A stretch of DNA of 64,000 nt, taken from contig NJBH01000004.1 in assembly GCA_005223125.1 (NCBI GenBank), positions 1 through 64,000 of the forward strand, given 5' to 3'. Below the pieces are notes generated by a model. The model did no database searches. It had not been told where the DNA came from and saw only the letters and a program-made list of their open reading frames with translations. Position numbers and translations under genes: made by a program. The DNA is from Promethearchaeota archaeon Loki_b32 (GTDB taxonomy: Archaea > Asgardarchaeota > Lokiarchaeia > Sigyniarchaeales > SOKP01). Within the stretch, counting starts at the first letter, position 1, and the number at the start of each line of letters is the position of its first letter. This document shows, one piece after another, positions 1-64,000 of the stretch.

Positions 1-1146
1 ATTTTTGGTACATTAACAAGAAGTGTAGCACTCCAAGCAGATGCATTTGATAGTATGACGGATATTGTTATGAATCTTACTGCATTAATAGGAATTTTTT
101 TTACTAAAAAGAAGCCGAATGAAAAATTTCCGTATGGATACTATAAAATGGAGAATATAATAAGTTTATTTTTCTCGTTATTCATTTTCTTCACAGTATA
201 TAATATTGTAATCCAATCGTTTAACAACATTTTAGCCTTTTCTACCGGACATTCAAGAATAATATATGGCTCGCCTTTAATTTTTTTGTTTTTAATCATT
301 TCCTTATCGGTTTCATTATTTATAGCTTTATATTTAAAAAAAGTAAGTAAAAGAACGGGTTCACCCATCATTAAATCTGAAGCACAGGAGAAATTATTTG
401 ATTGCCTGATATCCTCGTCGGTTCTAATAAGCTTTATTGGTGCTTTATGGAATCTAAATCTCTTGGATTCAATTATAGGTCTTATTATTGCAATTTTTAT
501 CTTTAAAGGAGGATATGACATTTTTCTCATCTCAACAAAGACATTATTAGATGCTGTTATCGATTTTGATAAAAGAACAGAACTAATTAAAGTTATAGAA
601 GAATATCCAAGGGTTAAGAGCTTAAAGAACGTACAGGTGAGGTCATACGGCAAGTATATATTCATGCAAGCTGAAATCATTTTGAACAAAAATATGGCCT
701 TATCCCAAATTAGAACTTTAAAGGATAACCTATCTAAAAAAATAATGATAAAATTCCCTGAGATATTTAAAATAATCCTTCTTGCTCAAGCTCAAGAAAA
801 AAAGCTGTTAAGAATCGCCTTTCCTGTTTCTGATAAGGAAGGACTGAATTCAGAGATATTCGACAATTTTGGAGAATCCCCTTATTTTGCTTTCTTAGAT
901 TTTCAAGAAGGTTCATTATTGAAATTAGAAATAATCGCTAATAAATTCATAAATGAAGAAAAAAGAAAGGGTATATTGATTTCAGATTGGTTATGTGCAA
1001 CAAAGATTGACAAACTTTATTTAACAAAAGAACTCAAGAAGGGACCTCAATTAGTTTTTACCAATAGTCTTATTGAAGTGGAGCTAACAGAGTTTAACAT
1101 TTTAAATGATATATTAATCAAGGAACTCGAATCTAATGACATATAA
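1..1146 (+). CDS. Cation diffusion facilitator (CDF) transporter with C-terminal NifB/NifX-like domain; 5' end lies before the window
   Basis: Frame open from base 1 (…ALQADAFDSMTD); FPYGYYKMENI CDF motif, TM helices, cytoplasmic dimerisation domain, then IAFPV…NFGESPYF NifX-like tail. Confidence 0.85.
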   Translation: MFGTLTRSVALQADAFDSMTDIVMNLTALIGIFFTKKKPNEKFPYGYYKMENIISLFFSLFIFFTVYNIVIQSFNNILAFSTGHSRIIYGSPLIFLFLIISLSVSLFIALYLKKVSKRTGSPIIKSEAQEKLFDCLISSSVLISFIGALWNLNLLDSIIGLIIAIFIFKGGYDIFLISTKTLLDAVIDFDKRTELIKVIEEYPRVKSLKNVQVRSYGKYIFMQAEIILNKNMALSQIRTLKDNLSKKIMIKFPEIFKIILLAQAQEKKLLRIAFPVSDKEGLNSEIFDNFGESPYFAFLDFQEGSLLKLEIIANKFINEEKRKGILISDWLCATKIDKLYLTKELKKGPQLVFTNSLIEVELTEFNILNDILIKELESNDI

Positions 1147-1270
1147 TGCATTATAAAATGCTTTAGATCTATTATGAAACGAATCTTGGAATAATCATAT
1201 TGGTTGGGCAATATCAAATGCTATGAGCTCTCCCTAATTAGTATAGAAAAAAAAAATTAAAATTCCATAA

Positions 1271-2011
1271 TTAATGCAAAGAAAGAATTAATAATATTGT
1301 TCCAACCCCTGCAATAATTAAAAAAATTTGTCTGATATTAGATGCTAAACCTAGTTTACGATGTAAATCTGGTGTGAGATCGGTCAAAGCAATATAAATA
1401 AAACTCGCTGCTGAAAATGCCAAGATATATGGGATTATAGCGCTAACAGCGTCTAAAATGTAATAACTTATTAATGCTGCGGGAATAGTAAATGAACTTG
1501 ATAAAAGGTTTAATGAAAAAGCTTTTCTTCTAGAATAACCACTATCTAGGAGAATGGCAAAATCACCAACCTCTTGAGGAACTTCATGAGCTATTACTGA
1601 GAGGCTTACTGTTATACCAAAAGGAATAGAAATTAAAAAACTAGCAGCAATAACAACACCATCGATAAAATTATGAAATGCATCCCCAATTAGAAGAATA
1701 GGTCCTATAGCACTATGGAATTCACATTCCTCATCATGACAATGGTGCCAAATCACAGTTTTCTCAAGAAGAAGAAAAAATATAATCCCACCTATAACAA
1801 ATAACATAATTAATGTTATATTGCCATTTGATATAGCATTTGGAATCATCCCCACTAAAGCTGCTGTCAGTAAAGTGCCTATTGCATAAGAAATCAAACA
1901 AGGTATGAGTACTTTCTGTATCTTCTGTTTAAATACTAGAAAGATTCCAGCTGTAATTATTGCACCAATACTACCAATAGTACTAAATAATAAAACTAAT
2001 AGAATAATCAT
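1271..2011 (-). CDS. ZIP family metal transporter
   Basis: HHCH loop, GDAFHNFIDG and AHEVPQEVGDF ZIP signatures. Confidence 0.92.
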   Translation of the reverse strand: MIILLVLLFSTIGSIGAIITAGIFLVFKQKIQKVLIPCLISYAIGTLLTAALVGMIPNAISNGNITLIMLFVIGGIIFFLLLEKTVIWHHCHDEECEFHSAIGPILLIGDAFHNFIDGVVIAASFLISIPFGITVSLSVIAHEVPQEVGDFAILLDSGYSRRKAFSLNLLSSSFTIPAALISYYILDAVSAIIPYILAFSAASFIYIALTDLTPDLHRKLGLASNIRQIFLIIAGVGTILLILSLH

Positions 2012-2049
2012 GTGTATTTTTCCTATTTAAGTTTTAATTTTAATTTTGA

Positions 2050-2982
2050 TTAAATATTTATTTTCCAAAAGATTTGTTTATTATAAGAAATTTCCTTTAT
2101 TTTATTTTCGGATTTGAGTTTTTTTAAATTTGAAATTACTACATTTTTACTAAAACCAGAGGAAGAAAAAGTTTCTATAATTTGTTTCTGCCTCATTGGA
2201 TGTCGCTTAAGTATTGATAATATTTCGTTTTCAAAATTGGATGAATAGATTTTAAAAGTACCCTCCTCAGGAAAAAAAATATTAGTATAATCGCCAAAGA
2301 TAGCATTTAGAAGTGAAATTATATTCTTATCAGGAATTTTTACCCATTTTTCAACTGGAGGTCTTATTGGAACATTAATATCAATTCTATCTGGTTTTAT
2401 CAAATCTAGTTTTTCTTTAATTTTTAATAATTCTTCTTTTGTATCGTTTATCCCTTTCATTAACATTACTTCAATCCAGAATTTACCTTTAAAAATTTTC
2501 CTGAAATCTATAAATCCTTTAATTAGATTATCAAAGCTAATAGAAGGATGAGGACGATTGATTTTAATGAATGATGTTTCATCCCCTGCATCTAAACTAG
2601 GTAGAACTACGTCTGAAGAAATTAAAGCATTCTGAACCTCTTTTTCATAAAGTAAACTTCCATTAGTAATCACGCAAACAGGTTTTTCAGATAACTCTTT
2701 GGCTTTTATGATCAAATCCTTTAAATCTTTATATAAAGTAGGTTCACCACTACCTACAAATGTTATGTAATCAAATTTATTTTCATTTAATTTGATCGCT
2801 TTTTCGATTTCAGTTAAAGTATCTTTCTTTGGGAAGTAATTTTTCCTGATATTAGTAAAATTGTTTGTTTTTCCTAATTGACAATAGATACATTGATAAT
2901 TACAAGTCTTAGATGGGAGAGGATCAATTCCTAATGAATTTCCTAATCTCCTGCTAGGGACAGGCCCATATACATATTTCAT
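2050..2982 (-). CDS. Radical SAM protein (COG0731-like)
   Basis: YGPVPSRRLG N-terminus, CNYQCIYC motif, GSGEPTL. Confidence 0.88.
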   Translation of the reverse strand: MKYVYGPVPSRRLGNSLGIDPLPSKTCNYQCIYCQLGKTNNFTNIRKNYFPKKDTLTEIEKAIKLNENKFDYITFVGSGEPTLYKDLKDLIIKAKELSEKPVCVITNGSLLYEKEVQNALISSDVVLPSLDAGDETSFIKINRPHPSISFDNLIKGFIDFRKIFKGKFWIEVMLMKGINDTKEELLKIKEKLDLIKPDRIDINVPIRPPVEKWVKIPDKNIISLLNAIFGDYTNIFFPEEGTFKIYSSNFENEILSILKRHPMRQKQIIETFSSSGFSKNVVISNLKKLKSENKIKEISYNKQIFWKINI

Positions 2983-3004
2983 ATTTTTTTATTAAGAAAT
3001 TTTA

Positions 3005-3445
3005 TCAAGAACTTTGAATCTTGTATTTTTCAATCGCACGATGGAGTGTTCTCATTGCTAATTCAGCACAATGTTTATGATCATCGGGCAAGCCGCCTAA
3101 AGCATTTTCAACATCAATTGGTCTTAATCTTTCAGCAAACTCTAAAGTATGGCCTTCTACCATCATTGTAGTTTGACTTCCCGCTGCTACTGTAGCACCA
3201 CAACCATCTGTAATGAAATTTGCTTTTTCAATTATACCCTCGTTGATCTTCAAAAAGAATTGCATTGTATCACCACAAGATCCTTCATAGGCATGCAATA
3301 CACTGATTTCATCATCCTTTGGTTTACCCCAATTTTTTGGATTTAGAAGTAATTCAACAATATATTTATTATATCTTTTAATTTCCTCATCTATAATTTC
3401 TTTCTGAATTTCCTCTACCCATTTATCTAAATTGTCTGGTGACAT
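3005..3445 (-). CDS. IscU/NifU-N Fe-S scaffold
   Basis: CGDTM, DGCG, HCAELA conserved Cys motifs. Confidence 0.9.
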   Translation of the reverse strand: MSPDNLDKWVEEIQKEIIDEEIKRYNKYIVELLLNPKNWGKPKDDEISVLHAYEGSCGDTMQFFLKINEGIIEKANFITDGCGATVAAGSQTTMMVEGHTLEFAERLRPIDVENALGGLPDDHKHCAELAMRTLHRAIEKYKIQSS

Positions 3446-3523
3446 TTTTATATTAATATTTTGCGGCTTTTCAATAAAGTATATACTATTTTTGATTTTA
3501 CAGTCTATAAAAAAATTATTGAT

Positions 3524-4396
3524 TTATTTTTCCAGTATTCCTCGAATCTTTTTTACTGTCTCTTTAAATGCTTTCGTTGATTTACTTTCAGGATATTTTA
3601 ATACAAAAGGTAAGCCCCTATCACCTTGCTGGCTTACTTCAACTTCAAAAGGTATTTTACCTAATAATTGAATTCCAAAATCCTGAGATGCCTTTTCTAC
3701 ACCACCTGGGGGATACAAATCAATATGTTCTCCGCAGTGTGGACATTCGAAGCCAGACATGTTTTCTATTAAACCAAGTACTTTTCTTTCCATTATCTGA
3801 GACATTTTTATAGTTTTTCGAGCATCCATTAACGCAACTTCTTGAGGTGTCGAAACTACGATAACATTCTCGTCGGGAATAAGTTGTAAAATATCTAAGG
3901 TTTCATCTGATGTTCCTGGTGGTAAATCACATATTAAATAATCTAATTCACCCCATATAGCCTCACCTAAAAACTGTCTTACTGCACTCATTTTCATTGG
4001 ACCCCTCCAAATAACTGGTGAGTCTGAACTTACAATAAGAAATGCCATGCTCATTGCTTTAAGATTTAAGGGTCCAATAACAGGATAAAATCTTTTTTTT
4101 TCAGGATCAACCCTCGGTTTAAGATTTGGGTCGATACCTAACATTTTCAATACATTTGGACCTGTTATATCCACATCTAAGATTCCAACCCTAAGTCCAA
4201 CGCTTACTAAGCTCATAGCAAGGTTTACAGCTACTGTGGTTTTTCCTACTCCACCTTTTCCAGATATAATTACGATTTTATGCTTAATTTTACTCATATT
4301 CTTGTTAATATACTCTGTTAATTTATCCATCTTTTCTTTCTTTCCTTCTTCAACTGTCTTTTTTAAATCAATATCTGGAATTTCTTTTTCTTGAAT
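3524..4396 (-). CDS. Mrp/NBP35 Fe-S carrier ATPase (probable ATT start at 4396; first ATG at 4330)
   Basis: GKGGVGKT, VIWRGPM, DLPPGT, ENMS-CPHC; GAGGT RBS 8 nt upstream of in-frame ATT. Confidence 0.9.
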   Translation of the reverse strand: MQEKEIPDIDLKKTVEEGKKEKMDKLTEYINKNMSKIKHKIVIISGKGGVGKTTVAVNLAMSLVSVGLRVGILDVDITGPNVLKMLGIDPNLKPRVDPEKKRFYPVIGPLNLKAMSMAFLIVSSDSPVIWRGPMKMSAVRQFLGEAIWGELDYLICDLPPGTSDETLDILQLIPDENVIVVSTPQEVALMDARKTIKMSQIMERKVLGLIENMSGFECPHCGEHIDLYPPGGVEKASQDFGIQLLGKIPFEVEVSQQGDRGLPFVLKYPESKSTKAFKETVKKIRGILEK

Positions 4397-4456
4397 ATTC
4401 TTTTACCTCTTAATTATAATTAAATTTATATATTTTAGAATTTTTTATATTCATAA

Positions 4457-4480
4457 TGAATAATTATTCAGAATTATTCA
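4457..4480. promoter_or_regulatory. Palindromic operator TGAATAATTATTCA plus extra half-site, in divergent promoter
   Basis: Perfect 14-bp palindrome at 4457-4470; recurs at 7367, 8017 and 10378. Confidence 0.7.
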
Positions 4481-4522
4481 AAATTTAAAAAAGTTACTAA
4501 AAAAAATATGGTGTAATAAAGA

Positions 4523-4966
4523 TTGAGTATTATTGCAATACCTTCAATGGGAAGTGGAGGATTAAATGATGAGATGAGTCCTCGTTTTGGGAGATGTGCA
4601 AGTTTTACATTCGTTGAAATGGAAAATAACGAGATAAAAGCCGTTAAAACGGTTCCAAATCCTGCAGCAAATGCGATGGGGGGTGCTGGTGTACAAGCAA
4701 CTCAAATAATTGGTAATAATGGTGCTGAAGCTATAATCGTAGGTTTCTTAGGCCCTAATGCTGCTAGTGGACTTAATGCTTTAAATATAAAAATTTTTCA
4801 AGCTCCAAATAAAGCAATTACGATAAAAGAAGTTATGAATCTCTATATAGAAGGTAAACTACAAATGATTACTACCTCAAATGTCGCATCACACTTTGGA
4901 ATGGGAGGCGTTGGTCGAGGCATGGGAGGACGAGGCCAAGGAATGGGAAGAGGTAATCAACCCTAG
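4523..4966 (+). CDS. NifB/NifX (COG1433) family protein with Gly/Arg-rich tail
   Basis: IAIPS…RFGRC…GPNA; GMGGVGRGMGGRG tail. Confidence 0.9.
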   Translation: MSIIAIPSMGSGGLNDEMSPRFGRCASFTFVEMENNEIKAVKTVPNPAANAMGGAGVQATQIIGNNGAEAIIVGFLGPNAASGLNALNIKIFQAPNKAITIKEVMNLYIEGKLQMITTSNVASHFGMGGVGRGMGGRGQGMGRGNQP

Positions 4967-5004
4967 AAGCGCAAAGAGTTAATTAGAAAAGTAGGATATC
5001 TCTT

Positions 5005-5943
5005 ATGAGTAGCAAGAAGTCAAAAGTAATTTGTATTACAGGAGGTAAAGGGGGAACTGGTAAAACTTTATGTGCTGTTAATCTTGCTGTCATGTTCAAA
5101 AATGAAGGAAAGAAAGTTCTTCTTATAGATGGTGATGTAGAGAATCCTAATACATATTTATTATTAAATGGAAGTCTTGAAAATAAAAGAGATGTTCCAT
5201 TTTTCAAACCTAAAATTATTGAAAGTAAATGCTCTAAATGTGGATTATGTGCTCAAAATTGTGCGCCGCATGCTTTATTATACATAACGGATTCATTTCC
5301 CATTCCAATATTAGCCTTATGTTCTGGATGCCAATTATGTTATAAGATTTGTCCGGAAGAGGCAATTGAAACTGATTCAAAAGTAATAGGCTGGACTTAT
5401 TCGACAAAAGTAAACGGGATTTCTCTTTTAATTGGTGAATTGAAACCGGCAGAGGCTCGTTCGGCAGCAATTGTAGAAACGCTCCTCGAAGAACTTGACG
5501 AGATAATAAAAGGTGATCCGGATAGGTTCGATGTAGTCATTCTAGATACCTCTCCAGGGGCGCATTGTGATGTAGAAGCCTTAATCAATAAGGCCGATTT
5601 AGTAATTCCCGTTACAGAGCCAACTAGGTTTGGCAAGTTAGACTTGATCCGGATAATAGAACTAATTGAATTATTGAATAAAGATCATCGAGCTATTGTT
5701 AATAGATCTTCGTTATTGGGCTTCAGAGACGAATTCTTAAAGGATTTAAAAGAAAAGAATATAATGATTCTTGGCGACATTCCTTTAGATGACGACATCG
5801 TGCATTCTTATTGTATAGGCGTGCCTTTAATGGATGGAAATAGTGAAACCGACAAGAATGGAAAGGGGTATAAAGCATTTAAAAGGATATTTGAGAATTT
5901 AATCGAATGGATGGAAACTAAAGAACAAGGTGAGGGGAGCTAA
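5005..5943 (+). CDS. MinD-like P-loop ATPase with inserted 2x[4Fe-4S] domain (COG1149)
   Basis: GGKGGTGKT, DGDVENPN, CSKCGLC/CSGCQLC, VTEPT. Confidence 0.9.
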   Translation: MSSKKSKVICITGGKGGTGKTLCAVNLAVMFKNEGKKVLLIDGDVENPNTYLLLNGSLENKRDVPFFKPKIIESKCSKCGLCAQNCAPHALLYITDSFPIPILALCSGCQLCYKICPEEAIETDSKVIGWTYSTKVNGISLLIGELKPAEARSAAIVETLLEELDEIIKGDPDRFDVVILDTSPGAHCDVEALINKADLVIPVTEPTRFGKLDLIRIIELIELLNKDHRAIVNRSSLLGFRDEFLKDLKEKNIMILGDIPLDDDIVHSYCIGVPLMDGNSETDKNGKGYKAFKRIFENLIEWMETKEQGEGS

Positions 5944-6880
5944 AGTAATAGAGAAAAAGAATGTTGGAATCATTTCGGGGAAAGGTGGAGTAGGTAAAAC
6001 TTCTCTAGTTGCATCCTTGGTAAGCTTAGCCAATAAGGATCCGGATTTAAAAACAATCGTACTTGATTGTGATGTAGACGCTCCTAATCTCTCTTTAATA
6101 CTTCCGGCGATGGCTGAAGATGCAATAAAGAGTCAAGACATTTATGCTACTCTAAAAGCTACATTCCTCGAACAAAAATGTGTTAATTGTAAGAAATGCA
6201 TTGACGAGCATTTTTGTGAGTTTCACGCATTAGGATGGGACGATGATAATCAAGTTCCTGTAGTGGATTATTTAGCGTGTGAGGGATGTGGGGCTTGTAA
6301 GTTTTTATGTCCTGAACATGCCTTTGAAATAGATCCCATTAAAAGCGGAATTATCGTTTCTTACATTTCAGAGATGGGCTCACCGCTAGTTTATGGCAAG
6401 ACCATTTTAGGAAGCTCAACATCCGGAAAGTTAGTCTCGGATGTTAAAGAATTTGTGAAGAACTTAAAAGAATTCGAGGAAAGCAATTTAATATTAATAG
6501 ATGGCCCTCCAGGAATTGGCTGCCCCGTAATTGCGACCGTTTCAGGCTTGGATTATGTCATTACCATAACCGAACCTACTCCTTCTGGATTACACGACCT
6601 AATACGGGCGATAGAAGTCGTGCAGCAATTTAAAATTCCGTTTGGGATAATAATTAATAAATCTGATTTGAAAAGCCCTTTTCAAGATAAATTCAAGGAT
6701 TACATCGACAATACGGGGTTTAACATCTTAGGAAAAATTCCATTTGATTTATCGATCCCGAAAGCAATGTCTTTTGCTGAAACAGTTGTAGATTTTGCTC
6801 CAGATTCTAAAGCAAGTTTATCTATTAAAAAGATTTATCAAAATTTAAAAGAAATATTATGGAATAATACTTTAATTTGA
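5930..6880 (+). CDS. Second MinD-like P-loop ATPase with 4Fe-4S domain (COG1149)
   Basis: SGKGGVGKT, DCDVDAPN, CEGCGAC, DGPPGIGCP, TEPTPSG. Confidence 0.9.
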   Translation: MRGAKVIEKKNVGIISGKGGVGKTSLVASLVSLANKDPDLKTIVLDCDVDAPNLSLILPAMAEDAIKSQDIYATLKATFLEQKCVNCKKCIDEHFCEFHALGWDDDNQVPVVDYLACEGCGACKFLCPEHAFEIDPIKSGIIVSYISEMGSPLVYGKTILGSSTSGKLVSDVKEFVKNLKEFEESNLILIDGPPGIGCPVIATVSGLDYVITITEPTPSGLHDLIRAIEVVQQFKIPFGIIINKSDLKSPFQDKFKDYIDNTGFNILGKIPFDLSIPKAMSFAETVVDFAPDSKASLSIKKIYQNLKEILWNNTLI

Positions 6881-6903
6881 TCTTTTTATTATAAAATAAG
6901 AAT

Positions 6904-7323
6904 CTAAATGTATTCTCTAATAAGATGATATACGTTATTGGAATTACATTTAATACAATTAACCTTTCTCTCCCTAGATGCATCCGGATCTTCCCACTCG
7001 TGATTACAGTTATTACATCCATATCCCTTAAAGCTTAATTTAGTTTCGAAATTGCCACCATATATTAAAATTTTCTTTCCCTCAATTAAGGCTAAGGTAT
7101 TTTTTTGATGAGCACTTTCAAGAATTCTTGAAAATGTAGGTTGACTTACTCCCATTCTTTCAGCAGATTCTTTCTGATTCAAGCCTAAATAATGTTTTAA
7201 TCTCATAGCTTCATATTCAGCAACAGTTATTATTATCGAATCTTCGGTTTTAGGTGAATCTCCAGGGAAATAGATATTTTTAGGTGTTAGATTAACCCAT
7301 CGTCGATGTCTGTTTCTTCCTAT
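6904..7323 (-). CDS. DUF134 HTH protein with C-terminal Zn ribbon (probable ATA start at 7323)
   Basis: Frame extends upstream of the ORF call as IGRNRHRRWV…EYEAMRLK; GVSQPTFSRIL HTH; CNNC…CIKC; GGTGA RBS. Confidence 0.85.
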   Translation of the reverse strand: MGRNRHRRWVNLTPKNIYFPGDSPKTEDSIIITVAEYEAMRLKHYLGLNQKESAERMGVSQPTFSRILESAHQKNTLALIEGKKILIYGGNFETKLSFKGYGCNNCNHEWEDPDASRERKVNCIKCNSNNVYHLIREYI

Positions 7324-7366
7324 ATCGAATCACCAAAAGTATCATTAAAATTATAAAAAAACACTT

Positions 7367-7382
7367 ATTAATAATTATTCAT
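7367..7382. promoter_or_regulatory. Operator copy ATTAATAATTATTCAT upstream of DUF134 gene
   Basis: One mismatch to ATGAATAATTATTCAT. Confidence 0.6.
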
Positions 7383-7387
7383 AAATT

Positions 7388-7912
7388 TTAAACATTTTTT
7401 AGAATAGGGCGGAAACAAGTTAAAATAGTATTCATTTCCTTATCTACTTCTTCTAAGTACCATAATCCCCCGCCTTCTTCTTCATTACCATACCCCATAT
7501 CGACGTATTCTTTATCATCTAGACATCTATCATCAGCCATATCGGTTAGTTCATTGATTAATTTAAATTTTCTTATAAGATCCTTCTTTTCTTCACTATT
7601 AATGAATTCCTTAAAATCTTGTACTTTATTGTTAATTGCTTGGCGTTCTTCCACCCAGGTTTTATATTCATCTTCTGGAACCTCGTCTTTAAAAAATGAG
7701 AAAAGTATCTCATCCAATCCAAGGGAAGTCTTTCCTCTTACTTTCTCATTAAATACTTCATCTAAGTTAGTTTCTATTTCTATTAATACTTGGATGTAAC
7801 TGTCTACTAAAGAGAAGTCTTGGAATTCTGGATTGTCGTCATTCCTTATGGCGAATTTTAATAATTTTAAGAGAGTCGGATATTTTTTACTAATTCTATC
7901 TGATGGAAGCAT
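7388..7912 (-). CDS. Hypothetical acidic protein
   Basis: 174-aa ORF with protein-like composition; no family recognised. Confidence 0.6.
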   Translation of the reverse strand: MLPSDRISKKYPTLLKLLKFAIRNDDNPEFQDFSLVDSYIQVLIEIETNLDEVFNEKVRGKTSLGLDEILFSFFKDEVPEDEYKTWVEERQAINNKVQDFKEFINSEEKKDLIRKFKLINELTDMADDRCLDDKEYVDMGYGNEEEGGGLWYLEEVDKEMNTILTCFRPILKNV

Positions 7913-8016
7913 TATGTTTATAATTCAAAATTATTATTTCTATTATTGAAATGAAAACTTAAGTTTATAAAATTTCAGACTCCCTTACTTTGTAACAATT
8001 AAGTTTTTATGTTATT

Positions 8017-8032
8017 ATGAATAATTATTCAT
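8017..8032. promoter_or_regulatory. Perfect 16-bp operator ATGAATAATTATTCAT
   Basis: Exact palindrome upstream of nifX-like gene at 8098. Confidence 0.7.
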
Positions 8033-8097
8033 TAAATTTAAATTTTATAATTTCCTATAATATTATAATGTAATATAAAATAAAAATCATTAACAAG

Positions 8098-8511
8098 TTG
8101 AAAAGAATGAAAATAGCTATTAGTACAGAATCAGGAAATGTTTGCGCTCACTTTGGCCGAGCGCCAGAGTTTACTTTTGTTACAATTGAAGATAATCAAG
8201 TATTAAAAAAAGAAGTACTTCAAAACCCTGGACATTCTGTAGGGAGTATACCTCAGTTTGTAAATCAACAAGGAGCGAAATACATGATTGCGGGAGGTAT
8301 GGGACACAGAGCTGAAGCTTTTTTTAGTCAATATGGAATTGAAGTAATTGTAGGAATTTCCGGTAAAATTGATGATGTTATCAAAAAGATTCTAGACGGA
8401 ACTTTAGAAAGAGGAGAAAGTCTTTGCACTCCAGGTGGTGGTAAGGGATACGGTGTCGAAAAAATTCATACTGAAGCTGATGATAATCACGAGCATCATC
8501 ATCATGAATAA
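8098..8511 (+). CDS. NifB/NifX family protein with His-rich tail
   Basis: KIAIST…HFGRAP…GGMG; HEHHHHE C-terminus. Confidence 0.9.
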   Translation: MKRMKIAISTESGNVCAHFGRAPEFTFVTIEDNQVLKKEVLQNPGHSVGSIPQFVNQQGAKYMIAGGMGHRAEAFFSQYGIEVIVGISGKIDDVIKKILDGTLERGESLCTPGGGKGYGVEKIHTEADDNHEHHHHE

Positions 8512-8604
8512 AATTTGATTTATATTATAGATCTTTCCTAAAAATTAGAGTAGATTCATCCTTTCAGTTTTACAATGCTAAAACTTTATTTCCAGGCTAG
8601 CAAT

Positions 8605-8814
8605 CTAATAATGAAGATCTTCTTTTATATCATCATTAGGTAGCATATTATCTGGGTGATATTCTCCATTTTCTTCCATTTGATATCTAATACAATTTTT
8701 ATTCCCAATTAAACAATAATTCTCAACCCATTTTGTGTCAAGTTTATCATGATCAATAAAATACTTAATTGGGCAAGTGTAATACCATTTATATGTTTTA
8801 TTTTTAGGTTTCAA
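8605..8814 (-). CDS. Small Cys-containing hypothetical protein
   Basis: KWYYTCP…YC…CIRYQMEENGEYHPDNMLP pattern looks conserved. Confidence 0.6.
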   Translation of the reverse strand: MKPKNKTYKWYYTCPIKYFIDHDKLDTKWVENYCLIGNKNCIRYQMEENGEYHPDNMLPNDDIKEDLHY

Positions 8815-8875
8815 TTTTACTAACAGTCCTTAACCTAGTTTGATTATAGTTATGATAAATAGAATAATAATTTTG

Positions 8876-9315
8876 TTAACTAGTATTGCTATTGATAATT
8901 TCAGGTAATATTGCATTATTCGGACAGTTTTTAAAGTATTTTAAGCATTTGAAACATTTTGGAAGATTCTCTTTATGAAATTCGATAAATTCGTCCCCTG
9001 TTTTTTCATCTTGTTTAAGTCTAAAGATGTTTTGAAAATAAAATTTCTCTTCTAAGCAGAGTTTACATAAATTGCATTTTTCTTGATCAATGCAAAAACC
9101 CATCAATTTTACTTCATTAATCGAGATAACCTCAATAGCTCCATGCTCACATACATCCACACATTTTAAGCATCCTTGACACTTATCGTAATCTACATAT
9201 CGAAGTGAATTTTTAAAAAAAATAGCTTTATTTGGACAGCTATACATGCATCGCTGACATAATACGCATAAATTTGGATTTATATATATATAGGAAATAG
9301 TTTCTCCTTTTCCAT
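8876..9315 (-). pseudogene. Polyferredoxin-like 4Fe-4S protein, frameshifted in a (TA)n tract
   Basis: ATG at 9315 (MEKEKLFP) is out of frame with NPNLCVLCQRCMYSCP by one extra TA at 9281-9292; two C-terminal Cys positions read Tyr. Confidence 0.7.
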
Positions 9316-9383
9316 GATAATTTCTGGTGATATTAATGAATTTAAAGAATAAATTTCAAGTTAAAAAAAAATAATAATAAAAT

Positions 9384-9884
9384 TTATTTTCTAATCTGTA
9401 CTTTAGGTTGAATTGAAGAAGCTCCGCCAAAATTAGTAATTACAGGGCAATGGGTAAATATTTTATCCATTAATTCATTAATTTTTTCTTCTGGAGCATC
9501 AGCTTTAATTCTGATAACAGGTTCTAATTTATCATAACCAGCTAATTTTGAGTCATCAATTCCAAAAATAGCTCCTAAATTGATATGACCACGCGAAAAA
9601 ACTTTCATTTCTTCAATTTTAATGTCCATAATTTTAGCCCAGAATCTTGTAACCGCAATAATACAAGCTCCAATAGAGGATAAGATAACTAATAATGGTG
9701 ATGGTCCTTCATTTGTTCCATCTAAACCAAGAGGTGCGTCAATTATTAATTCAAATGGTTTTGCTCCCATGGTACATTTAACTTGCATACCATCAGATAA
9801 CATTTCACATTCAACGTTAAAATTTTTCTCTCCAGCATTCCAGTCTGCCTTAATGGCATCATAAGTTTCTTTAAAACTTGGCAT
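9384..9884 (-). CDS. OsmC family protein
   Basis: DAP..LDG…GPSP…GAC and HCPV motifs. Confidence 0.88.
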   Translation of the reverse strand: MPSFKETYDAIKADWNAGEKNFNVECEMLSDGMQVKCTMGAKPFELIIDAPLGLDGTNEGPSPLLVILSSIGACIIAVTRFWAKIMDIKIEEMKVFSRGHINLGAIFGIDDSKLAGYDKLEPVIRIKADAPEEKINELMDKIFTHCPVITNFGGASSIQPKVQIRK

Positions 9885-9925
9885 TTATACTCTCCTATTT
9901 TGGTAAATTTTAATTCTTGCTTATT

Positions 9926-10321
9926 TTAATGAGCGTGAGCATGTTCTGAGTTACTAGCACAGCTAGCATTGTTTAAAGATGTTAATTGGCCGTCTAATAA
10001 CATTCTTACATTTTTTTCAATGCTTCCATTGATACCTTGAAATAAATTTATGTTAACTTGTTGAAAACCCATAAATGGACGCATACCAATACCAGTTAAA
10101 ATCATATCACTAACATTTCTTTGTTTCATGTTTAGAACAGGTTCCATACAACCTGAATGACCACTATTAGGTAATGCAAAAACTTGCTTGAATTTATTAC
10201 CATCATAAATTTCAATTCCAATGAAATAGTTACAATGTCCAAAATGAGGTGATATATTATCAGATATTTCAGGTCCATCAGAGGGAATTCCAATTATTCG
10301 ATTCATATGTCTTACACTCAT
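9926..10321 (-). CDS. NifB/NifX family protein
   Basis: IGIPS…HFGHCNYF…GIGMRP; HAHAH tail. Confidence 0.88.
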   Translation of the reverse strand: MSVRHMNRIIGIPSDGPEISDNISPHFGHCNYFIGIEIYDGNKFKQVFALPNSGHSGCMEPVLNMKQRNVSDMILTGIGMRPFMGFQQVNINLFQGINGSIEKNVRMLLDGQLTSLNNASCASNSEHAHAH

Positions 10322-10377
10322 TCTTTTTTAAAATTTATGTATTATTGTTTAAAATTAATTCTTATATTTATATTTTG

Positions 10378-10391
10378 TGAATAATCATTCA
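10378..10391. promoter_or_regulatory. Operator copy TGAATAATCATTCA
   Basis: One mismatch to the palindrome; upstream of nifX-osmC genes. Confidence 0.6.
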
Positions 10392-10642
10392 GAATCACTA
10401 CAAAATAGAGATGTGAAAAAATTGAAAAGTTATAAAGAAATAATAAAAGATGATACTTTTAATACGACAGATGAATATTTTGTAGATAATCATATCTCGC
10501 ACTTGTTATTATATAAAGACCTTATGGCATAAATCATCTTTTCATATTGAATTTACTTATTTATTTAGAAATTCTATTAATTATAGCCTCTTTTTATTTT
10601 TTCTTTTCAAAAATATATTATTAAAATTTTCAAATTATAAAG

Positions 10643-11947
10643 TTAATGAGTTGCACAGGATATACAAGGGTCAAATGCCCTAATAATCATCTGAATTTTC
10701 TTTTTAACTAAATTTATATCTCCTGTTCTTTCAAATAATTCTTGAGCATATTTTGTAATCATATCGTTAATAAGTGAGAGATTAAACTCAGTAGCAATGA
10801 ATAGATTTATTCGATCAACGTAATTACTTTTATTAAGGTGATAATGATGTATTAAAACCCCTCTAGGGGCCTCAATAACACCTATTCCATCCAAGTTTTT
10901 TATTGAATTCAGAGAGGGAAGTTTTTCTCTTATATTTAAAGATGGATTATCTAAAATTTGTAATCCTTGATAAGATTCAATATACATTTCTAATAATCTT
11001 ATAAAATTAGTAAATAATATATTGTTTTTCCATGATTTATTAAAGTAGTCAAGATAAGTGGGAATTTCATCAATTCCATAATTCTCAACAATATTAAAGC
11101 GTGAAAAAGGGCCAACAATCACATTTTTTTCATTTTCGAAATAAAAATCAATTCCACGTAAATTAATCTCTTTTCCAAAATATGTAGAATAATTTTGTTT
11201 TTCAAATTCTATAAAGTTTTTATTGTTTTCTTTAAATCTTAAAGAACCAGAATATCGATCATAATTTCCATAATTAGTTAGAGCAAGAGAAATAAATTTT
11301 GGAAGATCAAATTCTTTTGGAGGAGTCTGATTTGCAAATAATTGAATAAATTTTTCTATAATCCATTCTAAAATAACTAAAGCTTTTTGAAAATATTTTC
11401 GAGCTAATGTAATACTTTTTCGAGAAGGAGAATAAATAACACCTCCAGGAACAAGTGAAATCAAATGAACAGATCTACCACCAAATAATTCATTTATTTC
11501 ATTTCCAACTTTAATTAAATCATATAAACTAGTTGTTAATTGAGGATAATATTTGATTAATTCATAAGGAGAAAAAGTCTTTTGGCTAAGATTAAAAATT
11601 GTTAAAAGATCTGGTAGAGTCTGGAAAAAAAAATTCATAGAATGAGATTTAATTAATTCAGCACTCATTAAAAGGCGTCTTAAAAGAATATTATGTTCTG
11701 AAACTTCGATATTATAAATATCTTCTATTGTTTTACAACTAGCGATTGTTTGAGAAGCATAACATAATCCGCATATTCGAGATATAATTTTTGGAATATC
11801 AAATAGATTTTTACCGATTAAGAAATTTTCAAATCCTCGATATATCTCAAATTCTAAATTTACTGATAAAACTTCATCATTCTGAAGTAAGATTCTTACT
11901 TCTCCGTGACCCTCAACACGTTTACAAACATCAACAACTTTTAACAA
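10643..11947 (-). CDS. mvhA: [NiFe]-hydrogenase large subunit, group 3 (MvhA-like), with no C-terminal extension
   Basis: RVEGHG, RICGLCYASQ (L1), EAPRG, DPCISCATH immediately followed by TAA. Confidence 0.9.
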   Translation of the reverse strand: MLKVVDVCKRVEGHGEVRILLQNDEVLSVNLEFEIYRGFENFLIGKNLFDIPKIISRICGLCYASQTIASCKTIEDIYNIEVSEHNILLRRLLMSAELIKSHSMNFFFQTLPDLLTIFNLSQKTFSPYELIKYYPQLTTSLYDLIKVGNEINELFGGRSVHLISLVPGGVIYSPSRKSITLARKYFQKALVILEWIIEKFIQLFANQTPPKEFDLPKFISLALTNYGNYDRYSGSLRFKENNKNFIEFEKQNYSTYFGKEINLRGIDFYFENEKNVIVGPFSRFNIVENYGIDEIPTYLDYFNKSWKNNILFTNFIRLLEMYIESYQGLQILDNPSLNIREKLPSLNSIKNLDGIGVIEAPRGVLIHHYHLNKSNYVDRINLFIATEFNLSLINDMITKYAQELFERTGDINLVKKKIQMIIRAFDPCISCATH

Positions 11948-11952
11948 TCTTT

Positions 11953-12711
11953 TTACCTTTTCATTTTTGGTTTTGAGAATCGATAAAAAATACCAGTATA
12001 ATCCTTTAATTCTTGAGATAATTCTATCAAGCTCAAAAAATTTATAACATTAGAAGTAAAATCTTTTGATACAGGACCCATACATCCCTCACAAGGAAGC
12101 CCCATTTTTATACATTTATGTTCACATCCATCACGAGTTATTGGTCCTAAACATAAAATACCTTTTTTTAAAAAACATTCAGAATTTTCTTCGTTTAGAC
12201 TAATTTCTTCTGGATTAGGATTGATTTTGGTGATATTTATTTGAAAATTAATTTCCATTTTTTCCCATATTGGACAATTGGCGCACATATTTTTTTCGGA
12301 TAAGGTTATATCTTTATTCTCAACCAACCTAATTACACTGTTTCCAAAAAGCTTAGAGGGCGGGGGACAGCCAGGAATAATACCATCAACTTCAATATAA
12401 TTAGAGAGTGGTTCTGCTATTTTTGAATTTGAAAGGCTAAGAATTCCTCCAAAACAAGCGCAGGTTCCTAAAGCAAATACTTTTTTTGCGTGTCTTCGAA
12501 CTTTTCTAAGGAGTATTATTTGTGTTTCTTCAGAAACACAGCCTTCTACTAATGCTATTTCACATTCTTTAATATCTTTTGCATCTGAAATAAATGGAAA
12601 ATAAATTATTCTTGTTCTTTCAAGAAATTGTGGAAAAATGTCTAAAGACATAAGAGTTGATATACACCCAGTACATGAAGTTAGAGAAATTAATATAAAT
12701 CTAGGCTTCAA
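11953..12711 (-). CDS. mvhG: [NiFe]-hydrogenase small subunit (MvhG-like); probable TTG start at 12711
   Basis: SCTGC, GTCACFGG, PGCPP, CLGPITRDGC…CEGCMGP; GGAGG RBS before TTG. Confidence 0.88.
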   Translation of the reverse strand: MKPRFILISLTSCTGCISTLMSLDIFPQFLERTRIIYFPFISDAKDIKECEIALVEGCVSEETQIILLRKVRRHAKKVFALGTCACFGGILSLSNSKIAEPLSNYIEVDGIIPGCPPPSKLFGNSVIRLVENKDITLSEKNMCANCPIWEKMEINFQINITKINPNPEEISLNEENSECFLKKGILCLGPITRDGCEHKCIKMGLPCEGCMGPVSKDFTSNVINFLSLIELSQELKDYTGIFYRFSKPKMKR

Positions 12712-15250
12712 ATTTAATTTCCTCCAATAGTTGATTATAGAATTTATTAGAAATTTCAGCAAATTTATTACCCTCAACAGCATTCAAATGTTCAAGAATT
12801 ATTCGATCTTTATATTTAGGTGATATAATATTCTTTAATAATCTGATTTTATTTTCTACTTTTTTAATTCCATCAATATATCGACAAGCATCTTGTCTAC
12901 AACCAATTATCATTACTCCGTCGAAACCGAGTTCAAATGATTTAATAATAAAGCTAGTGTCAATGCGCCCTGTACAAGGCACCCTGACAATAAAAATATT
13001 TGGATTATAAGAGATCTTCTTGAGTCCGGCATTATCAGCGGCAGCATATCCACAAGAGGCACAGCAGAAGGCAATAATTTTTGGATGTGTTCTGAATTTC
13101 GAAAAAATTTCAATTGTTGCTAGAATCTTTTCAGAAGTGTCTATGTTTAAATCTATTGCATTAGTAGGACAAACACTAGCACAAGTACCGCAACCCTTAC
13201 ATTTGAATTTATCTATACTAACTTTATCTGATTCTATTATAATAGCATTATAAGGACAAATCTTTAAGCACAGACCACATAAGCCACATCTGTTTTCATC
13301 AATCTCTATTCCTGTAAACTCTGCTATCAAATAATTCTTAGAAAGTAATGCAATGATTTTTAATGCAATATTATTAGTTGTTGATATTGTAGAATTATAA
13401 TCTAATGGGCCAAAGATTGTCCCAACTCCATAAATTCCAGAAGCTAATGTTTCTTCACTCATAAATCCATTGTCATCTAATGTAAAATCCATAAATTTTC
13501 GAAGATTTTTTAGATCTTTATTTGGGACATATTTTAGACTTAATACAATCAAATCACTTGGAAATTCAATATTATCAGCAATAATATAATTTTGATCTTT
13601 ATTAGATTCAATAGTAATTTTGTTGGCATATATAAATCTGGGATTAGTTGATCTTAACAAAATCTCATCCTTATCCTTTAATCTACTTAAATCATAAAAA
13701 ACATTGACTTCACAATCAAGATTTCTTATTTTAATATCCTCAATATATTTTTCTGCCAAATTTTCAGAGTAATCAGCAAGATATTTCGATGGGCCAACTT
13801 CTTGGATAATGGAAATCGTATTTATGGGTATTTTATCTGATAATCTTAAAAGCTTTCCTTCAGTTAAACCGTCAGAAGATAAAATCCGCTCAAATTCAGG
13901 TGAAGTTATTATATTTTTTTTGGGATTATAATGATAATCCTCTAAATCTCCGGAAAAATCGGATCCAATAGCAATAACTTTAGTACCAACCTTAATCTCA
14001 ATCCTTTCTTCTTTTTGAGTTAAATCTATTGCTTTATTCACGCACGCACGTTCACAAATTCTACAATTAAGGCAATTCTTTAAATCTTCTTCATCAATTA
14101 AAGGAATATAAGGATAGGAATGCATAAATGGAATATATATGATTTTTCGATTAATTAGACCAAATTCATATTGATTTGGTTTTTCTATACTACAAACTTC
14201 TATACATTGTTTACATCCTGTACATTTTTTCATATCGACATAACGAGGTTTTTTAACCATATTAATTGTAAAATTTCCTACTTCTCCTGATACATTTTCA
14301 ACTTCAGTATTAGTAAAAAAACTTATATTTTTTTCATTCGCTAACTCACTTATTAATTCTGAAATGAAACATATTGAACAATCACCCATATTATGGATTC
14401 TATGCCATCTGGCTACCTTACCTCCCAATGTTGGTGATTTATCAATGAGATATACTTTTATTCCAGCTCGCGCTAAATTTAAAGCAAGGGTTATACCTGC
14501 AATTCCCCCACCTAAAATTGCACAACTCTTTTCTACCTCAACTCTCTTCACTTTTACTTTTTTTTGAAGATTTACTCGTTCAACAGCGGCTTCAATTAAT
14601 AATTTAGTCTTTTCTAATGAAAGTGAAGGATCTATTTGATTCATTTTAAATTGATGTACCCAGCAACATTGTTCTCTAATGTTAGCTATTTCTATATTTG
14701 TACGATCTATAATATCCTCAAAAATTCGTTCAAAAAGAAGTTGGTGTGTTTTTGGAGAACAAGCTGCTATTACTATTTTATTCAAAAAATTGTCTTTAAC
14801 CCAATTACATATTTTTTCAAAATTCTTTTGTTGACAGAGATTTTCAAAAATCTTTACCGAAACTACTTTTCTTAACTTATTCATATAATTTCCAAGTGCA
14901 GTTATATCAATTACACTTGAAATTTCTGTATTACAATTACAAATAATTACTCCAATCCGGCTTATTTCACTTCCCTTATAGTCTAAATACTCATCAATAT
15001 CTTCTCCCGATAAAATTCTTTTGTTAAGATTAAGTATTTTAAGTACGCGTTTGCCTTCTTCTGTAAGAAAATACGATTTTTTGTCTTTCCTTATTAATGA
15101 GTCGATCTTTTTAAGATGAAAATTTAGTTGTCCAGTTGTTTCTAGACCAAGTTTTTCCATTAAATCAGTATAATGAAGATAACCCTCTCTTTCTAAAAGA
15201 AGTAAAATTTTTCTCCTAAATGGATGAGACAATATTGAATATATGTCCAT
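12701..15250 (-). CDS. Fusion protein: ArsR-like winged HTH + HdrA-like flavo-Fe-S + MvhD domain
   Basis: LSHPFRRKILLLL…TGQLNFHLKK…YFLTEEG wHTH; CNC/AACSP/NIREQC HdrA N-domain; GGGIAG; ferredoxin motifs; C-terminal AFCCASCGYAAAD…RVPCTGRID MvhD. Confidence 0.88.
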   Translation of the reverse strand: MDIYSILSHPFRRKILLLLEREGYLHYTDLMEKLGLETTGQLNFHLKKIDSLIRKDKKSYFLTEEGKRVLKILNLNKRILSGEDIDEYLDYKGSEISRIGVIICNCNTEISSVIDITALGNYMNKLRKVVSVKIFENLCQQKNFEKICNWVKDNFLNKIVIAACSPKTHQLLFERIFEDIIDRTNIEIANIREQCCWVHQFKMNQIDPSLSLEKTKLLIEAAVERVNLQKKVKVKRVEVEKSCAILGGGIAGITLALNLARAGIKVYLIDKSPTLGGKVARWHRIHNMGDCSICFISELISELANEKNISFFTNTEVENVSGEVGNFTINMVKKPRYVDMKKCTGCKQCIEVCSIEKPNQYEFGLINRKIIYIPFMHSYPYIPLIDEEDLKNCLNCRICERACVNKAIDLTQKEERIEIKVGTKVIAIGSDFSGDLEDYHYNPKKNIITSPEFERILSSDGLTEGKLLRLSDKIPINTISIIQEVGPSKYLADYSENLAEKYIEDIKIRNLDCEVNVFYDLSRLKDKDEILLRSTNPRFIYANKITIESNKDQNYIIADNIEFPSDLIVLSLKYVPNKDLKNLRKFMDFTLDDNGFMSEETLASGIYGVGTIFGPLDYNSTISTTNNIALKIIALLSKNYLIAEFTGIEIDENRCGLCGLCLKICPYNAIIIESDKVSIDKFKCKGCGTCASVCPTNAIDLNIDTSEKILATIEIFSKFRTHPKIIAFCCASCGYAAADNAGLKKISYNPNIFIVRVPCTGRIDTSFIIKSFELGFDGVMIIGCRQDACRYIDGIKKVENKIRLLKNIISPKYKDRIILEHLNAVEGNKFAEISNKFYNQLLEEIKFEA

Positions 15251-15312
15251 TATTTAAATCCCTCCTTTTTTTTCCTAATTTCAAACAAAATTTTTTAAAA
15301 CTAAAACAAAAA

Positions 15313-16458
15313 TTATTCTTCATTTACTACTGAAGTCATTGATGACGATTTCCATACTATCAATTTATTCTTCATATTTTTTTCTGTTCGTTTTATTTTT
15401 GATTGAGAGAATTGGGTAATTTTTTCCATCATTTCCTTTTTGTCATTTACATCCAATTTTAAACATTTAATTACACCTGCGTTTAGTGCTTTATTGACTA
15501 TATCTTTTCCTTTTTTTGTACGAGTGATAACAGTTGTAAATTTATCAGGGGAGCCTAACCCTCCAAAGGAAATATCTGCATAAATATTAGTAAAATCTTT
15601 GCAAACCGCGCAAGCTTGACGCACATAATCATTTAATCTCTTAAAAGGTATATGAATAGTACTATTATCTTTTAAATTAACAATTAAATCTTCCTTAATG
15701 TTTATTCTTTTAATATTTTTGAATTTTAGTTTAAAATCTTTTTCAAATTTCTCAACCTTTTTATTATCAAAAAAAAAATTCTCATAACAAAATAATCCTA
15801 AACAAAATTCTATATTCTCAGATGGAATGATACCTAAGTTTTGCATACATCTAATTGTGTAAATTTGACAAGGTGTTCCTATTAATGCCAATTTCTTAAA
15901 TTTGTACTGCTTTAATTTGGGTAATGAACTTGTATATGTATGAAATTTCTGTACAGTTTCTAATTGGGGAGATGTATCTAACTTGACACCTGAAGCGCTA
16001 ATTAAATCTTCTCTACTTTTAGCTATTATACCCTCTCTAGAGAAAGGTGATTTTGTTTTTGCAACAATTGCTCCATCAATCACTTTTTTATCTATTAAAT
16101 AATTAATTATTGAGTTTACAACCCCGCCGTCTGTACCAAAATTTAAGAATTCACTATCTATAGCTTGGCAAGAGTAAATTGCTTCTACAAACCCTAAAGG
16201 CATCGATAAAAAATCTGAAAAAGTATAAGATTTATTGAGATCCTCGTCTAAAACATGTGTTTGTGGACAAATGAAATAACAAATCCCACACTCAAGGCAT
16301 TTTTCCTTATTTAAATATTCTGGAGGAGAATTAGGTTTTTTAAATCCAATTACATCATTTTCTATTGAATTACAAAAACTTACACAACCACCACACTCTT
16401 GACAAATACCAGGTTCATGGACTTCTTCAATTAAATCCTTAAAAGTTTTTATACTCAT
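15313..16458 (-). CDS. FrhB/FdhB-family F420-binding flavoprotein with N-terminal 2x[4Fe-4S]
   Basis: CQECGGC, CLECGIC, DGGVV, GTPCQI, GLFCYENF, CAVCKDF…ADISFG. Confidence 0.88.
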   Translation of the reverse strand: MSIKTFKDLIEEVHEPGICQECGGCVSFCNSIENDVIGFKKPNSPPEYLNKEKCLECGICYFICPQTHVLDEDLNKSYTFSDFLSMPLGFVEAIYSCQAIDSEFLNFGTDGGVVNSIINYLIDKKVIDGAIVAKTKSPFSREGIIAKSREDLISASGVKLDTSPQLETVQKFHTYTSSLPKLKQYKFKKLALIGTPCQIYTIRCMQNLGIIPSENIEFCLGLFCYENFFFDNKKVEKFEKDFKLKFKNIKRINIKEDLIVNLKDNSTIHIPFKRLNDYVRQACAVCKDFTNIYADISFGGLGSPDKFTTVITRTKKGKDIVNKALNAGVIKCLKLDVNDKKEMMEKITQFSQSKIKRTEKNMKNKLIVWKSSSMTSVVNEE

Positions 16459-16532
16459 GCTTAAAAATCACCAATTTATATTTACAATCTTAAAAGTTAT
16501 TATGACTATTTTGACAATATTTATGATCTCTA

Positions 16533-16550
16533 TGATAAATATAATTGTCA
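16533..16550. promoter_or_regulatory. Operator TGATAA-N6-TTGTCA
   Basis: Imperfect palindrome; same motif at 16702, 25886 and 25993. Confidence 0.6.
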
Positions 16551-16701
16551 AAATATATAAATATGATCCTTTTTGTATATTATGTGACTATAAGTAATAA
16601 TAAGAAATGATGGATAATTGCATCAAGTATTAGATAAATGATAGATATTATATTGGAGAATGATCATGGAAAGATCAGACTCGCTCATTAAATAAACAAA
16701 A

Positions 16702-16783
16702 TGATAAAAAATTTTGTCAAAATAACTATAATTTATCTTATCAGATTTTTTAAATTTCTCTTAGCTTATTATTTAATCGGAAA
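16702..16783 (+). promoter_or_regulatory. Operator TGATAA-N6-TTGTCA + TATA (TTTAAATT, 16749) promoter of Sec-hdrA
   Basis: Aligns without gaps to 25993-26073. Confidence 0.65.
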
Positions 16784-16898
16784 AGTTCATTACAGAGTAA
16801 TATTAATTACATTTTTGTAAATTTTACACTTTTTTCCAAAAAAAAAATAAATTTTTTCTTTTAAGAATAAATTGGTGATGTTTAACTAGGTGGATTAA

Positions 16899-18935
16899 AT
16901 GTCTGAAAATCAGACCAATGTTAGGATTGGAGTATATATCTGTAGATGAGGAATTAATATTAGTGCTAGCATCGATTGTGATCTTATTAGAGATTATGTT
17001 GAGGCACTCCAAGATATTATTGTTGCTAGAGTAAATGATTTTACTTGTAGTGATCCGGGACAAAATATCATCAAAAACGATATTTTAGATTTAGATTTAA
17101 ATCGTGTAGTTGTTGCAGCTTGTACACCAAAAATTCATGAATCCACATACCGAACAGTTTTAACTGAAGCAGGATTAAACCCATATTACTTTCAGATGGT
17201 TAATCTTCGCGAGCATTGCTCATTCATTCACTCGGGTGATAAGAGAAGTACTACTGAAAAAGCTATAAGGTTAGTGCAAGCAGGGATAAATCGTGCGAGA
17301 CAATTAGAAATTATACCTCATAAAAAAATTTCAGTGGAAAAATCTGTATTAATTATTGGTGCTGGAATTGCAGGGATGAATGCTGCATTAGATTTAGCAA
17401 ATCAAGGAATAATTGTATATTTGGTCGAAATAGAAGCCACAATTGGTGGAAAAATGGCACAATTAGATCGAATTTATCCTACAGACGATTGTGCTATATG
17501 AGTTCTAGCACCTATTATGGTTAGTGCTTCAAAACACCCAAATATAACATTATTTACTTATAGTGATATTATTGGATTTAGTGGTATCCCTGGTAATTAT
17601 AATGTTAAAATATGTAAAAATCCCCGGTATATTGATGAAAAAAAGTGTACTGGTTGTGGATTATGTACGACAAAATGTCCAATAACAGTACCTAACGAAT
17701 TCAACAGATGTATTGGCGAACGGAACGCAATTTATATACCCTTTTCCCAAGCGGTACCTAAAATTGCGTTAATTGAAAAGAGTATCTGCATAGAATGTAA
17801 AAATTGTCAAAAAATTTGTCCAGCAGAGGCTATTGACTTTGAACAAGTCTCAGAATATGTTGATTTAAAAGTTGGTGCAGTAATTATCGCTACAGGATGG
17901 GATGAATATCCAATTATGAAAAATAACGAATATAAATATGGTATTTATCCTGATGTTATTACTCAAATAGAGTTAGAACGTATATTGAGTCCAGTTGGGC
18001 CAACAGGGGGTCACTTATATAGAATTTCTGATGGAAAACCCCCAAAAACATTAGCTATGATTCAATGTGTTGGTTCAAGATCCTTAAAAGGTAATCCCTA
18101 TTGCTCTGGAGTATGTTGTAATGTTGCACTTAAAAACGCTCAGTTGTTAAAACAAGAATATCCTGACATGGACATTGCTATTTTTTATATAGATATGCGA
18201 ACGTGGGATAAAGGAAATGAAGAATATTATAGAAAAGCGAGAGAAGCGGGTATAATGATGATTCGGGGAAAAGTTGGAGATATCCGAGTAGATCCTGATA
18301 CACTAAAAATAAAAGTTACAGCTGATTCAACTTTAACAAATGATTTCATAACAATGAATACCGATTTAGTTGTATTATCAACAGGCATGGTTCCTTCTAA
18401 AAATACAGCACAAATTGTTGAGACTTTAGGTTTAAGTAAAGATATAAATGGGTTTTTAACTGAAGTTCATGGGTGTCTAAAACCTCAAGAGACAAATAAT
18501 TTTGGCATATATATATGTGGCTGTGCTGCTGGACCTAAAAATATTCCTTATTCAGTATCGACAGCTTTAGCTGCAGCAAGTAAAGTATCTACTTTACTTT
18601 CTAAAGATACAATTACTCAAGAATTAATCATTGCTGAAGTAAATGAAACTCTATGTATTGGTTGCCATAGATGTGAAAAACTCTGCAATTATAAGGCAAT
18701 AAAAGTTAATGGAGAGAATATAGCTGAAGTAGACGACTTAAAATGTAAAGGTTGCGGAGTTTGTGTATCATCATGCCCCGCTCGAGCAATTGATCTTAAA
18801 TATTATAGAGATAAACAAATTATTGAAGAGATAAAAGGGATTTGTAGTACTGAACTTGAATATAAGGAAGAATATATTGAATCTATTGAACTTATTTGGA
18901 AAAAGATTGAAGCATTAGCTCCTCATCAAACATAA
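16899..18935 (+). CDS. hdrA: Heterodisulfide reductase subunit A, 678 aa, with two in-frame UGA (probable selenocysteines U17, U201)
   Basis: AGGTGG RBS, ATG 16899; one frame through TGA 16947 (IGVYICR-U-GINI, paralogues CHCG/CQCG) and TGA 17499 (PTDDCAI-U-VLAP, paralogues PTLDCSLCILAP); joins ORFs 17196 and 17517. Confidence 0.85.
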
Positions 18936-19007
18936 TCTGAAAAAGAATGATCCTCTTAAAAAAATGTTAGTTGAGAGGAAACTAACCCATTGCAAGGGTT
19001 TTCAGAA
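18936..19007 (+). promoter_or_regulatory. Structured 3' UTR, candidate SECIS-like element
   Basis: Outer helix TCTGAAAA/TTTTCAGA; ATGA followed by TCCTCTTAA/TTGAGAGGA helix with A-rich loop; 3' core non-canonical. Confidence 0.4.
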
Positions 19008-19022
19008 AAATGTAAAGTAATA

Positions 19023-19044
19023 GATGATATAAATTTATATCATC
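19023..19044. terminator. Perfect 22-bp palindrome between convergent genes
   Basis: GATGATATAAATTTATATCATC. Confidence 0.4.
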
Positions 19045-19154
19045 AATTCAAATTAATTTAATTTATACGAATGGATATCTATCTTTCTTTATTTTCTTTT
19101 TTTTAAGTTAATAATGTGTAAAATGGCTTATCTAAGAATTGTTAATTAATTATT

Positions 19155-20264
19155 TTATTTCTTGTTTTTTAAAGAAATTAATTTATTATACCAATCGAAT
19201 TTCTTATTCTTCCACTCAATAGTGTGTGGACCAATAAATTGCTCAATTATGCCTTTTGAAAGCATATTATTTATTACTTTTTCACCATTATCAGTTCTAA
19301 TTAGTATCATCGAATATCCTTCTGGAGCTCCAGATGCTCCAACACTAATATCTGTAAATCTTCCTGTGAATTCATCACATTCATGGCAACTATTTCTAAC
19401 TGCGGGATCTAGAGTTTTGATATCGATTTCAAATTCTTTATTATCTTTGGTTTGGATAAAGAAATTCTTTTTTATCCATGTTTTCTTGATTTTAGTAGGA
19501 TCAACTTTGGTTTCTCTCTTTAAAATATCATACAATTGATTATAAATAAAATTCTCAAAACAAAAAAGACCTATAATGTATTTAATGACATGAGCTGGTT
19601 TAACATGCAAAAATTTCATTTTACTGACAGCCTTACATTGGCAAGGAGTTCCAATAAATGCCATTCTTAGCTGGTCAATATCAAATATCTCCTTTTTCAT
19701 AAGAATCTTTTGCGATATGTTGTATAAATTTTTTAAAGGGAATATTTGAGAAGAAATAGAATAGCGTGTACCTGCTGATTTAAATAAATTTTCTTTATCA
19801 AATATAATTTTTGGAACAGGTTCAAAATTATCGTCAAATTCTGAAACAATAGCTGCATCAATTTTATGTTTTTCAAATAAATATGTTAGAATTGCTGAAA
19901 CTACCCCTCCATCTTGTCCAACTTTTTCTAATGCCGCGTTTGTTGTTTTAGCAGCAAGAATTTTAACGATATGTCCAATATTATCTTCAATATAATAAGT
20001 ATCCTTTAATTCTTTTAATAATGCTTTAGTTTGAGGACAAATGTAATAACAAACACCACATTTAGTACAATTATCAACACTTTTTTCTGATTTAAAGCCA
20101 GGATTATATCCATTCATCTCAATAACATTAAAACCTTGACATTCGCAATATGCTATGCAAGCTCCACAAGCACAGCATTTATTACTTTTAATTATTTCAT
20201 TTTCAAGGTCTTCAAATGTTTTTACTTCATTTTGCAAAAGTTTCTGAGAATCTGATTCAGTCAT
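19155..20264 (-). CDS. FrhB/FdhB-family F420-binding protein with 2x[4Fe-4S]
   Basis: CCACGAC, CTKCGVC, GQDGGVV, GTPCQ, GLFCFENF, CHECDEF. Confidence 0.88.
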   Translation of the reverse strand: MTESDSQKLLQNEVKTFEDLENEIIKSNKCCACGACIAYCECQGFNVIEMNGYNPGFKSEKSVDNCTKCGVCYYICPQTKALLKELKDTYYIEDNIGHIVKILAAKTTNAALEKVGQDGGVVSAILTYLFEKHKIDAAIVSEFDDNFEPVPKIIFDKENLFKSAGTRYSISSQIFPLKNLYNISQKILMKKEIFDIDQLRMAFIGTPCQCKAVSKMKFLHVKPAHVIKYIIGLFCFENFIYNQLYDILKRETKVDPTKIKKTWIKKNFFIQTKDNKEFEIDIKTLDPAVRNSCHECDEFTGRFTDISVGASGAPEGYSMILIRTDNGEKVINNMLSKGIIEQFIGPHTIEWKNKKFDWYNKLISLKNKK

Positions 20265-20279
20265 TATAATTCTCTCTTT

Positions 20280-20756
20280 TTATTTCTTTGTACAATTATA
20301 TTCTAATTCAAATATTCCTGATTTTTTAGGGATTTTTAATTCTCCAAATTCTATAATTTTCTTTGTAAAATCTTTAATTAACTCTGAAAATTGTTTTCCC
20401 TCACTTGCAGAAATTGAGTGTAATTGAAATCGATCTGCTTCAATTCCAATATATCTTATTAAATTCTTTAAATGAACCATTCTTACTTGAGTATATTCGA
20501 ATCCTTTCATATAATGACAATCACCCATATGGCATCCAATAATTAGCACTCCATCTATTCCATTATTAAAAGCTCGTAGAACAAATGTTGGATCAACCCT
20601 GCTAGAACACATTACCCTAATAATCCTAATATTCGGGGGATATTGGAATCTAGAAACACCTGCTAAGTCTGCACCCGCATAACTACACCAATTACAGCAA
20701 AAAACTAAAATATTTGGTTCAAATTCACTTTTTACCTTTTTTTTAATTTTTAACAG
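20280..20756 (-). CDS. mvhD: MvhD/FlpD [2Fe-2S] subunit (start uncertain; CTG at 20756 follows GGGGGG RBS)
   Basis: [19 protein letters not shown]…RVMCSSRVD…GCHMGDCHY. Confidence 0.9.
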   Translation of the reverse strand: MLKIKKKVKSEFEPNILVFCCNWCSYAGADLAGVSRFQYPPNIRIIRVMCSSRVDPTFVLRAFNNGIDGVLIIGCHMGDCHYMKGFEYTQVRMVHLKNLIRYIGIEADRFQLHSISASEGKQFSELIKDFTKKIIEFGELKIPKKSGIFELEYNCTKK

Positions 20757-20772
20757 TATTAATCCCCCCAAA

Positions 20773-23700
20773 TTAAACAATTTCATAATCCATTGCATCT
20801 AAGCTTGGTAATAAATCAATCATTTTGTTAATTTGAAATTTACTAAAATGATTTTGATCAATAGCCCCAACTGAGCATTCAACAATGCAAGCTCCACAAC
20901 CTTTACAAACAGCATTAATTACACGAGCCTTTCTCACGGATATATTATATAAACCCATTTCTTTATAAATTTCAACCAATTCAATAGCGTTATAAGGGCA
21001 AATCTCAATACATTTACCGCATCCTATACATTTTTCTTCATTTATATAAGAAGTTATACATTCAGTTTCTATTTCCCCTTTAGCCATTATTATTGCCGCT
21101 CTTCCAGCAGCACCATAAGCTTGAGTGATAGTTTCACCTATCCATTTCGGCCAATGAGCTCCTCCACATAGGAAAATTCCTTCTGTTGCAAAGTCTATTG
21201 GCCTAAGTTTTGCATCAGCTTCTAAGAAAAAGCCATTTGTATTTGTTGATACTTTTAACAATTTTGCTAATTGTTCAGTATCATCAACAGGAACTTTAGG
21301 AGTAGCTAATATTAATAAATCAGTATTATATTCAATATTTATTTGAGCCCCAACATTATAATATACGATATGGAAATTATCATTTTCATCACAGATTTTG
21401 ATATCATCAATTGAACGATATCTTTCATATGTAACTTTTTTTCGAAGCCTTCGCCATAGATTTTCAGCATTTAAATCTGAGAATTGAAACTCTCTATATA
21501 AAATATGAATATGTGCATTATGGTTTATATTTAATAATTTTTCAATATTCTTTAATGCTACACCACAACAGATATTTGAGCAATAAGTTTTTATATTATC
21601 TCCCGTATTAAATTCGTTTCTTCTTTGATCTACGCATAGTATTATTGTAGCATCTTTAAATTCAGGAACATCTGCATCTTTCATCTCAGTTAATTCTGTT
21701 TGTGTGAGTAGACGTTTAGGATATCTTTCCGATAAATTTACCCACCTGCTTGTTTTTATTTGCTTAGTTCCCGTAGCCACTATTATTGTACCCACATTGA
21801 ATGTTTTATTTTTTGAATTATCATGAATATTCTTAACTTTAACTTGGTAATTTCCAACATAACCTTGAATATCATCTATAACTGAATTTAATAAAATATG
21901 AACATTGGATTTGTTTTTCAAATCTTTAATTTCCTTTAAAATTTCATTTTTCGTAATAGGTATATAATATAAATCAATAAATTCAAGTGCGACACCTCCA
22001 AGAAAAGATTTCTTATCTACAAGATAAATCTCAAATCCTTGATTTGCCAAATTATATGCAGCAGTTATCCCTGCTATTCCACCACCAATTATTAGAGTTG
22101 ACTTCTCAACTTTTACTTTAATGGTTTCTAATGGTTTTAAATTAATTACCTTTGCTAAATACATCCTTATTAAATCACATGCTTTTTTAGTAGCCTTTTT
22201 AGGTTCATTTTGATGAACCCAAGAATCTTGGTTTCTTATGTTTACTAGTTCAAATAAAAATGGATTTAATCCAGCTTCTCTTAGAGTATTTTTAAAAAGC
22301 TGTTCATGAGTTCGCGGGGTACAAGAAGCAACTATAAATCTATTAAGATTGTATTTTATGATTAGTTCTTTAATCCGTTCTTGGGAATCAGAACTACATG
22401 AATACATGTTTTCTTCAACATGGACAACATATGGCAATTTAGAAACATAATCTACTACTTCGGAAACATTAACAATACCTCCGATATTAATACCACACTG
22501 ACAAATTAAAATACCTACACGAGGTTCATCCTCCAGTTTTACTGGTATTTCTGGAGGATATTTCAATTTTTTTATATTTTGAAATCTAACATGATATAAT
22601 ATTTCGCTAATTTTAGCAGCACATGCAGAACCTTCAGCAACTGCCATTTGAATATCATTGGGTTTTCTAGAATAACCAGTTACGAATATATTCTTTTTTT
22701 CAAGTAAAATTATATCTGTTTCATGAATATAACCTAAATTGTTACAACCCACGTTAAGTTTTCTTAAAAGCTCATGATAAGAGGGAGGTGGAGATAATGC
22801 ACTAGCTAATATAGCCATATCCGCTTCAAAAGTTCCAACTTTTCCTTTATCAATATCTTCATAATATAATTTTAATTTTCCGTTATCTAAATTTTCTTTG
22901 ATATATGAAACATGACCATTCACATATTTAACATTATATTCATTCTTACTTTTTTCAATAAATTCATAAAAGTTCTTACCTTTAGCTCTGACTTCTGTAT
23001 TAAAAATATAACAGTCAATGCTTGGATCATGTTCTTTAACAACAATTGCTTCTTTAGCTGAATTCATACAACATATGGCAGAACAATATTTTTTACATTC
23101 AGGATGATGAACGTCTCGAGACCCAACACATTGTATAAAAGCAATTGAATGAGGATGTTTTTTATCATCTAATCTTATGATTTGACCACCAGTAGGTCCA
23201 TTTGCAGATAAAAGACGTTCAAATTGCATACTAGAAAAAACATTCGGGGAAGAGCCAGCAAAAGAATCATATACGTCTGGCATTTCTTGGATATATCCTG
23301 TAGCAATAACAATAGCCCCTACTTTTAAATCTATTTCTTCTGGTTTTTGTAAAAAATCTATTGCTTCTGGTTTACAAGCTTTAGCACAAAGTCCACATAT
23401 TCTATAATTTAAATATAAACATTTTGATTCTTCAATGAGATATATTGGGGGTACTGATGATGGAAAAGGCATATATATGGCGCCTCGAGTTTTTAAATGA
23501 GTATCAAATTCGCTAGGAATTCCTCTAACTGGACAAATCTCGCCACAATCTCCACATCCTTTACAGAGGTCTTCTTTTATATATCTTGGCTTTCTTATAA
23601 TTGTTATTGTGTAATCACCAGCAGATCCTCTAATATTTTTAACATTAGAATAAGTAAATAACTCAATATTTGGATTTCTATATATATCAACCATTTTTGG

Positions 23701-23886
23701 AGCTAAGATACATAAACTACAATCAAGGGTGGGATATATTTTGTCTAATTGAGCCATAGCACCCCCAATAGTCGGTTTAATTTCGACTAAATATACTTTA
23801 AAACCTAACTTAGTTAGGTCTAAGGATGCCTGTATCCCTGAGATTCCTCCTCCAATAACCAAAACACTACTCTGCAAATTTGGCAT
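20773..23886 (-). CDS. hdrA: Large HdrA-like protein with two FAD domains (1037 aa)
   Basis: GGGISG; PTLDCSLCILAP; IQCVGSR…YCSAICC; internal CQCG/ASCTP N-type domain; second GGGIAG; C-terminal ferredoxin. Confidence 0.9.
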   Translation of the reverse strand: MPNLQSSVLVIGGGISGIQASLDLTKLGFKVYLVEIKPTIGGAMAQLDKIYPTLDCSLCILAPKMVDIYRNPNIELFTYSNVKNIRGSAGDYTITIIRKPRYIKEDLCKGCGDCGEICPVRGIPSEFDTHLKTRGAIYMPFPSSVPPIYLIEESKCLYLNYRICGLCAKACKPEAIDFLQKPEEIDLKVGAIVIATGYIQEMPDVYDSFAGSSPNVFSSMQFERLLSANGPTGGQIIRLDDKKHPHSIAFIQCVGSRDVHHPECKKYCSAICCMNSAKEAIVVKEHDPSIDCYIFNTEVRAKGKNFYEFIEKSKNEYNVKYVNGHVSYIKENLDNGKLKLYYEDIDKGKVGTFEADMAILASALSPPPSYHELLRKLNVGCNNLGYIHETDIILLEKKNIFVTGYSRKPNDIQMAVAEGSACAAKISEILYHVRFQNIKKLKYPPEIPVKLEDEPRVGILICQCGINIGGIVNVSEVVDYVSKLPYVVHVEENMYSCSSDSQERIKELIIKYNLNRFIVASCTPRTHEQLFKNTLREAGLNPFLFELVNIRNQDSWVHQNEPKKATKKACDLIRMYLAKVINLKPLETIKVKVEKSTLIIGGGIAGITAAYNLANQGFEIYLVDKKSFLGGVALEFIDLYYIPITKNEILKEIKDLKNKSNVHILLNSVIDDIQGYVGNYQVKVKNIHDNSKNKTFNVGTIIVATGTKQIKTSRWVNLSERYPKRLLTQTELTEMKDADVPEFKDATIILCVDQRRNEFNTGDNIKTYCSNICCGVALKNIEKLLNINHNAHIHILYREFQFSDLNAENLWRRLRKKVTYERYRSIDDIKICDENDNFHIVYYNVGAQINIEYNTDLLILATPKVPVDDTEQLAKLLKVSTNTNGFFLEADAKLRPIDFATEGIFLCGGAHWPKWIGETITQAYGAAGRAAIIMAKGEIETECITSYINEEKCIGCGKCIEICPYNAIELVEIYKEMGLYNISVRKARVINAVCKGCGACIVECSVGAIDQNHFSKFQINKMIDLLPSLDAMDYEIV

Positions 23887-23943
23887 TTATCACAGCTATT
23901 GAAAACATTTATTAACTTTATATCCCAATTTTGTAAGATTAAT

Positions 23944-25200
23944 TTAAACAAGCATTAGCAATTTTCCAATAAAACTTGCTAAATCTACGACCTTTATTTT
24001 ATTTCTCAATTCATTATGCTCTTTATTTAAAGAAGGCTCATTTATATAACAATTGAAGTGTGTTAGACATTTAGGGCAAGTAACAATTAAATAATCTGCT
24101 CCAGTATTAACTGCTTCATTAATACGATTTTGCCTTAAAAAATGTGTGAATTCATTACAATTTGTAAATGTCGAAACACCACAACAATTAGCGTCATCTT
24201 TTATGTTTTCCATTTCAATCAATTCTACTCCTGGAATTTGTTTAATTAATTCTCTTGGAGAATTATATAGTTTTCCCCCTAAACGCCCCATTCGACAAGA
24301 ATCGTGATATGTTACCTTAATTTTAGAATTGTAAGGAAATTTAACATGTTCAAGTATTTTTTCCTTTAGAAAAAATTCAGAAAAATGAAAAACTTTAAAA
24401 TCAAAATCATCTACTATTTTTGGATAATCATATTTCCATGTTCGATATCCTTCAGCACATCCAACTATAACAGTTTTTACCCCTGCATCTTTGTAAAGCT
24501 GAGTATTATATTCAGCAAATTTTTTAAAAGTTTCAATATTGCCCTTACCCCATAAAATATCGTGTCCACAGCATTTTTCATTTAAAACTACGGGTACTAT
24601 ATTGGCTTCATTAAGTAAACTTATTATTGTAATAGGTATATTGTTATAATTAAAACCTAAATTATAAAAAATTTCTTCCATTAAAGGTAAACATCCAATA
24701 AAGTAAGCAATTTCACCCGATTCTGCTGTTTTTAAGGCTTTTTCATCTAAAAATTCTAATTTATTTGGAATTATAGCTTCATTTGCCATCATTTTTGAAA
24801 TTAGTGGAAAGATTTCATTATGTGTTTCACATCGAGTAATTCTATCAATTTGTATTTCATTATTTCTTGAAATTTTTCTTAATTCCAAAATTAATTCGGG
24901 GATTCTTATACCATCATTTTCTTGAGTCATTGGACAATATATTGTACATTGACCACATGTAAGACAATTCCATATATTATGATTAGTTAAAACTTCTCCA
25001 AAAGAAGAATATATTAAATCCCCTACTAACATTCGAGGAAAAAATATATCTAAATGCGAAAGTGGACATACATTTACACATCGATTGCAAGCAAAACAAT
25101 AGTTTGCCATCGAAATTATATTTTTAATATTTTGCTCTAAGATTTTGAAGCTAGAATTACCACCTTTAATTTCATTATTGATATAAGAAGCCATAAACAA
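23944..25200 (-). CDS. HdrD-like (HdrC+CCG domains) Fe-S protein
   Basis: CFACNRC, CLTCGQC, EKCCG, YHDSCRMGR, CCG, TCPKC. Confidence 0.88.
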   Translation of the reverse strand: MFMASYINNEIKGGNSSFKILEQNIKNIISMANYCFACNRCVNVCPLSHLDIFFPRMLVGDLIYSSFGEVLTNHNIWNCLTCGQCTIYCPMTQENDGIRIPELILELRKISRNNEIQIDRITRCETHNEIFPLISKMMANEAIIPNKLEFLDEKALKTAESGEIAYFIGCLPLMEEIFYNLGFNYNNIPITIISLLNEANIVPVVLNEKCCGHDILWGKGNIETFKKFAEYNTQLYKDAGVKTVIVGCAEGYRTWKYDYPKIVDDFDFKVFHFSEFFLKEKILEHVKFPYNSKIKVTYHDSCRMGRLGGKLYNSPRELIKQIPGVELIEMENIKDDANCCGVSTFTNCNEFTHFLRQNRINEAVNTGADYLIVTCPKCLTHFNCYINEPSLNKEHNELRNKIKVVDLASFIGKLLMLV

Positions 25201-25410
25201 TTACTCCTCGAAATAAATCTCAGAATATCCACATTTAGAACATACATATGTTTTAACATTAGGTGCTTTACGTCTGTAAACATAGTCAGTATTTTTTAAA
25301 GGTGCCTTGCACTTATTACATATTTCTTTATACTCTTCCTTTTCTATTAACGTGTATTTATCACCCCTTTTTTTGATATAAAACATGTTATTTTTAGGAA
25401 TTATATACAT
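25201..25410 (-). CDS. Small Zn-ribbon protein (start uncertain)
   Basis: CNKC…YVCSKCGYSE; abuts hdrD-like gene. Confidence 0.6.
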   Translation of the reverse strand: MYIIPKNNMFYIKKRGDKYTLIEKEEYKEICNKCKAPLKNTDYVYRRKAPNVKTYVCSKCGYSEIYFEE

Positions 25411-25885
25411 ATTTTTAACAATATTGTGAATTTTAGAAAAATATTTTTTTAAAAAGATCCATCTCTATTATAGAAGAGGTATTCTACATTTAAAAATCCT
25501 TACTTTTAATTGAGTTTCTCCTTAATGATACTATCCAGAAATGCAATCTATATTATGAATAATCGAGAATTCTTATCTAAACAGTAAGAGAGTAGGATAG
25601 TTTTGATGAAAGAATTGATCGAAATCAGCAATATTATTTTCGATTAATAGATATTATTTAACGATATTTTTAAAATGCATAAAATATTTATTAGATTTTT
25701 AATGATTTGATAAATAATACCTAACAAATTTATCAAAATTCTTCCTTTAGTAAGGCTTAATATATTAGGGCTATTAACCTCTATCAGCAAAAAATAACAT
25801 TAAAATGAGATTATTTATGAAAACTCTGCTGATTAAACATAGAGGTAACTAAAATTTTTAATTTAAATTCTTTTGTTATGTAATT

Positions 25886-25903
25886 TGACAAAAATAATTT
25901 TCA
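25886..25903. promoter_or_regulatory. Operator TGACAA-N6-TTTTCA
   Basis: Matches motif at 16533/16702. Confidence 0.5.
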
Positions 25904-25992
25904 AAATATATTTTTTAAAATGTTATGATTGTAAAAATGAGGTTAAACCTTCAGTTATCTAAATGAAAAGAAAAATTGTTAAAGAGATTTTT

Positions 25993-26073
25993 TGAAAGCT
26001 TAATTTGTCAAAATGATAAATATTTTTCTTATCAAACAATTTAAATTTTAATCATATTATAATATAATTGGAA
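25993..26073 (+). promoter_or_regulatory. Operator TGAAAG-N6-TTGTCA + TATA (26040) promoter of mtd operon
   Basis: Same spacing and conserved blocks as 16702-16783. Confidence 0.62.
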
Positions 26074-26151
26074 TTATTCTCATGCTCAAAAAGGTGGAAA
26101 GGGTTCACCTTAAGATGTTACGATAATTCCATGGATATATTTTAATAAAAT

Positions 26152-26802
26152 ATGAAAAGTGATGTATTTAAGATGGAAGTATTAGAATTAAAACCAATAA
26201 GAAACAAAACAGTAGTTATATATTTAATAGATAAAACTAGGATAAACTCTCAACTCAATGATATTGATATTTTAAAGGCGTTAGTAGATAAAAATAATAT
26301 AAATTTTATTACTATTGATATAAATAACGGTAATTTCAAAACTTTCAAAAACTCAAATCTTTCAAGGGTTCTAAATGCCTTAAACGTAGAATATTATTTA
26401 CTAGATATGCCTAAGTACGCATATGGGTATCTTTATGAAGAGATAACGAAGAAAGAAGAGCAAATTAATGACCTATTGGAGGAATACCGAATTATGGATG
26501 ATAAGGACTCTTTTAGAGGTTTAAATTTAAAATCTTGGATTGATGTGCTTAAAAAAGAAGTTTTTCAAGAGAAGAATATTTTAGAAATTAAAATAAGACC
26601 ACAATGGATTGTCAAAAAAATTTTAGATTTAATTAAAAAACATAAAAATGAAAAGGTTTCTCTTATTCATTTTACCAATGAAAGTACCCTTCCAGAAATA
26701 ACTAAGCAATTAAGAAATCTTCATATAGAAGCAATTGTTTATAATTTCAATAATATTTATAATATTCCATATTTAATTATAAAACAGGAGGAAAGTAATT
26801 AA
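26152..26802 (+). CDS. Hypothetical protein paralogous to the N-terminal domain of the downstream Mtd fusion
   Basis: Both share MEVLELKP; aligned blocks YYLLDMPKYAYGYL/YKMVDISENAENYL and KIRPQWIVKKIL/NIREAWMMMGIL. Confidence 0.75.
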   Translation: MKSDVFKMEVLELKPIRNKTVVIYLIDKTRINSQLNDIDILKALVDKNNINFITIDINNGNFKTFKNSNLSRVLNALNVEYYLLDMPKYAYGYLYEEITKKEEQINDLLEEYRIMDDKDSFRGLNLKSWIDVLKKEVFQEKNILEIKIRPQWIVKKILDLIKKHKNEKVSLIHFTNESTLPEITKQLRNLHIEAIVYNFNNIYNIPYLIIKQEESN

Positions 26803-28487
26803 TGGAAGTTTTAGAATTAAAACCCTTAAAGAAAAAAAGTTTAAAACTTATATTAATTGAAAGTGAATTTCCCATAAACTGGTGGTTTGAGACATCAGCA
26901 GAGAAAAAGCATGATTTAGTATGGAATTTACATTTAATTTCAAAGGAGTATCTCAATCTAATTGAACATTTGATTAAGAAATATAATCCTGATTTCGCTG
27001 TAGAAGAGAAAGGAAGCCGTTGGGAAGATGCAATAGCTCCTGACGATCCTCTAGAATCATTATTTAGGGAATTTAAAATTCCTTATAAAATGGTAGATAT
27101 TTCAGAAAACGCAGAAAATTATCTTTCCTCAAATTTGGAAGATTATAGAACTCTTATAAAGCAGTTGACAAAATCAATTAAAGATATTTGGGTGAATAAC
27201 GATAAAAAATTTCCAAAAGATGATTTTGAGTTTCAACGTATGTTTTTATGGAGAGAATACCTGCAACAAGAATACAACCTTCAAGAAGATGAAATAAGAC
27301 TTAATATTCGAGAAGCTTGGATGATGATGGGGATTCTAAAATTTGCAAAGATAATGGGAGAAAAAACACTAAAAGCATTTTTTATCTGTAATCCTAACCA
27401 TTTCAAAGGTATCACTCATCTGGCAGGAGATTTAGGCTTTGAAACTGAAGAAATAAAAATTAAACGGTTGGCAAAAGTTGTTAATAACCCTGGTTCTGAT
27501 TCAATTAAAACTATAATTGGAAAAAGCATACTTGAATTATCGCCGATTAAAGTGAAAAAAAAAGAATCATTAGAAAAAATATGTTATTTTTTTGATACTG
27601 ATGCTAATGCTTCTCCTTTCGATATAAATATGGCTTATGACGCAGGTTTTGATGTAGTTATACCTATTAGTAAGATGACTGCTGATCAAGTACCAAAGCT
27701 CGTACAAGATGCAATTTTTTCTCGGAAACCGAAAGCTCCTACAACATTCTTTATTGGTGGATCTAATGTTAAAGAAGGAGAAAAAATTGCTAAAAAAGTT
27801 ATAAAGTCGTTGGTACCCCCATTTGAATGCCCCGTGATTATAGATCCTCGGGGTTCACACACCACAGCTTCTTCTGTAGTTGCTAAAACTGTTGAAGTTG
27901 CTAAAGAACATGAATTATATGATTTAACAGGTAAAAAAGTAGTTATTTTAGGATCAGGTCCAGTTGGGAGAATTGCAGCTATAATCGCAGCAAAATTAAA
28001 TTGTAAAACGTATTTAATTGAAACCTGGGAAAGATCGAGTGAAGAATTTATAAAAAATCTAGCAAAAGAATTAATGGAAGAAGCTGGAGAAAATTCAACT
28101 GAAATTGTTGGTGTTTTTGCACCAGATGATGAAAAGAAATTAGAAATAATAAATAATGCAGATATAATATGGAGTTTGGCTGCCGCTGGTGTACAAATTT
28201 TATCAAAAGAATTAATGGATAAATTAAAAAACAAAATTGTAATAGACATAAATTTGGTTCCTCCTTATGGCATTGAAGGATTAAAGCCAAAAGATAATAA
28301 TAAAGAAATATACCCAACTATATTTGGAATAGGAGCATTAGCTTTAGGACGTTTAAAATCCAATATTGAAGCAAATATCCTTAAAGAAGCATCAACAACT
28401 AAAGGAAAAAAAGTATTTGATTACAATTATGCTTTTGAGCAAGCAAAGAAACTCCTTTTTGGAAATGAAATAAAATTGTCAACCTAA
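26802..28487 (+). CDS. NAD(P)-dependent methylene-H4MPT dehydrogenase (MtdA/MtdB family) with ~250-aa N-terminal extra domain
   Basis: FDTDANASPFDINMAYDAG, DAIFSR, IDPRGSHTTA, GSGPVG, DINLVPPYGIEG, GIGALALG. Confidence 0.85.
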   Translation: MEVLELKPLKKKSLKLILIESEFPINWWFETSAEKKHDLVWNLHLISKEYLNLIEHLIKKYNPDFAVEEKGSRWEDAIAPDDPLESLFREFKIPYKMVDISENAENYLSSNLEDYRTLIKQLTKSIKDIWVNNDKKFPKDDFEFQRMFLWREYLQQEYNLQEDEIRLNIREAWMMMGILKFAKIMGEKTLKAFFICNPNHFKGITHLAGDLGFETEEIKIKRLAKVVNNPGSDSIKTIIGKSILELSPIKVKKKESLEKICYFFDTDANASPFDINMAYDAGFDVVIPISKMTADQVPKLVQDAIFSRKPKAPTTFFIGGSNVKEGEKIAKKVIKSLVPPFECPVIIDPRGSHTTASSVVAKTVEVAKEHELYDLTGKKVVILGSGPVGRIAAIIAAKLNCKTYLIETWERSSEEFIKNLAKELMEEAGENSTEIVGVFAPDDEKKLEIINNADIIWSLAAAGVQILSKELMDKLKNKIVIDINLVPPYGIEGLKPKDNNKEIYPTIFGIGALALGRLKSNIEANILKEASTTKGKKVFDYNYAFEQAKKLLFGNEIKLST

Positions 28488-28515
28488 TATTATTTTTTTT
28501 TATTAATTTAAGTGA

Positions 28516-28692
28516 ATTATAGAAGAAATTAAAATTGAAATATTATACAATAGTATATTAGACGAAACTAAAAGAAAGAAGTCTACAAAGCAAATATCGA
28601 AAAATAACGAGTTAGCTATTAAAAAAAGCTTTAAAAGATCTGTTATAAATTAGCAATTTGAAAAGAAATTGAATAAATTAAAAGAAAAATTA
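28516..28692 (+). pseudogene. Degenerate copy of the small basic protein at 30759
   Basis: ELAIKKSFKRSVIN*QFEKKLNKL vs DIVLKKEYKKSTFQWRYKKKLDKM; TAG (28651) at Trp position. Confidence 0.5.
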
Positions 28693-28868
28693 ATTTTATA
28701 TATTTTTTTATACTGTTTTTTCAGTTGTGAATTTCATTTAAGTAGTCATTTTCGAGACACCTGTAAAATAGGACATGCTAATTTAAGGTTTTATTTCATT
28801 ATTTATGAATCGTAAAAACATCTTTCAAATCTTAGAATAATTTAAGCTATGTAATTAGAGTTACATTT

Positions 28869-30305
28869 TTAGAAAAAGATATCCATGAAGTCTAAGTTTT
28901 CTAAATCCATAAGATTGTTTTGTATGAATTTTGTAGTCAAGTCCTTTAAAATTTTTGACTTGATTATATCTATGTAGTTTTTAAATTTAGTTAAGATTTG
29001 ATCTATTTCATTTTTTATTACCTGAGAAGGATTAATTGGCCTGTAAAAATTTTGGTATTTAAATATCCATTTTCTCTGTTTTAATTTTTTAATAATGTTA
29101 TATATTATTTCTGGTTTTAGTTTCATAATGTCACGTAACATAAATAAATCAGCTTCTCCTATGGATAAGAGTGTAGTGTAGGTTTTTACTTCAAGTTTAG
29201 TGACATCAAAAAATTTTAATGCAGAATAAATCTTATCGCTAGTTTCTGTCATTTGCATTTTCTTCTTTTTGGAAGCCTTCTTGATTTTATTAGGATCTAT
29301 ATTATTTGAAATTATTATTTTTCTTCGAGTTAAAGCATCATTAAAGAGTCGTTGACCCTCTTCAGTACGAATAATAACACTATTCCAATTATCACTCGGG
29401 ACACCTACACTACCTATTGAGATGTCAGCGAAGTAAGCAGTATAATCTTTGCAATGTTCACAGCTTGAATAATGATATCTGTTTGTATCTTTTATTGAGA
29501 TTTCTTTCATTGTTCCATTATTTAAATAAACAATAAACTTACCATGAGAAACATCAATTTTTTTAATTTCGCCAAGAGAGATTCCAATTAAATCTTTAAT
29601 TAGGGTGTACATTGAATCATATGAATAATTAGATGAACAAAATAATCCAATAATTAATTTGAAATTACCATATTTATCTGAAAGAGGTGGCCATAGTTGA
29701 AATTTTCGTACCGCTTGAATTTGACATGGCAAACCGACAAATCCAAGATTTTCAATTTTGTATTTGCATACTGCATCTTTATATGTACTTAAAGTTGGAA
29801 CCATAGCATATATTGACCCTGCAGCGTTCCTTACTTCTTCTGGAGATCTTGCTATGAAGGGTTTAGGGTGCCATCTTTCATCCTTATTAGCCATCAGAAC
29901 TCCATCTATTAATCCTGTATCTAAGGCATGAAGAAGTAAACTAGTAACCACTCCACCATTTTGGGCGTTTTTTAAAATATTATTATCAGTACTTCTAGCG
30001 GCAGTTATTTTTTGATAATATCCTAAAAGAGAGTCTTTTTGAATTCTTTCTTTAAAAATTTCCTTTTCAAAAAAATTTCTTGGAAAAAAAGTTCTTGTAC
30101 AATATTTAAAACATAATGAACATTCTGGGTCATAATCTATTAGCGTTGGTTTATTTTCTTCAATGCCAATACGAGGACATATAGAGAGACAAGCTCCACA
30201 GTTCACACAATTTTGTTTACTTATAACTAAATCAAATAAATCTTGAAATCCATAAGATGAAATATCACATTGCAAATATTCAATCATTTGTTCTTTAGTT
30301 ATCAT
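28869..30305 (-). CDS. FrhB-family F420-binding Fe-S flavoprotein fused to C-terminal TrmB-like winged HTH
   Basis: CVNCGAC, AQNGGVVT, GLPCQI, GLFC, CEHCKDYTAYFADISIG; tail LKFFDVTKLEVKTYTTLL…IYNIIKKLKQRKWI…YRPINP is TrmB-like. Confidence 0.82.
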   Translation of the reverse strand: MITKEQMIEYLQCDISSYGFQDLFDLVISKQNCVNCGACLSICPRIGIEENKPTLIDYDPECSLCFKYCTRTFFPRNFFEKEIFKERIQKDSLLGYYQKITAARSTDNNILKNAQNGGVVTSLLLHALDTGLIDGVLMANKDERWHPKPFIARSPEEVRNAAGSIYAMVPTLSTYKDAVCKYKIENLGFVGLPCQIQAVRKFQLWPPLSDKYGNFKLIIGLFCSSNYSYDSMYTLIKDLIGISLGEIKKIDVSHGKFIVYLNNGTMKEISIKDTNRYHYSSCEHCKDYTAYFADISIGSVGVPSDNWNSVIIRTEEGQRLFNDALTRRKIIISNNIDPNKIKKASKKKKMQMTETSDKIYSALKFFDVTKLEVKTYTTLLSIGEADLFMLRDIMKLKPEIIYNIIKKLKQRKWIFKYQNFYRPINPSQVIKNEIDQILTKFKNYIDIIKSKILKDLTTKFIQNNLMDLENLDFMDIFF

Positions 30306-30758
30306 TTTTCAACATTTTATTTATTTTTTTGAATTATTGTTTATGATAATAATACTTCTAAATTCATCATATATATTATATTATTACGTATATAAAAATG
30401 ATCGATAAGGAAAAACTTTTATATTGAGAAATAATATATGGTTATTGAAAAGAATAGTTCTATTTTAGATTTTAAATACCAACCCTTAACCTAACATTTT
30501 AAACCCTTGCTAGGAGTGGAAAATAAATAGTTCATGACCTAATTTATTTGAATAAATAGAACTAATCTTTTCTTCTCCATTTTATTAAATAAGATAGAAA
30601 AATTAGAAAAAGAAATAGAAAAAAAATTTAAAACACAAAAAAATAAAGTAGATCTCTGTGAATTACCTTTATGGGGAATCAAACAAAAAGAATTTTCTAA
30701 ACCTAAATCATAAAAAAAATTATAAAAAGCGTAATAAATAAATGTGGAGTAATTTGAA

Positions 30759-30968
30759 ATGAATTTGGTAGAAAAAAAAGTGCTAAGCATAGAAGATATT
30801 GTTTTAAAAAAAGAGTATAAAAAATCTACCTTTCAATGGCGATATAAAAAGAAGCTTGATAAGATGCTAAAAAGAATACATAATAAAATTCTTGAAAACA
30901 ACGCAGAAAGATATAATGTTAAAAATGTTAAATTTCAAATAAAAAAGAGTGAAAATTTAAAAGGATAA
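30759..30968 (+). CDS. Small basic hypothetical protein
   Basis: GGAG RBS; homologous degenerate copy at 28516. Confidence 0.55.
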   Translation: MNLVEKKVLSIEDIVLKKEYKKSTFQWRYKKKLDKMLKRIHNKILENNAERYNVKNVKFQIKKSENLKG

Positions 30969-31042
30969 TATTGGATAATGTATGAATTCTAGTAAAAGTA
31001 ATGTTTTTGGGATGGATTTTTTATTATATTATATAAAATTAT

Positions 31043-31192
31043 TCATTCTTTACCACATCTCCTATAGATTTCAGTATTGCTCAATTTTCTCCCTCTGTGT
31101 AGTTCATTAATATTCTCTTGGAGATCTTTCAATTATTCTACCGAAATGGTAAGATAATTATATTCAAAATCCATATTACTACCACTATACAT
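31043..31192 (-). pseudogene. 5' remnant paralogous to the 4Fe-4S protein at 34738-35661
   Basis: MYSGSNMDFEYNYLTISVE*LKDLQENINELHRGRKLSNTEIYR vs MYNGKNIDFEYKYSTISVEHLEELQKDIDKLRREGKLSNNEVYR. Confidence 0.8.
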
Positions 31193-31491
31193 AAATGCCT
31201 TCCTTTTTACTCTTAGAGCTTAATTTTAAATTTTAAAAATATTTTGGACTTTTCTTCAAAGAATTTTATTATTCTTATTAAAAAAGAATCCTAAATAATC
31301 ATGAAAAAGACATAACTAAATATTCGAATGAAGTTCGTTTGATTTTATGTTGTCCGAAATATCTTCGCTTTGATGTCATAATAATAGGATGATATTCGAC
31401 ACATTTATAAATATTAGATAACATATATAAAATGAAGAGATACAATCTAATCAATTAAAATAAAAAGATTAAAACTGAATTTTATTCGAAA

Positions 31492-31911
31492 ATGCTAGAA
31501 AGAAAAAAAAAGGATCAGATGAAATTTGTTTATCCAGAAGCTTTAGTTACTACTGATGAAATTAAAGTTTATGGAGAGGTAGAGGAAGAATTATTAACCG
31601 AAACAAATCCATTTGAAATGGCAAAAAGACAAGTCGACATTGTTGCCGAAAAGATGGGACTAAATGATAATATCAAAAAATATCTTAAAAGAGTAGAACG
31701 TTCCTTAATCGTATCGATTCCAATTAAGATGGTTGATGGAAGTATCGAGATATTCTAGGGTTATAGAGTACATCACTCAACCGTTCGGGACCCTGGAAAA
31801 GGAGGTATAAGATTTGCTCCAAATGTTAATCTTGATGAAGTTAAAGCATTAGCCACTTGGATGACTTGAAAATGTAGCTTATTAAAGTTACCTCTTGGAG
31901 GAGCAAAAGGG
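31492..31911 (+). pseudogene. gdhA: Glutamate dehydrogenase 5' fragment with two nonsense codons, truncated
   Basis: [22 protein letters not shown]…[24 protein letters not shown] then homology is lost; TAG 31756, TGA 31867 (Trp site). Confidence 0.88.
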
Positions 31912-32062
31912 CATTATGGTGATTATTATCGTATATTATACAGAATGAAATCATTGGAATCGAAGAATATTCATCCATTTTAAAACTAGAAATATTGCTC
32001 ATTTTAAGCTTATAAAAAGAAAATAAATAATTTTAAGGGAAAATTTATAAAAAATTTACGTG

Positions 32063-32854
32063 TTATAAAAAGAATATTTTTACAAATGAAAATATACCTA
32101 TTCCAAATGCATATAAGGGTATAAAATATTTCCAGATTTTATTAGGGATAACTCTTACTAAATAAGGGGCACAAAGAGCAGCAAAGAATCCTCCTGTAAA
32201 TAATGATGGAAGAAGTACAAGATCTACTTCAACACCGGCAAAACTTATTAAAATGAATGTTAAAATCCCTACAATTGAGACAATCGATTCTGCAAAAGAC
32301 ACGATTGCCGTAGCGCTCTTTTCATAAACTCCAGAAAAAATTAGGCCCATAGTAATGACTGGACCATAACCACCCCCTCCAATCCCTTTATTAAAACCTG
32401 CTAATGCAGAAAAGCCTATTAACATCTTTGGGTGTGTTTTTAAGCTCTCAATTTTCCTTAATTTTATTCTGATAAAGCCTGAAATGCCCATAAAAATGAC
32501 CAAGATTGCAACATAAATCTTAATTACTATATCAGGAAATTTAAATGTGTAATAACCTAGAAGAATTGAGGTTAATATAGCTAAACATCCAAAAAACGCC
32601 ATGATTAGAGCAATTTTAGTAGCATCATTTAATGGACGAAAAGAATAACGGACGTTCTTGAATTCATGATCAAAAATCGTATCAGTTATCCCAGTTATTG
32701 CCTCTGAAATTAAGATTACGGGAACTATTTGAAGAGGAGTGTATCCTAATAGGAATAATAATGGTGATAATGCTGTTCCAAAACCCATACCTGCCATAGA
32801 ATCCATAGATTCAAATAAAAATGCCAATAAAATTATGAGTAAGATTAATTCCAT
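32063..32854 (-). CDS. TauE/SafE sulfite-exporter family membrane protein (upstream in-frame segment from 33022 separated by TAG at 32867-32869)
   Basis: DSMAGMGFG, KGIGGGGYGP repeats; TM helices. Confidence 0.85.
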   Translation of the reverse strand: MELILLIILLAFLFESMDSMAGMGFGTALSPLLFLLGYTPLQIVPVILISEAITGITDTIFDHEFKNVRYSFRPLNDATKIALIMAFFGCLAILTSILLGYYTFKFPDIVIKIYVAILVIFMGISGFIRIKLRKIESLKTHPKMLIGFSALAGFNKGIGGGGYGPVITMGLIFSGVYEKSATAIVSFAESIVSIVGILTFILISFAGVEVDLVLLPSLFTGGFFAALCAPYLVRVIPNKIWKYFIPLYAFGIGIFSFVKIFFL

Positions 32855-33296
32855 ATTATTAGTGCCCTACAGGAAAAAATAGAATAATATCATTATTAGA
32901 GAATAACAAAACAAAGCAATGCCAATTTTTTTAATAGAATTTTTTTCTACTTTCATTCTCTCAATAATTGGTTTTTCATCTAATTCACGTGCTTCTTTGC
33001 CAATTTCCCTGTTTATTGACATTTTTATTTACTCGATCTTTTAATTATGGGTCATTAATTATCATTAAGTATAGTTAAATATAATAACAATTTGTTATAT
33101 AAAGATTATGTTTTTTCAGCAGTAATAAATTTAAACGGATATTGTCCGATGATTCCCACTTTTTTCCGAATTCAATCCGAAACATTTAGATGTTATATTT
33201 TATAAATATTATATGGTAAGAGAAGAAAAAAATAATCTAATAAAAAAACTTTATATTGAATTATTCAATAAAAAATAAATTTAGGGGTGGTATTTA

Positions 33297-33620
33297 ATGT
33301 CAAAAGTAAAATCTCCTGAAGAAGCATATCAAAAAAATGAAAAAAAATCATTAATAATTATTGAATTGACTAAAGATTTAAAAATGGAAATCAAACACTT
33401 TTATCAACATTTATTAAACAGTTATTTTCCATTTGATGCTTTATGTTGGGCTCTTGTAGAACTCCAATTAATTTTTGAAAAAGGTTCCAAAAAATATTCT
33501 GAAAGTGATATTAAAAAAAGAGCTGAGAAATTTCTTGATTCAGACCTAGATTATGATACTCTCTGCTGGCTTATTTCGAGTTTTAAGACATATCTTGAAG
33601 AGATTAAATTATATCCCTAA
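33297..33620 (+). CDS. Hypothetical protein with internal repeat
   Basis: FDALCWAL and YDTLCWLI repeats; GGGGTGG RBS. Confidence 0.7.
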   Translation: MSKVKSPEEAYQKNEKKSLIIIELTKDLKMEIKHFYQHLLNSYFPFDALCWALVELQLIFEKGSKKYSESDIKKRAEKFLDSDLDYDTLCWLISSFKTYLEEIKLYP

Positions 33621-33654
33621 CAACTACAGATTCCTAATATTTTGAGGTGGCAAT

Positions 33655-34041
33655 ATGATTGAGGTATTAAATAAGAATAATAAAAGAATTGGATTTATCG
33701 AGGGAGAAAAATGCTTCAATAAAAAGCATAAATTAATAGGTTATTTAGAGGGAAATGAAGTTAAAAACAAAGAAGGGAATGTTTTTTTTAAGCTAGATAA
33801 ACATAATGCTGTTTTTATGGGAAATGATCAAGTAGGGTTTATTTATAATTCTGTGATATATTTTAGAGAACAACCAGTATTTGAAGTTTTAAAAGAAAAA
33901 AAAGAGATTTATACTTCAGATCAAAAGAAAGTATTAAGGTTAATAGGAAAACATGAAAAAGTCGATGATATAGATTTCTTTGCTATTGCGACGCTTTTTC
34001 TTAAATCAAATTGGATGGATATAGTATTCCAACATTATTAA
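33655..34041 (+). CDS. Hypothetical short-beta-repeat (beta-flower-like) protein
   Basis: Repeats NKxxKxIG[FY]xEG; GAGGTGG RBS. Confidence 0.65.
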   Translation: MIEVLNKNNKRIGFIEGEKCFNKKHKLIGYLEGNEVKNKEGNVFFKLDKHNAVFMGNDQVGFIYNSVIYFREQPVFEVLKEKKEIYTSDQKKVLRLIGKHEKVDDIDFFAIATLFLKSNWMDIVFQHY

Positions 34042-34201
34042 TAAATTCAAAATGTATCTCTTTTTTTTTTACTACTTATAGTTAAGGTAATATAAAAAAA
34101 AACATAAAAAAGTGTTATTTGAATTCTATATTTTGATGTTTTTACGTTATTAATAATCTGATTTTATACTTCCTAAATTTATACCTTTAAATCTTTTTAG
34201 C

Positions 34202-34291
34202 AATGAAAGTAAAGAGGAAAAATGTGGAAATATTTGTAAAAATTGTGAAGCATATTTAGATGGTAAATGTGAGGGTTGTGGTAATTTTTAA
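34202..34291 (+). pseudogene. DUF3795-like Cys-rich remnant
   Basis: KCGNICKNCEAYLDGKCEGCG then stop; nearby ATG (34203) out of frame. Confidence 0.5.
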
Positions 34292-34317
34292 TTCTCTTAA
34301 TTGGATTTTAATCGAAT

Positions 34318-34689
34318 TTGGGTAAATTTAGAAGAAATTTTAAAATAATTAAATTTGCGGCGGTTGTTATTAAAAGCCAAATTGAAAAAGAAAAGAAAAC
34401 AATTGAAATAATGATTCAAATGTATTGTAGAAAGTTACATAATCCTGAAAATCAAATTTGTCAGTCTTGTTTAGTACTTTATGAGTATGCTGAAAAAAGA
34501 TTAGAAAATTGCCAATTTGGTGAAAATAAACCTACGTGCAAAAATTGCCATATTCATTGTTATAAACCAGATATGCGAGAAGAAATTCGGAAAGTTATGC
34601 GTTATGCTGGTCCTTGAAGGATTTATTCTCATCCCATAAAGGGTTTTCATCATCTCTTTAAAAAATTTAAAAAAATTGAAGAGTTATAA
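34318..34689 (+). pseudogene. YgbA (nitrous-oxide-stimulated promoter family) protein interrupted by TGA
   Basis: EKKTIEIMIQMYC…KPTCKNCHIHCYKP…MRYAGP*RIYSHP; TGA 34615-34617 at the usual Arg. Confidence 0.7.
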
Positions 34690-34737
34690 TATTCAGTTAT
34701 TGATGATTGTTTTAAATCAAGCTCTATTTTAATGCAT

Positions 34738-35661
34738 TTAATTTATAAGAATAGCTAAATTTCTTTTAATAACGGGAAGTATTTTATCTGCATTAGAAGG
34801 AGAGAACATTTTGAGCTTTTTAGATAAAGAATTTACCAATTTTTCATCTCTTTGTCCCTCTAATAATACTTTAGTTTCATTCTCTATAATGTCATCCAAT
34901 TTTTCTGTTAAATTGATTACTTCTTTATTACCTGGGCAAGGTTTTTGGCATCTCATACAGCCTATTAAAGCGTTATGTGCATCAGTAGGAATCCAGTCTG
35001 GAATTATACCTTGAATTTCATTATAAACAGAAATACATTTACTTGCATTAATAACAAAATTTTCATCAGAGATTAATGGGATCGCATTAGTAGGACAATT
35101 ATTAATACAGATTGTACAATTTTCACATTGATGCATCATTTTTATCTCAGTCCAATTATCTTCTTCAAATTGAAAATCTGTAAAAAAAGCAAATAAATTT
35201 ATCATACTACCCCATCCATCAACATAACAAATATTGTTCCTACCATATTTTCCAAGACCACTTCTAACAGCTAACAACTTTACATGAAGTTTGTTAGTAT
35301 ATTCAACTTGATATCCTGGTATCTTTATAATGTCATTTAATATTAAATTCTTGAAATCTTCTAATGTTGTTCCATCATCATAATAATTTGGTGGTATCAT
35401 AATTTCATGAATTTTACGATCTAAATGGAAGTTAACTAACCCTAACTTGCTAAATATTGCAAGTATTATTATCGATTTAGCATTAGGGAGACTTTCAGGG
35501 ATTTCAAACTTTTTAGTATCAATATAACTCCTATAGACTTCATTATTACTCAATTTTCCCTCTCTGCGTAATTTATCGATATCCTTTTGTAGTTCTTCTA
35601 AATGTTCCACAGAAATGGTACTATATTTATATTCAAAATCTATATTCTTGCCATTATACAT
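34738..35661 (-). CDS. QueG/reductive-dehalogenase-like 4Fe-4S double-cluster protein
   Basis: KLLAVRSGLGKYGRNN, CENCTICINNCPT, GCMRCQKPCP. Confidence 0.8.
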   Translation of the reverse strand: MYNGKNIDFEYKYSTISVEHLEELQKDIDKLRREGKLSNNEVYRSYIDTKKFEIPESLPNAKSIIILAIFSKLGLVNFHLDRKIHEIMIPPNYYDDGTTLEDFKNLILNDIIKIPGYQVEYTNKLHVKLLAVRSGLGKYGRNNICYVDGWGSMINLFAFFTDFQFEEDNWTEIKMMHQCENCTICINNCPTNAIPLISDENFVINASKCISVYNEIQGIIPDWIPTDAHNALIGCMRCQKPCPGNKEVINLTEKLDDIIENETKVLLEGQRDEKLVNSLSKKLKMFSPSNADKILPVIKRNLAILIN

Positions 35662-35914
35662 ATATTAATTCCTTTTAATTCTAAAAATCTAATTTGAAAA
35701 TTTAAAAATAGGTAGGACCACTTTTAATATTAAATTTTACTGAAGTTTCTTGTTTTGTTTGAATATTGTCCTTTAAATTCTTAGATTTGATATATTCTAA
35801 CAAATGCAAGTTTTTATATTAGGAACCCGAAATATGATTAAATTAAATTTAATTTTAATTTAAAAAAAAAATACACAGGTTTTGATGAAAAAATACCAAC
35901 TTAATTTGGAGTTT

Positions 35915-36769
35915 TTAAGTTGGAAATTTGATTTTATCCAATGCTATTTCAAAATCTTTCTCTTTCTTTATAAGGACCCCTAAAAATGGCACCCCTTGCT
36001 TTAATTCTTCCATAGTGATACCACTTTTCAATAATACTCCTATCCAATCAAGAAGTTCCGATGTTGATGGCATTTTCCTTAATTTTGTAATAGCTCTTAA
36101 AGCGTAAAAGTGCTGTAAACACTGATTTAATAAATGATCCTTCAAATTAGGATAATGCAATTTACAAATTTCTGCCATAAAATCTTTTGAGGGAAACTCT
36201 ATCCAGTGAAATACACATCTTCTTAGAAACGCGTCGGGAAGTTCCTTCTCATTATTTGAAGTAATAATTACGATCGGTCTAGTTTTTGCTTTCACGAACT
36301 CTTTTGTTTCTTTAACGTAAAACTCCATGACATCCAATTCTTGCAATAAATCGTTAGGAAACTCTATATCTGCTTTATCAATCTCATCTAGCAAGAGAAC
36401 AACTTGTTCATCAGAATCAAAAGCCTCTCCCAAAGGTCCTAGGGATATATAATCATGAATATTATTTACATCTCGATCTTCAGAGCCAAATCTACTATCA
36501 TTTAATCTTTGAACTGTGTCATACATATAGCAGCCATCAATGGCTTCAGCTGTACTTTTAATGTTCCATATTATCAATTTTTTATTTAAACTTTCTGCTA
36601 TAGCATGTGCCAGCATTGTTTTTCCAGTTCCGGGCTCTCCTTTGACTAGTAAGGGTCGAGCAAGAGCTATTGCTACATTTACAATATTTCTAAGCTGTGG
36701 ATCGGCAAGATATTTAATTTTTTCAGTTTTTACATCTCCTTGGAATTTATTAAAACCCATATTACTCAT
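35915..36769 (-). CDS. MoxR-family AAA+ ATPase (CoxD-like)
   Basis: PLLVKGEPGTGKT, LLDEIDKAD, TSNNEKELPDAFLRRC. Confidence 0.92.
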   Translation of the reverse strand: MSNMGFNKFQGDVKTEKIKYLADPQLRNIVNVAIALARPLLVKGEPGTGKTMLAHAIAESLNKKLIIWNIKSTAEAIDGCYMYDTVQRLNDSRFGSEDRDVNNIHDYISLGPLGEAFDSDEQVVLLLDEIDKADIEFPNDLLQELDVMEFYVKETKEFVKAKTRPIVIITSNNEKELPDAFLRRCVFHWIEFPSKDFMAEICKLHYPNLKDHLLNQCLQHFYALRAITKLRKMPSTSELLDWIGVLLKSGITMEELKQGVPFLGVLIKKEKDFEIALDKIKFPT

Positions 36770-36948
36770 AATTAAATGAAATTAATTCAAAATTAAATAA
36801 TTTTTCAATAATGCTTATTCGATTCAATCTAAAAATTCTAAAAACGATTAATTTTAACTAAAAGTGTTATAATGAATTGATATTGATGAGTCTTTTTTCG
36901 ATTTACTAAAATTTAAAAGTTCTCACTTGATTATGGTTTTGAGAAGAC

Positions 36949-37584
36949 ATGACTAGTACAGAAGATGCAACTTTAATAAACATGATCTGTCCGTACTGTA
37001 AAGAGAGTTTCAGAAAGCAAGTAGACTATCAAAAGAAGCAAGGTCTTTTTACAATATTAATAAAAAACCATTCTGATAACTCAGATTGTCCTCCTTTTAT
37101 TGCTTTTATAGATAATAATGGAAAACACAGAGGCTCTCAGAAGATAGATGACGTTGAAACTGAAGAAGAAATCTCTATTAATGACCAACTTCTTGAAGCT
37201 GCTCGAAACCGGATAAATGAATTAAAGGATGATATCCGATTTTATCATTTGAAGGTACCTCGGAGAGGAGGAAGAGGATTTGAGCATAAAGTTGCTAGTG
37301 TTTCGGATAGATCCTTTATGAGCTCTAAATTTTATCAATCTTTAATTGATTTTTTAACGGTTTATGAAGAAGATAATACATTTGGGGCAATTTCGATTGA
37401 AAGCGATACAATTTTTGAAGGAGGACTATTAGTTTATGGTAAATATCTTGGAATGATATATACTATGTTCTGGAAAGAACAAAAATCTCTATTTAGTAAA
37501 TCTTTAGATGACTTGAAAGCAGAAGCTAACCTTACAGTAGAAAAGCTTATAGAATTATATGATATTATGGATTTGTTCTTTTAA
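36949..37584 (+). CDS. Hypothetical protein with N-terminal Zn-binding-like motif
   Basis: CPYC…H…CPPFIAFID pattern; 211-aa ORF. Confidence 0.65.
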   Translation: MTSTEDATLINMICPYCKESFRKQVDYQKKQGLFTILIKNHSDNSDCPPFIAFIDNNGKHRGSQKIDDVETEEEISINDQLLEAARNRINELKDDIRFYHLKVPRRGGRGFEHKVASVSDRSFMSSKFYQSLIDFLTVYEEDNTFGAISIESDTIFEGGLLVYGKYLGMIYTMFWKEQKSLFSKSLDDLKAEANLTVEKLIELYDIMDLFF

Positions 37585-37767
37585 CAAGTCGCTTTATAAG
37601 AAACAACTTCGCATCATTTCTTGGATAATTTCATTATATTACAATCTAGACCTTGAAAATATCTCATTTACTAAAAAAAAAAAAATTTAAATAATCCTAT
37701 TTTATTGTATCATTTGTAATTTTTCTATTAAGTAAAATTAAATACTAAATGAAAAAAAAAAATTATT

Positions 37768-38943
37768 TTAATCTGCTTGACCTAAAATACTAACGCTGCA
37801 AACGCAAAATGCTCCACCAAGATTATGAGCTAATCCTATTTTAGCATCAGGTACTTGTCTTCCTTCAGCTCTTCCTTGAAGTTGTTTTGTTACTTCTTGC
37901 AACATTCTACATCCGGTAGCACCGATTGGATGTCCAAAGGCTTTTAGGCCTCCAGAGGGATTAACCGCAATTTCACCATCCCAATTAAATGTACCATTCT
38001 TTAATTCTTCAGCTGCCATTCCACTATCGCAAAACTTTAAATCTTGACAGTTTAAGAGTTCAGTAATTGTAAAACAATCGTGAACTTCGGCACAATCGAT
38101 CTGTTTTCTAGGATCTATAATCCCTGCTTCCTTATAGGCCATTTCTCCTGCTTTTAGTGTTGCTGGAAAGCTTGTGAATGTATGGGATGGTTGATACCAA
38201 GGAGTATTTGTTTGACAAGATATAGCATTCGCTTTTACAACTATGTAATCGTCTGAATGTGCATAACTTGGAGCATCTTCTACTCTTGTTAAAATCAGTG
38301 CTGCAGCACCATCACTCATAGCACAGCAATCACTACGCCCCAAAGGGTCCGCAATCATAATATCCCTCATTACTTTCTCAATTGTAGTTGGTCTTCGAAA
38401 ATGTGCTTTCGGATGATGAGATCCGTTATCGTGGTTTTTAACAGCAACTCGAGCTAAATCTTCCTTACTCCAACCCCATTCATGAAAAGATCTTGTTGCT
38501 GCCATGCTAAACATTGCAGGGGCAGAAGGTATAGGTAATGTTGGATGACCAAATAAATCAAAACCGGGTAATCCACTAGATGACTCATCCATTAATTTTT
38601 CCACACCACAAGCGAGAACAACATCATAGGCACCACTAGCTAGAGCGAAACAGGCATTTCTGAAAGCATCCATCCCCGAAGCACAATAATTTTCTGTTCT
38701 AGTAATTGGTTTGCCATCTAATCTTAAAGTATCTTCTACTGTAGCTCCTGAAAGTCCTGTAAAGAAATAAAATATTCCAACCCAAACTGCGTCTATCTCA
38801 TCCTTAGTTATCCCCGCGTCTTTATTAGCGCCTTGAACCGCTTCGAAGAGTAAATCATATTGATTTTTGTCCCATAGTTCACCAAATTTTGTTGCATCGC
38901 AACCTATTATAGCAATTTTATCTGCAATTCCTTTTCTAACCAT
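37768..38943 (-). CDS. Thiolase (SCP2/archaeal type acetyl-CoA acetyltransferase)
   Basis: ENYCASG, EVHDCFT, NPSGGLKAFGHPIGATG. Confidence 0.92.
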   Translation of the reverse strand: MVRKGIADKIAIIGCDATKFGELWDKNQYDLLFEAVQGANKDAGITKDEIDAVWVGIFYFFTGLSGATVEDTLRLDGKPITRTENYCASGMDAFRNACFALASGAYDVVLACGVEKLMDESSSGLPGFDLFGHPTLPIPSAPAMFSMAATRSFHEWGWSKEDLARVAVKNHDNGSHHPKAHFRRPTTIEKVMRDIMIADPLGRSDCCAMSDGAAALILTRVEDAPSYAHSDDYIVVKANAISCQTNTPWYQPSHTFTSFPATLKAGEMAYKEAGIIDPRKQIDCAEVHDCFTITELLNCQDLKFCDSGMAAEELKNGTFNWDGEIAVNPSGGLKAFGHPIGATGCRMLQEVTKQLQGRAEGRQVPDAKIGLAHNLGGAFCVCSVSILGQAD

Positions 38944-38958
38944 TTTTTTTCACCTCGT

Positions 38959-40395
38959 TTAAGGCCTCCCTCTTACAGGTCGGCATTTCCAATAATAATT
39001 ACGAAATCCTCCACCTTCATGCATTAACCTAAAGGTTAATTCAACAGGCATATCAATTTTGACATTTTCCTCTGGTTTGTCAATTTCAGTCATATCTAAC
39101 ATTATACGACCCCCACCCTCTAGATCTATTACACATCTCGGAACAGGAGTATTTAAGTAAGCTCCTCCATATAAATGATCTAAAGTGTAAGTAAAAACAG
39201 TACCTTTTAAAGCAAGTTTTACAAATTCAAATTGATTGTCTGTTCTGCAATTGTAGCAACTTTTATACATCATTGGATATTGAATAGTTCCGCAATTTTT
39301 ACATTTAATCCCATACATCTGATATAAAGATTTAGTATCACGCCAGATTGTAACAGCCGAACTCCTTCTCGAATATCTAGTTCTTTCAATAAGTTTCTTG
39401 TTTTCAATCAATGTATTATAATTTTTTATTGGTTCCATAGATTTCTGATGTTTTAATAAACCCATTCGACCTCTTGAAGCGTTTTTTAAAAGGTTTTTAT
39501 CTCTTACTTGTAATAAAATCGCATCTGCACCATCGCCGTACCCTGCGAAAATTATTTTTGCTTCAGGTTTAGGTCTTCTCAGAGCAGCTATTAAAAGCAG
39601 GAATGCCATTGGAGTTCCAGTACATCCTAGTTGGAGGAATAACCCATTTTGAGCAATTCCTGGAGGAAATTTCACCATTTTCGCGACTACGCCAAGTACC
39701 CTAGGATCATGATAATGATAAGCAGCAGTAGCAATTTCTTCAGGTTTTAAATTATTTTTTTCTAAAAGCACAGTCATAGCTTTTGTTAAGCTTTGAAAAT
39801 AAAATTTATTATCCATTTTATCCTGAAATGTCTTAATGAATTTATCTCCAGTTTTTTTCCAAGGACCAGTAACATTTGCCGAAACTGAATAATAATCTTC
39901 AATTGAAATTGGTAGTAAATCTTCTTCGGCAATAAGTAAGGCAGCAGCACCGTCAGATAAACTATATTCCCAAAATGTTCCTGGTTCAGGTTCTCTAGTA
40001 TCAGCAGCAATAATTAGAATACTTTTTACATCATTATTTGCTTTTATGGTTTCTACTGCTCTGCATACAGCAGTTGTTCCTGCCCTTAACGTGTCTGTGA
40101 AGTCTGTAGTTACAATATCATCCCTTAAGTCCAAGACATTAGCAATAAACGATGCTGAATTTTTCTCAGTATAAACCTGAGTGGTTGTAGCATAGAAAAG
40201 ACCATCAATAGTTTTAGGGTCAATTCCATATAAACAATCCAAACCGGCCTCAACTCCCATTGTAATGCTGTCTTCGTCAGCACTAGCTAATGCCTTAGTA
40301 CCAGGCATAGACGGAAAATCCCAAGCCTTAGCAACTAAATCCCTAGGTAATAAATACTTGGGTAAATAAGCTCCATATGATTTAATTCCAATCAA
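38959..40395 (-). CDS. HMG-CoA synthase-like + DUF35 (Zn-ribbon/OB-fold) fusion
   Basis: GIKSYGAYLP, DEDSITMG; C-terminal KCKNCG…CYNC and OB fold ending NYYWKCRP. Confidence 0.85.
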   Translation of the reverse strand: MIGIKSYGAYLPKYLLPRDLVAKAWDFPSMPGTKALASADEDSITMGVEAGLDCLYGIDPKTIDGLFYATTTQVYTEKNSASFIANVLDLRDDIVTTDFTDTLRAGTTAVCRAVETIKANNDVKSILIIAADTREPEPGTFWEYSLSDGAAALLIAEEDLLPISIEDYYSVSANVTGPWKKTGDKFIKTFQDKMDNKFYFQSLTKAMTVLLEKNNLKPEEIATAAYHYHDPRVLGVVAKMVKFPPGIAQNGLFLQLGCTGTPMAFLLLIAALRRPKPEAKIIFAGYGDGADAILLQVRDKNLLKNASRGRMGLLKHQKSMEPIKNYNTLIENKKLIERTRYSRRSSAVTIWRDTKSLYQMYGIKCKNCGTIQYPMMYKSCYNCRTDNQFEFVKLALKGTVFTYTLDHLYGGAYLNTPVPRCVIDLEGGGRIMLDMTEIDKPEENVKIDMPVELTFRLMHEGGGFRNYYWKCRPVRGRP

Positions 40396-40737
40396 TTTAT
40401 TTTTCTCCCTTTTTGTTTTAAAAATTTAATTATATTCAATTGTAGTATATATTTAGAGTTTTTTATTATTTTTGAGAAAAATATTGAAAAATTTTGCGAT
40501 ATGTGGAATATTAGGTTTTTAGCCCGTAGTACCAGTAGAAATATTACCCATTGACCATGAAATTTCATGACCAAGTTTTTTAGGTTCGATTTAATCATTA
40601 ATTGTCTATTATCAGAATTATTTTTTATAAATTATAGTGTAAATATTTTTATTTATTCTATCTTAAATCTGTTTTACCAAAAATAATTTTATCTTAATTA
40701 TTTTTTATTTCTCTAGAGAATTATTGGTGTAAATAAA

Positions 40738-41196
40738 GTGTCTGCTGAAAAAATTGAACCTTCAGGTGTAACATATGGAGATTTTTGGCCAAGATTGATA
40801 GCTATTATTATTGATGTGATAATCATTGGTATGGTTAGCTGGCTGATTTCATTTTTAATTTTCCTACCGTACTACATATATCATCCTTTTAGAATTGAAG
40901 AAGGGTGGTATACCTTTCCTTTCGACTGGTTAATTGGTTTTTTATACTTCTGGCTCTTAGAGACTTTAAATAAAGGTCAAACTATAGGAAAATTAGCATT
41001 AAGCCTAAGAACGGTGGATGAAAAAACTTTTGGACCAACAACAACAGGAAAATATGCTCTTAATAATCTTTTGAAAGGTGGTGCTTTTCTAATAATAGAT
41101 TTCATTATTGGAATTATTAAGAATTCAGGTGAACCTGAAAAAAGATTAAGGATTATGCAAAATGTATCTGAGACTGTGGTAATATCGACAAAGTAA
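40738..41196 (+). CDS. RDD family membrane protein
   Basis: FWPRLIAIIID, GQTIGK. Confidence 0.88.
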   Translation: MSAEKIEPSGVTYGDFWPRLIAIIIDVIIIGMVSWLISFLIFLPYYIYHPFRIEEGWYTFPFDWLIGFLYFWLLETLNKGQTIGKLALSLRTVDEKTFGPTTTGKYALNNLLKGGAFLIIDFIIGIIKNSGEPEKRLRIMQNVSETVVISTK

Positions 41197-41374
41197 TAAC
41201 TATCAGAAATTTAAAATAGTACTAATAGTTCAAATTTCCTTTTTTTTTTCACAAAAATAATAAAAAACTTAAAAATCCATACATAAAATTTTAACTTCTT
41301 TATTTCTTGAGAATTATTACTAATAATCTTGTAGAGCCACGCCAGATTCATTATCTCCTTCATAAAGGTTTTAA

Positions 41375-41425
41375 ATTGATGCTTTTAGCATCAATAATAT
41401 AGTTTAATATGCTTATAGCATCAAT
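41375..41425. promoter_or_regulatory. Tandem palindromic operators (ATTGATGCT-N3-AGCATCAAT), 30-bp period
   Basis: Perfect arms at 41375-41395; second copy ATGCTTATAGCATCAAT ending 41425. Confidence 0.55.
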
Positions 41426-41523
41426 AAATAATATCATGAATAAGAATATCTAAAAGTAAAAAATCAGTTAAAATTTAGCTTTAAAATCATGGTTTTTTTT
41501 AAATTCCTATAACCAATTTCATA

Positions 41524-41593
41524 TTTACAAGTTTTACAAGATTATATTACAAGATTTACAAGATTTAAATAGTAATCTTGTATAAACTACAAG
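41524..41593. repeat. Cluster of TTTACAAG-like direct and inverted repeats
   Basis: Copies at 41524, 41533, 41546, 41555, inverted 41575, partial 41587. Confidence 0.6.
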
Positions 41594-41980
41594 TTTTAAT
41601 CATGGATGCATTATTAAAAAACCTAAAAGAATGTTTATAACCCGTGAAGTATTATCCTAATCAATTTTAGAGAAAAATTTTACCTATGAAAAATTAAGTA
41701 AGATTCCTCTGAATATATACCTTAATTGATTTTATTATAATTTTAAATTTTTTAGAATTAATATATTTCATTAAATTAAAGTAAGAAATTTAATAGCCTA
41801 AATTTTTAACATAAATTCTATTTGATTTCCAGTTATAATCTTCTGAGTTTTGCCTCAATTAGAAAATCTGGTTGTTTACGTCTTTTTAGGGGAAACAAAT
41901 GGGCAACTCATTACAGAAATATTTTTCTGTTGTGATATAATTATCTAATTAAATCAAATATTTTTTAAGGGAGAATAATT

Positions 41981-43357
41981 ATGAATGGACCCGTTGAACC
42001 TTTTAAGATTAAGATGGTTGAACATGTTAAAATACCTTCTGAGAAAAGAAGAAAAGAAGCAATTAGGAATGCTGGATTTAATACATTTTTACTTTATTCT
42101 GATGATGTATTTATTGATTTATTAACAGATTCTGGAACTACTGCTATGTCTGATAACCAATGGGCAGGCATGATGCTCGGAGATGAGGCATACGCAGGCA
42201 GTAAATCCTTTTATAACTTTGAAAAAGCAATACAAGATGTATTGGGGTATAAATATGTTGTACCTACTCATCAAGGACGTGGTGCTGAACATTTGATGTA
42301 TGGTCATCTTACAAATCCAGGGCAAATTGTTCCAAGAAATATGTATTTCACAACCTCCAAAGCTCATGTAGAATTAGCAGGAGGAACCATGCTTGATGTT
42401 ATTATTGATGACGCTCATGATCCTGAGAATGAAAATCCTTTTAAGGGGAATTTAGATTTTAAAAAGCTTCAAAATCTAATTGATAAGTATGGACCAGAAA
42501 AAATTGCTTTTGTAAATGTAGAATTAAATGTTAATATGAGTGGTGGCCAACCAGTTTCAATGAAAAATTTACGAGAACTAAAGGAATTCTGTGATAAATA
42601 TAAATTAAAGATTATATTCGACGCCACACGCTCAAGTGAGAATGCTTACTTCATTAGAGAGCGAGAAAAAGGTTATGAAAATACACCAATAATTGACATT
42701 CTTAGAGAGATGATGAGCTATTCAGATGGGTGTATATATAGCGCGAAGAAGGATTGTTTAGTTAATATGGGTGGATTTCTAGCGACTCATAATAAAGATA
42801 TATTCGAATACACTAGGGGGATGGTTGTTTTATTCGAAGGTCTACATACATATGGGGGTATGGCAGGCCGAGATATGGAAGCTGTCGCTCGAGGCTTACG
42901 AGAAGGTGCTGAATATGAGTATTTGAAGTATCGTATAAATCAAGTTCGATATTTAGGCGAGCTATTGATGAAAGCGGGTGTTTCTATAGTAAAACCAATT
43001 GGTAGTCATGGTGTTTTTATTGATGCCTTGAAATTCTTACCTCACCTCCCACGGGATCAATGGCCAGCACAAACTCTTTCAGCTGCCATTTATGAAGATT
43101 CTGCCGTTAGGACAATGGAAAGAGGGGCAGTTTCTAAAGGCAGAGATAAGGAAACAGGTGAAAATATCTTTCCAAAATTAGAGCTTGTTAGACTTACAAT
43201 TCCTCGAAGAGTGTACACTAATACTCATATGGAGTACACAGCGGAATCAATTATAAGACTTTATAAGAAGAGGGATTCAATAACAGGTTTAAAAATGGTT
43301 TTTGAACCTAAACATTTGCGGTTTTTCCAGGCGAGATTCGAACAACTTAGTCTTTAA
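41981..43357 (+). CDS. tpl: Tyrosine phenol-lyase
   Basis: EPFKIK, IDLLTDSG, GDEAYAGS, SAKKD; TPL-type MERG and LRFF (tryptophanase has LRHF). Confidence 0.88.
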   Translation: MNGPVEPFKIKMVEHVKIPSEKRRKEAIRNAGFNTFLLYSDDVFIDLLTDSGTTAMSDNQWAGMMLGDEAYAGSKSFYNFEKAIQDVLGYKYVVPTHQGRGAEHLMYGHLTNPGQIVPRNMYFTTSKAHVELAGGTMLDVIIDDAHDPENENPFKGNLDFKKLQNLIDKYGPEKIAFVNVELNVNMSGGQPVSMKNLRELKEFCDKYKLKIIFDATRSSENAYFIREREKGYENTPIIDILREMMSYSDGCIYSAKKDCLVNMGGFLATHNKDIFEYTRGMVVLFEGLHTYGGMAGRDMEAVARGLREGAEYEYLKYRINQVRYLGELLMKAGVSIVKPIGSHGVFIDALKFLPHLPRDQWPAQTLSAAIYEDSAVRTMERGAVSKGRDKETGENIFPKLELVRLTIPRRVYTNTHMEYTAESIIRLYKKRDSITGLKMVFEPKHLRFFQARFEQLSL

Positions 43358-43867
43358 AAATTCTAAAACCTTTTTTTAAGCTTTTCGTGTATAATATGCC
43401 ATTAGGCTAGAATACATGTAATATCAAAAAGTTCTGGATAAGGGTTAATTTTCTAATGTTATACATGATTGGCTTCTGGAAAAAGAATATAAATTATTAA
43501 AAAAAAGATTTATAAAAAAATGATTTAAAAATAAAAGAAATCATCTGAATTAAGGAGCTCATTCACATCGGTTTGGGAAAATTGAATTTATATTGGTAAA
43601 TATGATACTCTTTTGGTTGAAAATGATGCATATTTCATAAAAGAAATTTAAATTTATTCCTAATTTACCAAAAAAAAAGAAATTATATTGTTATTCAAGA
43701 CAAAAAATTGGTCCAAATAAGAATCTGGATCGAAAAAGAAAATAATGCTTTCAATATATTAAGAGATATTGGAAAGGTAAAAAACTTTAATCATTTAAGT
43801 TTTTTTTATTTTTGTTAATTATATATTCCTTTGTTGTTTTAAATATTGTTTATTATCTGTATTGCAT

Positions 43868-45058
43868 TTAGAGTTGCTGGATCGCCTTCTTGATCCGATC
43901 GAGCCCTTCTTTTAGTATTTTACGGGGATACCCAATACTTAAACGTTGAAATCCTTCTCCATTCGCCAAGAAATCCCGCCCATCGTAAGGGATAATATGG
44001 GCATTTTTAATGAGATGCTGAAATACTTGATTTGGAGCCAGTGGAACTTTCCGAAAATCGAGCCAAATGAGCGGAGTGCCTTCACGGAGGATTAAATCAA
44101 TATTCATCTCGTGTTCTGTTAGATAATCTTGCACAAAACGAAAGTTATCATCCAAGTATTGGTTCAATAAATCTACCCATGGGGCACATTGATTATAAGC
44201 AGCTTGCATTCCGAGAATCCCAAATATATTAGGTGCATAAATAAATTTTTTATCAAAAAAGTGGAAAAAGGGTGCCCTTATCTCTGGATTTTTAATAAAA
44301 ATATTAGAGATTTTTAGGCCAGAAGTATTAAACGTTTTGGTCATTGAACTGAGAACAATCGTTTTTAACCCTAATTCAGGAGAAATATCCGCAATTGAGG
44401 TATAGTGATGCCCTTGCGAGATAAGATCACAATGAATCTCATCGGACACAATCATTACATTATAATTCAAGCATAAATCCCCTAGACGTTGCAATTCCAT
44501 TCGGGTCCAGACGCGTCCCACTGGGTTATGCGGATTACATAAGATAACGAGTTTGAGGGAATGCGTTTGAAACGTACGTTCAATCTGATCGAAATCCATA
44601 TGATAAGTGCCTTTTTCAAGGCGAAGAGGAACCATAATAAGTTTTCGAGCCTGATCAGTTGCAGCTTCTGCCAAAGGTCTGTAAATCGGTGGAAAAATTA
44701 AGATTTCATCTCCTGGATTCGTAAAAAATTGGATAACATTCCGTAAACTAAATATGACGCCCGTAGAATAGAGAATTTCTTCCCGCGAAAACTTGATATT
44801 ATGCCGATGTTGATACCATTGAATGACTGAATCATAATAATCGGGCTTGACTAACGTATATCCATATATCCCGTGATTATTGCGTTGTTGCAGAATATCA
44901 ATAATGGGTTGGGGACATTCAAAATCCATTTCTGCATGGTTAAATGGGAGAAGATCTGCTGTACCAAATCGTTCGATCATGTAATTGGGATCCCATTTAA
45001 TGGACCACGTCCGTGTTCTGTCCAGATATTTATCAAAAAGATCCAGAGAAAAGTCCAT
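43868..45058 (-). CDS. MalY/PatB PLP-dependent C-S lyase/aminotransferase
   Basis: SIKWD, AEMDF, HGIYGY, LCNPHNPVGRVW, SDEIH, KTFN. Confidence 0.9.
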   Translation of the reverse strand: MDFSLDLFDKYLDRTRTWSIKWDPNYMIERFGTADLLPFNHAEMDFECPQPIIDILQQRNNHGIYGYTLVKPDYYDSVIQWYQHRHNIKFSREEILYSTGVIFSLRNVIQFFTNPGDEILIFPPIYRPLAEAATDQARKLIMVPLRLEKGTYHMDFDQIERTFQTHSLKLVILCNPHNPVGRVWTRMELQRLGDLCLNYNVMIVSDEIHCDLISQGHHYTSIADISPELGLKTIVLSSMTKTFNTSGLKISNIFIKNPEIRAPFFHFFDKKFIYAPNIFGILGMQAAYNQCAPWVDLLNQYLDDNFRFVQDYLTEHEMNIDLILREGTPLIWLDFRKVPLAPNQVFQHLIKNAHIIPYDGRDFLANGEGFQRLSIGYPRKILKEGLDRIKKAIQQL

Positions 45059-45233
45059 GATATGAGTTATTATAGGAAAAATAGAAATTAAAACCCATCA
45101 AATTTTTTTCGTTATAATGATTTTCTAGAATTATTTTCAATTATAACTAAAATGATTTAACTTTCGGTTCTCTTAATAGAATTAGAGTGTCATCACTAAG
45201 ATTTGAGCATAAATCGAAAATCCAACTTCTTCA

Positions 45234-45320
45234 GTTAGACTCCATGAGAAGAGAGATATTATTCCTGGTTTAAAAATGATTTTTAGGACTAAAAATTTGC
45301 GATTTTTCCAAGTAATTTAG
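45234..45320 (+). pseudogene. Short decayed tpl 3'-end copy
   Basis: VRLHEKRDIIPGLKMIFRTKNLRFFQ vs IRLYKKRDSITGLKMVFEPKHLRFFQ. Confidence 0.75.
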
Positions 45321-45519
45321 AAAGATAAAAAGTTGAGAATCAAATCGCTTCTATTTTATGATGAAAGGGGAACTCCAATGGCGTTTACTGATGAGAATAA
45401 ACATTTCTTTACTTTATTGTTGAAAGATTGTAAATATCTATGAAAAATCTGCGTATAATCATGGGGAAAAAAATAAATCAAAAAAAAAAGGTTTTAATTT
45501 ATTAAAGGAGAAGGTTCCA

Positions 45520-45852
45520 GCTTTAAAATTCTTACCTCACCTTCCACGAGACCAATGGCCAGCACAAACTCTTTCAGCTGCTATCTATGAAGATTCTGCT
45601 GTTAGGACAATGGAAAGAGAGGCAGTTTCTAAAGGTAGAGATAAAGACACAGGTGAAAATATATTTCCCCCCTTAGAATTAGTCAGATTTACAATACCAC
45701 GTAGAGTATACACAAATACTCATATGGAATATATAGCGGAGTCCATAGTTAGACTCTACGAGAAGAGAGACACAATACCAGGTTTAAAAATGGTTTTTGA
45801 ACCTAAACATTTAAGGTTTTTCCAGGCTAGATTCGAACAACTGGCTTTCTAA
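45520..45852 (+). pseudogene. tpl 3' fragment (last ~110 codons)
   Basis: ALKFLPHLPRDQWPAQTL…HLRFFQARFEQL nearly identical to the tpl C-terminus; no 5' part. Confidence 0.88.
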
Positions 45853-45856
45853 AAAA

Positions 45857-46333
45857 CTAAAACCTTTTTTCTAGAACTGTAATAATCGGTTGAAAGCCTA
45901 CTTTACTAAATACATCAAGCAATTTTTTATCTGTAGTGTATGAGAGATTGATTCGTATAGAATCAGTTCCCCAAGATTCCAAAATTTGAATTGCCCTATC
46001 TGCTAAGATTTTACCCACACCCTTTCCAATAAATTCTTTTTTTGTAGCCCAATTATCTAAATAACCAATATATCTTCCAAGTGTATTTTTTACAGCTTCA
46101 ATCATCCCCATGCTTACAACTTGACCCGTGGATTTTAATTCTGCGATTAATGTAATTCGTTTAAGATTTGGTTTAAATTGCCTTAATCCTGAAGATTCTC
46201 TCCATTGTTTTTCATTAAACCCAATATCAAACATCTCATTTAATTCTTTTAAAATCTCTAAAGTGGCTTGATAATCTGAAGTACGGTAATTTCTAATAAT
46301 AATACCATCTTCTTGAATTTCATCTTTTGACAT
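45857..46333 (-). CDS. GNAT acetyltransferase
   Basis: IRNYRTSD, FIGKGVGKIL acetyl-CoA motif. Confidence 0.8.
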   Translation of the reverse strand: MSKDEIQEDGIIIRNYRTSDYQATLEILKELNEMFDIGFNEKQWRESSGLRQFKPNLKRITLIAELKSTGQVVSMGMIEAVKNTLGRYIGYLDNWATKKEFIGKGVGKILADRAIQILESWGTDSIRINLSYTTDKKLLDVFSKVGFQPIITVLEKRF

Positions 46334-46347
46334 ATTTATTAACCTTT

Positions 46348-47397
46348 TTAATTAGATATTTTATTTATTAATTTTAAATCAATCCTATGTATAAGAATTT
46401 TTTCACTAATACCAATATCATCTTCTTGCTTAATAGTAACTAAATATTCATCAATATGAGGCACTATTGGTGTGACAAACAAGAGTTCCTCCTGAGGGAA
46501 CCAGAAATCAACCTTTTGGCTCATTACTTCTTTTTCAAAATATTCTTTTACATGAGTTATTATGACAGACATATTTGTTAGATCTTTATCTGTATTATTC
46601 TGAACTGTAATTTCAATTTCTTGGCTGTTTTCAATAAAATTAAGGTTTGTAATTACGAGTTGCGATAATGGTAAAATACTATCTGTTGCTTTTTTCGATG
46701 AATCAAAGAGTTCTATGTTTGTAAAGCCACCTTCTCCTTTTAAACTGCTAAGAGGAGAGAACTCAAAACCTTTAAGAGAAAAATATGATATAGCCTTCTG
46801 TGTCTTGAAAGATGGGGATTCTGCTCTTGTTTCAATAGCTTTTGAAAAATATTCTTTAATAGTTTTATCGATTAATTCCCTCATAAAAACCTTGGTTTTC
46901 ATTCCTTGAGAAATACGTTCTTGAATCTTTGGTGTCTTTATCACAAAATCTGTAACAATTTCACTTTCTATAACCTTATACAATTTATCTTCGAAATTAT
47001 ATCGTAATTCTTCTGTTAACCTTTTAATTAACTCATCTCCGAAAATATCTATTTCAACTGGTAGAGACACAATGATAACTATTGTTTCTGGAGTTTCTGC
47101 CTTAAGTCCTGCTCTCCTTTTTTGTCTTTCTGATTTTGCGAGAAATTTTTTTCCAAAAAATGTATATCCTTTATATTCTAAATCAATATGGTCGAGTTCT
47201 TCAGTTTCTAAGAACCAAACCGGATGATAATTTATGGGGCGCATGTATCTTGTATCATTTCTAAGCCGATCATCAGGATATATTAATAGTGGCACCTGAC
47301 CACGTTTTTCATCGAAAAACATAACATATACAACACATAAAGCTTCATTAGGATTTTTTTCCACTTTTATATCAAAAATATCCGACACGGCAACCAA
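46348..47397 (-). CDS. Hypothetical protein with uDENN/longin-like N-terminus and Ig-like C-terminus
   Basis: VMFFDEKRGQVPLLIYP resembles the uDENN FDxxxG…YP start; EITVQNNTDKDLTNMSV beta-sandwich. Confidence 0.5.
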   Translation of the reverse strand: MVAVSDIFDIKVEKNPNEALCVVYVMFFDEKRGQVPLLIYPDDRLRNDTRYMRPINYHPVWFLETEELDHIDLEYKGYTFFGKKFLAKSERQKRRAGLKAETPETIVIIVSLPVEIDIFGDELIKRLTEELRYNFEDKLYKVIESEIVTDFVIKTPKIQERISQGMKTKVFMRELIDKTIKEYFSKAIETRAESPSFKTQKAISYFSLKGFEFSPLSSLKGEGGFTNIELFDSSKKATDSILPLSQLVITNLNFIENSQEIEITVQNNTDKDLTNMSVIITHVKEYFEKEVMSQKVDFWFPQEELLFVTPIVPHIDEYLVTIKQEDDIGISEKILIHRIDLKLINKISN

Positions 47398-47711
47398 TTC
47401 AAGAAAAATTCTAAGGATAATTATAATTCCTTATTCAGAAGAAAAAAATTCTTCTTATTCTAAAAATTTAACTATAAAAAAGTGTAAATCTAATAAAAAT
47501 ACTTGTATTTTGCCCTTTTTTTTTGATTTAGACCGTTTGATTCTAATGCTGAGTGTTTGAGGTTTCAATGTGCTGATATTAAGAAGGTAATTCAATCATT
47601 TCAATATTCCTTTCTATAACATAAGAAATTAGTTTTATATGTATAGAAATTTCATAAAACTTTTTTATTTCAAAACGACTTTCTTTTTTATCAAAAAATC
47701 TCAAAACTTTA

Positions 47712-48806
47712 GTGAAACGAAAAATGCAAATTATAGATATTAAAACTCACTTAGTTCAGCTCAATTTTTCTATTAAAATTGGGAGCATGCCAAGGTTTAA
47801 AGCTTCAGGATTGTACACGCAAATTATAACTGACGAGGATATTGAAGGATGGGCATTATCTCATTGGAATTTGTCCAATCTTGCGCAAAAACAATTTATT
47901 GATGATGCTCTTAGCAAGCTACTAATTAACAAAGACCCTTTCATGACAGATGCGATTTATAACGAAATTTACCATGTAACAAATAGGATAATGTTTGGAA
48001 TACCTCAAGCTACGAGTGCAGTAATGATAGCATTAATGGATATCATTGGAAAAGCCACTAAGCAACCAATCTATAAGATACTTGGGGGCCGAAAGCAGAA
48101 AGTGAAGGCATACGCATCACTATTTCGAGTTTATAAACCTAAGGCAGCGGTAGGTGCAACTCAAGCCGCGATCGAGACAGGAGGGTTTAATGCTGTTAAG
48201 TTAAGGATCGGACAAGGTATTAAAAAAGATGAAGCCCTCCTAAAAGCTGTCCGAGACGCTTTTCCTGATATAGAATTAATGGTGGATGTTAACTCAGGTT
48301 ATACTTCAGTTATGGATGCCTTAAAGATTGCTAAACTTTGTTATAAATATGATCTGACTTGGTTGGAAGAACCTTTACCTTCTGATAATCTTAATGGCCT
48401 TGCCAAATTGAGAGAGCTTTCTCCAGTTCCAATTGCTGGTGGTGAAAATGACATGGGAATATTCCGATTTGAGGACATTCTGGATAAAAATTGCTACGAT
48501 ATAATCCAACCGGATGTAACTCGATGTGGTAGTTATATGGAGATAAAGAAGATTGATGCTTTAGCAGAGGTGAAAGGTGTGCGTTGTATTCCTCACATTT
48601 TTGGCTACGGTCATATCCTAGCTGCTAATCTTCATTTTATAATGGCTTCGAGATGTGAATTTTGTGAATTTCCTTATTATCCTGAGCAATTTCAAATGCT
48701 TGAAGAACCAATAAAAGTTGAAAAAGGATTTGTCAAAGCTATAGAAAAACCGGGATTGGGTGTAGAGATTAACAAGAAAATGTTTGAAGAAAATGTAATT
48801 AATTAA
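47712..48806 (+). CDS. Mandelate racemase/muconate lactonizing enzyme family
   Basis: VKLRIG, MVDVN, WLEEP, GGENDM, QPDVTRCG, PGLGVE. Confidence 0.9.
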   Translation: MKRKMQIIDIKTHLVQLNFSIKIGSMPRFKASGLYTQIITDEDIEGWALSHWNLSNLAQKQFIDDALSKLLINKDPFMTDAIYNEIYHVTNRIMFGIPQATSAVMIALMDIIGKATKQPIYKILGGRKQKVKAYASLFRVYKPKAAVGATQAAIETGGFNAVKLRIGQGIKKDEALLKAVRDAFPDIELMVDVNSGYTSVMDALKIAKLCYKYDLTWLEEPLPSDNLNGLAKLRELSPVPIAGGENDMGIFRFEDILDKNCYDIIQPDVTRCGSYMEIKKIDALAEVKGVRCIPHIFGYGHILAANLHFIMASRCEFCEFPYYPEQFQMLEEPIKVEKGFVKAIEKPGLGVEINKKMFEENVIN

Positions 48807-48894
48807 TTGATTTTTAATTTAAAGATAAACTAGCGAAGATCGTATGAATTTTCAAATTAGTTAAAACAAAAATTTTTTTGCTTCCTTAGAAAAT

Positions 48895-49824
48895 ATGACA
48901 GACGTAAACTATATTTTCTTGTTATCTCTCACGATAATTGTAATAGGGTATATTCTCAAAAAACTAAACATAATTTCAGAAGAAAATGGCAAAACAATTG
49001 CAAAAGTAGTTTTTAATGTTACATTACCGGCTTTAATTTTAAATGTTATAATCTCTATTGAAATTACTCCCTCTTTAGGCCTGATAACCCTAATTTCCAT
49101 CCTTTATTGTATTCCTATTCTTGTTTTAGCTTTTACACTTTTTAGAAATTATCCAAAAGAAATAAAAGGATTAATTTTCATGGCAGTTATAGGATTTAAT
49201 GTAGGTCATTTTGCGTATCCTTTAATTGAAGGAATTTGGAATGAAGAAGGGCTTAAATATATTGCGATGTTCGACATTGGAAACGCAATGGTAATTTTTG
49301 TTATTTGTTATATTTTAGGGCTAATTTATTCACCTAATAATGAATTCCAGGATAAAAAAGAGTTAGCTAAGAATATCTTATTTAAGTTATTGTAATCAGC
49401 TCCATTAATGAGTTATATTATAGCTATTATCTTGAATTTCCTAAATATGGGATTCCCTATTTTTGTTTTAGATATATTAGATGTCTTATCAAGAGCAAAT
49501 ATGGCTTTAACTTTACTATTATTAGGAATTTTCTTAAATTTTAAGTTCGAAAAATCACAGTGGAAAAATGCTTTTATTGTACTTATTATTCGATATTCTT
49601 TTGGATTGGTAATTGGACTTATATTGTTTTTCTCATTACCATTTGATCAGTTATATAGAGGAATATTGGCTATTGCTCTAATTCTACCAATTGGTTTAGC
49701 AATTATCCCTTTTACAGTAGAATTCGAGTATAATGAGAGGTTTGCTGGAATGGTTGCTAATTTAACAATTATTATCTCATTTGTACTTCTTTGGGTCGTA
49801 ATTATACTCTTAGGATTCGGATAA
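48895..49824 (+). pseudogene. AEC family transporter split by an in-frame TAA (49393-49395)
   Basis: NVTLPAL, NVGHFAYPL; the two ORFs are in frame (KLL*SAPLMS). Confidence 0.75.
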
Positions 49825-49893
49825 TATTAAAGAAAGTTTTTAATGAAAAGTTGGTTTAAAACCTAAATATAGAACAAATTTTGGAGAAATAAA

Positions 49894-50646
49894 ATGAGCT
49901 CATTGAAAATGGAAGAATTGAATTGGGTTGATATTAAACAAGCGATTAATAATGGTTTCAAAACTGTAGTCATCGGAGTAGGATCTACAGAACAGCATGG
50001 ACCGCACTTACCAACTCAGACTGATGCATTAACCGCAGAAGTCATAGCTAATTTAGTTGCTCGAAAGTTAAAGAATGCTTTACAAGCACAAACTATAAGA
50101 GTAGGGTGCTCAGATCACCACTTATCTTTTCCTGGAACAATATCATTAAAAAAATCCACTCTACAGGCGATTATTTATGATTATATTGACAGTCTTCAAA
50201 AACATGGATTTGAAAATATTGTTTTTATCCCAACACATGGAGGAAACTTTAATCCGTTACAAAAAGCTGTTGATAAAGCAAAGAAAAAATACCCAGATAT
50301 AAAAATAGTTGCTTACACTGATTTATTGGGTTATGTAGATACTCAGAATAAAATCGCGTCTGATTTTAAAATTACAGTGGAAGAAGCGGGAGCCCATGCT
50401 GGGGAAGTTGAAACATCCCAAATTCTATCCCTCGCTGAGAATCTTGTCAATAGAGAAAGATTTCAACCAGGATTTCTTGGTGTTCTAGGAGAAGAAGAAA
50501 TTGAAATGCTTTTTGAAAATGGAATGCCTAGTTTAACTGAAATTGGTGTAATTGGAGATCCAACAAAAGCAAGTAAAGAAAAAGGAAAAATCTATATTGA
50601 GAAAATAGCTGTATTTCTGACTAAGGAAATTAAAAAGCAATTATAA
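49894..50646 (+). CDS. Creatininase family amidohydrolase
   Basis: GSTEQHGPHLP..TD, HGGN, HAGEVETS. Confidence 0.92.
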   Translation: MSSLKMEELNWVDIKQAINNGFKTVVIGVGSTEQHGPHLPTQTDALTAEVIANLVARKLKNALQAQTIRVGCSDHHLSFPGTISLKKSTLQAIIYDYIDSLQKHGFENIVFIPTHGGNFNPLQKAVDKAKKKYPDIKIVAYTDLLGYVDTQNKIASDFKITVEEAGAHAGEVETSQILSLAENLVNRERFQPGFLGVLGEEEIEMLFENGMPSLTEIGVIGDPTKASKEKGKIYIEKIAVFLTKEIKKQL

Positions 50647-50742
50647 ATAGTAAATTTCCTTCATTTTGGAGGATCAATAATTAAGAGATAAAAATTATAA
50701 TTAACGTTTTAGCTTTAGGTACATTCAAAATTTTGATTTTTT

Positions 50743-52017
50743 TTATGATAAAATAGGCTCAAAATCTAAGTATAAATTAAATTCTTTTCTATTTTTATCA
50801 AAATTCTGTGTAGAGTTCTTGACGATTGACTCTATTGCATCATCGTTTAGCTTATTTATGAATGAATTATTAATTTTTGTCCAATGCGGCATTCCAACTA
50901 AAAATATATTCCATAAGTGATTCTTTTTTTTCTTAGCTCTTGTTTCAACCTCTCTTGAGAGGAGAGCCCAAAATAAAATTAATTTGTATGATATTCCTGT
51001 ATCTATTTTTAACCCCATTCGTTGAAAACTTCCAAATGCTAAGATCATCAATAAAGCCAAGCTATATTTCATTTGAATTTTATAAGAATGGAACAAGAAC
51101 TTTTTTTTTATTAATGCCCAATTAAGGTTACTGAGGAATTCATTATCTGTTTCCTGGATACTCTGCTTCAGTTTATTAAAATAAAACTCTTTGGTTAAGT
51201 GAGGCTTTGTTTCAACAAACTGGAAAATCCTAAGGGCTCCAGCTATTCTCCATTCTAACCATTCTTGAGAATATTCTTTCGCTTTCGTTAAAGAGGACTC
51301 TTTATCTGACCAAGAACGGAGTATCGTTTTTAGTTTATAATTAATCTCATCATAATACTTTACATAATGATCATAAATTTTAGCATAAGAATAGCCTAGA
51401 ATATCAATATAAGTAAAAATTTCTAACATATCTATGAATTTGTCAATGTAAATTTCATTAGAGAATAATTCGGTAAATTCTGGGTCGTTTAACAGAGAAT
51501 ATACTGCATAATAAGTAGATTCTCCAGTATAAATAGTTGCAAATAATAAATGATATTGTATAACCTTACTAATAAGTAAGTGATCAACGTCAGAAAGCTT
51601 ATAATGTTCAAGCAAATTCATGGTTGAAATTATTTGGTAACTATGATAGGGGTGGTGTTTTTTATCAATGAATCGTCCAATATCGTGATAAATAAGGATT
51701 AATGGAATTATTAATTCATTTTGAGAATTTTGTATCAAAATTTTTTTTCTAATAATATTTAAAGATTCTTGTGAAAGTGTTTCATGAAAAAATACTCCAT
51801 CTTGTATTAAATAGAATATTTTAAATAGTCTAAATATGTGTCTTATAGTTCTTTGAAATTCCTCATTATCTTTATCGCTCGCTTCTTGAAAAATATTCTC
51901 TAAATTTGGAAATATTAATAAAAGAGCATTAAATTCATCAGAAGTAAATAATTCTTCGGAATTATCTATCCACGAAAGATCCACGTTATTAAATAACTTG
52001 TATAACGAATTTTTCAT
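50743..52017 (-). CDS. Hypothetical protein, possible HD-like domain
   Basis: H…LIYHDIG…H…YH…D pattern. Confidence 0.55.
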   Translation of the reverse strand: MKNSLYKLFNNVDLSWIDNSEELFTSDEFNALLLIFPNLENIFQEASDKDNEEFQRTIRHIFRLFKIFYLIQDGVFFHETLSQESLNIIRKKILIQNSQNELIIPLILIYHDIGRFIDKKHHPYHSYQIISTMNLLEHYKLSDVDHLLISKVIQYHLLFATIYTGESTYYAVYSLLNDPEFTELFSNEIYIDKFIDMLEIFTYIDILGYSYAKIYDHYVKYYDEINYKLKTILRSWSDKESSLTKAKEYSQEWLEWRIAGALRIFQFVETKPHLTKEFYFNKLKQSIQETDNEFLSNLNWALIKKKFLFHSYKIQMKYSLALLMILAFGSFQRMGLKIDTGISYKLILFWALLSREVETRAKKKKNHLWNIFLVGMPHWTKINNSFINKLNDDAIESIVKNSTQNFDKNRKEFNLYLDFEPILS

Positions 52018-52020
52018 ATT

Positions 52021-52977
52021 CTATTCAAGTTTTTTTTCTAATAATTGAAAGAATGGCTCTAAATCGATGTTCCCACCACTCAAAATAGCTCCTACTTTTT
52101 TATTATTTACCAAAATTTTCTTAGATAATAGAGCCGCTAATGGAACGGCACCTGAAGGTTCAACAATAATTTTCATACGTCTCCATAGAAATCTCATTGC
52201 TTCAATTATATCAATTTCAGACACGGTTACTATTTGGTCTACGTATTTCTGAATGAACTTAAATGTTTTTTCAGAAATAGACGTACGTAATCCATCAGCA
52301 ATGGTATTTGGATAAGTACTTGGTATTATATATCCTGCTTTAAGCGACCTAAGACCATCATCAGCTATTGAGGGCTCAACTCCAATCACTTGAGCATTTG
52401 GACATAGACCTTTAGAGGCAATAGCAGTTCCACTTAATAGACCTCCCCCTCCTAATGGGGCAATAACTAAATCAAGATCACCTACTTCTTTAATTAGTTC
52501 AAAGGCTGCAGTACCTTGCCCATTTATTATATTATCATTATCATAGGGGTGGATTAGAATTGAATTGTTTCTTTCAATTATCTCCTCAGTAGTTTGAGCT
52601 CTAGATTCTAGATTATTATCACAAAATACAATCTCAGCACCATAACCTTTTGTCGCATTGATTTTATTTACTGGGGCTCCTTTCGGCATAACTATTGTTG
52701 CTTTAATTCCTAATAATGACGCTGCTAGTGCAATAGCTTGGGCATGATTACCACTCGAGTGTGTAATAACTCCTTGTTTTTTTTGTTTTTCTGTAAGTAA
52801 ACTCAACGTGTTGTAAGCTCCTCGAAATTTAAAAGCTCCAACTCTTTGAAAATTTTCACATTTTAAATAATTTTTAGAACCCGTAATGCTATTGAGGGTT
52901 CGTGAAGTCATAACCGGTGTTTTATTAACAACCTCTATATTTCTATTATATGCATCCTGTATACCTTCAAAAGACAA
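52021..52977 (-). CDS. Serine/threonine dehydratase (serine racemase-like), PLP
   Basis: KCENFQRVGAFKFRGA, SSGNHAQ, GGGGLLSG, SGGN. Confidence 0.92.
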   Translation of the reverse strand: MSFEGIQDAYNRNIEVVNKTPVMTSRTLNSITGSKNYLKCENFQRVGAFKFRGAYNTLSLLTEKQKKQGVITHSSGNHAQAIALAASLLGIKATIVMPKGAPVNKINATKGYGAEIVFCDNNLESRAQTTEEIIERNNSILIHPYDNDNIINGQGTAAFELIKEVGDLDLVIAPLGGGGLLSGTAIASKGLCPNAQVIGVEPSIADDGLRSLKAGYIIPSTYPNTIADGLRTSISEKTFKFIQKYVDQIVTVSEIDIIEAMRFLWRRMKIIVEPSGAVPLAALLSKKILVNNKKVGAILSGGNIDLEPFFQLLEKKLE

Positions 52978-53053
52978 ATTTAATACCTATTTTTTCTATT
53001 TTAATAGTTTTTAAAATTATAATTATAAAAAAGAATAGTTCAAGGTAAAAATA

Positions 53054-54037
53054 TTATTTAATCTCAACTAAGATTTTAACAAAATTCCTGCCAGTAGGAT
53101 CTAAAAATCTTTCAAATGTTTTTTGCATGTCTTCTAAGTTAATTACTTCAGAAATGAATTCATCAGCATCGACCATACCTTTAGCAAATAAATCAATTGC
53201 GGCTAGAATATCATCTCGATCATGACCTAAACATCCTTTCAAAGTGACTTCTTTAGAATTTAACATAAATAAAGGAAAGGTTATACTTCCTTTATGAATT
53301 CCTTCTAGTAAAAGGGTTCCACCTTTTTTGATAAAGTTAACCGCATTGGAAATTGTTTCTTCATTTCCTACACAATCGAAAATAAATGTAGGGGCTCCAA
53401 GTTTTTTTATGACCCTTTTTACTTTAGCTCTGCTTGTACCAACAGCATCAGTGGCTCCCAATTCTATAGCTTTTTTCCTTAAAAATTCATTAGGTTCAAC
53501 AACAACTACATAGTTTGGATCTTTTTCGATTAATAATGCTTTGAGAGCGGCTAGTCCAACGTTTCCTCCACCGATAATCAGTATGTTTTCTCCTTTCTCA
53601 ATCTTCGAAAGTTTAAAAGCTCTCATCATTAATGCAAATGTTTCTACCATCACGGCATCTTTAATTGGAACATTTTCTGGTATTGGAAATAGAGAGATCT
53701 TTGGGACTATAACATATTCAGCAAATCCTCCATCTTGAAACATCCCCATTCCTTTTAATTCGCCTTGGCTAACATCAAGTGACACGTTCACACAAATAAC
53801 TCTATCTCCCACATTCACATTAGAAATATTTTCTCCAATTTCCTTTACAATACCCGTTATTTCATGCCCCATTATCAATGGAAAATTATACATCTTCAAG
53901 CGAAAGTTAGTTATATCACTTCCACATATTCCACAATAATGAACTTTAACCAAAGCTTCATCTGGACAGGGAATTGGTTTAGGACAATCTTCTTTATATA
54001 CTATTTTTTGTATATCTTCAATAACAGCAGCTCTAAT
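53054..54037 (-). CDS. Zn-dependent alcohol dehydrogenase (MDR); probable ATT start at 54037
   Basis: Frame extends upstream as IRAAVIED…PDEALVKV; CGICGSD, GHE, GGGNVG; AGGAG RBS. Confidence 0.88.
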   Translation of the reverse strand: MRAAVIEDIQKIVYKEDCPKPIPCPDEALVKVHYCGICGSDITNFRLKMYNFPLIMGHEITGIVKEIGENISNVNVGDRVICVNVSLDVSQGELKGMGMFQDGGFAEYVIVPKISLFPIPENVPIKDAVMVETFALMMRAFKLSKIEKGENILIIGGGNVGLAALKALLIEKDPNYVVVVEPNEFLRKKAIELGATDAVGTSRAKVKRVIKKLGAPTFIFDCVGNEETISNAVNFIKKGGTLLLEGIHKGSITFPLFMLNSKEVTLKGCLGHDRDDILAAIDLFAKGMVDADEFISEVINLEDMQKTFERFLDPTGRNFVKILVEIK

Positions 54038-54134
54038 AGAATAATCATCTCCTAATCATTCTTATTTTATATCTTTTATTTAAGAATAATATTATAATTT
54101 TTGTAAAATTTAGAATAAAATGAAAAAAAAAGAT

Positions 54135-54884
54135 TTAAATTCCTAATAACGAACTCATACTCTTGGTTATGCTCTCAATTTCATTATCAAATACTTTAAC
54201 TTGATCGAAAAAGATATTGTTAACTTGCAGTAATTGTTTTACAACATATTCAGGTGATTGAGAGATTTGTTTTGCCAGGTTAATTGCCTCGTTTAATACC
54301 TCTCCCTTCTCAACTAATCTATTAATAATATTTAGACGATGTGCTTCTTCAGCAGAGATGAAAGTTTCTCGAGTTCCTGTATTTAAAGTTAATTCTAAAG
54401 CTTTTCCACGCCCAACAAGAGTCATATAAGGAAAAAAAAGTGGACAAGCACCAAATCTTATCTCAGGATGGCCAAAAAGGGACCCTTTTGAAGCAACCCG
54501 AAGATGACAAATAACAGCGAGGTCAAAAGCTCCTGCTAAAGCATAGCCGTTCACAGCAGCTATTAGTAATTTAGGAAACTCAAATATTGTTTGATGAAAT
54601 AGATGATTAGATTCAATAAAATGCTGATAATCCCCCTTTCCTTGAACTATTGCTTGTACCTCATCTCTATCAAACCCAGCAGAAAACAATTCTTCCCCTC
54701 CATAAAAAATCACAGCTTTTATCCTTTTTTCTTCTTTAAGAGTATTTAATGCATCAATAATTTCAGCTCTCATTGCTTCACTTAATGCGTTTTTCTTTTC
54801 TGGACGAGTAAATTTAATAATAGCAATTTTACCTTTTTTTTCAATACTAATAAACTGATAATTATTATCTTCCATTTTTTCCAA
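54135..54884 (-). CDS. Enoyl-CoA hydratase/isomerase
   Basis: RPEKKNAL, FSAGFD, AAVNGYALAG, PEIRFG. Confidence 0.9.
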   Translation of the reverse strand: MEKMEDNNYQFISIEKKGKIAIIKFTRPEKKNALSEAMRAEIIDALNTLKEEKRIKAVIFYGGEELFSAGFDRDEVQAIVQGKGDYQHFIESNHLFHQTIFEFPKLLIAAVNGYALAGAFDLAVICHLRVASKGSLFGHPEIRFGACPLFFPYMTLVGRGKALELTLNTGTRETFISAEEAHRLNIINRLVEKGEVLNEAINLAKQISQSPEYVVKQLLQVNNIFFDQVKVFDNEIESITKSMSSLLGI

Positions 54885-54988
54885 CTTAATTAAAATTTAT
54901 AAAAATTAAGTAATAATTAGATTAAGATATTTAAATTTCTTTTAATTATAAAAAAAAATTCTCTAAAAAAGTAAAAGGAACGAAGAAA

Positions 54989-55615
54989 ATGTTTTCTATA
55001 TGTACCGCATATATTGAAAATGGAAAACTAGATGAAACGTTAAAAGCTTACTCTGAATCAGAAGAAAAATTTACAAAAGAGATTGGTGTTCTCTTTCGAA
55101 AATTCTTTCAATGTAAGATACAACCTCACATTATTTGGTCGATTACCGAATGGGAATCTGAGAAGCATCATAATGATGCGGCTCAGTCAATAATGAAAAT
55201 CAGAAGAGATGATCGCTTTGCTTCTATAGGCTTTGGCCCAGAACCTTATTTTGAAATTTTTTGTAATGAGGATGAGGGATTAAAAGTTGGCAACTTTTTA
55301 GAAAGTTATGAATATATTATTTTAATTCATGGGTTAATTAGTGATAAAGTAAAAGATTCATATGTAAAACTAAGGAAAGAACGAATTGAAGAGTATAAAG
55401 AAAAGCTTCAATGGCTTAGTGTTTTTTATAACACATACAACTCAGATGAGTTTATTATAATTCTTGGATTTAATAATGAGGATTATTTTAGTAAAATTAG
55501 AAAAATAAATGATCTCTATTTAGAAGAATACTTATTTACTGGATTAAGAAACACTCTCGGAATGTCTTTTCTGGCTAATTATAATCAATTTATATGTAGA
55601 CCTATTAAATTTTAA
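54989..55615 (+). CDS. Hypothetical protein, possible tandem ABM/Dabb-like
   Basis: ITEWESEKHH pattern; two similar halves. Confidence 0.5.
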   Translation: MFSICTAYIENGKLDETLKAYSESEEKFTKEIGVLFRKFFQCKIQPHIIWSITEWESEKHHNDAAQSIMKIRRDDRFASIGFGPEPYFEIFCNEDEGLKVGNFLESYEYIILIHGLISDKVKDSYVKLRKERIEEYKEKLQWLSVFYNTYNSDEFIIILGFNNEDYFSKIRKINDLYLEEYLFTGLRNTLGMSFLANYNQFICRPIKF

Positions 55616-55959
55616 ATTGAAATTATGAGACATCCAACATTTTTTAATTTCTAGGGAAACCTAATTATATAGTTTGGATAAAGTGTTCCTAATTAATTAG
55701 AGAACTTCTTTTTTAAAAAACTCTTAATAATTAAAAGAAAAAGTAATAAAAGAAATTTAATTCAATCACATTTTATAAATAAGGAGGGAAGATTAAACTT
55801 GTTGTTTAAACAAGGGCGAAATCCAATGAGTGATTAATTATGATTCCTTTAGATTAGATTAGTTAAACTAATTTATATATCTAAATGCAATTTTTGCATT
55901 TTATTTTATATAAGTTGAAGGTTTTAATATTTTAGACTTTATCATTCAAATAGGAGAAA

Positions 55960-56766
55960 ATGAATTTAGATCATAAGCAAGTCATCAGATATTCGCGTCA
56001 AATTGTGCTAAAGGAAATTGGAGGAATAGGCCAAAAAAAATTATTAAATTCAAAAATAACATTGGTCGGATTAGGTGCTCTAGGATCTCCGGTTGCATAT
56101 TATTTAGTTGCTGCTGGAATTGGTAATCTAAAAATAATTGATTATGATTCGGTTGAGTTATCGAATATACACAGACAGATTCTCCATTTCACAAAAGATA
56201 TTAACCGAAAGAAAACAGAAAGTGCTATCGAAAAACTTAATCTAGTAAATCCCGATTGTAAAATCGAGGTAATTCCTGAGAAAATTACACCCGAAAATGT
56301 TAAAGATATTCTTAAAAGCTCAGATTTTGTTATAGAAGGTTCTGATAATTTTCCGACTAAAATGTTAATTAATGATGCCTGTGTTTATTTAGAGATCCCA
56401 TTTACAATAGCAGGCGTACTAAGATTTCATGGTCAGATAATGACTATAGTTCCAGAGAAAAAAACTGCTTGTTATAGATGTCTTTTTGGTGATATTACTG
56501 ATGCCCCTACTGGAATGTCATGTTCTGAAGCAGGAGTTATAGGATTAATACCAGGAATTCTTGGATGTATGGAAGCTAATGAAGCTATAAAATGCATTTT
56601 AAATATAGGGGATCTAATAACTAATAAGATTATGTATATAGACCTTTTACGTAATGCCTTTAATTTTATCGACTTGCATAGAGATACAAACTGTTTAGCT
56701 TGCGGTGAAAACTCTATCGATTTGATAGAAAATTATGATTATAGAATTGAGAATGCATGTCAATAG
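55960..56766 (+). CDS. MoeB/ThiF/UbaA E1-like adenylyltransferase
   Basis: RYSRQI, GLGALG, ELSNIHRQ, CYRC, CSEAGV, CLAC. Confidence 0.92.
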   Translation: MNLDHKQVIRYSRQIVLKEIGGIGQKKLLNSKITLVGLGALGSPVAYYLVAAGIGNLKIIDYDSVELSNIHRQILHFTKDINRKKTESAIEKLNLVNPDCKIEVIPEKITPENVKDILKSSDFVIEGSDNFPTKMLINDACVYLEIPFTIAGVLRFHGQIMTIVPEKKTACYRCLFGDITDAPTGMSCSEAGVIGLIPGILGCMEANEAIKCILNIGDLITNKIMYIDLLRNAFNFIDLHRDTNCLACGENSIDLIENYDYRIENACQ

Positions 56767-57026
56767 AAAATTTACTCCATTATAAGAATATGGTAATAAG
56801 AAAAATAGATATTAAAGGTCAACTATGTCCATTGACATTTGTATATACAAAACTTGCCCTTGAAGAATTAAATAAAGATGATTTGTTAGAAGTTGAATTG
56901 GATTTTCTTCCTGCAATTAAGAATATTCCTGAAAATTGTAAACGCCAAGGCTTAGCAGAGTTAGTAGAAGTAAGAGAATTAAACAAAAATAGAGATATTT
57001 ATGAACTTGTATTAAAAAAACTTTAG
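56757..57026 (+). CDS. TusA/SirA sulfur carrier
   Basis: IDIKGQLCPL motif. Confidence 0.85.
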   Translation: MSIENLLHYKNMVIRKIDIKGQLCPLTFVYTKLALEELNKDDLLEVELDFLPAIKNIPENCKRQGLAELVEVRELNKNRDIYELVLKKL

Positions 57027-57058
57027 TTTCTTAGATTCATTTTCAAAAAAAAGTAGAA

Positions 57059-57346
57059 TTACCCTCCAGCAATAGCTGGTAGAAAAGAAATTTCATCACC
57101 ATCTTTAATTATGGAGTCCAATCCATCAAATCTACGAATATCCTTTCCATTAATTCCAAGAATAATATACTTGTTTAAAGTACCCATTGAACTAAATATA
57201 TTTTCCTCAAAATTTCTTCCTATCATTGAACTTAATAATACTAATATCTCTCTAATTGTTAAAGGACTGTCAAAAGATAAAGAAATTTCTTCTTTACCCA
57301 CAATATCCGCTAATAAAGATAAGAAAGAAGTTTTTATATTTATCAC
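57059..57346 (-). CDS. MoaD/ThiS/SAMP ubiquitin-like protein
   Basis: DGDEISFLPAIAGG C-terminus. Confidence 0.9.
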   Translation of the reverse strand: MINIKTSFLSLLADIVGKEEISLSFDSPLTIREILVLLSSMIGRNFEENIFSSMGTLNKYIILGINGKDIRRFDGLDSIIKDGDEISFLPAIAGG

Positions 57347-57482
57347 ATTAAAATCCTTTAAAATTTAAATTTCAATTTGATTAGTATATTATTAAATTCA
57401 AAAAAAATATGGCATTTATCTATTTGGATTATAAAATTAAATAATTACTCTATTTTTTGCTTATATTAAAATACTCAATCAA

Positions 57483-58424
57483 GTGATTCTTATTAAAAAA
57501 GATAAATTAAACATCGGGCATCTTTCAACTGCTTATCATACTAATTACGTATTGATGGAATCCGAAGAGTTAACATCAGATTTAAATATCGATATAAATT
57601 GGATTCTGTTCGGAACAGGACCAGCTATGGTTAAAGCATTTAAAGAAGAAAAATTGGAAATAGGATATATGGGTTTACCCCCTGCAATTATAGGAATTGA
57701 TCAAGGGGTTCCAATCAAATGTGTAGCAGGAGGACATGTTGAGGGAACTATTTTGACTGCTAAAAAAGAATATAAAACACAGAAACAATTAGATAATAAT
57801 TTAAAAAAAGTCTTTTCTCAATTTATAGGAAAAGCTATAGGGGTTCCGAGTAAGGGATCTATTCATGATGTTATACTAAATTATTATTTAGAAAAATACA
57901 ATTTATTAGATGAGATTAATGTCAAAAATTATGGACAAGCAGAATTTATTGCTAAGGAAATGAGAGAGGGTATTTTAGAAGCAGGAGTTGGAACTCCAGC
58001 TTTAGCGGTTTTTGCATCAACAATTTTAGAGTCTTATTTAATTATTGAAGCTAAAGATCTATGGTCAGATAATCCTAGCTATGGTATATTTGCCCATAAC
58101 AAACTTGTTCAAACTGAACCTGAATTAGTTCTAAAATTTTTATATCATCATAAATATGCTTCTAGTCTACTTCGTGACTCTCCATTACTAGCCGCTGAGA
58201 AGATCGCTAAAATATTTGATATAATTGATAAAAATTATGCTGAGGCGGTTTTAAAAATATCCCCAAAATACTGTATCTCTCTCTCAGAGGGCTATGTAAA
58301 AGCTACAATGAAATTTGTAAATGTTCTTCATAAATTAGGATATACTAAACAAAAACTTAAATCAAAAGATATTTTTGACTTCCGATTTGTTAATAAAGTA
58401 CATCCAGAAATGGCACACTATTAA
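57483..58424 (+). CDS. ABC substrate-binding protein (SsuA/NMT1-like), no obvious signal peptide
   Basis: FGTGPAM, GYMGLPP, GSIHDV. Confidence 0.75.
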   Translation: MILIKKDKLNIGHLSTAYHTNYVLMESEELTSDLNIDINWILFGTGPAMVKAFKEEKLEIGYMGLPPAIIGIDQGVPIKCVAGGHVEGTILTAKKEYKTQKQLDNNLKKVFSQFIGKAIGVPSKGSIHDVILNYYLEKYNLLDEINVKNYGQAEFIAKEMREGILEAGVGTPALAVFASTILESYLIIEAKDLWSDNPSYGIFAHNKLVQTEPELVLKFLYHHKYASSLLRDSPLLAAEKIAKIFDIIDKNYAEAVLKISPKYCISLSEGYVKATMKFVNVLHKLGYTKQKLKSKDIFDFRFVNKVHPEMAHY

Positions 58425-58503
58425 CATAATAGCTTAATCAACTAACAAAGATACAGCAAGGAATTGCGATAAAACGCTCATATTAAATGAAACATTAAAG
58501 ATT

Positions 58504-58947
58504 TTAATGTTTGAGTGGCCCTAATTCTTTAATTTCGTTAGTAAATTCTGTTATTACCTCAGCAAACCTCTTCCCTTCAGAAGCACTCACCCATTCTAAG
58601 CGTACTCGTTTAGGATCTACACCTAATTGTTTAATTAAAATTCTATGTAACCTTTCGAATCTTTCTTGTGTATATTCATTTCCAGTAATATAATGACAAT
58701 CACCTATATGACAGCCACTAACAAGGACTCCATCGGCACCATTCTTTAGAGCTTTTAAAACAAATGAAGGATCTACTCGCCCAGAACACATTACCCTTAT
58801 AATTCTGATATTAGGAGGATATTGAAACCGCGAAACTCCTGCTAGATCTGCTCCAGCATAACTGCACCAATTACAACAAAATACTAAAATGTTGGGTTCA
58901 AATCCCTCTTTTTTTGCTTTCTTTTTTGACTTTGACATGATTATCAC
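58504..58947 (-). CDS. mvhD: MvhD/FlpD [2Fe-2S] subunit
   Basis: [37 protein letters not shown]. Confidence 0.93.
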
Positions 58948-58954
58948 CTAAGAG

Positions 58955-61900
58955 CTAATTCTTAACTTCCTCCTTTTCTAATAGGTAGGAATCAATCATT
59001 GTAGAAATTTGATCAAAATCATAATGTTTTACCATTATAGCTCCAACGGGGCATGTTGCAGCACACGTTCCACAGCCTTTACATACAGCAGCGTTGATAT
59101 TAGATTTTTTGACTTTAATACTTATATCCTCAAATTCTTTTATTATTTCTATGAGATCTATTGCTTTATAAGGACACACATCTTCACATTTACCACATCC
59201 AATGCATTTTGCTTCTGAAACCTCCGCTACTAATCCAGATGTAGTAATTTTATCTGCGCTTAGAAATCTACTTGCTCTACCAGCAGCACCGTTAGCTTGT
59301 GAAATTGAATCTTGAATATTCTTTGGCCATTGAGCACATCCGCATAAGAAAATTCCATCTGTAGCAAAATCTAAAGGTCTTAATTTAACATGTGCTTCTA
59401 AGAAGAAACCATTTTTATCTAATGGAACTTTGAGCATCATTGCTAATTCTTTTAAGTTATCTGCTGGAATCATAGGCGTGGAAAGTATTACTAGATCCGT
59501 CTCAAATTCAACATTATCTTTTAAATTAGTATCAAATACTTTTATCTGATATTTTTCAAGACTAACTTTTTTCTTTTTTACTTCTGGTAAAATTTCTAAA
59601 TCATATCTTAGAAAAATTGCGTCTTTTCTGCGTTCACGATAATATTCTTCGAATTCTTTTTTAGCCATTTGTAAATCTCTGTAAATTACTACAATTTCTA
59701 ATTCAGGCTTCAATTCTTTTAATACTCTAACATTTTTTATTGAATTCGCGCAACATATATTGGAGCAGTAAGTTATTCCTTCATTTTGTCTAGCATTTAC
59801 ACATAAAATTAATGTTATTCGATTAATCTGATCTAGCCAAGATTTATCCTTATTTTGCAATTTCTGTTCTAACTCCAATTGAGTAATTACATTCTTATTT
59901 TTATCATCATACTCAAAAAGACCTGATGGCTTAAATTCTTGGCCTCCAGTAGCAACTATTATTGTTCCAATTTTTACATCATGGATTTTGTTATTTGAAT
60001 CCTTTATCTCTACATCATAATTTCCAACATAACCTTTAGTATTTTTAATTTCACCATTTAGGAATACTTGAATATTGTTGTTTTTGTCTATTTTCTCTTT
60101 TAATTCACTTAATAATTCTAAGGCATTCTTATGAACTGGATACAAAACATTTAGAAATTTTAGGTTTCCACCTAACTCGCTTTCTTTTTCTACAATAAAA
60201 GTTTTAAATCCTTGATTAGCAATATTTAGCGCTGCGGTCATACCAGAAACGCCCCCACCAATAATTAATGCTGTATGTGTAATGTCAACTTTATCTTCCT
60301 TTTGTGGTTTTAATAATTTTGATTTAGCAACATGCATCCTAATTAAATCTATAGCTTTTTCTGTAGCTGCTTCTTTTTCTGCCATGTGAACCCAGGAACA
60401 TTGATCTCGAATATTTACAAGCTCAAAAAGATATTTATTCAGACCTCCTTCTTGACATGTTTCTTGAAATAATGATTCATGTGTTCTAGGTGTACAAGAT
60501 GCTACGATAAATCTATTTAAATCATATTCAGCAATTAATTCCTTAATTCTGATTTGAGAGTCAGATGAACATGAATATAAATTTGCTTCACAAACCACTA
60601 CATTTGGGAGGTTTTTAACATATTCTACAACTCCAGGGACATCTACATAGTTTCCTATATTAATTCCACAATGACAAACCATTACACCTATTCTTGGTTC
60701 ATCTGTAATTTTAATTTCTTTTTCCGGTACATCAAATACTTTCTCTTTCATTTGAGTATATTTGACGGAGTTTAATAAATCAGCAATTAGTGCTGCTACT
60801 CCACTAGCGTCTGCAACCGTCTCTGGGATATCCATTGGTCCTTGACAAAATCCACATAAGAAAACTCCATTTCTAGAAGACTTAAATTTATCAAAATACG
60901 ATTTTTCTTGGAAAAAATTATACTTATCTAACTCAATTCCTAAAGAGTTTCCTAATTCCTTTACTCCTTTTGACGGAACTAAGGGTGATGCTAAAACAAC
61001 CAAATTAGCACGAAAATCTTTAAATTCACCCGTCTTTAAATCTTCATAATGTATAAGTAAATCTTTAGTTTCGGGATCTTCTTTAATTGTACTTATTTTT
61101 GATTGAAAATATTTTACTCCATATTCTTGTTGCGCTCTTTGTGTGAATTCATAGAAATTTTTACCATACGCACGAATATCATGCCGAAAAACATAACATT
61201 CTGAATTATCCGAATGTTCTTGGGTTATTATTGCTTGTTTTGCCGTATAAGTGCAACAAACGCTGGAACAAAAAGGTACATTTTCATGAAAATCTCTTGA
61301 ACCTGCACATTGAACAAAAGCGATAACCTCAGGTTCTTTAGCATCGCTTAATCTCATGACATGCCCATCAAATGGTCCAGATGCACATAATATCCTTTCA
61401 TATTCAAGAGCACTTACAACATTTTCGTATCTATAACCCCATCTTGAAGATAAGTTTTCAGCAGGCATCTCAAAACCAGTTGCAACCACAACTGCTCCAA
61501 CTTTAATGTCAAATTCTTCAGGTTTCTGTTCAAAATCTATTGCATCAGCAGTACAAACTTTTTTACATACTTGACATACTCCCTTCTTTAAATATAAGCA
61601 CAATTCTGGATCAATTAAGTAGATAGGAGGTACTGCTTGAGGAAAAGGAATATAAACTGATTTTCTTTTACCAATATTCATTTCAAAGGGATTTGGTACC
61701 AATATTTTAGGGCATTTATTAGCACAATCTCCACATCCTTTACATTTTGTTTCATCAACATATCGAGGTTTCTTTAGAATTTTAGCAGTAAAATTACCAG
61801 GTTCACCATCAACTTGAAGAACTTCATGATAAGTCATTAATTCAATATTAGGATTCCGAAAGACTTCAACCATTTTAGGAGCTAAGATACATAAAGAACA

Positions 61901-62056
61901 ATCTAAGGTTGGAAATGTTTTATCCAATTGAGCCATTCTTCCTCCAATTGAAGGTGTTTTTTCTACTAAATAAACTTTAAAGCCTAATTCGGTGAGATCA
62001 AGAGAAATTTGAATTCCTGCTATACCTCCTCCAATTACCAGAACTGAACCTTCCAT
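58955..62056 (-). CDS. hdrA: Large HdrA-like protein with two FAD domains (1033 aa)
   Basis: Same architecture as 20773-23886; PTLDCSLCILAP, QCAGSR…CSSVCC, CHCG. Confidence 0.92.
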   Translation of the reverse strand: MEGSVLVIGGGIAGIQISLDLTELGFKVYLVEKTPSIGGRMAQLDKTFPTLDCSLCILAPKMVEVFRNPNIELMTYHEVLQVDGEPGNFTAKILKKPRYVDETKCKGCGDCANKCPKILVPNPFEMNIGKRKSVYIPFPQAVPPIYLIDPELCLYLKKGVCQVCKKVCTADAIDFEQKPEEFDIKVGAVVVATGFEMPAENLSSRWGYRYENVVSALEYERILCASGPFDGHVMRLSDAKEPEVIAFVQCAGSRDFHENVPFCSSVCCTYTAKQAIITQEHSDNSECYVFRHDIRAYGKNFYEFTQRAQQEYGVKYFQSKISTIKEDPETKDLLIHYEDLKTGEFKDFRANLVVLASPLVPSKGVKELGNSLGIELDKYNFFQEKSYFDKFKSSRNGVFLCGFCQGPMDIPETVADASGVAALIADLLNSVKYTQMKEKVFDVPEKEIKITDEPRIGVMVCHCGINIGNYVDVPGVVEYVKNLPNVVVCEANLYSCSSDSQIRIKELIAEYDLNRFIVASCTPRTHESLFQETCQEGGLNKYLFELVNIRDQCSWVHMAEKEAATEKAIDLIRMHVAKSKLLKPQKEDKVDITHTALIIGGGVSGMTAALNIANQGFKTFIVEKESELGGNLKFLNVLYPVHKNALELLSELKEKIDKNNNIQVFLNGEIKNTKGYVGNYDVEIKDSNNKIHDVKIGTIIVATGGQEFKPSGLFEYDDKNKNVITQLELEQKLQNKDKSWLDQINRITLILCVNARQNEGITYCSNICCANSIKNVRVLKELKPELEIVVIYRDLQMAKKEFEEYYRERRKDAIFLRYDLEILPEVKKKKVSLEKYQIKVFDTNLKDNVEFETDLVILSTPMIPADNLKELAMMLKVPLDKNGFFLEAHVKLRPLDFATDGIFLCGCAQWPKNIQDSISQANGAAGRASRFLSADKITTSGLVAEVSEAKCIGCGKCEDVCPYKAIDLIEIIKEFEDISIKVKKSNINAAVCKGCGTCAATCPVGAIMVKHYDFDQISTMIDSYLLEKEEVKN

Positions 62057-63336
62057 TATTTTTCGCTCTCCGCTTTTTGATTAGAATCAACAATAGATAT
62101 TAAATTCACTAAAAATTCAGAAAAATCTACAATTTCTATTGAAGAGATATCCTCATAATCATTTTGTAAACACGTTAAATGTATTTTACATTTTGGGCAT
62201 GAAGTGACCATTATCTCCCCTGCATCTTTTGCTTCTAAAAGCCTTTTATATCGCAATGCTTTTGAACGGTCATTACAATTCATCCAAGAACTCACTCCAC
62301 AACACAAAGCATCAGTTTTATTATGTGTCATTTCATTGAACTCATATCCTAATTTTTTTAAATGGGAAAAGATTTCGCGTACATTTTCTATTATATTACT
62401 ATCTTTAGGTAAAAATCGACTTAGACGACATGGATCATGATAAGTGAATGGAATAGGTTGTTCTTTTTGAGAGGGGTTCTTAAACTCAATCTTATTTGCT
62501 TTCCAATTTTCATAAATATAGTCAATTAAATGTTTAACAACAAATTTTTTATTAAAATCTTCAAAAATGTTTTGATAATCTACTTTAAATGTCCTATAAC
62601 ATTCAGCACAGGCAGTAATGATTGTTTTAACTCCAGTTTCTTCAATTCTTTTAATATTTCTCTTTGCCAAATTGATAAATTCTTTGAGTTTTCCTTGACC
62701 CCAATATAGGTCATGTCCACAACAGATTTCATCTTGAAGAACTACTATTGGTTCTTTTTCAATCTGATACAGTATTTTTAATGTGCTTTCTGCTATAGAA
62801 TCTGAATTTTCAAACTCAAAATTAAAATAGGGTAAGCACCCAACATAATACATAATATTTCCTTGTTTTGAAATTTCACATCCCTTAGGAACCCATTCAA
62901 GAGATCTTTCTGGATTTATATGAGATTCACTCATTATTTCTGAAATAGTGGTATATACACCCTTATGAGCAACATAATCATCTGGGTTTTGACCATAGGA
63001 TTCTCGCATTTTATATTTAGCCATTCTTACAATATCTGCGAAATTTATTCCCTCTGGGCAATTTTGAAGACATGTATTACATGTTAAACAATCCCATAAT
63101 ACCCCACTCTCAATAATTTTATCTTCAAAACCCTCTAATATCATTTGGATTATCCTACTAGGTTCAAAAGTTTGAACCTTACTAAGTTGACAGACACCAC
63201 TACAACGAACACATTGATAACATCGATATAATAATTTCTTTATATCTGGTTCATAAATTTTTTCAAGATAAGAATCGATATCATCCTTGAGTTCTTTTGA
63301 ATCATCTGTTTTTGCAGTTTCAGTAATATTTTTCAC
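62056..63336 (-). CDS. HdrD-like (HdrC+CCG) Fe-S protein
   Basis: CYQCVRC, CLTCNTC, ICCG, YHDPCRL, CCG, SCPKC. Confidence 0.88.
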   Translation of the reverse strand: MKNITETAKTDDSKELKDDIDSYLEKIYEPDIKKLLYRCYQCVRCSGVCQLSKVQTFEPSRIIQMILEGFEDKIIESGVLWDCLTCNTCLQNCPEGINFADIVRMAKYKMRESYGQNPDDYVAHKGVYTTISEIMSESHINPERSLEWVPKGCEISKQGNIMYYVGCLPYFNFEFENSDSIAESTLKILYQIEKEPIVVLQDEICCGHDLYWGQGKLKEFINLAKRNIKRIEETGVKTIITACAECYRTFKVDYQNIFEDFNKKFVVKHLIDYIYENWKANKIEFKNPSQKEQPIPFTYHDPCRLSRFLPKDSNIIENVREIFSHLKKLGYEFNEMTHNKTDALCCGVSSWMNCNDRSKALRYKRLLEAKDAGEIMVTSCPKCKIHLTCLQNDYEDISSIEIVDFSEFLVNLISIVDSNQKAESEK

Positions 63337-63487
63337 TTTATTTGATTAATGCAAATTTTAATAATTTGAGCCAATAATGATTTAAAAAAAAAAGGAAATA
63401 ATTTATCTTTTCTGATTAGGTTTCATAATTCAATTGTCAAATGAGAAATTATAGATATGATAACGTTAGATTCTTTTTAATTTAAGT

Positions 63488-64000
63488 TTACGTTGCTAAT
63501 GTCCTAATCATAGCATTAATTTGTTCAAAATCGTAATGTTTAATAGAAATTGCCCCAACTGGACAATTCACCGCACAAGTTCCACATCCTTTACATAAAC
63601 CTGAATTTACAGAAGATTTTTTTATTGGTAGACTTACCTCTTCAAAATCTTTTAGGACGTTTGTAATTTCTATTGCGTTATAGGAACATGCTTCCTCACA
63701 TGTTCCACATCCGATACACAAATCTGCATCTACTTCCGCTATTAATCCAGATGTAGTAATTTCCTCTGCGCTTAAAAACCTACATGCTCTTCCTGCTGCA
63801 CCATTTCCTTGTGATATTGAATCTTGTATATTTTTTGGCCATTGAGCACATCCACACAAGAAGATCCCATCAGTAGCAAAATCTAATGGTCTTAATTTAA
63901 CATGAGCTTCTAGAAAAAAACCGTTTTTATCTAGAGGAACCTTGAGCATTTTTGCTAGCTCATCTAAATTGTCAGCTGGAATCATAGGTGTCGATAATAC
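63488..64000 (-). CDS. hdrA: C-terminal part of another HdrA-like protein (runs off window)
   Basis: LEAHVKLRPLDFATDGIFLCG, CIGCGTC, CKGCGTC; near-identical to the C-terminus of 58955-62056. Confidence 0.88.
   Translation of the reverse strand, partial: VLSTPMIPADNLDELAKMLKVPLDKNGFFLEAHVKLRPLDFATDGIFLCGCAQWPKNIQDSISQGNGAAGRACRFLSAEEITTSGLIAEVDADLCIGCGTCEEACSYNAIEITNVLKDFEEVSLPIKKSSVNSGLCKGCGTCAVNCPVGAISIKHYDFEQINAMIRTLAT

Follow-up and report, generated by a model that had tools for sequence, protein, structure and literature searches.

A hydrogenase-HdrA cassette with a fused winged helix in Asgard archaea: a probable direct link from hydrogen or redox state to transcription

To our knowledge, the [NiFe] sensors of H2 characterised so far come from bacteria, belong to group 2 and act through a kinase. 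SurR, a small protein, responds to sulfur by a Cys switch. This redox-switched archaeal regulator of the Thermococcales recognises a gapped palindrome, and it activates or represses according to the position of the site (PMC6316755, PMC5937170). The group C sensory [FeFe] hydrogenases, which are putative, join a hydrogenase to a signalling module with PAS domains (PMC11216029). In MvhAGD-HdrABC of methanogens (PDB 5ODC) and Elp-Hdr (PMC12350162), electrons pass from the large/small subunit through MvhD to HdrA. HdrA is an obligate dimer via Cys197 (PMC9012536), and both the role of its HA4 cluster and its mobile arm have been described (PMC12350162).

The window analysed here, 64,000 nucleotides of Promethearchaeota archaeon Loki_b32 (contig NJBH01000004.1, positions 1 to 64,000), carries a cassette built from the modules of the latter two complexes, and its FrhB-like, MvhD and HdrA parts recall ElpBC (PMC12350162). 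It differs from MvhAGD-HdrABC in its N-terminal winged helix-turn-helix (wHTH), in the fusion of HdrA with MvhD and in the lack of hdrB/C in the operon; in addition, the HA4 ligands have been lost in the family of the window cassette, and the large subunit forms a separate branch with a short or no extension. With the group 2b systems HoxBC-HoxJ-HoxA and HupUV it shares a Gln replacing a conserved His close to the active site, the missing extension and a coexisting catalytic hydrogenase, but it belongs to group 3, its DNA-binding domain sits on the same complex instead of being reached through a kinase and a response regulator, and it is predicted to target mtd and hdr genes rather than the catalytic hydrogenase. 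A gapped palindrome and action by site position are reminiscent of SurR, which in contrast has no flavin, clusters or hydrogenase, whereas the group C enzymes lack HdrA and direct DNA binding. The cassette probably reports hydrogen or redox state directly to transcription, and it is fairly likely that the soluble hydrogenase-HdrA complex acts as a one-component transcription factor. The original prediction, that an Mvh-HdrA scaffold was converted into such a regulator, was thus partly supported overall, by a conserved wHTH, a positioned palindrome and a dedicated hydrogenase. DNA binding by the fusion is well supported on sequence grounds, and H2 would be its signal.

The four open reading frames of the predicted operon (FrhB-like, fusion, small and large subunit) were verified on the minus strand, as were the overlapping or tight junctions among the last three. 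The start of the small subunit is most likely at 12711 (252 aa, matching the orthologues), 11 nt inside the 3' end of the fusion gene; the gap between small and large subunit genes is 5 nt, and the one between frhB and the fusion gene is 62 nt. The conserved unit comprises the three core genes; frhB, which had been counted with them, and the divergent hdrA fall outside it as local additions. The stated lack of hdrB/C holds for the window operon. A gene for an HdrD-like Fe-S and CCG protein is located at 23944-25200, outside the cassette operon, and the same genome encodes on contig C41 a separate catalytic Vhu hydrogenase with hdrCB and hyp genes, in addition to more than 10 HdrA paralogues. 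The cassette is real, intact and conserved. An assembly chimera was rejected because an independent contig of 7412 nt from another study covers positions 10659-18070 with 87 differences and zero gaps, and because nearly all of the at least 120 homologues listed (69-100% identity) have the full architecture. Decaying pseudogenes were likewise rejected, with dN/dS values of 0.07-0.22 across all parts.

The regulator subunit of the core is the wHTH-HdrA-MvhD fusion protein (12701..15250, minus strand, 849 aa), which is made up of a DUF7347 wHTH (residues 2-71), HdrA (95-715) and FlpD/MvhD (725-841). The N-terminal ArsR-like winged helix (residues 1-76, 15023..15250, minus strand, Pfam E 1e-10) matched the profile of the ArsR-like protein 1y0u from A. 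fulgidus (E 1.7e-6). Its conservation (0.76) was close to that of the FAD domain (0.77), and its dN/dS of 0.115 shows the same purifying selection as on the enzyme domains. A conserved wHTH is joined to a putative sensing domain, which is the architecture of a one-component regulator. The HdrA part aligned with HdrA of 5ODC (E 9e-104), and the predicted structure of the fusion is a soluble HdrA fold. The cysteines of its N-terminal cluster domain, a part of the mobile arm (14546..14965, minus strand; Cys104, 106, 139 and 164), are invariant, as are those of the MvhD domain (12716..13093, minus strand; Cys730, 733, 759, 784 and 789) and Cys294, the equivalent of the cross-subunit ligand Cys197. 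Both ferredoxin domains retain full ligand sets. The FAD site is invariant in its GGG loop (247-252), Glu454 and Lys501; a role of the conserved Glu/Lys pair at this site of HdrA was reportedly described by Wagner in 2017. In contrast, the motif at residues 483-501 (13748..13804, minus strand), which we take to be the HA4 cluster site, is degenerate in the window protein, where none of the four Cys is left and Lys501 is invariant. These ligands are retained in the Thorarchaeia, in families f9, f14 and f18, and in the Bathyarchaeia members.

The core is completed by a hydrogenase small subunit (Oxidored_q6; 11953..12711, minus strand, 252 aa) with three complete cluster motifs and a large subunit (10643..11947, minus strand, 434 aa) that retains the four metal Cys, Glu12 and EAPRG. 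The features of a functional [NiFe] enzyme are present (two CxxC, proton-transfer Glu, canopy Arg, small-subunit clusters and genomic hyp genes), and no cofactor motif is missing between the active site and FAD, MvhD included. Across the cassette clade the four metal Cys are invariant, and the Glu and Arg are present in most members. In some Thorarchaeia copies the catalytic Glu is gone, as is the AP of APRG, and H2 activation may therefore not be essential. The large subunit is also the fastest-evolving core part (dN/dS 0.22).

In the window protein a Gln replaces the His after L1, and the C-terminus ends at the L2 His without an extension. Both traits are known from regulatory hydrogenases (PMC5665086, PMC7294309), although the Gln was reported to be dispensable for H2 sensing in HoxC, and the extension is also missing in group 4 enzymes. 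The two occur together in the window protein and its family f1, the Gln alone is found in Helarchaeales and Sigynarchaeota-like copies, and most deeper members have neither. Since members from Thorarchaeia, f14, f18 and Bathyarchaeia keep the His, an extension of 3-12 residues and the HA4 ligands, the trait pair is not ancestral but, as read from these proteins, derived and confined to f1. The traits shared with group 2b are read as convergent.

All best matches of the large subunit belong to group 3, and its best PDB matches were HydL 7T2R and MvhA 5ODC. In trees built with FastTree and, in a smaller run, with IQ-TREE, 22 cassette large subunits occupied one side of a branch with an SH-aLRT of 99 (unrooted, with unnamed references), apart from the group that includes the VhuA of the genome and from a second, shorter group. 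The phylogeny suggested originally thus gave the cassette its own group 3 branch, which is not nested among the sampled group 3c MvhA. Of the group 3c features, the MvhD [2Fe-2S] ligands and the HdrA Glu/Lys pair are present; branching with MvhA/VhuA and HA4 are not.

The fusion was detected in 70 of 301 Asgard genomes, in 7 families. A cassette large subunit accompanied it in 69 of these, and in the remaining one the contig ends inside the fusion gene, so that the hydrogenase genes are present on every contig that extends far enough to show them. The expected co-occurrence of fusion and extension-less MvhA therefore stands as far as a dedicated large subunit is concerned; the extension-less form is restricted to f1. 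The cassette was also found in one Bathyarchaeia genome. Among 401 genomes of that Bathyarchaeia class it alone had a match of cassette length, the other matches resembling, when judged collectively, ordinary longer subunits. In the Bathyarchaeia locus and in f18, hdrCB genes are the divergent neighbours.

Repeated operators had been proposed in the divergent intergenic region, and they proved to be real and far above chance. The palindrome TGAYAA-N6-TTRTCA was present upstream of 48 of 60 cassette operons, against 0.7 in shuffles and with a spacer of 6 only, a count made in the same upstream regions from which the palindrome was first read and in genomes that are kin. Its three best sites in the 4.1-Mb genome are the predicted operators O1, O2 and O3. 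O1, the best site genome-wide (16533..16550), lies 3 nt downstream of the predicted TATA box of the cassette operon (16554..16561, minus strand), a repressor position, with a weaker tandem site beside it (16512-16529); the same spacing was seen in 22 of 47 loci, all within the family of the window cassette. O2, the second-best (16702..16719), is followed by a conserved half-site (16738-16743) and, 29 nt after O2 itself, by the predicted TATA box of Sec-hdrA (16749..16756, plus strand), whose BRE position is pyrimidine-rich, an activator geometry. O3 (25886..25903) lies outside the training set, and 29 nt separate the weaker predicted operator O4 (25993..26010) from a downstream TATA box (26040-26047) ahead of the X/X-mtd operon. 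These predicted geometries fit the repressor and activator site positions known in archaea (PMC5937170). Only 1 strong site was intragenic in the 951 kb of loci scanned. Sites also precede the X, X-mtd and hdrD genes (the hdrD-like ones in five loci), none of which was used for training, and others lie in front of the cassette of the Bathyarchaeia genome and of two related loci.

A global regulon was not supported: exact genome-wide matches were at background (7 vs 9 for the reversed control), and the phylum-wide pattern count is for that reason uninformative. The catalytic Vhu operon on C41 has no site, so it was rejected as a target; in this it is unlike the HoxBC regulon, which is a point against an H2 regulator. 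Family f18, the only one lacking X-mtd, retains the wHTH and has no palindrome site, and a search for an alternative palindrome in this family found none. An association of wHTH residue 27 with the presence of the motif was dropped because degenerate sites are visible in the two Sigynarchaeota-like loci.

The divergent hdrA of the original prediction is indeed present, as a single selenoprotein frame of 678 codons (Sec-HdrA, 16899..18935, plus strand) with two UGA at Cys positions (16947 and 17499) and intact HA4 ligands; no SECIS was established for it. It is a predicted local target. The palindrome lies at the cassette's own promoter and at those of its predicted targets, of which the X/X-mtd operon, not this hdrA, is the conserved one. 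The operon encodes a stand-alone X-domain protein (26152..26802, plus strand, 216 aa, no Pfam family) and an X-mtd fusion (26802..28487, plus strand, 561 aa) of the X domain with an MtdA/B-like NAD(P)-type methylene-H4MPT dehydrogenase. The likeness of the X domain to TraB/GumN is a lead only (0.83). X-mtd is the most conserved of the predicted targets and occurs in 71 of 75 cassette genomes, a co-occurrence that is partly physical linkage.

The FrhB/FpoF-like gene (15313..16458, minus strand; Pfam FrhB N and C) is accessory and mostly confined to the genus of the window genome. The suggestion that it provides a core F420 input was not upheld, and its distribution across loci excludes it as a core subunit: most lineages have no frhB, in some it has moved to the other transcript and in one it is split. 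FrhB-type genes cluster around the cassette in this genus. Other redox proteins nearby also have HTH-like domains. The window cassette includes no gene for a histidine kinase; in the genus, such a gene comes after that of the large subunit in only a few loci.

A mechanism can be proposed for the regulator. The hydrogenase would dock on MvhD, the arrangement known from MvhAGD-HdrA, and H2 would set the redox state of FAD and the clusters. Because HA4 has been lost in this family, no HdrBC outlet would be left, and the flavin would be a gauge instead of a bifurcating catalyst. The fusion would be a dimer, since Cys294 is invariant, and its two wHTH domains would read both halves of the palindrome. 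The wHTH is fused to what would be the mobile arm of HdrA (N- and C-terminal domains plus MvhD), and rotation of this arm could move the two wHTH domains and thereby switch DNA binding or a TFB contact. The bound protein would repress its own operon from the site just downstream of the TATA box, and it may activate X/X-mtd and Sec-hdrA from sites 29 nt upstream of a TATA box with a poor BRE. Such regulation would tune the methylene-H4MPT step and the Hdr modules to the H2 level.

The hydrogen input is the part of this scheme with the most serious competitor. Ferredoxin, F420 or another carrier might instead reduce HdrA via the ferredoxin domains, with the hydrogenase serving as a slow resetting drain, a scaffold or a nickel/maturation gauge. 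The completeness of both ferredoxin domains, the fast evolution of the large subunit together with its lost catalytic residues in some Thorarchaeia, and the FrhB-type genes around the cassette all agree with such an input. We regard it as unlikely, given that the metal Cys are invariant (4/4) with Glu and Arg in most members, that hydrogenase genes accompany the fusion on every sufficiently long contig and that the change from His to Gln arose at the very position where sensory hydrogenases carry Gln. Alternatively, a working bifurcating Mvh-Hdr could also regulate its partner genes, its flux being the signal. This trigger enzyme would be likeliest for the deeper members, where the Bathyarchaeia locus and f18 combine intact HA4 with divergent hdrCB; the invariant FAD loop and Glu454/Lys501 pair and the sites at five hdrD-like loci also point that way. 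It is quite improbable overall, as the window protein has lost all four HA4 ligands, its genome has a normal Vhu-hdrCB cluster besides the many paralogues of HdrA, and the operator position predicts self-repression and hence low abundance.

That another factor reads the palindrome, the wHTH being structural or binding elsewhere, seems very improbable: the site accompanies the cassette through the Asgard classes and into Bathyarchaeia regardless of the genes around it. The nearby HTH-like redox proteins and f18, with its wHTH and no site, would fit such a factor, yet the obvious one, FrhB-wHTH (28869-30305), was rejected as binder by its distribution, being present in f18 and not found in f21, f9, f14, f3 and the Bathyarchaeia genome, all of which have the site. 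Least credible of all is a membrane-associated energy-transfer complex, the role given to the Helarchaeota copy by Seitz et al. (2019) from transmembrane predictions in the portion of that paper covered here (PMC6478937). The top 19-mer Kyte-Doolittle value was at most 1.74, compared with 1.63-1.95 for soluble paralogues and 2.69 for a membrane control, and the 19-mers with the highest hydrophobicity fall, as in those paralogues, in a cluster-binding strand and the FAD glycine loop. The soluble fold of the model disagrees as well, Zhao and Biddle (2021, PMC9723726) thought membrane binding improbable in the portion covered, and the proposal explains neither the wHTH nor the palindrome.

The three-gene cassette itself is not new. 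The Helarchaeota 'energy-transferring complex' (PMC6478937, PMC9723726) is the same one, and contig NODE_147 (7209) of Seitz et al. matches locus L070 (G237:C43, 7209 nt) of the Helarchaeota-labelled cluster. In the covered portions of both papers it is interpreted as an energy enzyme, either membrane-linked or of a divergent group 3b type, with no mention of a wHTH, an operator, cofactor loss or a regulatory role. The claim that no such system had been described consequently fails for the gene cluster, published in 2019, and stands for the regulator reading, which is absent from those portions. Appler et al. (10.1101/2024.07.04.601786) named the Asgard branches 3e-3l by phylogeny, and the portion of their main text covered here assigns these branches neither a function nor a genomic neighbourhood; the cassette clade may be one of these groups. 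The cultured MK-D1 is reported to possess a group 3c enzyme only. A literature search, with subscription papers mostly outside it, found no HdrA-HTH fusion, HdrA-based transcription factor, group 3 sensor or archaeal one-component H2 sensor.

This kind of sensor is thus probably new to the literature, though its gene cluster was published earlier under another reading. The hydrogenase is probably regulatory, which changes its annotation: in Asgard genomes it has been counted among energy enzymes, as a divergent member of group 3b, and at one time it was put forward as a complex for energy transfer at the membrane. The protein, its 18-bp site and the target promoters are named and can now be tested. 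The chemistry of bifurcation would gain an HdrA whose high-potential exit was removed by evolution. The chances are about equal for and against the cassette being a third, independent route to H2 sensing, made from the bifurcating machinery itself. A [NiFe] enzyme of group 3 would feed a dead-ended HdrA flavin, and the arm rotation that gates bifurcation would be reused to move two winged helices. From its seat on the DNA, the complex would then set the methyl branch of the Wood-Ljungdahl pathway by the level of H2, that is, by whether a syntrophic partner removes it, and the family would preserve the stepwise loss of HA4 ligands, His and extension. H2 sensing in Asgard archaea is relevant to syntrophy and to models of the origin of eukaryotes.

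All four genes of the original prediction were found on the minus strand, namely an FrhB-like gene (15313-16458) and a cassette (10643-15250) coding for a wHTH-HdrA-MvhD fusion and the small and large [NiFe] hydrogenase subunits. The 849-aa fusion protein consists of a DUF7347 winged helix (residues 2-71), the HdrA body and a C-terminal MvhD. Its AlphaFold model was confident (mean pLDDT 84), with the wHTH tethered through a flexible linker (86-95), and HdrA chains were its top structural matches. The fusion and small-subunit genes share 11 nt, and 5 nt separate the latter from the large-subunit gene. The objection that the fusion is a chimera was answered by a separate 7.4-kb contig, which covers the operon and intergenic region gap-free. 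Purifying selection was detected on every cassette part, the wHTH showing a dN/dS of 0.115. The cassette is a real, widespread and intact system.

When Asgard genomes were searched for the wHTH+HdrA+MvhD architecture, as had been proposed, 70 of 301 carried the fusion, almost without exception in one copy. They represent seven families, with Lokiarchaeia, Helarchaeales, Jordarchaeia and Thorarchaeia among them. Fusion, small and large subunit form an invariable unit (about 60 loci compared). The anticipated co-occurrence with an extension-less MvhA was confirmed in part: a matching large subunit was present in 69/70 fusion genomes, but deeper members carry a short extension. Profile search revealed further large subunits; in all four whose upstream DNA is long enough, the fusion again comes first, and one of these genomes bears a Bathyarchaeia label. 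The FrhB-like gene precedes the fusion in the window's genus, but only there, and several close relatives lack it; in two loci it lies on the opposite strand after the divergent hdrA, and in one it is split.

Several variations were observed around this unit. In family f18 (L056-L059) an FwdB-like molybdopterin gene precedes the cassette, hdrA/hdrCB-like genes lie opposite, and both the L2 His of the large subunit and the operator are missing; G050 carries two cassette copies. The large subunit is followed by a membrane histidine kinase gene in some members of the window's genus (L087:5559-6620; L051:14680-15756), and in g4, g6 and g7 loci (e.g. L081:13294-14352) by a 340-360 aa gene without Pfam match, whose type recurs at window 46348-47397 and whose N-terminus is longin/uDENN-like by eye. 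Window 3524-10321 contains Mrp/ParA-type Fe-S ATPases, three NifB/NifX-like proteins, a DUF134-like HTH and an OsmC-like gene (by eye). Some close relatives have this cluster beside the cassette, and it may contribute to cofactor assembly.

A palindrome, TGAYAA-N6-TTRTCA, is common to the cassette upstream regions, in line with the repeated operators foreseen. Sites with ≤1 mismatch occurred in 48 of 60 upstream regions, against 0.7 in shuffles and with a spacer of 6 only. Since these regions had supplied the motif, it was tested outside them. With a matrix from other genomes, 16533, 16702 and 25886 were the top three sites of the window's genome, the third lying ahead of X/X-mtd. In 951 kb of loci just one strong site was intragenic; X, X-mtd and hdrD-like genes have sites of their own upstream. 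In loci recovered later, among them that from Bathyarchaeia, the fusion or X-mtd is preceded by a site. Genome-wide, palindrome matches were at background level, indicating a small regulon. At the cassette's own promoter the operator starts 3 nt past the TATA box (22/47 loci). At target promoters the TATA begins 29 nt past the site (30 site-target pairs), with another conserved half-site and a BRE position rich in pyrimidines in front of it. In archaea the first of these placements is that of a repressor, the second that of an activator (PMC5937170).

The most constant neighbour of the cassette is a gene pair, X (216 aa, no known family; 26152-26802, +) and X-mtd (26802-28487, +), in which X is joined to an MtdA/B-like methylene-H4MPT dehydrogenase. 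In most Lokiarchaeia genera and in Jordarchaeia the pair and the cassette are transcribed divergently; in Thorarchaeia and f14 the pair follows the cassette directly, and in the window the distance is 10 kb. X-mtd was present in 71 of 75 cassette-hydrogenase genomes, a count inflated by linkage and kinship; the four without it are f18. The X domain (about 215-240 aa) has no Pfam match, a weak TraB/GumN likeness being a lead only, and occurs alone or Mtd-fused, separated from Mtd in several genera. A second copy of the X genes (G000:C64:4080-6384) is followed by NfnA/B-like genes; no operator was found there. In g4 and relatives a CDC48/VAT-like AAA ATPase gene (by eye) lies co-oriented downstream of X-mtd (L081:3698-5962; L091:428-2710).

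The predicted divergent hdrA was present (16899-18935, +), but as a Sec-type gene, its single frame holding two UGA codons at Cys positions (codon 17, within the N-terminal cluster motif, and codon 201). This pattern agrees with known Asgard Sec-HdrA; folding of the 3' UTR gave hairpins, and a canonical SECIS was not established. The operon at 19155-25200 (-), hdrD-like, double hdrA, mvhD and frhB-like without hydrogenase, resembles F420H2-fed Elp-Hdr; in five loci an orthologue of its hdrD has the operator roughly 300 nt ahead of it. More hdrA/hdrD repeats occupy 58955-64000 and beyond. A second redox-module/HTH fusion, FrhB/FpoF-like with a C-terminal wHTH (28869-30305, -; TrmB match 363-426), is patchy across f1, present in f18, and possibly an F420-responsive regulator. 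As operator binder it was rejected, its distribution across genomes not fitting. Downstream of X-mtd, L037:1401-3317 encodes a 638-aa MvhD, HTH, ferredoxin and FrhB protein, with similar proteins (627-638 aa) in L038, L040 and L044.

Within the fusion, the cysteines of the N-terminal cluster are invariant, and so is Cys294, the cross-subunit ligand; the same holds for the FAD loop, Glu454 and Lys501, for both ferredoxin domains and for the cysteines of MvhD. The four ligands of HA4, the cluster beside the flavin and exit to HdrBC, remain intact in f9, f14, f18 and the copies of Bathyarchaeia type. Jordarchaeia and most of f1 show erosion of this set, and in the window protein all four are lost. 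The wHTH is fused at the start of the mobile arm described for HdrA (PMC12350162). Among large subunits the four metal cysteines are invariant, and that of the window retains the proton-transfer Glu and canopy Arg. In an unrooted tree with unnamed references, a branch with SH-aLRT 99 sets the cassette sequences apart from those group 3 sequences that are MvhA/VhuA-like or shorter. In f1 a Gln replaces the His after L1 and the chain ends at the L2 His, both regulatory-hydrogenase traits (PMC5665086, PMC7294309); deeper members retain the His. Three Thorarchaeia large subunits (L060, L061, L063) keep the four Cys but have neither the catalytic Glu nor the AP of APRG, and may be pseudo-hydrogenases.

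The cassette is built like MvhAGD-HdrA, but that of the window departs from this family in MvhA/VhuA branching and HA4 ligands. It resembles HoxBC in purpose and the two traits above, but is not a HoxBC member. The three cassette genes were reported on a 7209-nt Helarchaeota contig, which L070 matches, as a possible membrane energy-transfer complex (Seitz et al. 2019, PMC6478937). That reading was rejected, as the hydrophobic stretches are cofactor-binding segments, as in soluble paralogues. The hydrogenase was also described as divergent group 3b, common to Lokiarchaeota (Zhao and Biddle 2021, PMC9723726). The consulted portions of both texts mention neither wHTH nor operator. No comparable system turned up in the literature searches, but the cassette genes were already published under another interpretation.

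One of the two main rivals, a working enzyme that also regulates, seems quite improbable, becoming likelier for HA4-intact members. Besides that of the cassette, the window's genome has a single group 1-3 large subunit. It belongs to a split VhuA/VhuU selenoenzyme (G000:C41:14432-18751) with a 437-aa small subunit, hdrC, hdrB, a short Sec-containing VhuU with extension, and hypD, E and F upstream; the catalytic role is thus already taken. The other main rival, a regulator responding to a redox input other than H2, is judged unlikely; the metal cysteines are invariant.

The sequences show co-inheritance, the cofactor motifs, and the palindrome with its promoter geometry. The wHTH-HdrA-MvhD complex is very probably a DNA-binding regulator; the complete H2-sensing reading is somewhat favoured. 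The subunits would assemble like MvhAGD-HdrA, with the fusion protein as a dimer. H2 would set the redox state of flavin and clusters, and arm movement would alter wHTH spacing. The complex may thereby repress its own operon and activate X/X-mtd and Sec-hdrA. Comparative sequence evidence supports the regulator role well, and H2 is a plausible candidate for its signal.

Follow-up and report, generated by a model that had tools for sequence, protein, structure and literature searches.

A tail-less group 3 [NiFe] hydrogenase with glutamine in its L1 motif and a putative DNA-binding flavoprotein partner in Lokiarchaeia

Does the [NiFe] hydrogenase large subunit encoded at positions 10643..11947 (minus strand) of the window, that is, of the whole 64,000-nucleotide stretch of Promethearchaeota archaeon Loki_b32 DNA that was analysed, sense hydrogen or turn it over? 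The initial annotation noticed two traits of regulatory hydrogenases in it and concluded that a low-activity sensor had evolved convergently within group 3. The open reading frame has a TTG start and encodes 434 amino acids that exceed the gathering score of PF00374 (85.2 bits versus a cut-off of 25.8). Both motifs, as they had been quoted, can be read directly from the translation: the L1 motif RICGLCYASQ (R57-Q66, 11750..11779, minus strand, the codon of Q66 being 11750-11752) has Gln at the usual position of His, and the L2 motif DPCISCATH runs straight into the stop codon (together 10643..10672, minus strand; stop codon 10643-10645), leaving no cleavable tail. The two pairs of Ni-binding cysteines (C59, C62, C428 and C431), E12-G-H14 and R362 are all in place and do not vary within the clade; the same is true of the second-sphere Glu, Arg and Asp, and the proton-gate glutamate (RVEGH) and the arginine of APRG are as intact as the four cysteines. 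Among solved structures, the closest matches are the NiFe-HydABCSL large subunit 7t2r_D (2.8e-53), MvhA 5odc_F (2.6e-48) and HoxH 5xf9_D. As expected of standard enzymes, 7t2r_D, the MvhA chains (5odc_F, 9sw2_F) and HoxH 5xf9_D all have His at the position equivalent to Gln66, and the C-terminal extension attributed to typical MvhA is there too, the MvhA chains and 7t2r_D extending about 25 residues beyond the final His. In a set of 120 homologues with identity down to 53%, Gln is found in 117 of the 118 readable L1 motifs and the protein ends at His without a tail in all 119 with a readable C-terminus, which disposes of the suggestion that the stop might be a sequencing error; since both traits are fixed in the clade, neither the Gln nor the loss of the tail is an error of sequencing. 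Absence of the tail makes the endopeptidase step unneeded, and, as had been stated, the window (contig C36) contains no maturation protease, the only HycI-family match of the genome being on contig C2.

For comparison with a hydrogen sensor and a membrane-bound enzyme at the level of single residues, HoxC (L100:17976-19433) and HoxG (L100:1236-3092) were read from the megaplasmid pHG1 and aligned with the cassette subunits and canonical subunits. Q66 of the window's protein (P0001) aligns with Q67 of HoxC and H82 of HoxG; L61 aligns with I62 of HoxC and V77 of HoxG, the canonical group 3 subunits also having Ile here; and Q109 (F108-Q109, 11621..11626, minus strand) aligns with F110 of HoxC and L125 of HoxG, a position that is Leu in canonical group 3. 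I62 and F110 of HoxC are residues that we take to form the gate of the gas channel, and Q109 at the position of F110 is, on this alignment, a third sensor-like trait. P0001 ends at H434 and HoxC at H485, whereas HoxG has a 15-residue tail after H603. The motifs RVEGH and APRG of P0001 are the standard ones, compared to RVEGD and AARG in HoxC and RIEGH and APRG in HoxG. The features for which HoxC had been cited, Gln and no extension, are borne out, but the L1 sequence quoted for it, RICGICSVSQ, is wrong: pHG1 reads RVCGICSVSQ.

The two traits differ in rarity. The L1 His is reported to be conserved in all [NiFe] hydrogenases except hydrogen sensors, and the Gln of HoxC is apparently uninvolved in sensing (PMC5665086); the naturally tail-less groups are listed as 2b, 2d, 4c, 4e and 4g, group 3 not being among them (PMC7294309). 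In a search of about 15 billion proteins by one representative per 50%-identity cluster, the L1 Gln was limited to the cluster line of the query and to four clusters next to it, and 17 unrelated His-type clusters likewise stop exactly at His; of eight of these 17 that were scanned with models, six fit best to sulfhydrogenase (3b-like) and two to VhuA (3c-like). In group 3, loss of the tail is common and the L1 Gln is rare. The initial annotation had named as evidence against itself that both traits be common in catalytic group 3 homologues lacking any regulator; this is borne out in part, for tail loss, given the 17 His-type clusters, and not for the Gln. Three other group 3 large subunits of 583-588 amino acids (P0213, P0227, P0252) are also tail-less (DPCITCSVH-stop) and have about 170 extra N-terminal residues.

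When 90 large subunits were placed in a tree (IQ-TREE quick search, LG+G4) with other group 3 sequences as the outgroup, the cassette-linked subunits fell in a single clade (SH-aLRT 99) separate from all other group 3 representatives. The first branch in this clade consists of family f28 and P0133, in which L1 has His, the tail is 8-10 residues long and L2 lacks the final His; the second branch consists of f21 and P0128, which have the L1 His and a tail of 7-8 residues. The remainder is a Gln clade of 26 rows (support 99), within which f6 and f4/G279 have tails of 5-11 residues, f5 and f1 are tail-less, and P0124 and P0120 have regained His. On this tree, His is reconstructed as ancestral, Gln as gained once and reverted twice, and the tail as first shortened and then lost. 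The residue at the position of Q109 is Gln in the Gln clade, Phe in f21 and Met in f28. Because the Gln arose within a group 3 clade whose basal members have His, it is independent of the Gln of group 2b. The convergence that had been proposed therefore stands at the residue level (Q66/Q67, the His end, and Q109 at F110), having been reached stepwise in an Asgard-only group 3 clade. In the basal L092-L094 (f28) and P0133, which end in DPCISCSS-V… or DPCIPCAA-L, the L2 His itself has been replaced. All matches of the genome search with at least 47% identity are within one class, and for this reason the source names in NCBI (Hod-, Hermod-, Thor-, Odin- and Heimdallarchaeota) were not used; proteins 70-80% identical to the query are spread over five phylum labels, and the submitters' labels look unreliable.

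The large subunit is the last member of a three-gene cassette. The gene before it encodes an MvhG-like small subunit (11953..12783, minus strand; PF01058; 1.9e-33 to MvhG 5odc_E) in which every cluster-binding Cys motif aligns with MvhG 5odc_E, so that the full relay of three Fe-S clusters is present; its listed start overlaps the upstream gene, and the true start is probably further downstream. The upstream gene (12701..15250, minus strand) encodes an 849-residue fusion, defined by Pfam and alignments, of a winged helix-turn-helix (wHTH) domain (DUF7347), an HdrA N-terminal domain, an FAD domain, inserted and C-terminal ferredoxin domains, and MvhD. The fusion retains the FAD motif, both ferredoxin domains and MvhD, but by comparison with the window's selenocysteine-containing HdrA and the family alignment it is missing the central HdrA cluster motif CxGSRD..CSxxCC, the four Cys of which are kept in f28 and lost in f21 and the Gln clade. 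No HdrB or HdrC is encoded within the cassette; other Hdr genes are elsewhere nearby in the window. Wherever the flanking sequence is long enough in f1, f4, f6, f21 and f28, the genes follow the order wHTH-HdrA-MvhD, small subunit, large subunit, and alignment of the fusion across these families starts at residue 1; of the f5 loci, L099 shows the same order to the contig end and L098 has no fusion beside the small subunit. The fusion (63-85%) is more conserved than the large subunit (42-77%), and the wHTH partner is already present with the His-type, tailed basal members. The first gene of the operon here encodes an FrhB-like Fe-S/flavin subunit (15313..16458, minus strand; PF04432, PF04422), which is found upstream of the cassette only in the window, L006 and G199 and is accessory rather than core; the NifX, OsmC and ferredoxin genes downstream are equally variable neighbours. 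These belong to an island (3524-10321), shared beside the cassette only by L011, of three NifX-like (Nitro_FeMo-Co) small proteins, two with His-rich C-termini (9926-10321, 8098-8511), three Mrp/NUBPL-type P-loop ATPases (two with ferredoxin inserts), OsmC, a ferredoxin and a DUF134 helix-turn-helix protein.

The wHTH domain is ArsR-like (PF24038, 41.9 bits versus a cut-off of 27.6), with a predicted recognition helix, TGQLNFHLKKL, that hardly changes between families; likeness to the wHTH structures of MntR and ArsR is weak (E ~0.02). An operator-like palindrome, TGATAAATATAATTGTCA (16533..16550), is located 75 bp upstream of the first start codon of the operon, with a TATA-like sequence, TTTATATA, directly upstream of it, and a second palindrome, TGATAAAAAATTTTGTCA (16702..16719), is in the same divergent intergenic region. 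The pattern TGAYAA-N6-TTRTCA has these two exact matches in the window versus 0.07 expected, both inside the 440 bp between the operon and the divergently transcribed Sec-hdrA. This neighbour (17196-18935, plus strand) has an in-frame TGA (17499-17501; …DDCAI-U…) that, if read through, gives a 579-residue selenoprotein, and the palindrome region is common to it and the cassette operon. In 269 kb of related loci the palindrome has 11 sites, of which 10 are in cassette promoters: eight precede the fusion gene by no more than 400 bp, and the other two precede the FrhB-like gene that leads the operon in L006. Such promoter sites occur in f1, f6 and f21, and in G199 the palindrome is at the same 75-bp position; it was not found in the cassette promoters of f4 and f28, both of which have the wHTH. 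Genome-wide there is no enrichment, with seven sites versus nine for a reversed control, and a hydrogen regulon was rejected on that count. The one other AT-spacer site, C18:102380, is taken as a chance match, being in or beside unrelated genes. The pattern of sites fits local autoregulation of the predicted operon and not a hydrogen regulon.

What else a genome has for metabolizing hydrogen bears on the question. The source assembly (4.13 Mb, 95.5% complete) contains one further [NiFe] large subunit, on contig C41, which is a split VhuA/VhuU-type [NiFeSe] enzyme, and HypD is on the same contig; neither a group 4 nor an [FeFe] hydrogenase was found in this genome. At the locus of the second enzyme (L001, G000:C41:14367-17603), L1 is RICGICPIPHH, VhuA ends before L2, and a small ORF about 60 nt downstream of VhuA carries D-C-U-LSCAAH and a tail of about 21 residues; the small subunit is unusually long (437 amino acids), and an HdrC-like gene is next. 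In five genomes of three genera (G199, G264, G162, G163 and G239; 92-99% complete) the Gln-type ORF is the only match to PF00374, and no group 4 or [FeFe] hydrogenase was found in them. By a hand tally, about 21 of the 135 genomes of the family carry only the Gln-type hydrogenase, eight of them at least 92% complete. Group 4 hydrogenases are found in 12 of the 135 and [FeFe] hydrogenases in three, and these do not overlap with the Gln-type-only genomes except for a sub-threshold, pseudogene-like group 4 match in G164. HypD is kept in about 13 of the 21, where the Gln-type subunit is its only possible client; it was not found in G199 (99% complete), G264 (95%) or G239 (92%), where gaps in the assemblies or genuine loss may be the reason. 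Overall, 15% of the family genomes are without HypD, a share consistent with assembly gaps. A Hyp-independent hydrogenase, suggested by the absence of HypD from three of five sole-hydrogenase genomes, was rejected, as most such genomes family-wide keep HypD. A homologue of the HycI-family protease (191-212 amino acids, with an N-terminal extension) is kept in four of the five genomes that have only the tail-less enzyme (G199, G264, G162, G163), where it may have another role; the copy of the source genome is L004:1306-1944. The cassette is missing from about a quarter of the genomes of the window's genus and is therefore dispensable. MK-D1, a hydrogen-producing culture, has a sole hydrogenase (PMC7015854). 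The closed genomes G135 and G138 have no match to the large subunit at E <= 1e-20; the cultured Asgard strains appear to be without the cassette, so that physiology is not transferable from them.

The reading that we prefer, and to which we give an even chance of being right, is that of a protease-independent catalytic hydrogenase with a flavoprotein partner that autoregulates its own operon through the wHTH domain. The large subunit would be the catalytic part of an Asgard-specific cytosolic group 3 [NiFe] hydrogenase with a fixed three-gene cassette. Hydrogen would be turned over at the NiFe site, and electrons would pass through three Fe-S clusters to the 2Fe-2S cluster of MvhD and on to the FAD and ferredoxin domains of the HdrA-like part, and in some genomes onward to the FrhB-like module, the co-transcription of which in the window's genus points to metabolic electron flow. 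HdrBC would not be used, because the cluster that normally leads there has been lost. The wHTH of the fusion would bind the TGAYAA-N6-TTRTCA palindrome in the promoter of its own operon, so that the redox state or the assembly of the complex would govern how far the cassette and the divergent Sec-hdrA are expressed, in the manner of a 'trigger enzyme' such as BirA or PutA. The Gln and the loss of the tail would have arisen in this lineage as adjustments to the active site and to maturation, and would not be the basis of sensing. Several facts count against this reading: loss of the cluster that feeds HdrBC would be as natural in a dead end for signalling as in an enzyme whose electrons have been re-routed; outside this clade, hydrogen sensors are the only proteins reported to have Gln at this position (PMC5665086); HypD was not found in the near-complete G199, G239 and G264; and the cassette is dispensable.

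The first rival, a reading in line with the inference made in the initial annotation, is a dedicated hydrogen sensor-regulator, in which slow turnover reduces the HdrA-like flavoprotein and so switches binding of the wHTH to the operator; in archaea, a single component would then do the work of HoxBC-HoxJ-HoxA, and the Gln and tail loss would be sensing adaptations. We consider it unlikely, because about 20 genomes have no other detectable hydrogenase that the Gln-type protein could regulate. The two traits from which a low-activity sensor had been deduced do not sustain it, as tail loss is found in 17 His-type clusters and the Gln of HoxC is reportedly unneeded for sensing (PMC5665086). The same wHTH partner accompanies the His-type, tailed basal members, the Gln has twice become His again, the palindrome is essentially confined to the cassette's own promoter, EGH and APRG are kept where HoxC has EGD and AARG, and in the window's genus an FrhB-like substrate module is co-transcribed. 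What the sensor has on its side is the correspondence of Q66 to Q67 of HoxC, together with the tail-less end and the non-Leu gate position; conservation of the wHTH and the candidate operator; loss of the HdrBC-directed cluster; a large subunit (42-77%) less conserved than the HdrA fusion (63-85%); and the patchy distribution of a dispensable cassette. Three features favour a signalling role: a pocket of the sensor type, loss of the cluster that would face HdrBC, and conservation of the wHTH together with its candidate operator.

An ordinary metabolic hydrogenase, in which the wHTH serves structure or dimerisation and the palindrome is bound by some other transcription factor, would agree with the frequent use of wHTH folds for protein contacts, with the marginal likeness (E ~0.02) to solved DNA-binding wHTH domains, and with the f4 and f28 promoters, which lack the palindrome though the wHTH is present. 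It is nonetheless improbable in our estimate: the families hardly differ in the predicted recognition helix, and the palindrome and the cassette promoter co-occur in f1, f6 and f21 and almost nowhere else, as autoregulation predicts. Very improbable is a hydrogenase-like scaffold, with a redox or metal-binding function and no NiFe(CN)2CO site. None of the four metal-binding Cys varies, nor do the second-sphere Glu, Arg and Asp, and HypD is kept in most Gln-type-only genomes; the failure to find it in G199 (99% complete), G264 (95%) and G239 (92%), where the Gln-type protein is the sole large subunit, is the argument for a scaffold, set against the 15% of family genomes overall from which HypD is missing, a fraction that fits assembly gaps.

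A broader claim can be put forward tentatively, as a possibility that we find appreciable but not probable: the cassette could be the first hydrogen-responsive transcription switch in archaea and the first group 3 hydrogenase with a signalling output, in which oxidation of hydrogen at the Gln-type NiFe site determines the redox state of the fused HdrA-like flavoprotein, which toggles the wHTH on TGAYAA-N6-TTRTCA and thereby controls the cassette and Sec-hdrA, with or without metabolic flux. In HydDB, sensory enzymes are found only in group 2, and the Lokiarchaeum enzyme is filed as bifurcating 3c (PMC5037454); papers on Asgard archaea label such clusters MvhADG-HdrABC (PMC7015854, PMC11291895, 10.1101/2025.02.26.640444). 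A literature search brought up no relevant paper on HdrA with a helix-turn-helix or on sensory hydrogenases of Asgard archaea. The clade breaks, inside group 3, both the L1-His rule (PMC5665086) and the list of tail-less groups (PMC7294309), and since the exception sits in a probably working enzyme, it offers a natural test of what the His-to-Gln replacement and the tail do. In many Lokiarchaeia, the Gln-type hydrogenase is the only one found, and models of Asgard hydrogen metabolism and syntrophy in which the cassette is labelled 'MvhADG-HdrABC' may assign the wrong partners and the wrong coupling. The fused putative DNA-binding domain and the conserved candidate operator make a link from hydrogen or redox state to transcription in archaea testable in vitro.

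Among known systems, the group 2b sensor HoxBC of Cupriavidus necator (R. eutropha) resembles the cassette in the L1 Gln, the non-Leu residue at the position of F110, the end at the L2 His and the link to transcriptional output (PMC5665086; PMC7294309), the cassette's output being a putative wHTH. There is no kinship at the level of groups: the best relatives of the large subunit in PDB and NCBIfam are all group 3, and the Gln, derived inside a group 3 clade, is of independent origin. The Asgard large subunit differs from HoxC in having EGH and APRG instead of EGD and AARG. HoxBC signals through a histidine kinase and a response regulator, whereas the candidate output of the cassette is a wHTH fused to an HdrA-like subunit, no kinase domain having been found among the cassette genes with Pfam. 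A group 2b sensor is expected to co-occur with energy-converting hydrogenases, but the Asgard enzyme is often the sole hydrogenase of its genome, as in about 20 genomes of the family.

The MvhAGD-HdrABC complex of methanogens (group 3c; PDB 5ODC, 9SW2) shares with the cassette an MvhA-like large subunit (2.6e-48), an MvhG-like small subunit (1.9e-33) and, to accept the electrons, an MvhD domain with FAD and ferredoxin domains of the HdrA type. The partners of group 3c, an MvhG-type small subunit and MvhD (here a domain of the 849-residue fusion), are therefore present. The cassette differs in having Gln for His in L1 and Gln for Leu at the gate, in lacking the 25-residue tail (zero residues after His, compared to 24-25 in canonical relatives), in the fusion of HdrA and MvhD behind an N-terminal wHTH, in the loss of the central HdrA cluster, and in the absence of HdrBC; its subunits form a separate clade (SH-aLRT 99), and the VhuA model NF041785 scores 152.8 bits versus a cut-off of 800. 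The top NCBIfam model for the query is ShyA (175 bits). The group 3b sulfhydrogenase-type and other tail-less group 3 clusters are likewise cytosolic with short or absent tails; unlike the cassette, all of them have the L1 His and the gate Leu, and they have other partners and belong to another clade.

Trigger enzymes with fused DNA-binding domains include BirA and PutA, and we know of no hydrogenase that has been described among them. They have no homology to the cassette; the likeness lies in the combination of an enzyme subunit that carries a DNA-binding domain at its N-terminus, in this case a putative one, with a candidate operator in the promoter of its own genes.

Follow-up and report, generated by a model that had tools for sequence, protein, structure and literature searches.

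A winged helix-turn-helix–HdrA–MvhD fusion without cluster HA4 in Lokiarchaeia: a candidate hydrogenase-derived sensor and transcription factor

Cluster HA4 of HdrA lies in the thioredoxin-reductase domain and is the exit of the high-potential electron towards HdrC/HdrB (PMC12350162, PMC13580544, PMC9012536). [quoted passage not shown] Among hydrogenases, the H2-sensing regulatory enzymes are marked by Gln in place of the L1 His and by a large subunit that lacks the C-terminal extension (PMC5665086, PMC8159394). Literature searches found no publication on a fusion of HdrA with a winged helix-turn-helix (wHTH) domain. Such a fusion is encoded in the window analysed here, which comprises the 64,000 nucleotides at positions 1 to 64,000 of contig NJBH01000004.1 from the Lokiarchaeia genome Loki_b32.

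The fusion gene (P0001; 12701..15250, minus strand) is an intact open reading frame of 849 amino acids. It begins with the wHTH (residues 1–80; 15011..15250, minus strand), whose recognition helix reads TTGQLNFHLKK, continues with the HdrA N-terminal domain (residues 98–235; 14546..14959, minus strand) and ends with an MvhD/FlpD domain (residues 725–841; 12728..13078, minus strand) with conserved Cys. Pfam recognises the wHTH (DUF7347, residues 2–71), FAD-binding Rossmann motifs, a pair of 2x[4Fe-4S] ferredoxin domains and the full length of FlpD/MvhD (residues 725–841; PF02662 positions 1–119 of 123, E 5.7e-34), and the MvhD part also matches 5odc_D (E 1e-24). Residues 95–715 align to the solved HdrA chains 8rvu, 5odc and 7bkb (HMMER, E about 1e-104), and the predicted fold resembles HdrA chains 5odc_A and 8rvu_A, with TM values of 0.82–0.84. 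The best NCBIfam match is HdrA2 (NF040770) at 570.7 bits, which is well below the curated cut-off of 1100, and the fusion does not qualify as an HdrA2 equivalog.

Ligand conservation was counted over 120 close homologues. The FAD-binding Rossmann motif GGGIAG (residues 247–252) is invariant, as are the five MvhD Cys (C730, C733, C759, C784 and C789). The N-terminal cluster ligands C104, C106, C139 and C164 and the CxxC pair C291/C294, all of which align with methanogen HdrA, are found in 120 of 120 homologues, and the 16 Cys of the ferredoxin domains (8 inserted and 8 C-terminal) in 119–120 of 120, with C687 in 119. The original prediction had held that the flavin motif, the N-terminal ligands, both ferredoxin domains and MvhD were all retained; this holds for the fusion, and the ligand Cys concerned are present in 119–120 of its 120 close homologues.

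It had also been claimed that the central Fe-S motif of HdrA has no Cys in the fusion. In canonical HdrA this motif is CxGxRDx(6-8)CSxxCC; the segment of the fusion that aligns with it in the solved chains 8rvu, 5odc and 7bkb (HMMER) is IIQEVGPS..KYLADYSENLAEKYI, of which IQEVGPS begins at residue 482, and all four Cys are substituted (4/4). As the thioredoxin-reductase domain has no other Cys set, the lost motif can be assigned to cluster HA4. Four Cys within residues 474–505 occur in none of the 120 close homologues. The former site (residues 478–505; 13736..13819, minus strand) is a beta-loop-helix in the second Rossmann half and is still modelled as a strand (478–485) and a helix (494–509) at a pLDDT of about 83. 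The idea that the position of HA4 had been taken over again by an NAD(P) site was rejected, as this segment contains no glycine-rich motif. Three other HdrA genes in the window (at about 18066 on the plus strand and about 23130 and 61309 on the minus strand) have the canonical motif, in line with the original prediction.

Outside the fusion family, the motif is truly missing in 1 of 56 single-unit HdrA cluster representatives (P0246), so that its absence within the family is not due to chance, and HA4 loss as a common trait of HdrA was rejected. P0216 and P0255 were also considered as HA4-less and were dismissed, since both retain variant motifs. Double-HdrA proteins lose the motif from one unit more often, 11 of 90 having one motif. 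At the sequence level, it is confirmed that the fusion has lost HA4 while the input (MvhD, MvhG and MvhA), the flavin site and the ferredoxin-side clusters remain; the proposal that one electron route is cut with input and flavin kept thus stands, the route being the only wired exit of the high-potential electron to HdrC/HdrB.

Loss of a cluster could be the first step in the decay of the gene, and segment 474–505 is indeed locally relaxed, being under less constraint than the rest of the protein, with a raised dN/dS of 0.33 (dS is near saturation, at about 1, and all dN/dS values given here are relative only). Pseudogenisation was nevertheless rejected and is almost certainly not the explanation: more than 100 genomes carry the 849-codon frame unbroken, at 53–96% identity, dN/dS is 0.06–0.17 across the fusion domains outside the former cluster segment, every other cofactor ligand is invariant, and the HA4 loss is old, having been inherited by at least four families among the six sampled on the tree. 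Relaxed selection, which the original prediction had named as evidence that would speak against it, is thus confined to the former cluster segment.

The operon also encodes a hydrogenase. The MvhG-like small subunit (11953..12711, minus strand) is a 276-residue reading frame with a likely start at codon 25, which overlaps the end of the fusion gene, and all Cys in its segments aligned to 5odc_E are conserved. The MvhA-like [NiFe] large subunit (10643..11947, minus strand) finds its best matches among group 3 enzymes (7t2r, 5odc_F and 5xf9), and both subunits keep their metal ligands. The L1 motif of MvhA is RICGLCYASQ, as opposed to RICGICPVSH in 7t2r, with Gln replacing His, and the protein ends in DPCISCATH followed directly by the stop codon, without a C-terminal extension. 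The first operon gene here encodes a FrhB-like flavo-FeS protein (15313..16458, minus strand) with an N-terminal 2x[4Fe-4S] domain; this gene is found in only part of the Loki_b32 genus, and the FrhB-like protein was rejected as a core subunit. A complete hydrogenase is always co-encoded with the fusion at the orthologous loci. No CCG/HdrB-domain gene was found in the operon or at 20 orthologous loci, and no kinase, HoxJ-type or other, in the operon. Elsewhere, the Loki_b32 genome contains an MvhG–MvhA–HdrC–HdrB cluster, an HdrA–MvhD with an intact HA4 motif and about 20 CCG-domain proteins. One or more additional [NiFe] large subunits are encoded in each of five other fusion-carrying genomes (5/5 tested), and the idea that the HTH-linked hydrogenase is the sole hydrogenase in the HA4-keeping lineages was rejected.

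A rival reading, less likely than not though of some weight, is a working hydrogenase that does not bifurcate and, in the manner of PutA, regulates its own operon. Electrons would pass linearly between H2 and ferredoxin along the path NiFe–MvhG–MvhD–FAD–N-terminal cluster–inserted ferredoxin domain; alternatively, the FrhB-like subunit would receive them. The wHTH would merely tune the operon to the redox state of the enzyme. The clusters of the linear path are all invariant, every enzyme domain is under strong purifying selection, the hydrogenase is never missing, and a FrhB-like redox module has been added in the Loki_b32 genus. In addition, the ancestral wHTH forms, which have HA4, the His and the extension, seem to be complete catalysts, and H2 production is the proposed outlet for reduced ferredoxin in Asgard archaea (PMC11216029). 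On the other side, the Gln and missing extension of MvhA are typical of low-turnover sensors (PMC5665086, PMC8159394), the same genome has another group-3-type hydrogenase with HdrCB, a further large subunit is available in each of the five other fusion genomes, and the HdrA scaffold would be an elaborate wire for a simple H2:ferredoxin reaction.

It is unlikely that the complex still bifurcates with HA4 made dispensable by a replaced high-potential branch, in which the acceptor would sit near the flavin/CxxC pair or be reached via a FrhB-like or HdrBC-like protein in trans. The flavin-side pair C291/C294 is invariant, the CCG-domain proteins of the genome could act in trans, and retention of HdrA clusters is variable in ANME paralogues (PMC9012536). 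However, the HA4-less clade has no conserved extra subunit, the FrhB-like protein occurring in part of one genus, a nucleotide-binding glycine motif is absent from the former cluster site, and the weak constraint on that segment is unexpected for a new active site.

The wHTH matches DUF7347 at 41.9 bits (cut-off 27.6) and is modelled by AF2 as H-H-H-wing-H with a pLDDT of about 95; C-terminal to it is a tether (residues 82–94) of low model confidence. The folds closest to this model are those of DNA-binding regulators of the YodB, NolR, QsrR and ArsR/MarR types. The wHTH has the lowest dN/dS in the fusion gene (0.06), and its recognition helix is near-invariant across families. We infer that it is a putative DNA-binding domain, for which a dyad operator at its own promoter suggests sequence-specific binding. 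This operator-like palindrome, TGACAAttatatTTATCA in the minus-strand reading (16533..16550, no strand assigned), lies upstream of the first ATG at a distance of 92 nt and directly follows a TATA-like element, TTTATATA (16554–16561). A second copy (16702..16719, no strand assigned) lies in the same divergent intergenic region.

A rare palindrome with the consensus TGAYAA-N6-TTRTCA is found just downstream of the operon TATA box in several Asgard families, recurring in families f21, f19 and f31 and in genus g2. Its position is fixed in almost all same-genus promoters, with either the frhB-like or the fusion gene first, although these promoters are orthologous and hence not independent. In the 4.13 Mb of the Loki_b32 genome, 7 matches were found against 4.8 expected, two of them in the 460-bp spacer; the remaining five, four inside reading frames and one intergenic (C37:175035), look like chance occurrences. 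TGACAA-N(0-32)-TTGTCA is not enriched genome-wide (8 found, about 6 expected), and only the N6 dyad at the fusion locus stands out. The Mtd-like (Mpt_N) operon at 26152–28487 is a candidate target. Of five fusion-less genomes checked, four have no Mpt_N, and the fifth has Mpt_N without the operator.

The order of the changes was examined on a PMSF quick tree with six families sampled. Loss of the motif in all HTH-fused homologues, which the original prediction had proposed as a check, was not found, and the refuting outcome that it had named holds in part: distant wHTH-fused orthologues at 36–52% identity (families f19, f31 and f28, P0121–P0123 and P0126) retain the four HA4 Cys, albeit without the GxR part of the motif, and a tie between HA4 loss and wHTH fusion was rejected. 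HA4 loss maps to one branch, with the outgroups as well as basal wHTH lineages keeping the cluster motif. As judged from this tree, the wHTH fusion predates the HA4 loss, which is a later step in one clade. The L1 residue of MvhA is Gln in families f4 and f1 and His in f21, f28, f31 and f19, and 6–13 extra C-terminal residues are kept in MvhA orthologues of f21, f4, f28, f31 and f19. On the HA4-less lineage, HA4 loss was followed by the change of His to Gln in MvhA L1 and then by loss of the MvhA C-terminal extension. Both the mapping of HA4 loss and this stepwise order are new, and the steps would mark a transition in which an enzyme-regulator became a dedicated sensor.

The reading that we favour, and consider about as likely as not, is that the operon encodes a hydrogenase-derived H2/redox sensor that acts as its own transcription factor, with predicted DNA binding and redox switching. 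Because the HA4 exit is gone, the flavin would not carry out canonical electron bifurcation; it would instead equilibrate with H2 via MvhAG–MvhD and possibly with ferredoxin via the retained low-potential branch. The wHTH would hang on the HdrA/MvhD arm by its tether of about 13 residues, so that a redox swing in the HdrA dimer would alter the presentation of the two wHTH domains. These would address the dyad operator TGAYAA-N6-TTRTCA just downstream of the TATA box, and the operon, and probably the neighbouring Mtd-like (Mpt_N) operon too, would be repressed or released.

The original view of the fusion as a sensor and not a bifurcating catalyst held in part. It gains independent support from the Gln and missing extension of an MvhA resembling regulatory hydrogenases, from the very highly conserved wHTH and from the conserved operator, and the separate MvhG–MvhA–HdrC–HdrB cluster and HA4-keeping HdrA–MvhD of the same genome also support it; a catalytic, non-bifurcating role is somewhat less probable. 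Ten cofactor sites are fully retained and strongly conserved, which exceeds a minimal sensor and fits a working enzyme, and the frhB-like gene of the genus suggests that electrons are exchanged with another substrate. Some wHTH fusions still possess HA4, the His and the extension; these also count against a sensor, since their existence means that the wHTH does not depend on loss of catalysis. The Gln, moreover, was reported to be unnecessary for H2 sensing in the Ralstonia regulatory hydrogenase (PMC5665086).

A more elaborate form of the sensor reading is put forward tentatively, and as a whole is somewhat doubtful. Lokiarchaeia-type Asgards would have turned a bifurcating Mvh–HdrA module stepwise into a self-contained H2 sensor/transcription factor through wHTH fusion, HA4 loss, the gain of a sensor-type Gln next to NiFe and the disappearance of the maturation extension. 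The swinging HdrA/MvhD arm, which in methanogens controls bifurcation, would have been reused as an allosteric lever for the DNA-binding domains, and the switch would control its own operon and the Mtd-like step of the Wood–Ljungdahl pathway. H2 exchange lies at the heart of Asgard syntrophy and of hydrogen-based models for the origin of eukaryotes, and the locus is a concrete, testable candidate for Asgard H2 perception, in which a hydrogenase complex would sense H2/redox state and exert its effect on DNA with no kinase in between. The related genomes supply natural counterparts from before and after the loss of HA4; comparing them would show what this branch adds to flavin-based bifurcation and how a bifurcating scaffold may be re-used for signalling.

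Of the known systems, MvhAGD–HdrABC of methanogens (5ODC, 8RVU, 7BKB and 9SW2) has homologous MvhA, MvhG, MvhD and HdrA, and shares with the fusion the HdrA fold, FAD site, N-terminal cluster, CxxC pair and two ferredoxin domains. In the fusion, by contrast, MvhD is joined to HdrA, a wHTH is present at the N-terminus, HA4 is absent and the operon is without hdrBC, while in the MvhA of the operon the L1 His is replaced by Gln and the C-terminal extension is missing. The HdrA–MvhD fusion architecture is shared with the HdrA2 type of Methanosarcina acetivorans (NF040770), which differs in keeping HA4, working with HdrB2C2 and having no wHTH. HoxBC of Ralstonia/Cupriavidus (group 2b) shares the L1 Gln and the extension-less large subunit (PMC5665086, PMC8159394), and is likewise a paralogue kept beside energy-converting hydrogenases. 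The two are not related by descent, as the operon's MvhA is nearest to group 3. In Ralstonia the output runs through the histidine kinase HoxJ; from the fusion it would go directly through the DNA-binding domain joined to HdrA–MvhD.

PutA of E. coli and Salmonella is a flavoenzyme whose own N-terminal DNA-binding domain represses its operon, with the redox state of the flavin as the switch. It differs from the fusion in having a ribbon-helix-helix and in being a proline dehydrogenase, of unrelated fold and chemistry, that stays a full enzyme. The ArsR/SmtB, HxlR (YodB, QsrR) and MarR regulators share the wHTH fold, including its C-terminal helix, at a TM of about 0.7 to the modelled domain, and weak sequence similarity was seen to the ArsR-like 1Y0U of A. 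fulgidus and to MntR. A palindromic operator is also common to these regulators and the fusion locus. Unlike these small stand-alone dimers, which sense by their own Cys or metal sites, the fusion would have a whole hydrogenase-flavoprotein complex as its sensing module.

The 849-codon gene for the wHTH-HdrA-MvhD fusion protein P0001 (12701-15250, minus strand) lies in AT-rich DNA (G+C about 30%) within an operon that also encodes, on the same strand, an FrhB-like protein (15313-16458), an MvhG-like small subunit (11953-12711) and an MvhA-like [NiFe] large subunit (10643-11947). From N to C terminus, the fusion protein has a winged-helix domain that matches Pfam DUF7347 (residues 2-71), the HdrA body (residues 95-715) and an MvhD/FlpD domain (residues 725-841). 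In its AlphaFold2 model (mean pLDDT 87), the wHTH is a canonical H-H-H-wing-H domain separated from the HdrA body by a tether of low confidence (residues 82-94), and the HdrA body matches solved HdrA chains with TM 0.82-0.84. Fusion gene, mvhG and mvhA, in that order, form the conserved core of 20 orthologous loci. The FrhB-like gene, whose best solved relatives (8RJA_E and 8RIU_B) are annotated as coenzyme F420 hydrogenase/dehydrogenase beta subunits, is an insertion that separates the conserved promoter from the fusion gene in only some members of the window's genus. The NifX-like (Nitro_FeMo-Co) and OsmC-like protein genes downstream of mvhA (9384-10321, minus strand) are not conserved beside the operon in other genomes.

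The fusion protein was aligned by HMMER to HdrA of M. marburgensis, M. thermolithotrophicus and M. hungatei (E about 1e-104). As the original prediction had it, the central HdrA motif is without Cys: every Cys of CxGxRD...CSxxCC is substituted between well-aligned flanks (ISIIQ with VAFIH, AEKYI with CCMYI). Because this motif is the sole Cys group between the inserted and C-terminal ferredoxin domains of methanogen HdrA, the missing cluster is HA4, the [4Fe-4S] cluster of the thioredoxin-reductase domain, through which the high-potential electron leaves FAD for HdrC/HdrB (PMC12350162, PMC13580544, PMC9012536). The loss was said to be selective, and this also held: three further HdrA genes of the window carry the canonical motif, and the FAD-binding GGGIAG, the N-terminal ligands, the CxxC pair, the 16 Cys of both ferredoxin domains and the Cys of an intact MvhD are retained in 119-120 of 120 close homologues. 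Outside the HA4-less clade, the motif was truly absent from 1 of 56 single-unit HdrA representatives, namely P0246 (630 aa, representative library), which reads VHVPGGH... at that position. HdrA cluster loss is known to vary among ANME paralogues (PMC9012536).

The HdrA gene divergent from the operon (16920-18935, plus strand) retains a canonical HA4 motif, CVGSRSLKGNPYCSGVCC; its 678-codon frame contains two in-frame TGA codons, its product is 35% identical to P0001, and this HdrA probably contains selenocysteine. The window also encodes two HdrA proteins of two units each, about 1035 aa long (20773-23886 and 58955-62056, both minus strand), each with a CCG-domain gene next to it; the first has the canonical motif in its N-terminal unit only, and the C-terminal unit of the second has a variant, CVNARQNEGITYCSNICC.

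Motif loss had been expected to be conserved in HTH-fused homologues, but the more distant wHTH-fused homologues (P0121-P0123, P0126 and orthologues of families f19, f31 and f28; 36-52% identity) keep four Cys in a compact arrangement, for example IIQCVGGTDKCSTYCC. In two trees, both built from alignments with the HA4 columns still included, the wHTH-fused proteins group together as a single clade (SH-aLRT 100), and the HA4-less proteins of families f21, f4, f5 and f1 (the window's own) are one clade nested inside it (support 93-94). One change of state is enough to explain the distribution, and it is a loss, since the motif is present in outgroups and in the basal lineages.

Gene decay as the cause of cluster loss is exceedingly improbable. 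Roughly 120 of the 400 Asgard genomes sampled carry a full-length orthologue of the fusion, and the 120 clusters of the family (67-96% identity) are almost all 845-855 residues long. Nei-Gojobori dN/dS for 36 orthologues, trustworthy as a ranking only because dS is near saturation, was 0.06 in the wHTH, 0.07-0.09 in the tether, FAD and ferredoxin domains and 0.11-0.17 in the rest of the HdrA body, rising to 0.33 at the former HA4 site (residues 474-505). Constraint is thus relaxed locally at that site and nowhere else; together with the large family and near-uniform length, the low values elsewhere rule out decay.

MvhA has changed as well. In families f19, f31 and f28, HA4 is kept, L1 is His and MvhA has a C-terminal extension of 6-13 residues. 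Among the HA4-less families, f21 has L1 His with the extension and f4 has L1 Gln with the extension; in f5 the extension is absent and L1 could not be read (masked bases), and f1 has L1 Gln and lacks the extension. The window's MvhA has Gln (RICGLCYASQ) at the position of the His of standard enzymes, and its last residues are DPCISCATH, with no cleavable extension of the usual kind. Placed on the tree, these states give an ordered series of HA4 loss, His to Gln and extension loss. L1 Gln and a missing extension are traits of H2-sensing regulatory hydrogenases (PMC5665086, PMC8159394), although the window's MvhA groups with group 3 enzymes by similarity. Each MvhG Cys in segments aligned to 5odc_E is conserved.

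The electron path NiFe-MvhG-MvhD-FAD is intact, as is the low-potential side (N-terminal cluster and inserted ferredoxin domain); what is lacking is the exit towards HdrBC. No CCG-domain (HdrB-like) gene adjoins the operon in the 20 orthologous loci, whether HA4-keeping or HA4-less. The same genome encodes about a dozen HdrA paralogues, about 20 CCG proteins, a 797-aa HdrA-MvhD without wHTH and with HA4 intact, and, on another contig (C41; 5433-9752 of locus L059), a second cluster of MvhG-like (437 aa), MvhA (434 aa), HdrC-like and HdrB-like genes. A re-wired enzyme that still bifurcates is unlikely. Additional [NiFe] large subunits occur in five other fusion-carrying genomes; with such genes alongside, the wHTH-linked complex is a paralogue kept beside them. 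The MvhA ORF of the second cluster terminates ahead of the DPCxxC motif, and a VhuU-like selenopeptide might be encoded in the 290-bp gap that follows.

The recognition helix, TGxLNxHLKK, hardly varies across families, and the isolated wHTH model (pLDDT about 95) is nearest to DNA-binding regulators such as YodB, NolR, QsrR and ArsR/MarR proteins. An operator-like dyad, TGAYAA-N6-TTRTCA, occurs upstream of the first operon gene at 16533-16550 (TGACAAttatatTTATCA), directly after a TATA-like TTTATATA, and again in the same spacer at 16702-16719. Of the 7 matches in the 4.13-Mb genome (4.8 expected), 2 fall inside this 460-bp spacer, and 4 of the other 5 lie within ORFs. Within the genus, the dyad is at -92 in operons that open with the FrhB-like gene and at about -125 in those that open with the fusion gene; these promoters are orthologous, so such counts overstate independence. 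Stronger arguments are the rarity of the motif and its recurrence across families, at the operon promoter in f21, f19 and another genus, and with one mismatch in f31. The same DUF7347 wHTH is found on the N terminus of a 663-aa NrdD-like protein (glycyl-radical/anaerobic ribonucleotide reductase family; contig C3; 1794-3785 of locus L061, plus strand), and fusion of wHTH domains to enzymes may recur in this genome.

In f31, f19, f21 and the other genus, a neighbouring gene pair is also preceded by copies of the dyad. This pair, a frequent neighbour of the operon (loci L039, L043-L048, L051 and L058), encodes an about 220-aa protein and an about 560-aa protein with Mpt_N (methylene-H4MPT dehydrogenase-like, N-terminal) and Rossmann domains. 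In the window it lies 11 kb from the operon (26152-28487, plus strand) and carries imperfect dyad sites only. The Mpt_N protein is absent from 4 of five related genomes without the fusion, and no dyad was found with the Mpt_N gene of the fifth.

[quoted passage not shown] A flavin without HA4 would no longer bifurcate and would instead report the H2 redox level, perhaps that of ferredoxin too, and the wHTH, joined by its tether to the mobile arm of the HdrA dimer, would shift its fit to the dyad operator accordingly; we give this reading about an even chance. The complex could also be a linear hydrogenase that does not bifurcate and does no more than regulate its own operon, as PutA does, a possible but less probable reading.

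Mvh-Hdr, HdrA2-type fusions, ArsR-like wHTH domains and the concept of regulatory hydrogenases are known parts. Neither a wHTH-HdrA fusion nor DUF7347 turned up in full-text literature searches. The fusion protein departs from HdrA in two defining respects, since it lacks both HA4 and a partner HdrBC encoded in cis, and it scores below the HdrA2 cut-off. The complex resembles regulatory hydrogenases in two features but differs from them by descent and by output. This analysis adds the identity of the lost cluster, the mapping of its loss to a single branch, the profile of selection along the gene and the order in which MvhA took on sensor-like features.

Follow-up and report, generated by a model that had tools for sequence, protein, structure and literature searches.

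Structure of the hdrA locus and its product

The window analysed, i.e., the first 64,000 nucleotides of contig NJBH01000004.1 (assembly GCA_005223125.1) of Promethearchaeota archaeon Loki_b32, contains an hdrA gene at positions 16899–18935 of the + strand, which comprises 678 codons and a TAA stop codon (18933–18935) when TGA is read as selenocysteine (Sec, U). A Shine–Dalgarno-like AGGTGGA sequence (16888–16894, +), read directly, lies 4 nt upstream of the ATG codon, and the full-length orthologues all align from residue 1 of this start. The two in-frame TGA codons are codon 17 (16947–16949, +; C15-R-U17-G in the context YICRUGINI), located in the N-terminal cluster-binding domain, and codon 201 (17499–17501, +; C198-A-I-U201 in the context DDCAIUVLAP), which is the canonical HdrA Sec site and occupies the column of Cys197 in M. 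wolfeii and Sec197 in M. maripaludis.

The earlier note on this DNA, made from the sequence alone, had described a single 678-codon frame with a strong ribosome binding site that the list of open reading frames misses, and both points hold: the plain list contains only the fragments 17196–17501 and 17517–18935. Gene callers likewise split the protein into pieces of 101 and 472 aa, which gives reading through UGA its annotation value; where it is omitted, the Hdr inventories in Asgard metabolic reconstructions become wrong. The interpretation of the locus as a split gene was also considered and was rejected.

The placement of both TGA codons on Cys columns of paralogues from the same window, likewise proposed in that note, was confirmed. 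The paralogues carry CHCG (58958–62080, –), CQCG (~20773–23886, –), and CNCN (~12701–15253, –) at site 17, and CSLC, CSLC, and CSIC, respectively, at site 201. The solved HdrA chains agree with this placement. Residues 7–651 of the product matched 9sfi_A with an E value of 4.6e-210 and residues 8–648 matched 5odc_A with an E value of 1.2e-203; the site-17 column is Cys in both chains and corresponds by this alignment to Cys13 in M. wolfeii numbering, and the site-201 column is X (deposited Sec) in 9sfi_A and Cys in 5odc_A. 9sfi_A is the M. maripaludis protein, and Sec-HdrA with Sec at the CxxU site occurs in Methanococcales, as the note had stated.

The fold of the product is already fixed by its sequence identity to solved HdrA. 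Similarity over the full length covered the N-terminal, FAD/TrxR, inserted ferredoxin, and C-terminal ferredoxin domains, and the Pfam matches were to Fer4 families, Pyr_redox_2, and NAD_binding_8. All of the HdrA motifs sought, namely, GxGxxG (FAD), CxGSRx(n)CSxxCC, four CxxCxxCxxxC(P), and CxxC/U near residue 200, were present in the translation, in which the cofactor motifs read IIGAGIAG, CVGSRSLKGNPYCSGVCC, CTGCGLCTTKCP, CIECKNCQKICP, CIGCHRCEKLCN, CKGCGVCVSSCP, and CAIU.

Conservation of the two UGA codons

The search of 40 related genomes revealed orthologues of 82–91% identity, each with at least two in-frame TGA codons, and a scan of the genome collection gave 33 full-length orthologues (80–91% identity), all from MAGs that carry a Promethearchaeota (Loki-type) or another Asgard label. 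Site 201 was TGA in all 33 of them and site 17 in 32, the remaining one having GGA. TGT or TGC was found at neither site among these full-length orthologues, and no further stops or frameshifts accompanied the conserved TGA codons in the 33 species-level orthologues. Where the residue is unchanged, the median identity of the third codon position is only ~73%, and both TGA codons are therefore maintained rather than merely inherited unchanged. The pattern expected of a selenoprotein gene, in-frame UGA on Cys columns of homologues that is conserved as UGA in orthologues, was thus found here.

More distant relatives extended this picture. A sister clade of ~75% identity has TGA at both sites 17 and 201. 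At the same time, in an HdrA clade of ~51% identity (loci L100–L144, from many Promethearchaeota genomes), TGA occurs at sites 17, 50, 75, and 201 in 30 genomes and at sites 17, 75, and 201 in 12 more; judging from these alignments, the N-terminal cluster region together with site 201 can apparently hold up to four Sec residues. Across the whole HdrA alignment, five Sec columns were seen (17, 50, 75, 201, and 407).

Several orthologues deviated individually. The GGA codon at site 17 (L073:146–148, JBHLKA010000071.1; Gly in CRGG) occurs in a gene that keeps TGA at site 201 and the downstream SECIS element; either Sec17 may be dispensable in this case or the MAG consensus may be wrong. Another orthologue (L044, identical to L078; G002:C2:317966–319996) carries additional in-frame TGA codons at positions 260 and 297. 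Within the inserted ferredoxin domain, they replace the last Cys of one CxxCxxCxxxC motif and the Cys that opens the following one, and these two positions would be ligands of one [4Fe-4S] cluster if the domain adopts a two-cluster ferredoxin fold. In two further orthologues, column 407, which belongs to the CSGVCC motif, is TGA.

Selenocysteine machinery encoded in the genome

The presence of the Sec machinery, which the earlier note had named as a necessary check, was established at the genome level: tRNA-Sec, PSTK (as a match below the cut-off), SepSecS, EFSec, and SelD were all found. The genes for SepSecS (C57:27123–28424, 486 bits) and EFSec (C57:33846–34880, 242 bits) scored above their cut-offs; the PSTK-like gene gave 138 bits and an E value of 6e-40 but remained below the curated cut-off. 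Two SelD genes are present, each with one in-frame TGA codon (Sec-SelD).

The tRNA-Sec gene was located by a loose-threshold scan of the contig that carries SepSecS and EFSec (23.9 bits), followed by analysis by hand. It lies on the minus strand at ~28508–28660 of contig C57 in genome G000 (equal to L034:10508–10660), beside SepSecS and ~5 kb from EFSec. The 153-nt precursor combines an acceptor stem of 9 bp (GGCCCUUGA with UCGAGGGCC) with a T stem of 4 bp, i.e., the 9/4 fold; its variable arm is long, its anticodon loop reads CUUCAAA (UCA anticodon), and it ends in G73-CCA. It apparently contains two introns, of ~31 nt in the D loop and of 30 nt in the T loop, and the D-loop insert holds a perfect AAAGAUC/GAUCUUU hairpin. 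For the Loki tRNA-Sec, a T-loop intron only, together with linkage to EFSec, has been described (Mariotti 2016, PMC4989117). ARAGORN called no tRNA-Sec in the whole genome, and it did call tRNA-SeC once both inserts were removed in silico; the intron joints were placed by hand, so this call is supportive rather than independent. The genome-wide matches to RF01852 were considered as candidates and rejected, because all of them were ordinary tRNAs (Gly with an intron, Gly, Arg, and Leu).

SECIS element downstream of hdrA

A lokiSECIS element of the Asgard type I, eSECIS-like, is located at 18947–18981 (+), starting 11 nt past the hdrA TAA codon, with the UGA codons ~1.4 and ~2.0 kb upstream. It has the composition AUGA-UCCUCUUAA-AAAAAUGUUAG-UUGAGAGGA-AA, where the AUGA core (18947–18950, +) is followed by a 9-bp helix (18951–18959 with 18971–18979, +) that closes an 11-nt loop, AAAAAUGUUAG, beginning with AAAAA (18960–18970, +), and by the AA dinucleotide (18980–18981, +). 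The features that define lokiSECIS (AUGA, a 9-bp helix, an 11-nt adenine-led loop, and GA or AA) were all present. The geometry of AUGA, 9 bp, and 11 nt with AAAAA matches that published for lokiSECIS (Mariotti 2016, PMC4989117), and the AUGA_AA core variant was previously noted for Loki hdrA/frhD (2024 ISME J, PMC11227280). The element forms part of a larger three-way structure (18936–19006, +; MFE –19 kcal/mol, z –3.3), with a lower helix (18936–18942 with 19000–19006, +) that starts at the first base past the stop codon and a side hairpin (18985–18999, +). Within the window, neither Rfam at the gathering threshold nor ARAGORN gave a match.

Comparison of 24 sequences demonstrated covariation in the SECIS stem: 97% of the stem cells were paired, both partners had changed in five of the nine pairs, and neither the AUGA nor the adenines of the loop varied. 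In the controls, none of 500 shuffles reached the observed score, and slid registers also fell far short. In 28 orthologues, the lower helix had three pairs with compensatory changes and the side hairpin one pair that had changed on both sides. The element occupies the identical 11-nt offset in 23 of 34 orthologous loci.

In three orthologues (L044/L078, L048/L086, and L087), TAA is replaced by TTA in the region equal to 18933–18950 of the window; their frames are four codons longer and end on the UGA inside the SECIS AUGA, with the SECIS core serving as the stop codon.

Gene neighbourhood and the absence of vhuD

The hdrA gene is the only one on the + strand here and has a minus-strand cluster on either side. 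Upstream, an FrhB/FdhB-like gene (15313–16458, –; Pfam FrhB_FdhB_C and FrhB_FdhB_N) is divergent and not co-transcribed with hdrA, and many orthologous loci likewise have an FrhB-like gene upstream of hdrA in the opposite orientation. Downstream, a second FrhB/FdhB-like gene (19155–20264, –; identified by Pfam) is convergent, with no vhuD between hdrA and position 19155. At least 19 orthologous loci keep this convergent neighbour (69–92% identity), and the arrangement is thus a stable one. The left-hand side also carries an HdrA–MvhD fusion of 849 aa (~12701–15253, –) with an N-terminal DUF7347 and a C-terminal FlpD/MvhD domain, and the right-hand cluster includes a Cys-type MvhD gene (20280–20798, –), a fused HdrA of 1037 aa (~20773–23886, –), and a CCG-domain HdrB/C-like gene (23944–25200, –). 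Neither hdrBC nor mvhD was found among the + strand neighbours that could form a transcription unit with hdrA, and the VhuD profile had no + strand match (no FlpD-like frame) in the region 10000–27000.

A tandem of hdrA and vhuD sharing a SECIS element, which is absent at this locus, was found in the sister clade of 75% identity and in a paralogue on contig C50 (L006). In the sister clade, the same SECIS lies 440–451 nt past the hdrA stop codon, behind a vhuD gene with two Sec sites (C-D-K-U-G and I-S-U). From this comparison, it is most likely that the window clade lost vhuD from an ancestral hdrA–vhuD pair and kept the SECIS, and the formerly shared element would now lie directly 3′ of hdrA.

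Many HdrA paralogues are present in the genome. Two of those in the window (~20773–23886 and 58958–62080, both –) are fusions of more than 1000 residues with a permuted domain order, the CSLC/FAD part coming first (~44–78) and the N-terminal-type CxCG domain following (~456–494); they resemble the fused “self-heterodimer” HdrA of ANME and Moorella (PMC9012536).

Decoding of the UGA codons and proposed function

A functional Lokiarchaeia hdrA gene, in which both UGA codons are read as Sec, very probably accounts for these data; the double selenoprotein proposed in the earlier note is supported by the conserved TGA codons, the Sec machinery, and the covarying SECIS. Three other explanations were weighed. 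According to the first, the UGA codons are recoded, though not both as Sec, with near-cognate or Cys insertion at one of them or with UGA17 acting as a Se-dependent attenuator. The position of UGA17, which is preceded by only 16 codons and is separated from the SECIS by ~2.0 kb, could be cited in its favour, as could the Gly tolerated at site 17 in one orthologue and the Sec/Cys isoform switching under Se limitation known in Methanococcus (PMC13518236). However, three HdrA clades share UGA at site 17, which is also Sec in published Jordarchaeia sequences (PMC11227280), no orthologue replaces it with a Cys codon, and one lokiSECIS was argued to serve up to six UGA codons over ~2 kb (Mariotti 2016, PMC4989117), which makes this explanation improbable.

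Inactivation of one hdrA paralogue by two nonsense mutations appears more doubtful still. One copy among many HdrA paralogues could decay, and the gene callers do fragment the frame, but the chance that two random stops would both fall on Cys columns is ~0.0025 (34 of the 678 residues are Cys or Sec), which bears out the argument of the earlier note that two independent nonsense mutations landing on Cys sites would be unlikely. Moreover, the TGA codons are kept in 32/33 and 33/33 orthologues despite ~27% third-position divergence, with no other stops or frameshifts, and a covarying SECIS lies downstream, so a pseudogene is hardly credible. An altered code with TGA as a sense codon genome-wide, which the several genes with in-frame TGA in this genome might suggest, can be practically dismissed, since TGA closes 236 of the 1628 frames of at least 300 codons, similar to TAG (229), and otherwise serves this genome as a normal stop codon, while the in-frame TGA codons occur only on Cys columns of known selenoprotein families, each with a SECIS.

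Under the favoured explanation, with Sec at both sites, tRNA-Sec would be charged via PSTK and SepSecS with selenophosphate supplied by SelD and would be delivered by EFSec, and the loki-type SECIS 11 nt past the stop codon would act on both UGA codons upstream. The product would be an HdrA subunit for flavin-based electron bifurcation that has the full set of six [4Fe-4S] motifs as well as the FAD site. Sec201 would be the CxxU residue beside FAD that contacts the mobile N-terminal “shuttle” cluster (HA3/A3) of the partner protomer, and Sec17 would belong to the CxC motif of the N-terminal shuttle-cluster domain; the two Se atoms of the dimer would meet at the HA3/FAD′ interface, either as cluster ligands or as a Se–Se or Se–Fe relay.

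Structural work on related proteins provides the background to this proposal. Cys197 of M. wolfeii, the counterpart of U201, is described as providing the fourth ligand to the N-terminal [4Fe-4S] cluster of the other protomer (PMC9012536). The M. maripaludis protein shows density between its N-terminal A3 cluster and FAD, which a Cys and Sec197 hold in place and for which a selenylsulfide relay was considered possible (PMC13518236). The same Cys pair in M. marburgensis has an unknown ligand bound to it and, together with MvhD Cys16, sits between the MvhD cluster and FAD (PMC13580544). Because Cys197 has been described as a ligand and site 17 belongs to a CxC motif, the location of both Se atoms at or near the N-terminal [4Fe-4S] cluster, as had been suggested from the sequence, is plausible. 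A literature search for ligands of the N-terminal (HA3) cluster yielded nothing useful on site 17.

Comparison with known systems

The closest known systems are the multi-Sec HdrA proteins of Lokiarchaeota (PMC4989117) and the Asgard HdrA selenoproteins of the 2024 catalogue (PMC11227280), which belong to the same family and share the two Sec positions and the SECIS type with the window gene. Loki HdrA was reported to contain up to four Sec residues at five possible positions, all on conserved Cys columns and always including the site near residue 200 (Mariotti 2016, PMC4989117); from the columns found here and the PMC11227280 supplement, we infer that these five positions are 17, 50, 75, 201, and 407, which fits. 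The supplement to the 2024 Asgard selenoproteome (PMC11227280) contains orthologues with X (= Sec) at both sites, including Lokiarchaeia_GCA_013375485_U_3 (~91% identical), which starts with MSEIQTNVRIGVYICRXGVNIS, has DDCAIXVLAP, and ends with ALAPHQT, and YICRXG occurs 28 times among its sequences. As these orthologues are already marked at both sites, the double-Sec HdrA is a correct rediscovery of a known protein. The N-terminal Sec site, described as less familiar in the earlier note, shows no sign of novelty, being present in the PMC11227280 supplement and apparently also among the positions of PMC4989117. As a discovery, the finding is therefore minor, since earlier publications already cover this kind of gene, its two Sec positions, and its class of SECIS.

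The gene arrangement is the one point that deviates from the published accounts. In the published arrangement, hdrA always adjoins vhuD/frhD and the SECIS lies behind the second gene (PMC4989117, PMC11227280), whereas the window clade lacks vhuD, and its SECIS is located directly 3′ of hdrA in the window gene and its orthologues. This clade, which is part of the data set of both papers, is an exception to the “always tandem” rule. New here are a lineage of hdrA genes that lack vhuD and have a three-way SECIS of their own, the probable clustering of the N-terminal Sec sites 17, 50, and 75, together with 201, round one mobile [4Fe-4S] cluster, and the apparent match between Sec sites 17 and 75 of HdrA and the two Sec sites of VhuD.

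In the comparison with VhuD/MvhD (FlpD family), U17 falls on the first Sec site of VhuD (C-D-K-U-G) and Cys75 on the second one (I-S-U), and column 75 is Sec in the HdrA clade of 51% identity. The similarity of the HdrA N-terminal domain to VhuD by hhalign is weak (E 0.021, probability 2%), and the VhuD profile gave no match to the HdrA N-terminus at E ≤ 10. MvhD binds a [2Fe-2S] cluster and the HdrA N-terminal domain a [4Fe-4S] cluster. A two-part proposal can be made only tentatively, its parts being rather unlikely to hold jointly: first, that a widespread and stable HdrA lineage exists without vhuD and with its own SECIS, so that Sec decoding in Asgard archaea does not require the coupling of hdrA to vhuD, and second, that Sec17 is the counterpart of the first Sec of VhuD (MvhD Cys16) and forms with Sec201 of the partner a Se–Se or Se–Fe switch at HA3. 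If this were true, the Sec17/Sec201′ switch would be the elusive electron relay between FAD and the clusters more than 20 Å away in bifurcating Hdr. The new points listed above bear on a question posed by the 2026 cryo-EM papers, namely, the role of the conserved CxxC/U pair between FAD and the distant clusters.

The HdrA of M. maripaludis serves methanogenesis, which, to our knowledge, Lokiarchaeia do not perform. The Methanococcales Sec-HdrA, represented by the M. maripaludis Hdr-Vhu-Fwd complex (9sfi, PMC13518236), has the same four-domain organization with full-length alignment to the window protein and has Sec at the CxxU site beside FAD. However, this is its only Sec, the site-17 column being occupied by Cys, whereas two Sec residues are present in the window HdrA; its gene uses an archaeal-type SECIS in an hdrA–vhuD context, in contrast to the eukaryote-like SECIS of the window gene, which is found without vhuD.

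Follow-up and report, generated by a model that had tools for sequence, protein, structure and literature searches.

A ferredoxin-FrhB protein with a TrmB-type winged helix-turn-helix tail in Asgard and other archaea, a candidate oxidoreductase

The window, the whole 64,000 nucleotide stretch analysed here, includes a gene predicting a protein in which a ferredoxin domain and an FrhB domain are followed by a TrmB-type winged helix-turn-helix (wHTH) and a long amphipathic helix (Table 1). Pfam places Fer4 at aa 27-44 and, both above their cut-offs, FrhB_N at aa 101-173 (E 1e-26) and FrhB_C at aa 185-333 (E 1e-40). Pfam TrmB is found at aa 363-426 (E 2e-4) with 21.5 bits, below the gathering cut-off of 25.6, and the label is present on many of the homologues. 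The tail is missing from the window's other two FrhB paralogues, of 369 and 381 aa, and among the ten full-length FrhB-family proteins of the genome it is carried by this single-copy gene only. A further redox-enzyme/HTH fusion, the wHTH-HdrA-MvhD gene, is located nearby. The original prediction had proposed this architecture, the tail-less paralogues and the second fusion from the sequence, and all three agree with the Pfam, AlphaFold and Foldseek results.

Table 1. Features of the fusion gene and its surroundings (positions are those of the window; aa numbering is that of the fusion protein).
Feature	Position	Strand	Details
Fusion gene	28869..30305	(-)	478 aa: ferredoxin + FrhB + TrmB-type wHTH + coiled-coil helix
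Ferredoxin domain, 2x[4Fe-4S]-type, aa 21-76	30078..30245	(-)	Cys33/36/39/43/62/65/69, with Asp59 at a Cys position
FrhB domain, aa 90-350	29256..30038	(-)	Cys194/223/282/285, QNGG FAD motif, Ser299-Val300 F420-site loop, Ser225 replacing Glu136 of FrhB
TrmB-type winged helix, aa 357-425	29031..29237	(-)	Recognition helix at aa 398-410; wing short by 3-4 residues relative to TrmB controls
Amphipathic helix, aa 426-467	28905..29030	(-)	Predicted antiparallel dimerisation coil; near-invariant Glu433, Asn463, Asn464
Promoter footprint	30388..30403	(-)	GATCA immediately 5' of TATA-like box; 98 nt before ATG; conserved
Neighbouring operon with MtdA/B-type (Mpt_N) dehydrogenase	26152..28487	(+)	Convergent (tail-to-tail) with the fusion gene; linked in 13/53 loci
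Island operator TGAYAA-N6-TTGTCA, two copies	16533..16719 (16533, 16702)		Further copy at 25886
wHTH-HdrA-MvhD fusion	12701..15250	(-)	Recognition helix nearly invariant; in 91/135 family genomes

The AlphaFold model of the protein, based on a 119-row alignment, has a mean pLDDT of 87.8 and a pTM of 0.86. Its tail (pLDDT ~90) is composed of four helices, a short hairpin and a 42-residue helix, and Foldseek aligns it with TrmBL2 over 113 columns (probability 1.00, rmsd 2.4-2.5 Å), which identifies a wHTH of the TrmB type. When the tail is folded alone TrmBL2 is again top-ranked (Z 11.6, rmsd 6.0, 120 aligned); other wHTH proteins are within 1 Z of it, but most span only the 60-residue core. A profile search with the tail matches TrmBL2 and TrmB at E 2e-4. 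As in TrmB, TrmBL2 and MreA (PDB 5BPD, 5BOX, 3QPH; PMC4158304), an extended wHTH is followed by an amphipathic helix, which in those proteins forms an antiparallel dimer and in the fusion is predicted to do so. However, the module is C-terminal in the fusion, and neither a sugar-binding domain nor the TrmBL2 C-terminal domain is present. Foldseek matches to the head are the F420-reductase subunit of an ethanotroph CODH, which has the closest fold (PDB 8RIU chain B, 8RIU_B), and FrhB. A single gene joining an FrhB/iron-sulfur redox module to a TrmB-type wHTH and dimerisation helix is thus real.

An assembly or read-through artefact was ruled out, as at least 119 full-length homologues of ~478 aa exist and all strong tail matches sit in frames of FrhB length or in fragments. 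Nearly all of the 120 top homologues are complete; their identity is 48-81%, and they belong to Asgard archaea wherever the source is named. Strong matches to the tail were found in 50 of 400 Asgard-phylum genomes, namely 44 of the 135 in its own family, all 5 of one other family and 1 elsewhere, and a profile search of the whole library detected divergent fusions in Ca. Argoarchaeum and Ca. Ethanoperedens (ethane-oxidising Methanosarcinales) and in Nitrososphaerota MAGs. The architecture is therefore conserved in relatives. The 27 fusions sampled all group together as a single clade (SH-aLRT 97) in a tree of the ferredoxin-FrhB part alone, made with a quick search and midpoint root, and therefore the fusion arose once and was then kept. 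Nested in this clade is a 588 aa protein (L047:7824-9590 (+)), encoded in a GlcD/Hdr-like cluster, that has a polyferredoxin in place of the TrmB tail. No paper describing an FrhB-TrmB fusion was found in a literature search that most subscription papers lay beyond, and the passages of an archaeal fusion survey (PMC11237513) and of an F420 review (PMC8498797) reached by keyword do not mention it.

Residues of the head were mapped onto FrhB of M. marburgensis (PMC3591093, PMC3930138). The four FrhB cluster ligands (C194, C223, C282 and C285) are invariant in the family, and the FAD pyrophosphate motif is kept, with Q115, G117 and G118 invariant. The S209-V210 loop of FrhB, named in both papers as lying beside the F420 site, corresponds to Ser299-Val300, which are conserved in 96% and 71% of the family. 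Departures from FrhB are seen in the flavin loop (C-M-E-N-F), where Ser is found in 97% of the family at the position of Glu136 and may alter turnover, and in the K75-Y76 loop, where Lys75 is replaced by Ile in the window copy; Lys is retained in 47% of the family, and 8RIU_B has Asn. The ferredoxin contains seven Cys, with the remaining ligand position occupied by Asp59; Asp is found here in 99% of Asgard copies and Cys in Nitrososphaerota copies.

The head shares a ferredoxin-plus-FrhB build and the same cluster and FAD motifs with FpoF/FqoF and with the zeta subunit of the Ca. Ethanoperedens CODH (PMC11493965), to which it is 33% identical (8RIU_B; rmsd 2.2 Å over 343 columns). It differs from these in the 120-aa TrmB-derived tail, in the Asp59 and Ser225 substitutions and in lacking adjacent genes for Fpo, CODH or hydrogenase partners, and it scores 167-169 bits with the NCBIfam FpoF/FqoF equivalog models, far below their cut-offs of 444-475. 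Likewise, the catalytic core is 37-38% identical to FrhB, the beta subunit of F420-reducing hydrogenase (PDB 4OMF, 9R51), and has its four cluster cysteines, but the fusion contains the extra ferredoxin and tail, is not accompanied by frhA or frhG, and scores 254 with TIGR03289 (FrhB), below the cut-off of 331.5. Judged by these models, the head is FpoF-like in build yet neither an FpoF nor an FrhB equivalog.

From its fold the head would be expected to bind and use F420. This expectation is a conditional one because HCAR, a chlorophyll reductase, shows that the FrhB fold can accept other substrates, and the head could likewise belong to a flavo-Fe-S enzyme acting on a substrate other than F420. 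The departures in the flavin loop (Ser for Glu136, and Ile for Lys75 in the window copy) and a family with its own invariant residues are consistent with such a substrate. However, the nearest matches in sequence and in fold are without exception F420 enzymes, the S209-V210 loop is retained, and the host genome carries the F420 synthesis genes cofD and cofE-like, along with Mer-like genes and an F420-dependent mtd; a non-F420 substrate is considered highly improbable.

When two copies of the protein were folded together, a TrmBL2-like antiparallel coiled-coil dimer was predicted with a score of 0.60, against 0.00 for the best of 3 controls, where the score mark is one reached by 20/30 solved pairs and 1/23 single chains. 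At least 90% of contacts agree between runs and pLDDT is at least 81, though a similar TrmBL2 dimer has already been solved and likeness to it may account for the pass. S381, P426, N463 and N464, among the best-conserved residues of the tail, lie within the predicted interface. In the model, the interface residues around the tip of the partner's helix, 71-76, 284 and 286 among them, lie beside the cluster ligands, and this contact could provide an allosteric path. The CODH zeta subunit also dimerises via a C-terminal extension (PMC11493965).

The DNA-contact face of the tail departs from that of TrmB regulators. Tyr50 plays an important part in how TrmB, TrmBL1 and TrmBL2 bind DNA (PMC4158304); the equivalent position, 402, is Tyr in 15/120 Asgard fusions and 0/9 Nitrososphaerota fusions compared with 76/83 control TrmBs. 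A basic-plus-aromatic pair in the recognition helix is present in 57/83 controls and in only 1/120 Asgard fusions, and the window copy, which has Tyr402, carries Ile at the basic position. At positions 397-400 the Asgard fusions average 1.9 acidic and 0.5 basic residues and the controls 0.2 and 1.2, and every one of the 129 fusions has a wing span of 14 residues versus a median of 17 in controls, most of which have 17-18. At four loci the recognition helix of the fusion is only 24-47% identical to that in the window, whereas the head is 50-60% identical; the wHTH-HdrA recognition helix, an internal control from the same loci, is almost invariant. On these alignments the DNA-contact face looks degenerate across the fusion family, sequence-specific reading appears to have been lost in most members, and the protein is best classed as an FrhB-family variant rather than a TrmB regulator, the recognition signature being absent at family level. 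The window subclade keeps Tyr402 and a basic wHTH, with a net charge of up to +7 (+7 in the window copy). As this subclade is nested deep in the tree, Tyr402 may have been regained there.

A tail of this kind might hold DNA with no motif, in which case the protein would bind the nucleoid non-specifically, much like TrmBL2 or MreA, and carry a redox enzyme or switch on the chromosome. TrmBL2, the nearest structure to the tail, binds DNA without a motif (PMC4877046, PMC3419521), which would explain why an operator is missing, and Arg411 is 97% conserved in a tail whose mean HTH-plus-wing charge is +1.4 in Asgard fusions. Nevertheless, TrmBL2 itself keeps Tyr50 and a full wing, the Nitrososphaerota copies average a charge of -1.2, and the gene is patchy, being present in 44/135 family genomes, so that a nucleoid role seems quite improbable.

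The fusion gene stands alone, and no fixed partner enzyme is encoded beside it. The original prediction had relied on its adjoining mtd, and this part does not stand. The neighbouring gene (26802-28487) encodes an Mpt_N protein of the MtdA/B NAD(P)-type family, the F420-dependent Mtd is found on contig C34, and the argument from mtd fails because the neighbour is not an F420-dependent enzyme. This MtdA/B-type dehydrogenase is fused to an unassigned N-terminal domain of ~270 aa, and the 216-aa gene ahead of it in the same cluster (26152-28487 (+)) has no Pfam match. On the other side of the fusion gene, 31492-31911 (+) is an apparent remnant, corresponding to the first 130 residues of a protein with full-length copies on contigs C64 and C23 that is glutamate-dehydrogenase-like by eye.

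A promoter footprint ~100 nt before the start of the fusion gene is common to the window subclade and several others whose recognition helices are unrelated. Its 15-mer has 22 exact matches in 135 genomes, and the non-genic ones are mostly before the fusion gene and once before the mtdA operon. The seven genes with the footprint in the Loki_b32 genome have no redox theme and form no regulon. The footprint was considered as an autoregulatory operator and rejected, since a TATA-like box lies inside it, unrelated recognition helices share it and it marks no regulon, and it is left as a core-promoter or other-factor site. In one locus (L112 = G216:C85 ~57.8-58.4 kb) a fusion copy with an interrupted frame still keeps the footprint.

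The palindrome TGAYAA-N6-TTGTCA, here called the island operator, has 7 matches at one mismatch where 2.05 are expected, and a weaker copy was seen at 25993. It is conserved across the family before the mtdA and frhB-wHTH-hdrA-mvh operons and is absent before the fusion gene in the window. The fusion is present in 22/45 motif-positive genomes (background 44/135) and wHTH-HdrA in 37/45 (background 91/135), counts in which kin are not independent and MAGs are incomplete. Five genomes (91-95% complete) that have no fusion still carry the motif before the same mtdA and frhB-hdrA operons. It was therefore rejected as the site of the FrhB-TrmB protein, which probably does not read it. The wHTH-HdrA-MvhD protein would be a better candidate reader, and recognition-helix conservation, which differs sharply between the two fusions of the window, makes it the stronger sensor candidate. 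No operator or regulon tracking the fusion gene was found, the candidates failing on co-occurrence in the 135 family genomes.

These results bear on the regulatory role that had been predicted, in which the protein is a one-component redox-sensing transcription factor, at least in the Tyr402/basic-helix window subclade, with the FrhB head reading the F420/F420H2 ratio. F420H2 would reduce the chain of FAD and Fe-S centres, upon which the coiled-coil dimer would shift, and the altered spacing of the wHTHs would change DNA affinity, with operators differing among lineages. Such a sensor fits a complete TrmB wHTH and coil with a TrmBL2-like dimer model, Tyr402 and the net charge of the window copy, a gene that stands alone in a redox island and has a conserved footprint in its promoter, and modelled interface residues that adjoin cluster ligands. 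It would also accommodate the Asp at one cluster-ligand position, as Asp-ligated clusters occur in the NsrR and Bacillus Fnr sensors. Tyrosine is dispensable in MreA, which has none yet binds promoters and regulates (PMC4158304, PMC3419521). However, the recognition helix, with its acidic start, is free to vary among close relatives, the Nitrososphaerota copies are net negative, subclades whose recognition helices are unrelated share one promoter footprint, which marks no regulon, and the island operator is independent of the fusion gene. The wHTH fold, the conserved fusion, the intact FrhB cofactor sites and the F420-related genes of the host (cofD, cofE, mtd and Mer-like) upheld the prediction up to that point, whereas the step from wHTH to regulator is not supported: the DNA-contact face is degenerate across the family, no regulon was found to track the gene, and the mtd argument is lost. 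A role as an F420-reading transcription factor, of which no described example was found in the literature searched, is rather unlikely.

Relatives differ from the window in what precedes the gene. At 16 loci (L021, L022, L023, L026, L027, L030, L032-L035, L037, L038, L042, L049-L051), which include the deepest Asgard branch sampled, an Ile/Leu/Val-rich leader ORF of ~28 codons is found ~200 nt before the fusion gene. It starts just past a TATA-like box and in clear cases contains 13-18 Ile/Leu/Val codons, and its stop codon overlaps a segment with two mutually exclusive pairings, an attenuator-like arrangement. Both leader helices show two-sided changes, and their shares of paired cells (92.9% and 88.5%) are far higher than in slid controls, though this support is not independent as the structures were derived from the same sequences. 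Searched with the leader RNA model, the Loki_b32 genome shows one site (L146 = G000:C37:41887-42072 (-)), before a 962-aa protein read as LeuRS (leuS) from its N-terminus. The window fusion copy does not have the element; a Leu/Val mini-ORF upstream of it was attributed to chance, being by inspection not conserved in the subclade, and the leader model matches only the leuS site. Membership of the leader set would, for the lineage concerned, link the fusion to the status of branched-chain amino acids, a connection more in keeping with a metabolic enzyme than with a general F420 sensor. A MeaB GTPase gene follows the leader-controlled fusion in L021 (6946-7932) and L037, a hint of an acyl-CoA mutase context.

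The reading favoured here, which we put at slightly better than even, is a stand-alone homodimeric ferredoxin:F420 oxidoreductase of FpoF/FqoF-like type that uses a former DNA-binding module as a scaffold. Electrons would enter the two N-terminal clusters from reduced ferredoxin, produced for example by 2-oxoacid oxidation, or from another one-electron partner such as an Fe-S subunit belonging to a different enzyme, and would pass from there through the FrhB cluster and FAD to F420. The tail would derive from the N-terminal module of a TrmB regulator, kept mainly as a dimerisation scaffold holding two heads, and perhaps also as a docking surface for the partner. The computation shows the architecture, the conserved cofactor ligands, the single origin and the degenerate DNA face, and it predicts the dimer; we infer F420 as substrate, catalysis and its direction, the partner and the absence of DNA binding. 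An oxidoreductase is favoured because the head motifs are intact, soluble FpoF has ferredoxin:F420 oxidoreductase activity (PMC9012536), the tail has been exchanged in L047, the DNA face is degenerate and several of the best-conserved tail residues fall in the predicted interface; the island operator, moreover, persists in genomes without the fusion, and the leader would suit a metabolic gene.

Several features count against the oxidoreductase. Tyr402 and the basic wHTH persist in the window subclade, and the example of MreA shows that regulation does not need the tyrosine. The whole TrmB module has been retained in three phyla, and a lone gene divergent from a redox gene in several loci is a frequent trait of regulators. 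The partner helix tip modelled beside the cluster ligands, the Ser in the flavin loop and the lack of a fixed partner enzyme encoded alongside also argue the other way. If the protein is an enzyme, it would by itself connect the ferredoxin pool with the F420 pool in Asgard archaea and ethane oxidisers. Such an enzyme would have been built through recruitment of a regulator's dimerisation module, would in one lineage be tied to branched-chain amino-acid status, and would caution against reading every Asgard redox/HTH fusion as a sensor. If the protein is a regulator, it would sense the F420 redox state directly.

Other neighbours of the fusion gene vary among loci. A gene of ~625 aa predicting an MvhD-like protein with HTH, ferredoxin and FrhB domains adjoins it in close relatives, namely in L001, L002, L004 and L043, where the two are divergent, and in L007-L010, which are rearranged; an example is L004:5918-7801 (-). 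The promoter footprint has a copy at both genes in L009 and L010, and the relative in the Loki_b32 genome (C36:74.9-76.9 kb) is apparently split into two ORFs. In Nitrososphaerota MAGs (L113, L119-L122) the fusion gene lies downstream of, and co-directional with, an archaellum/type IV pilus operon, and is often convergent with etf/fix genes.
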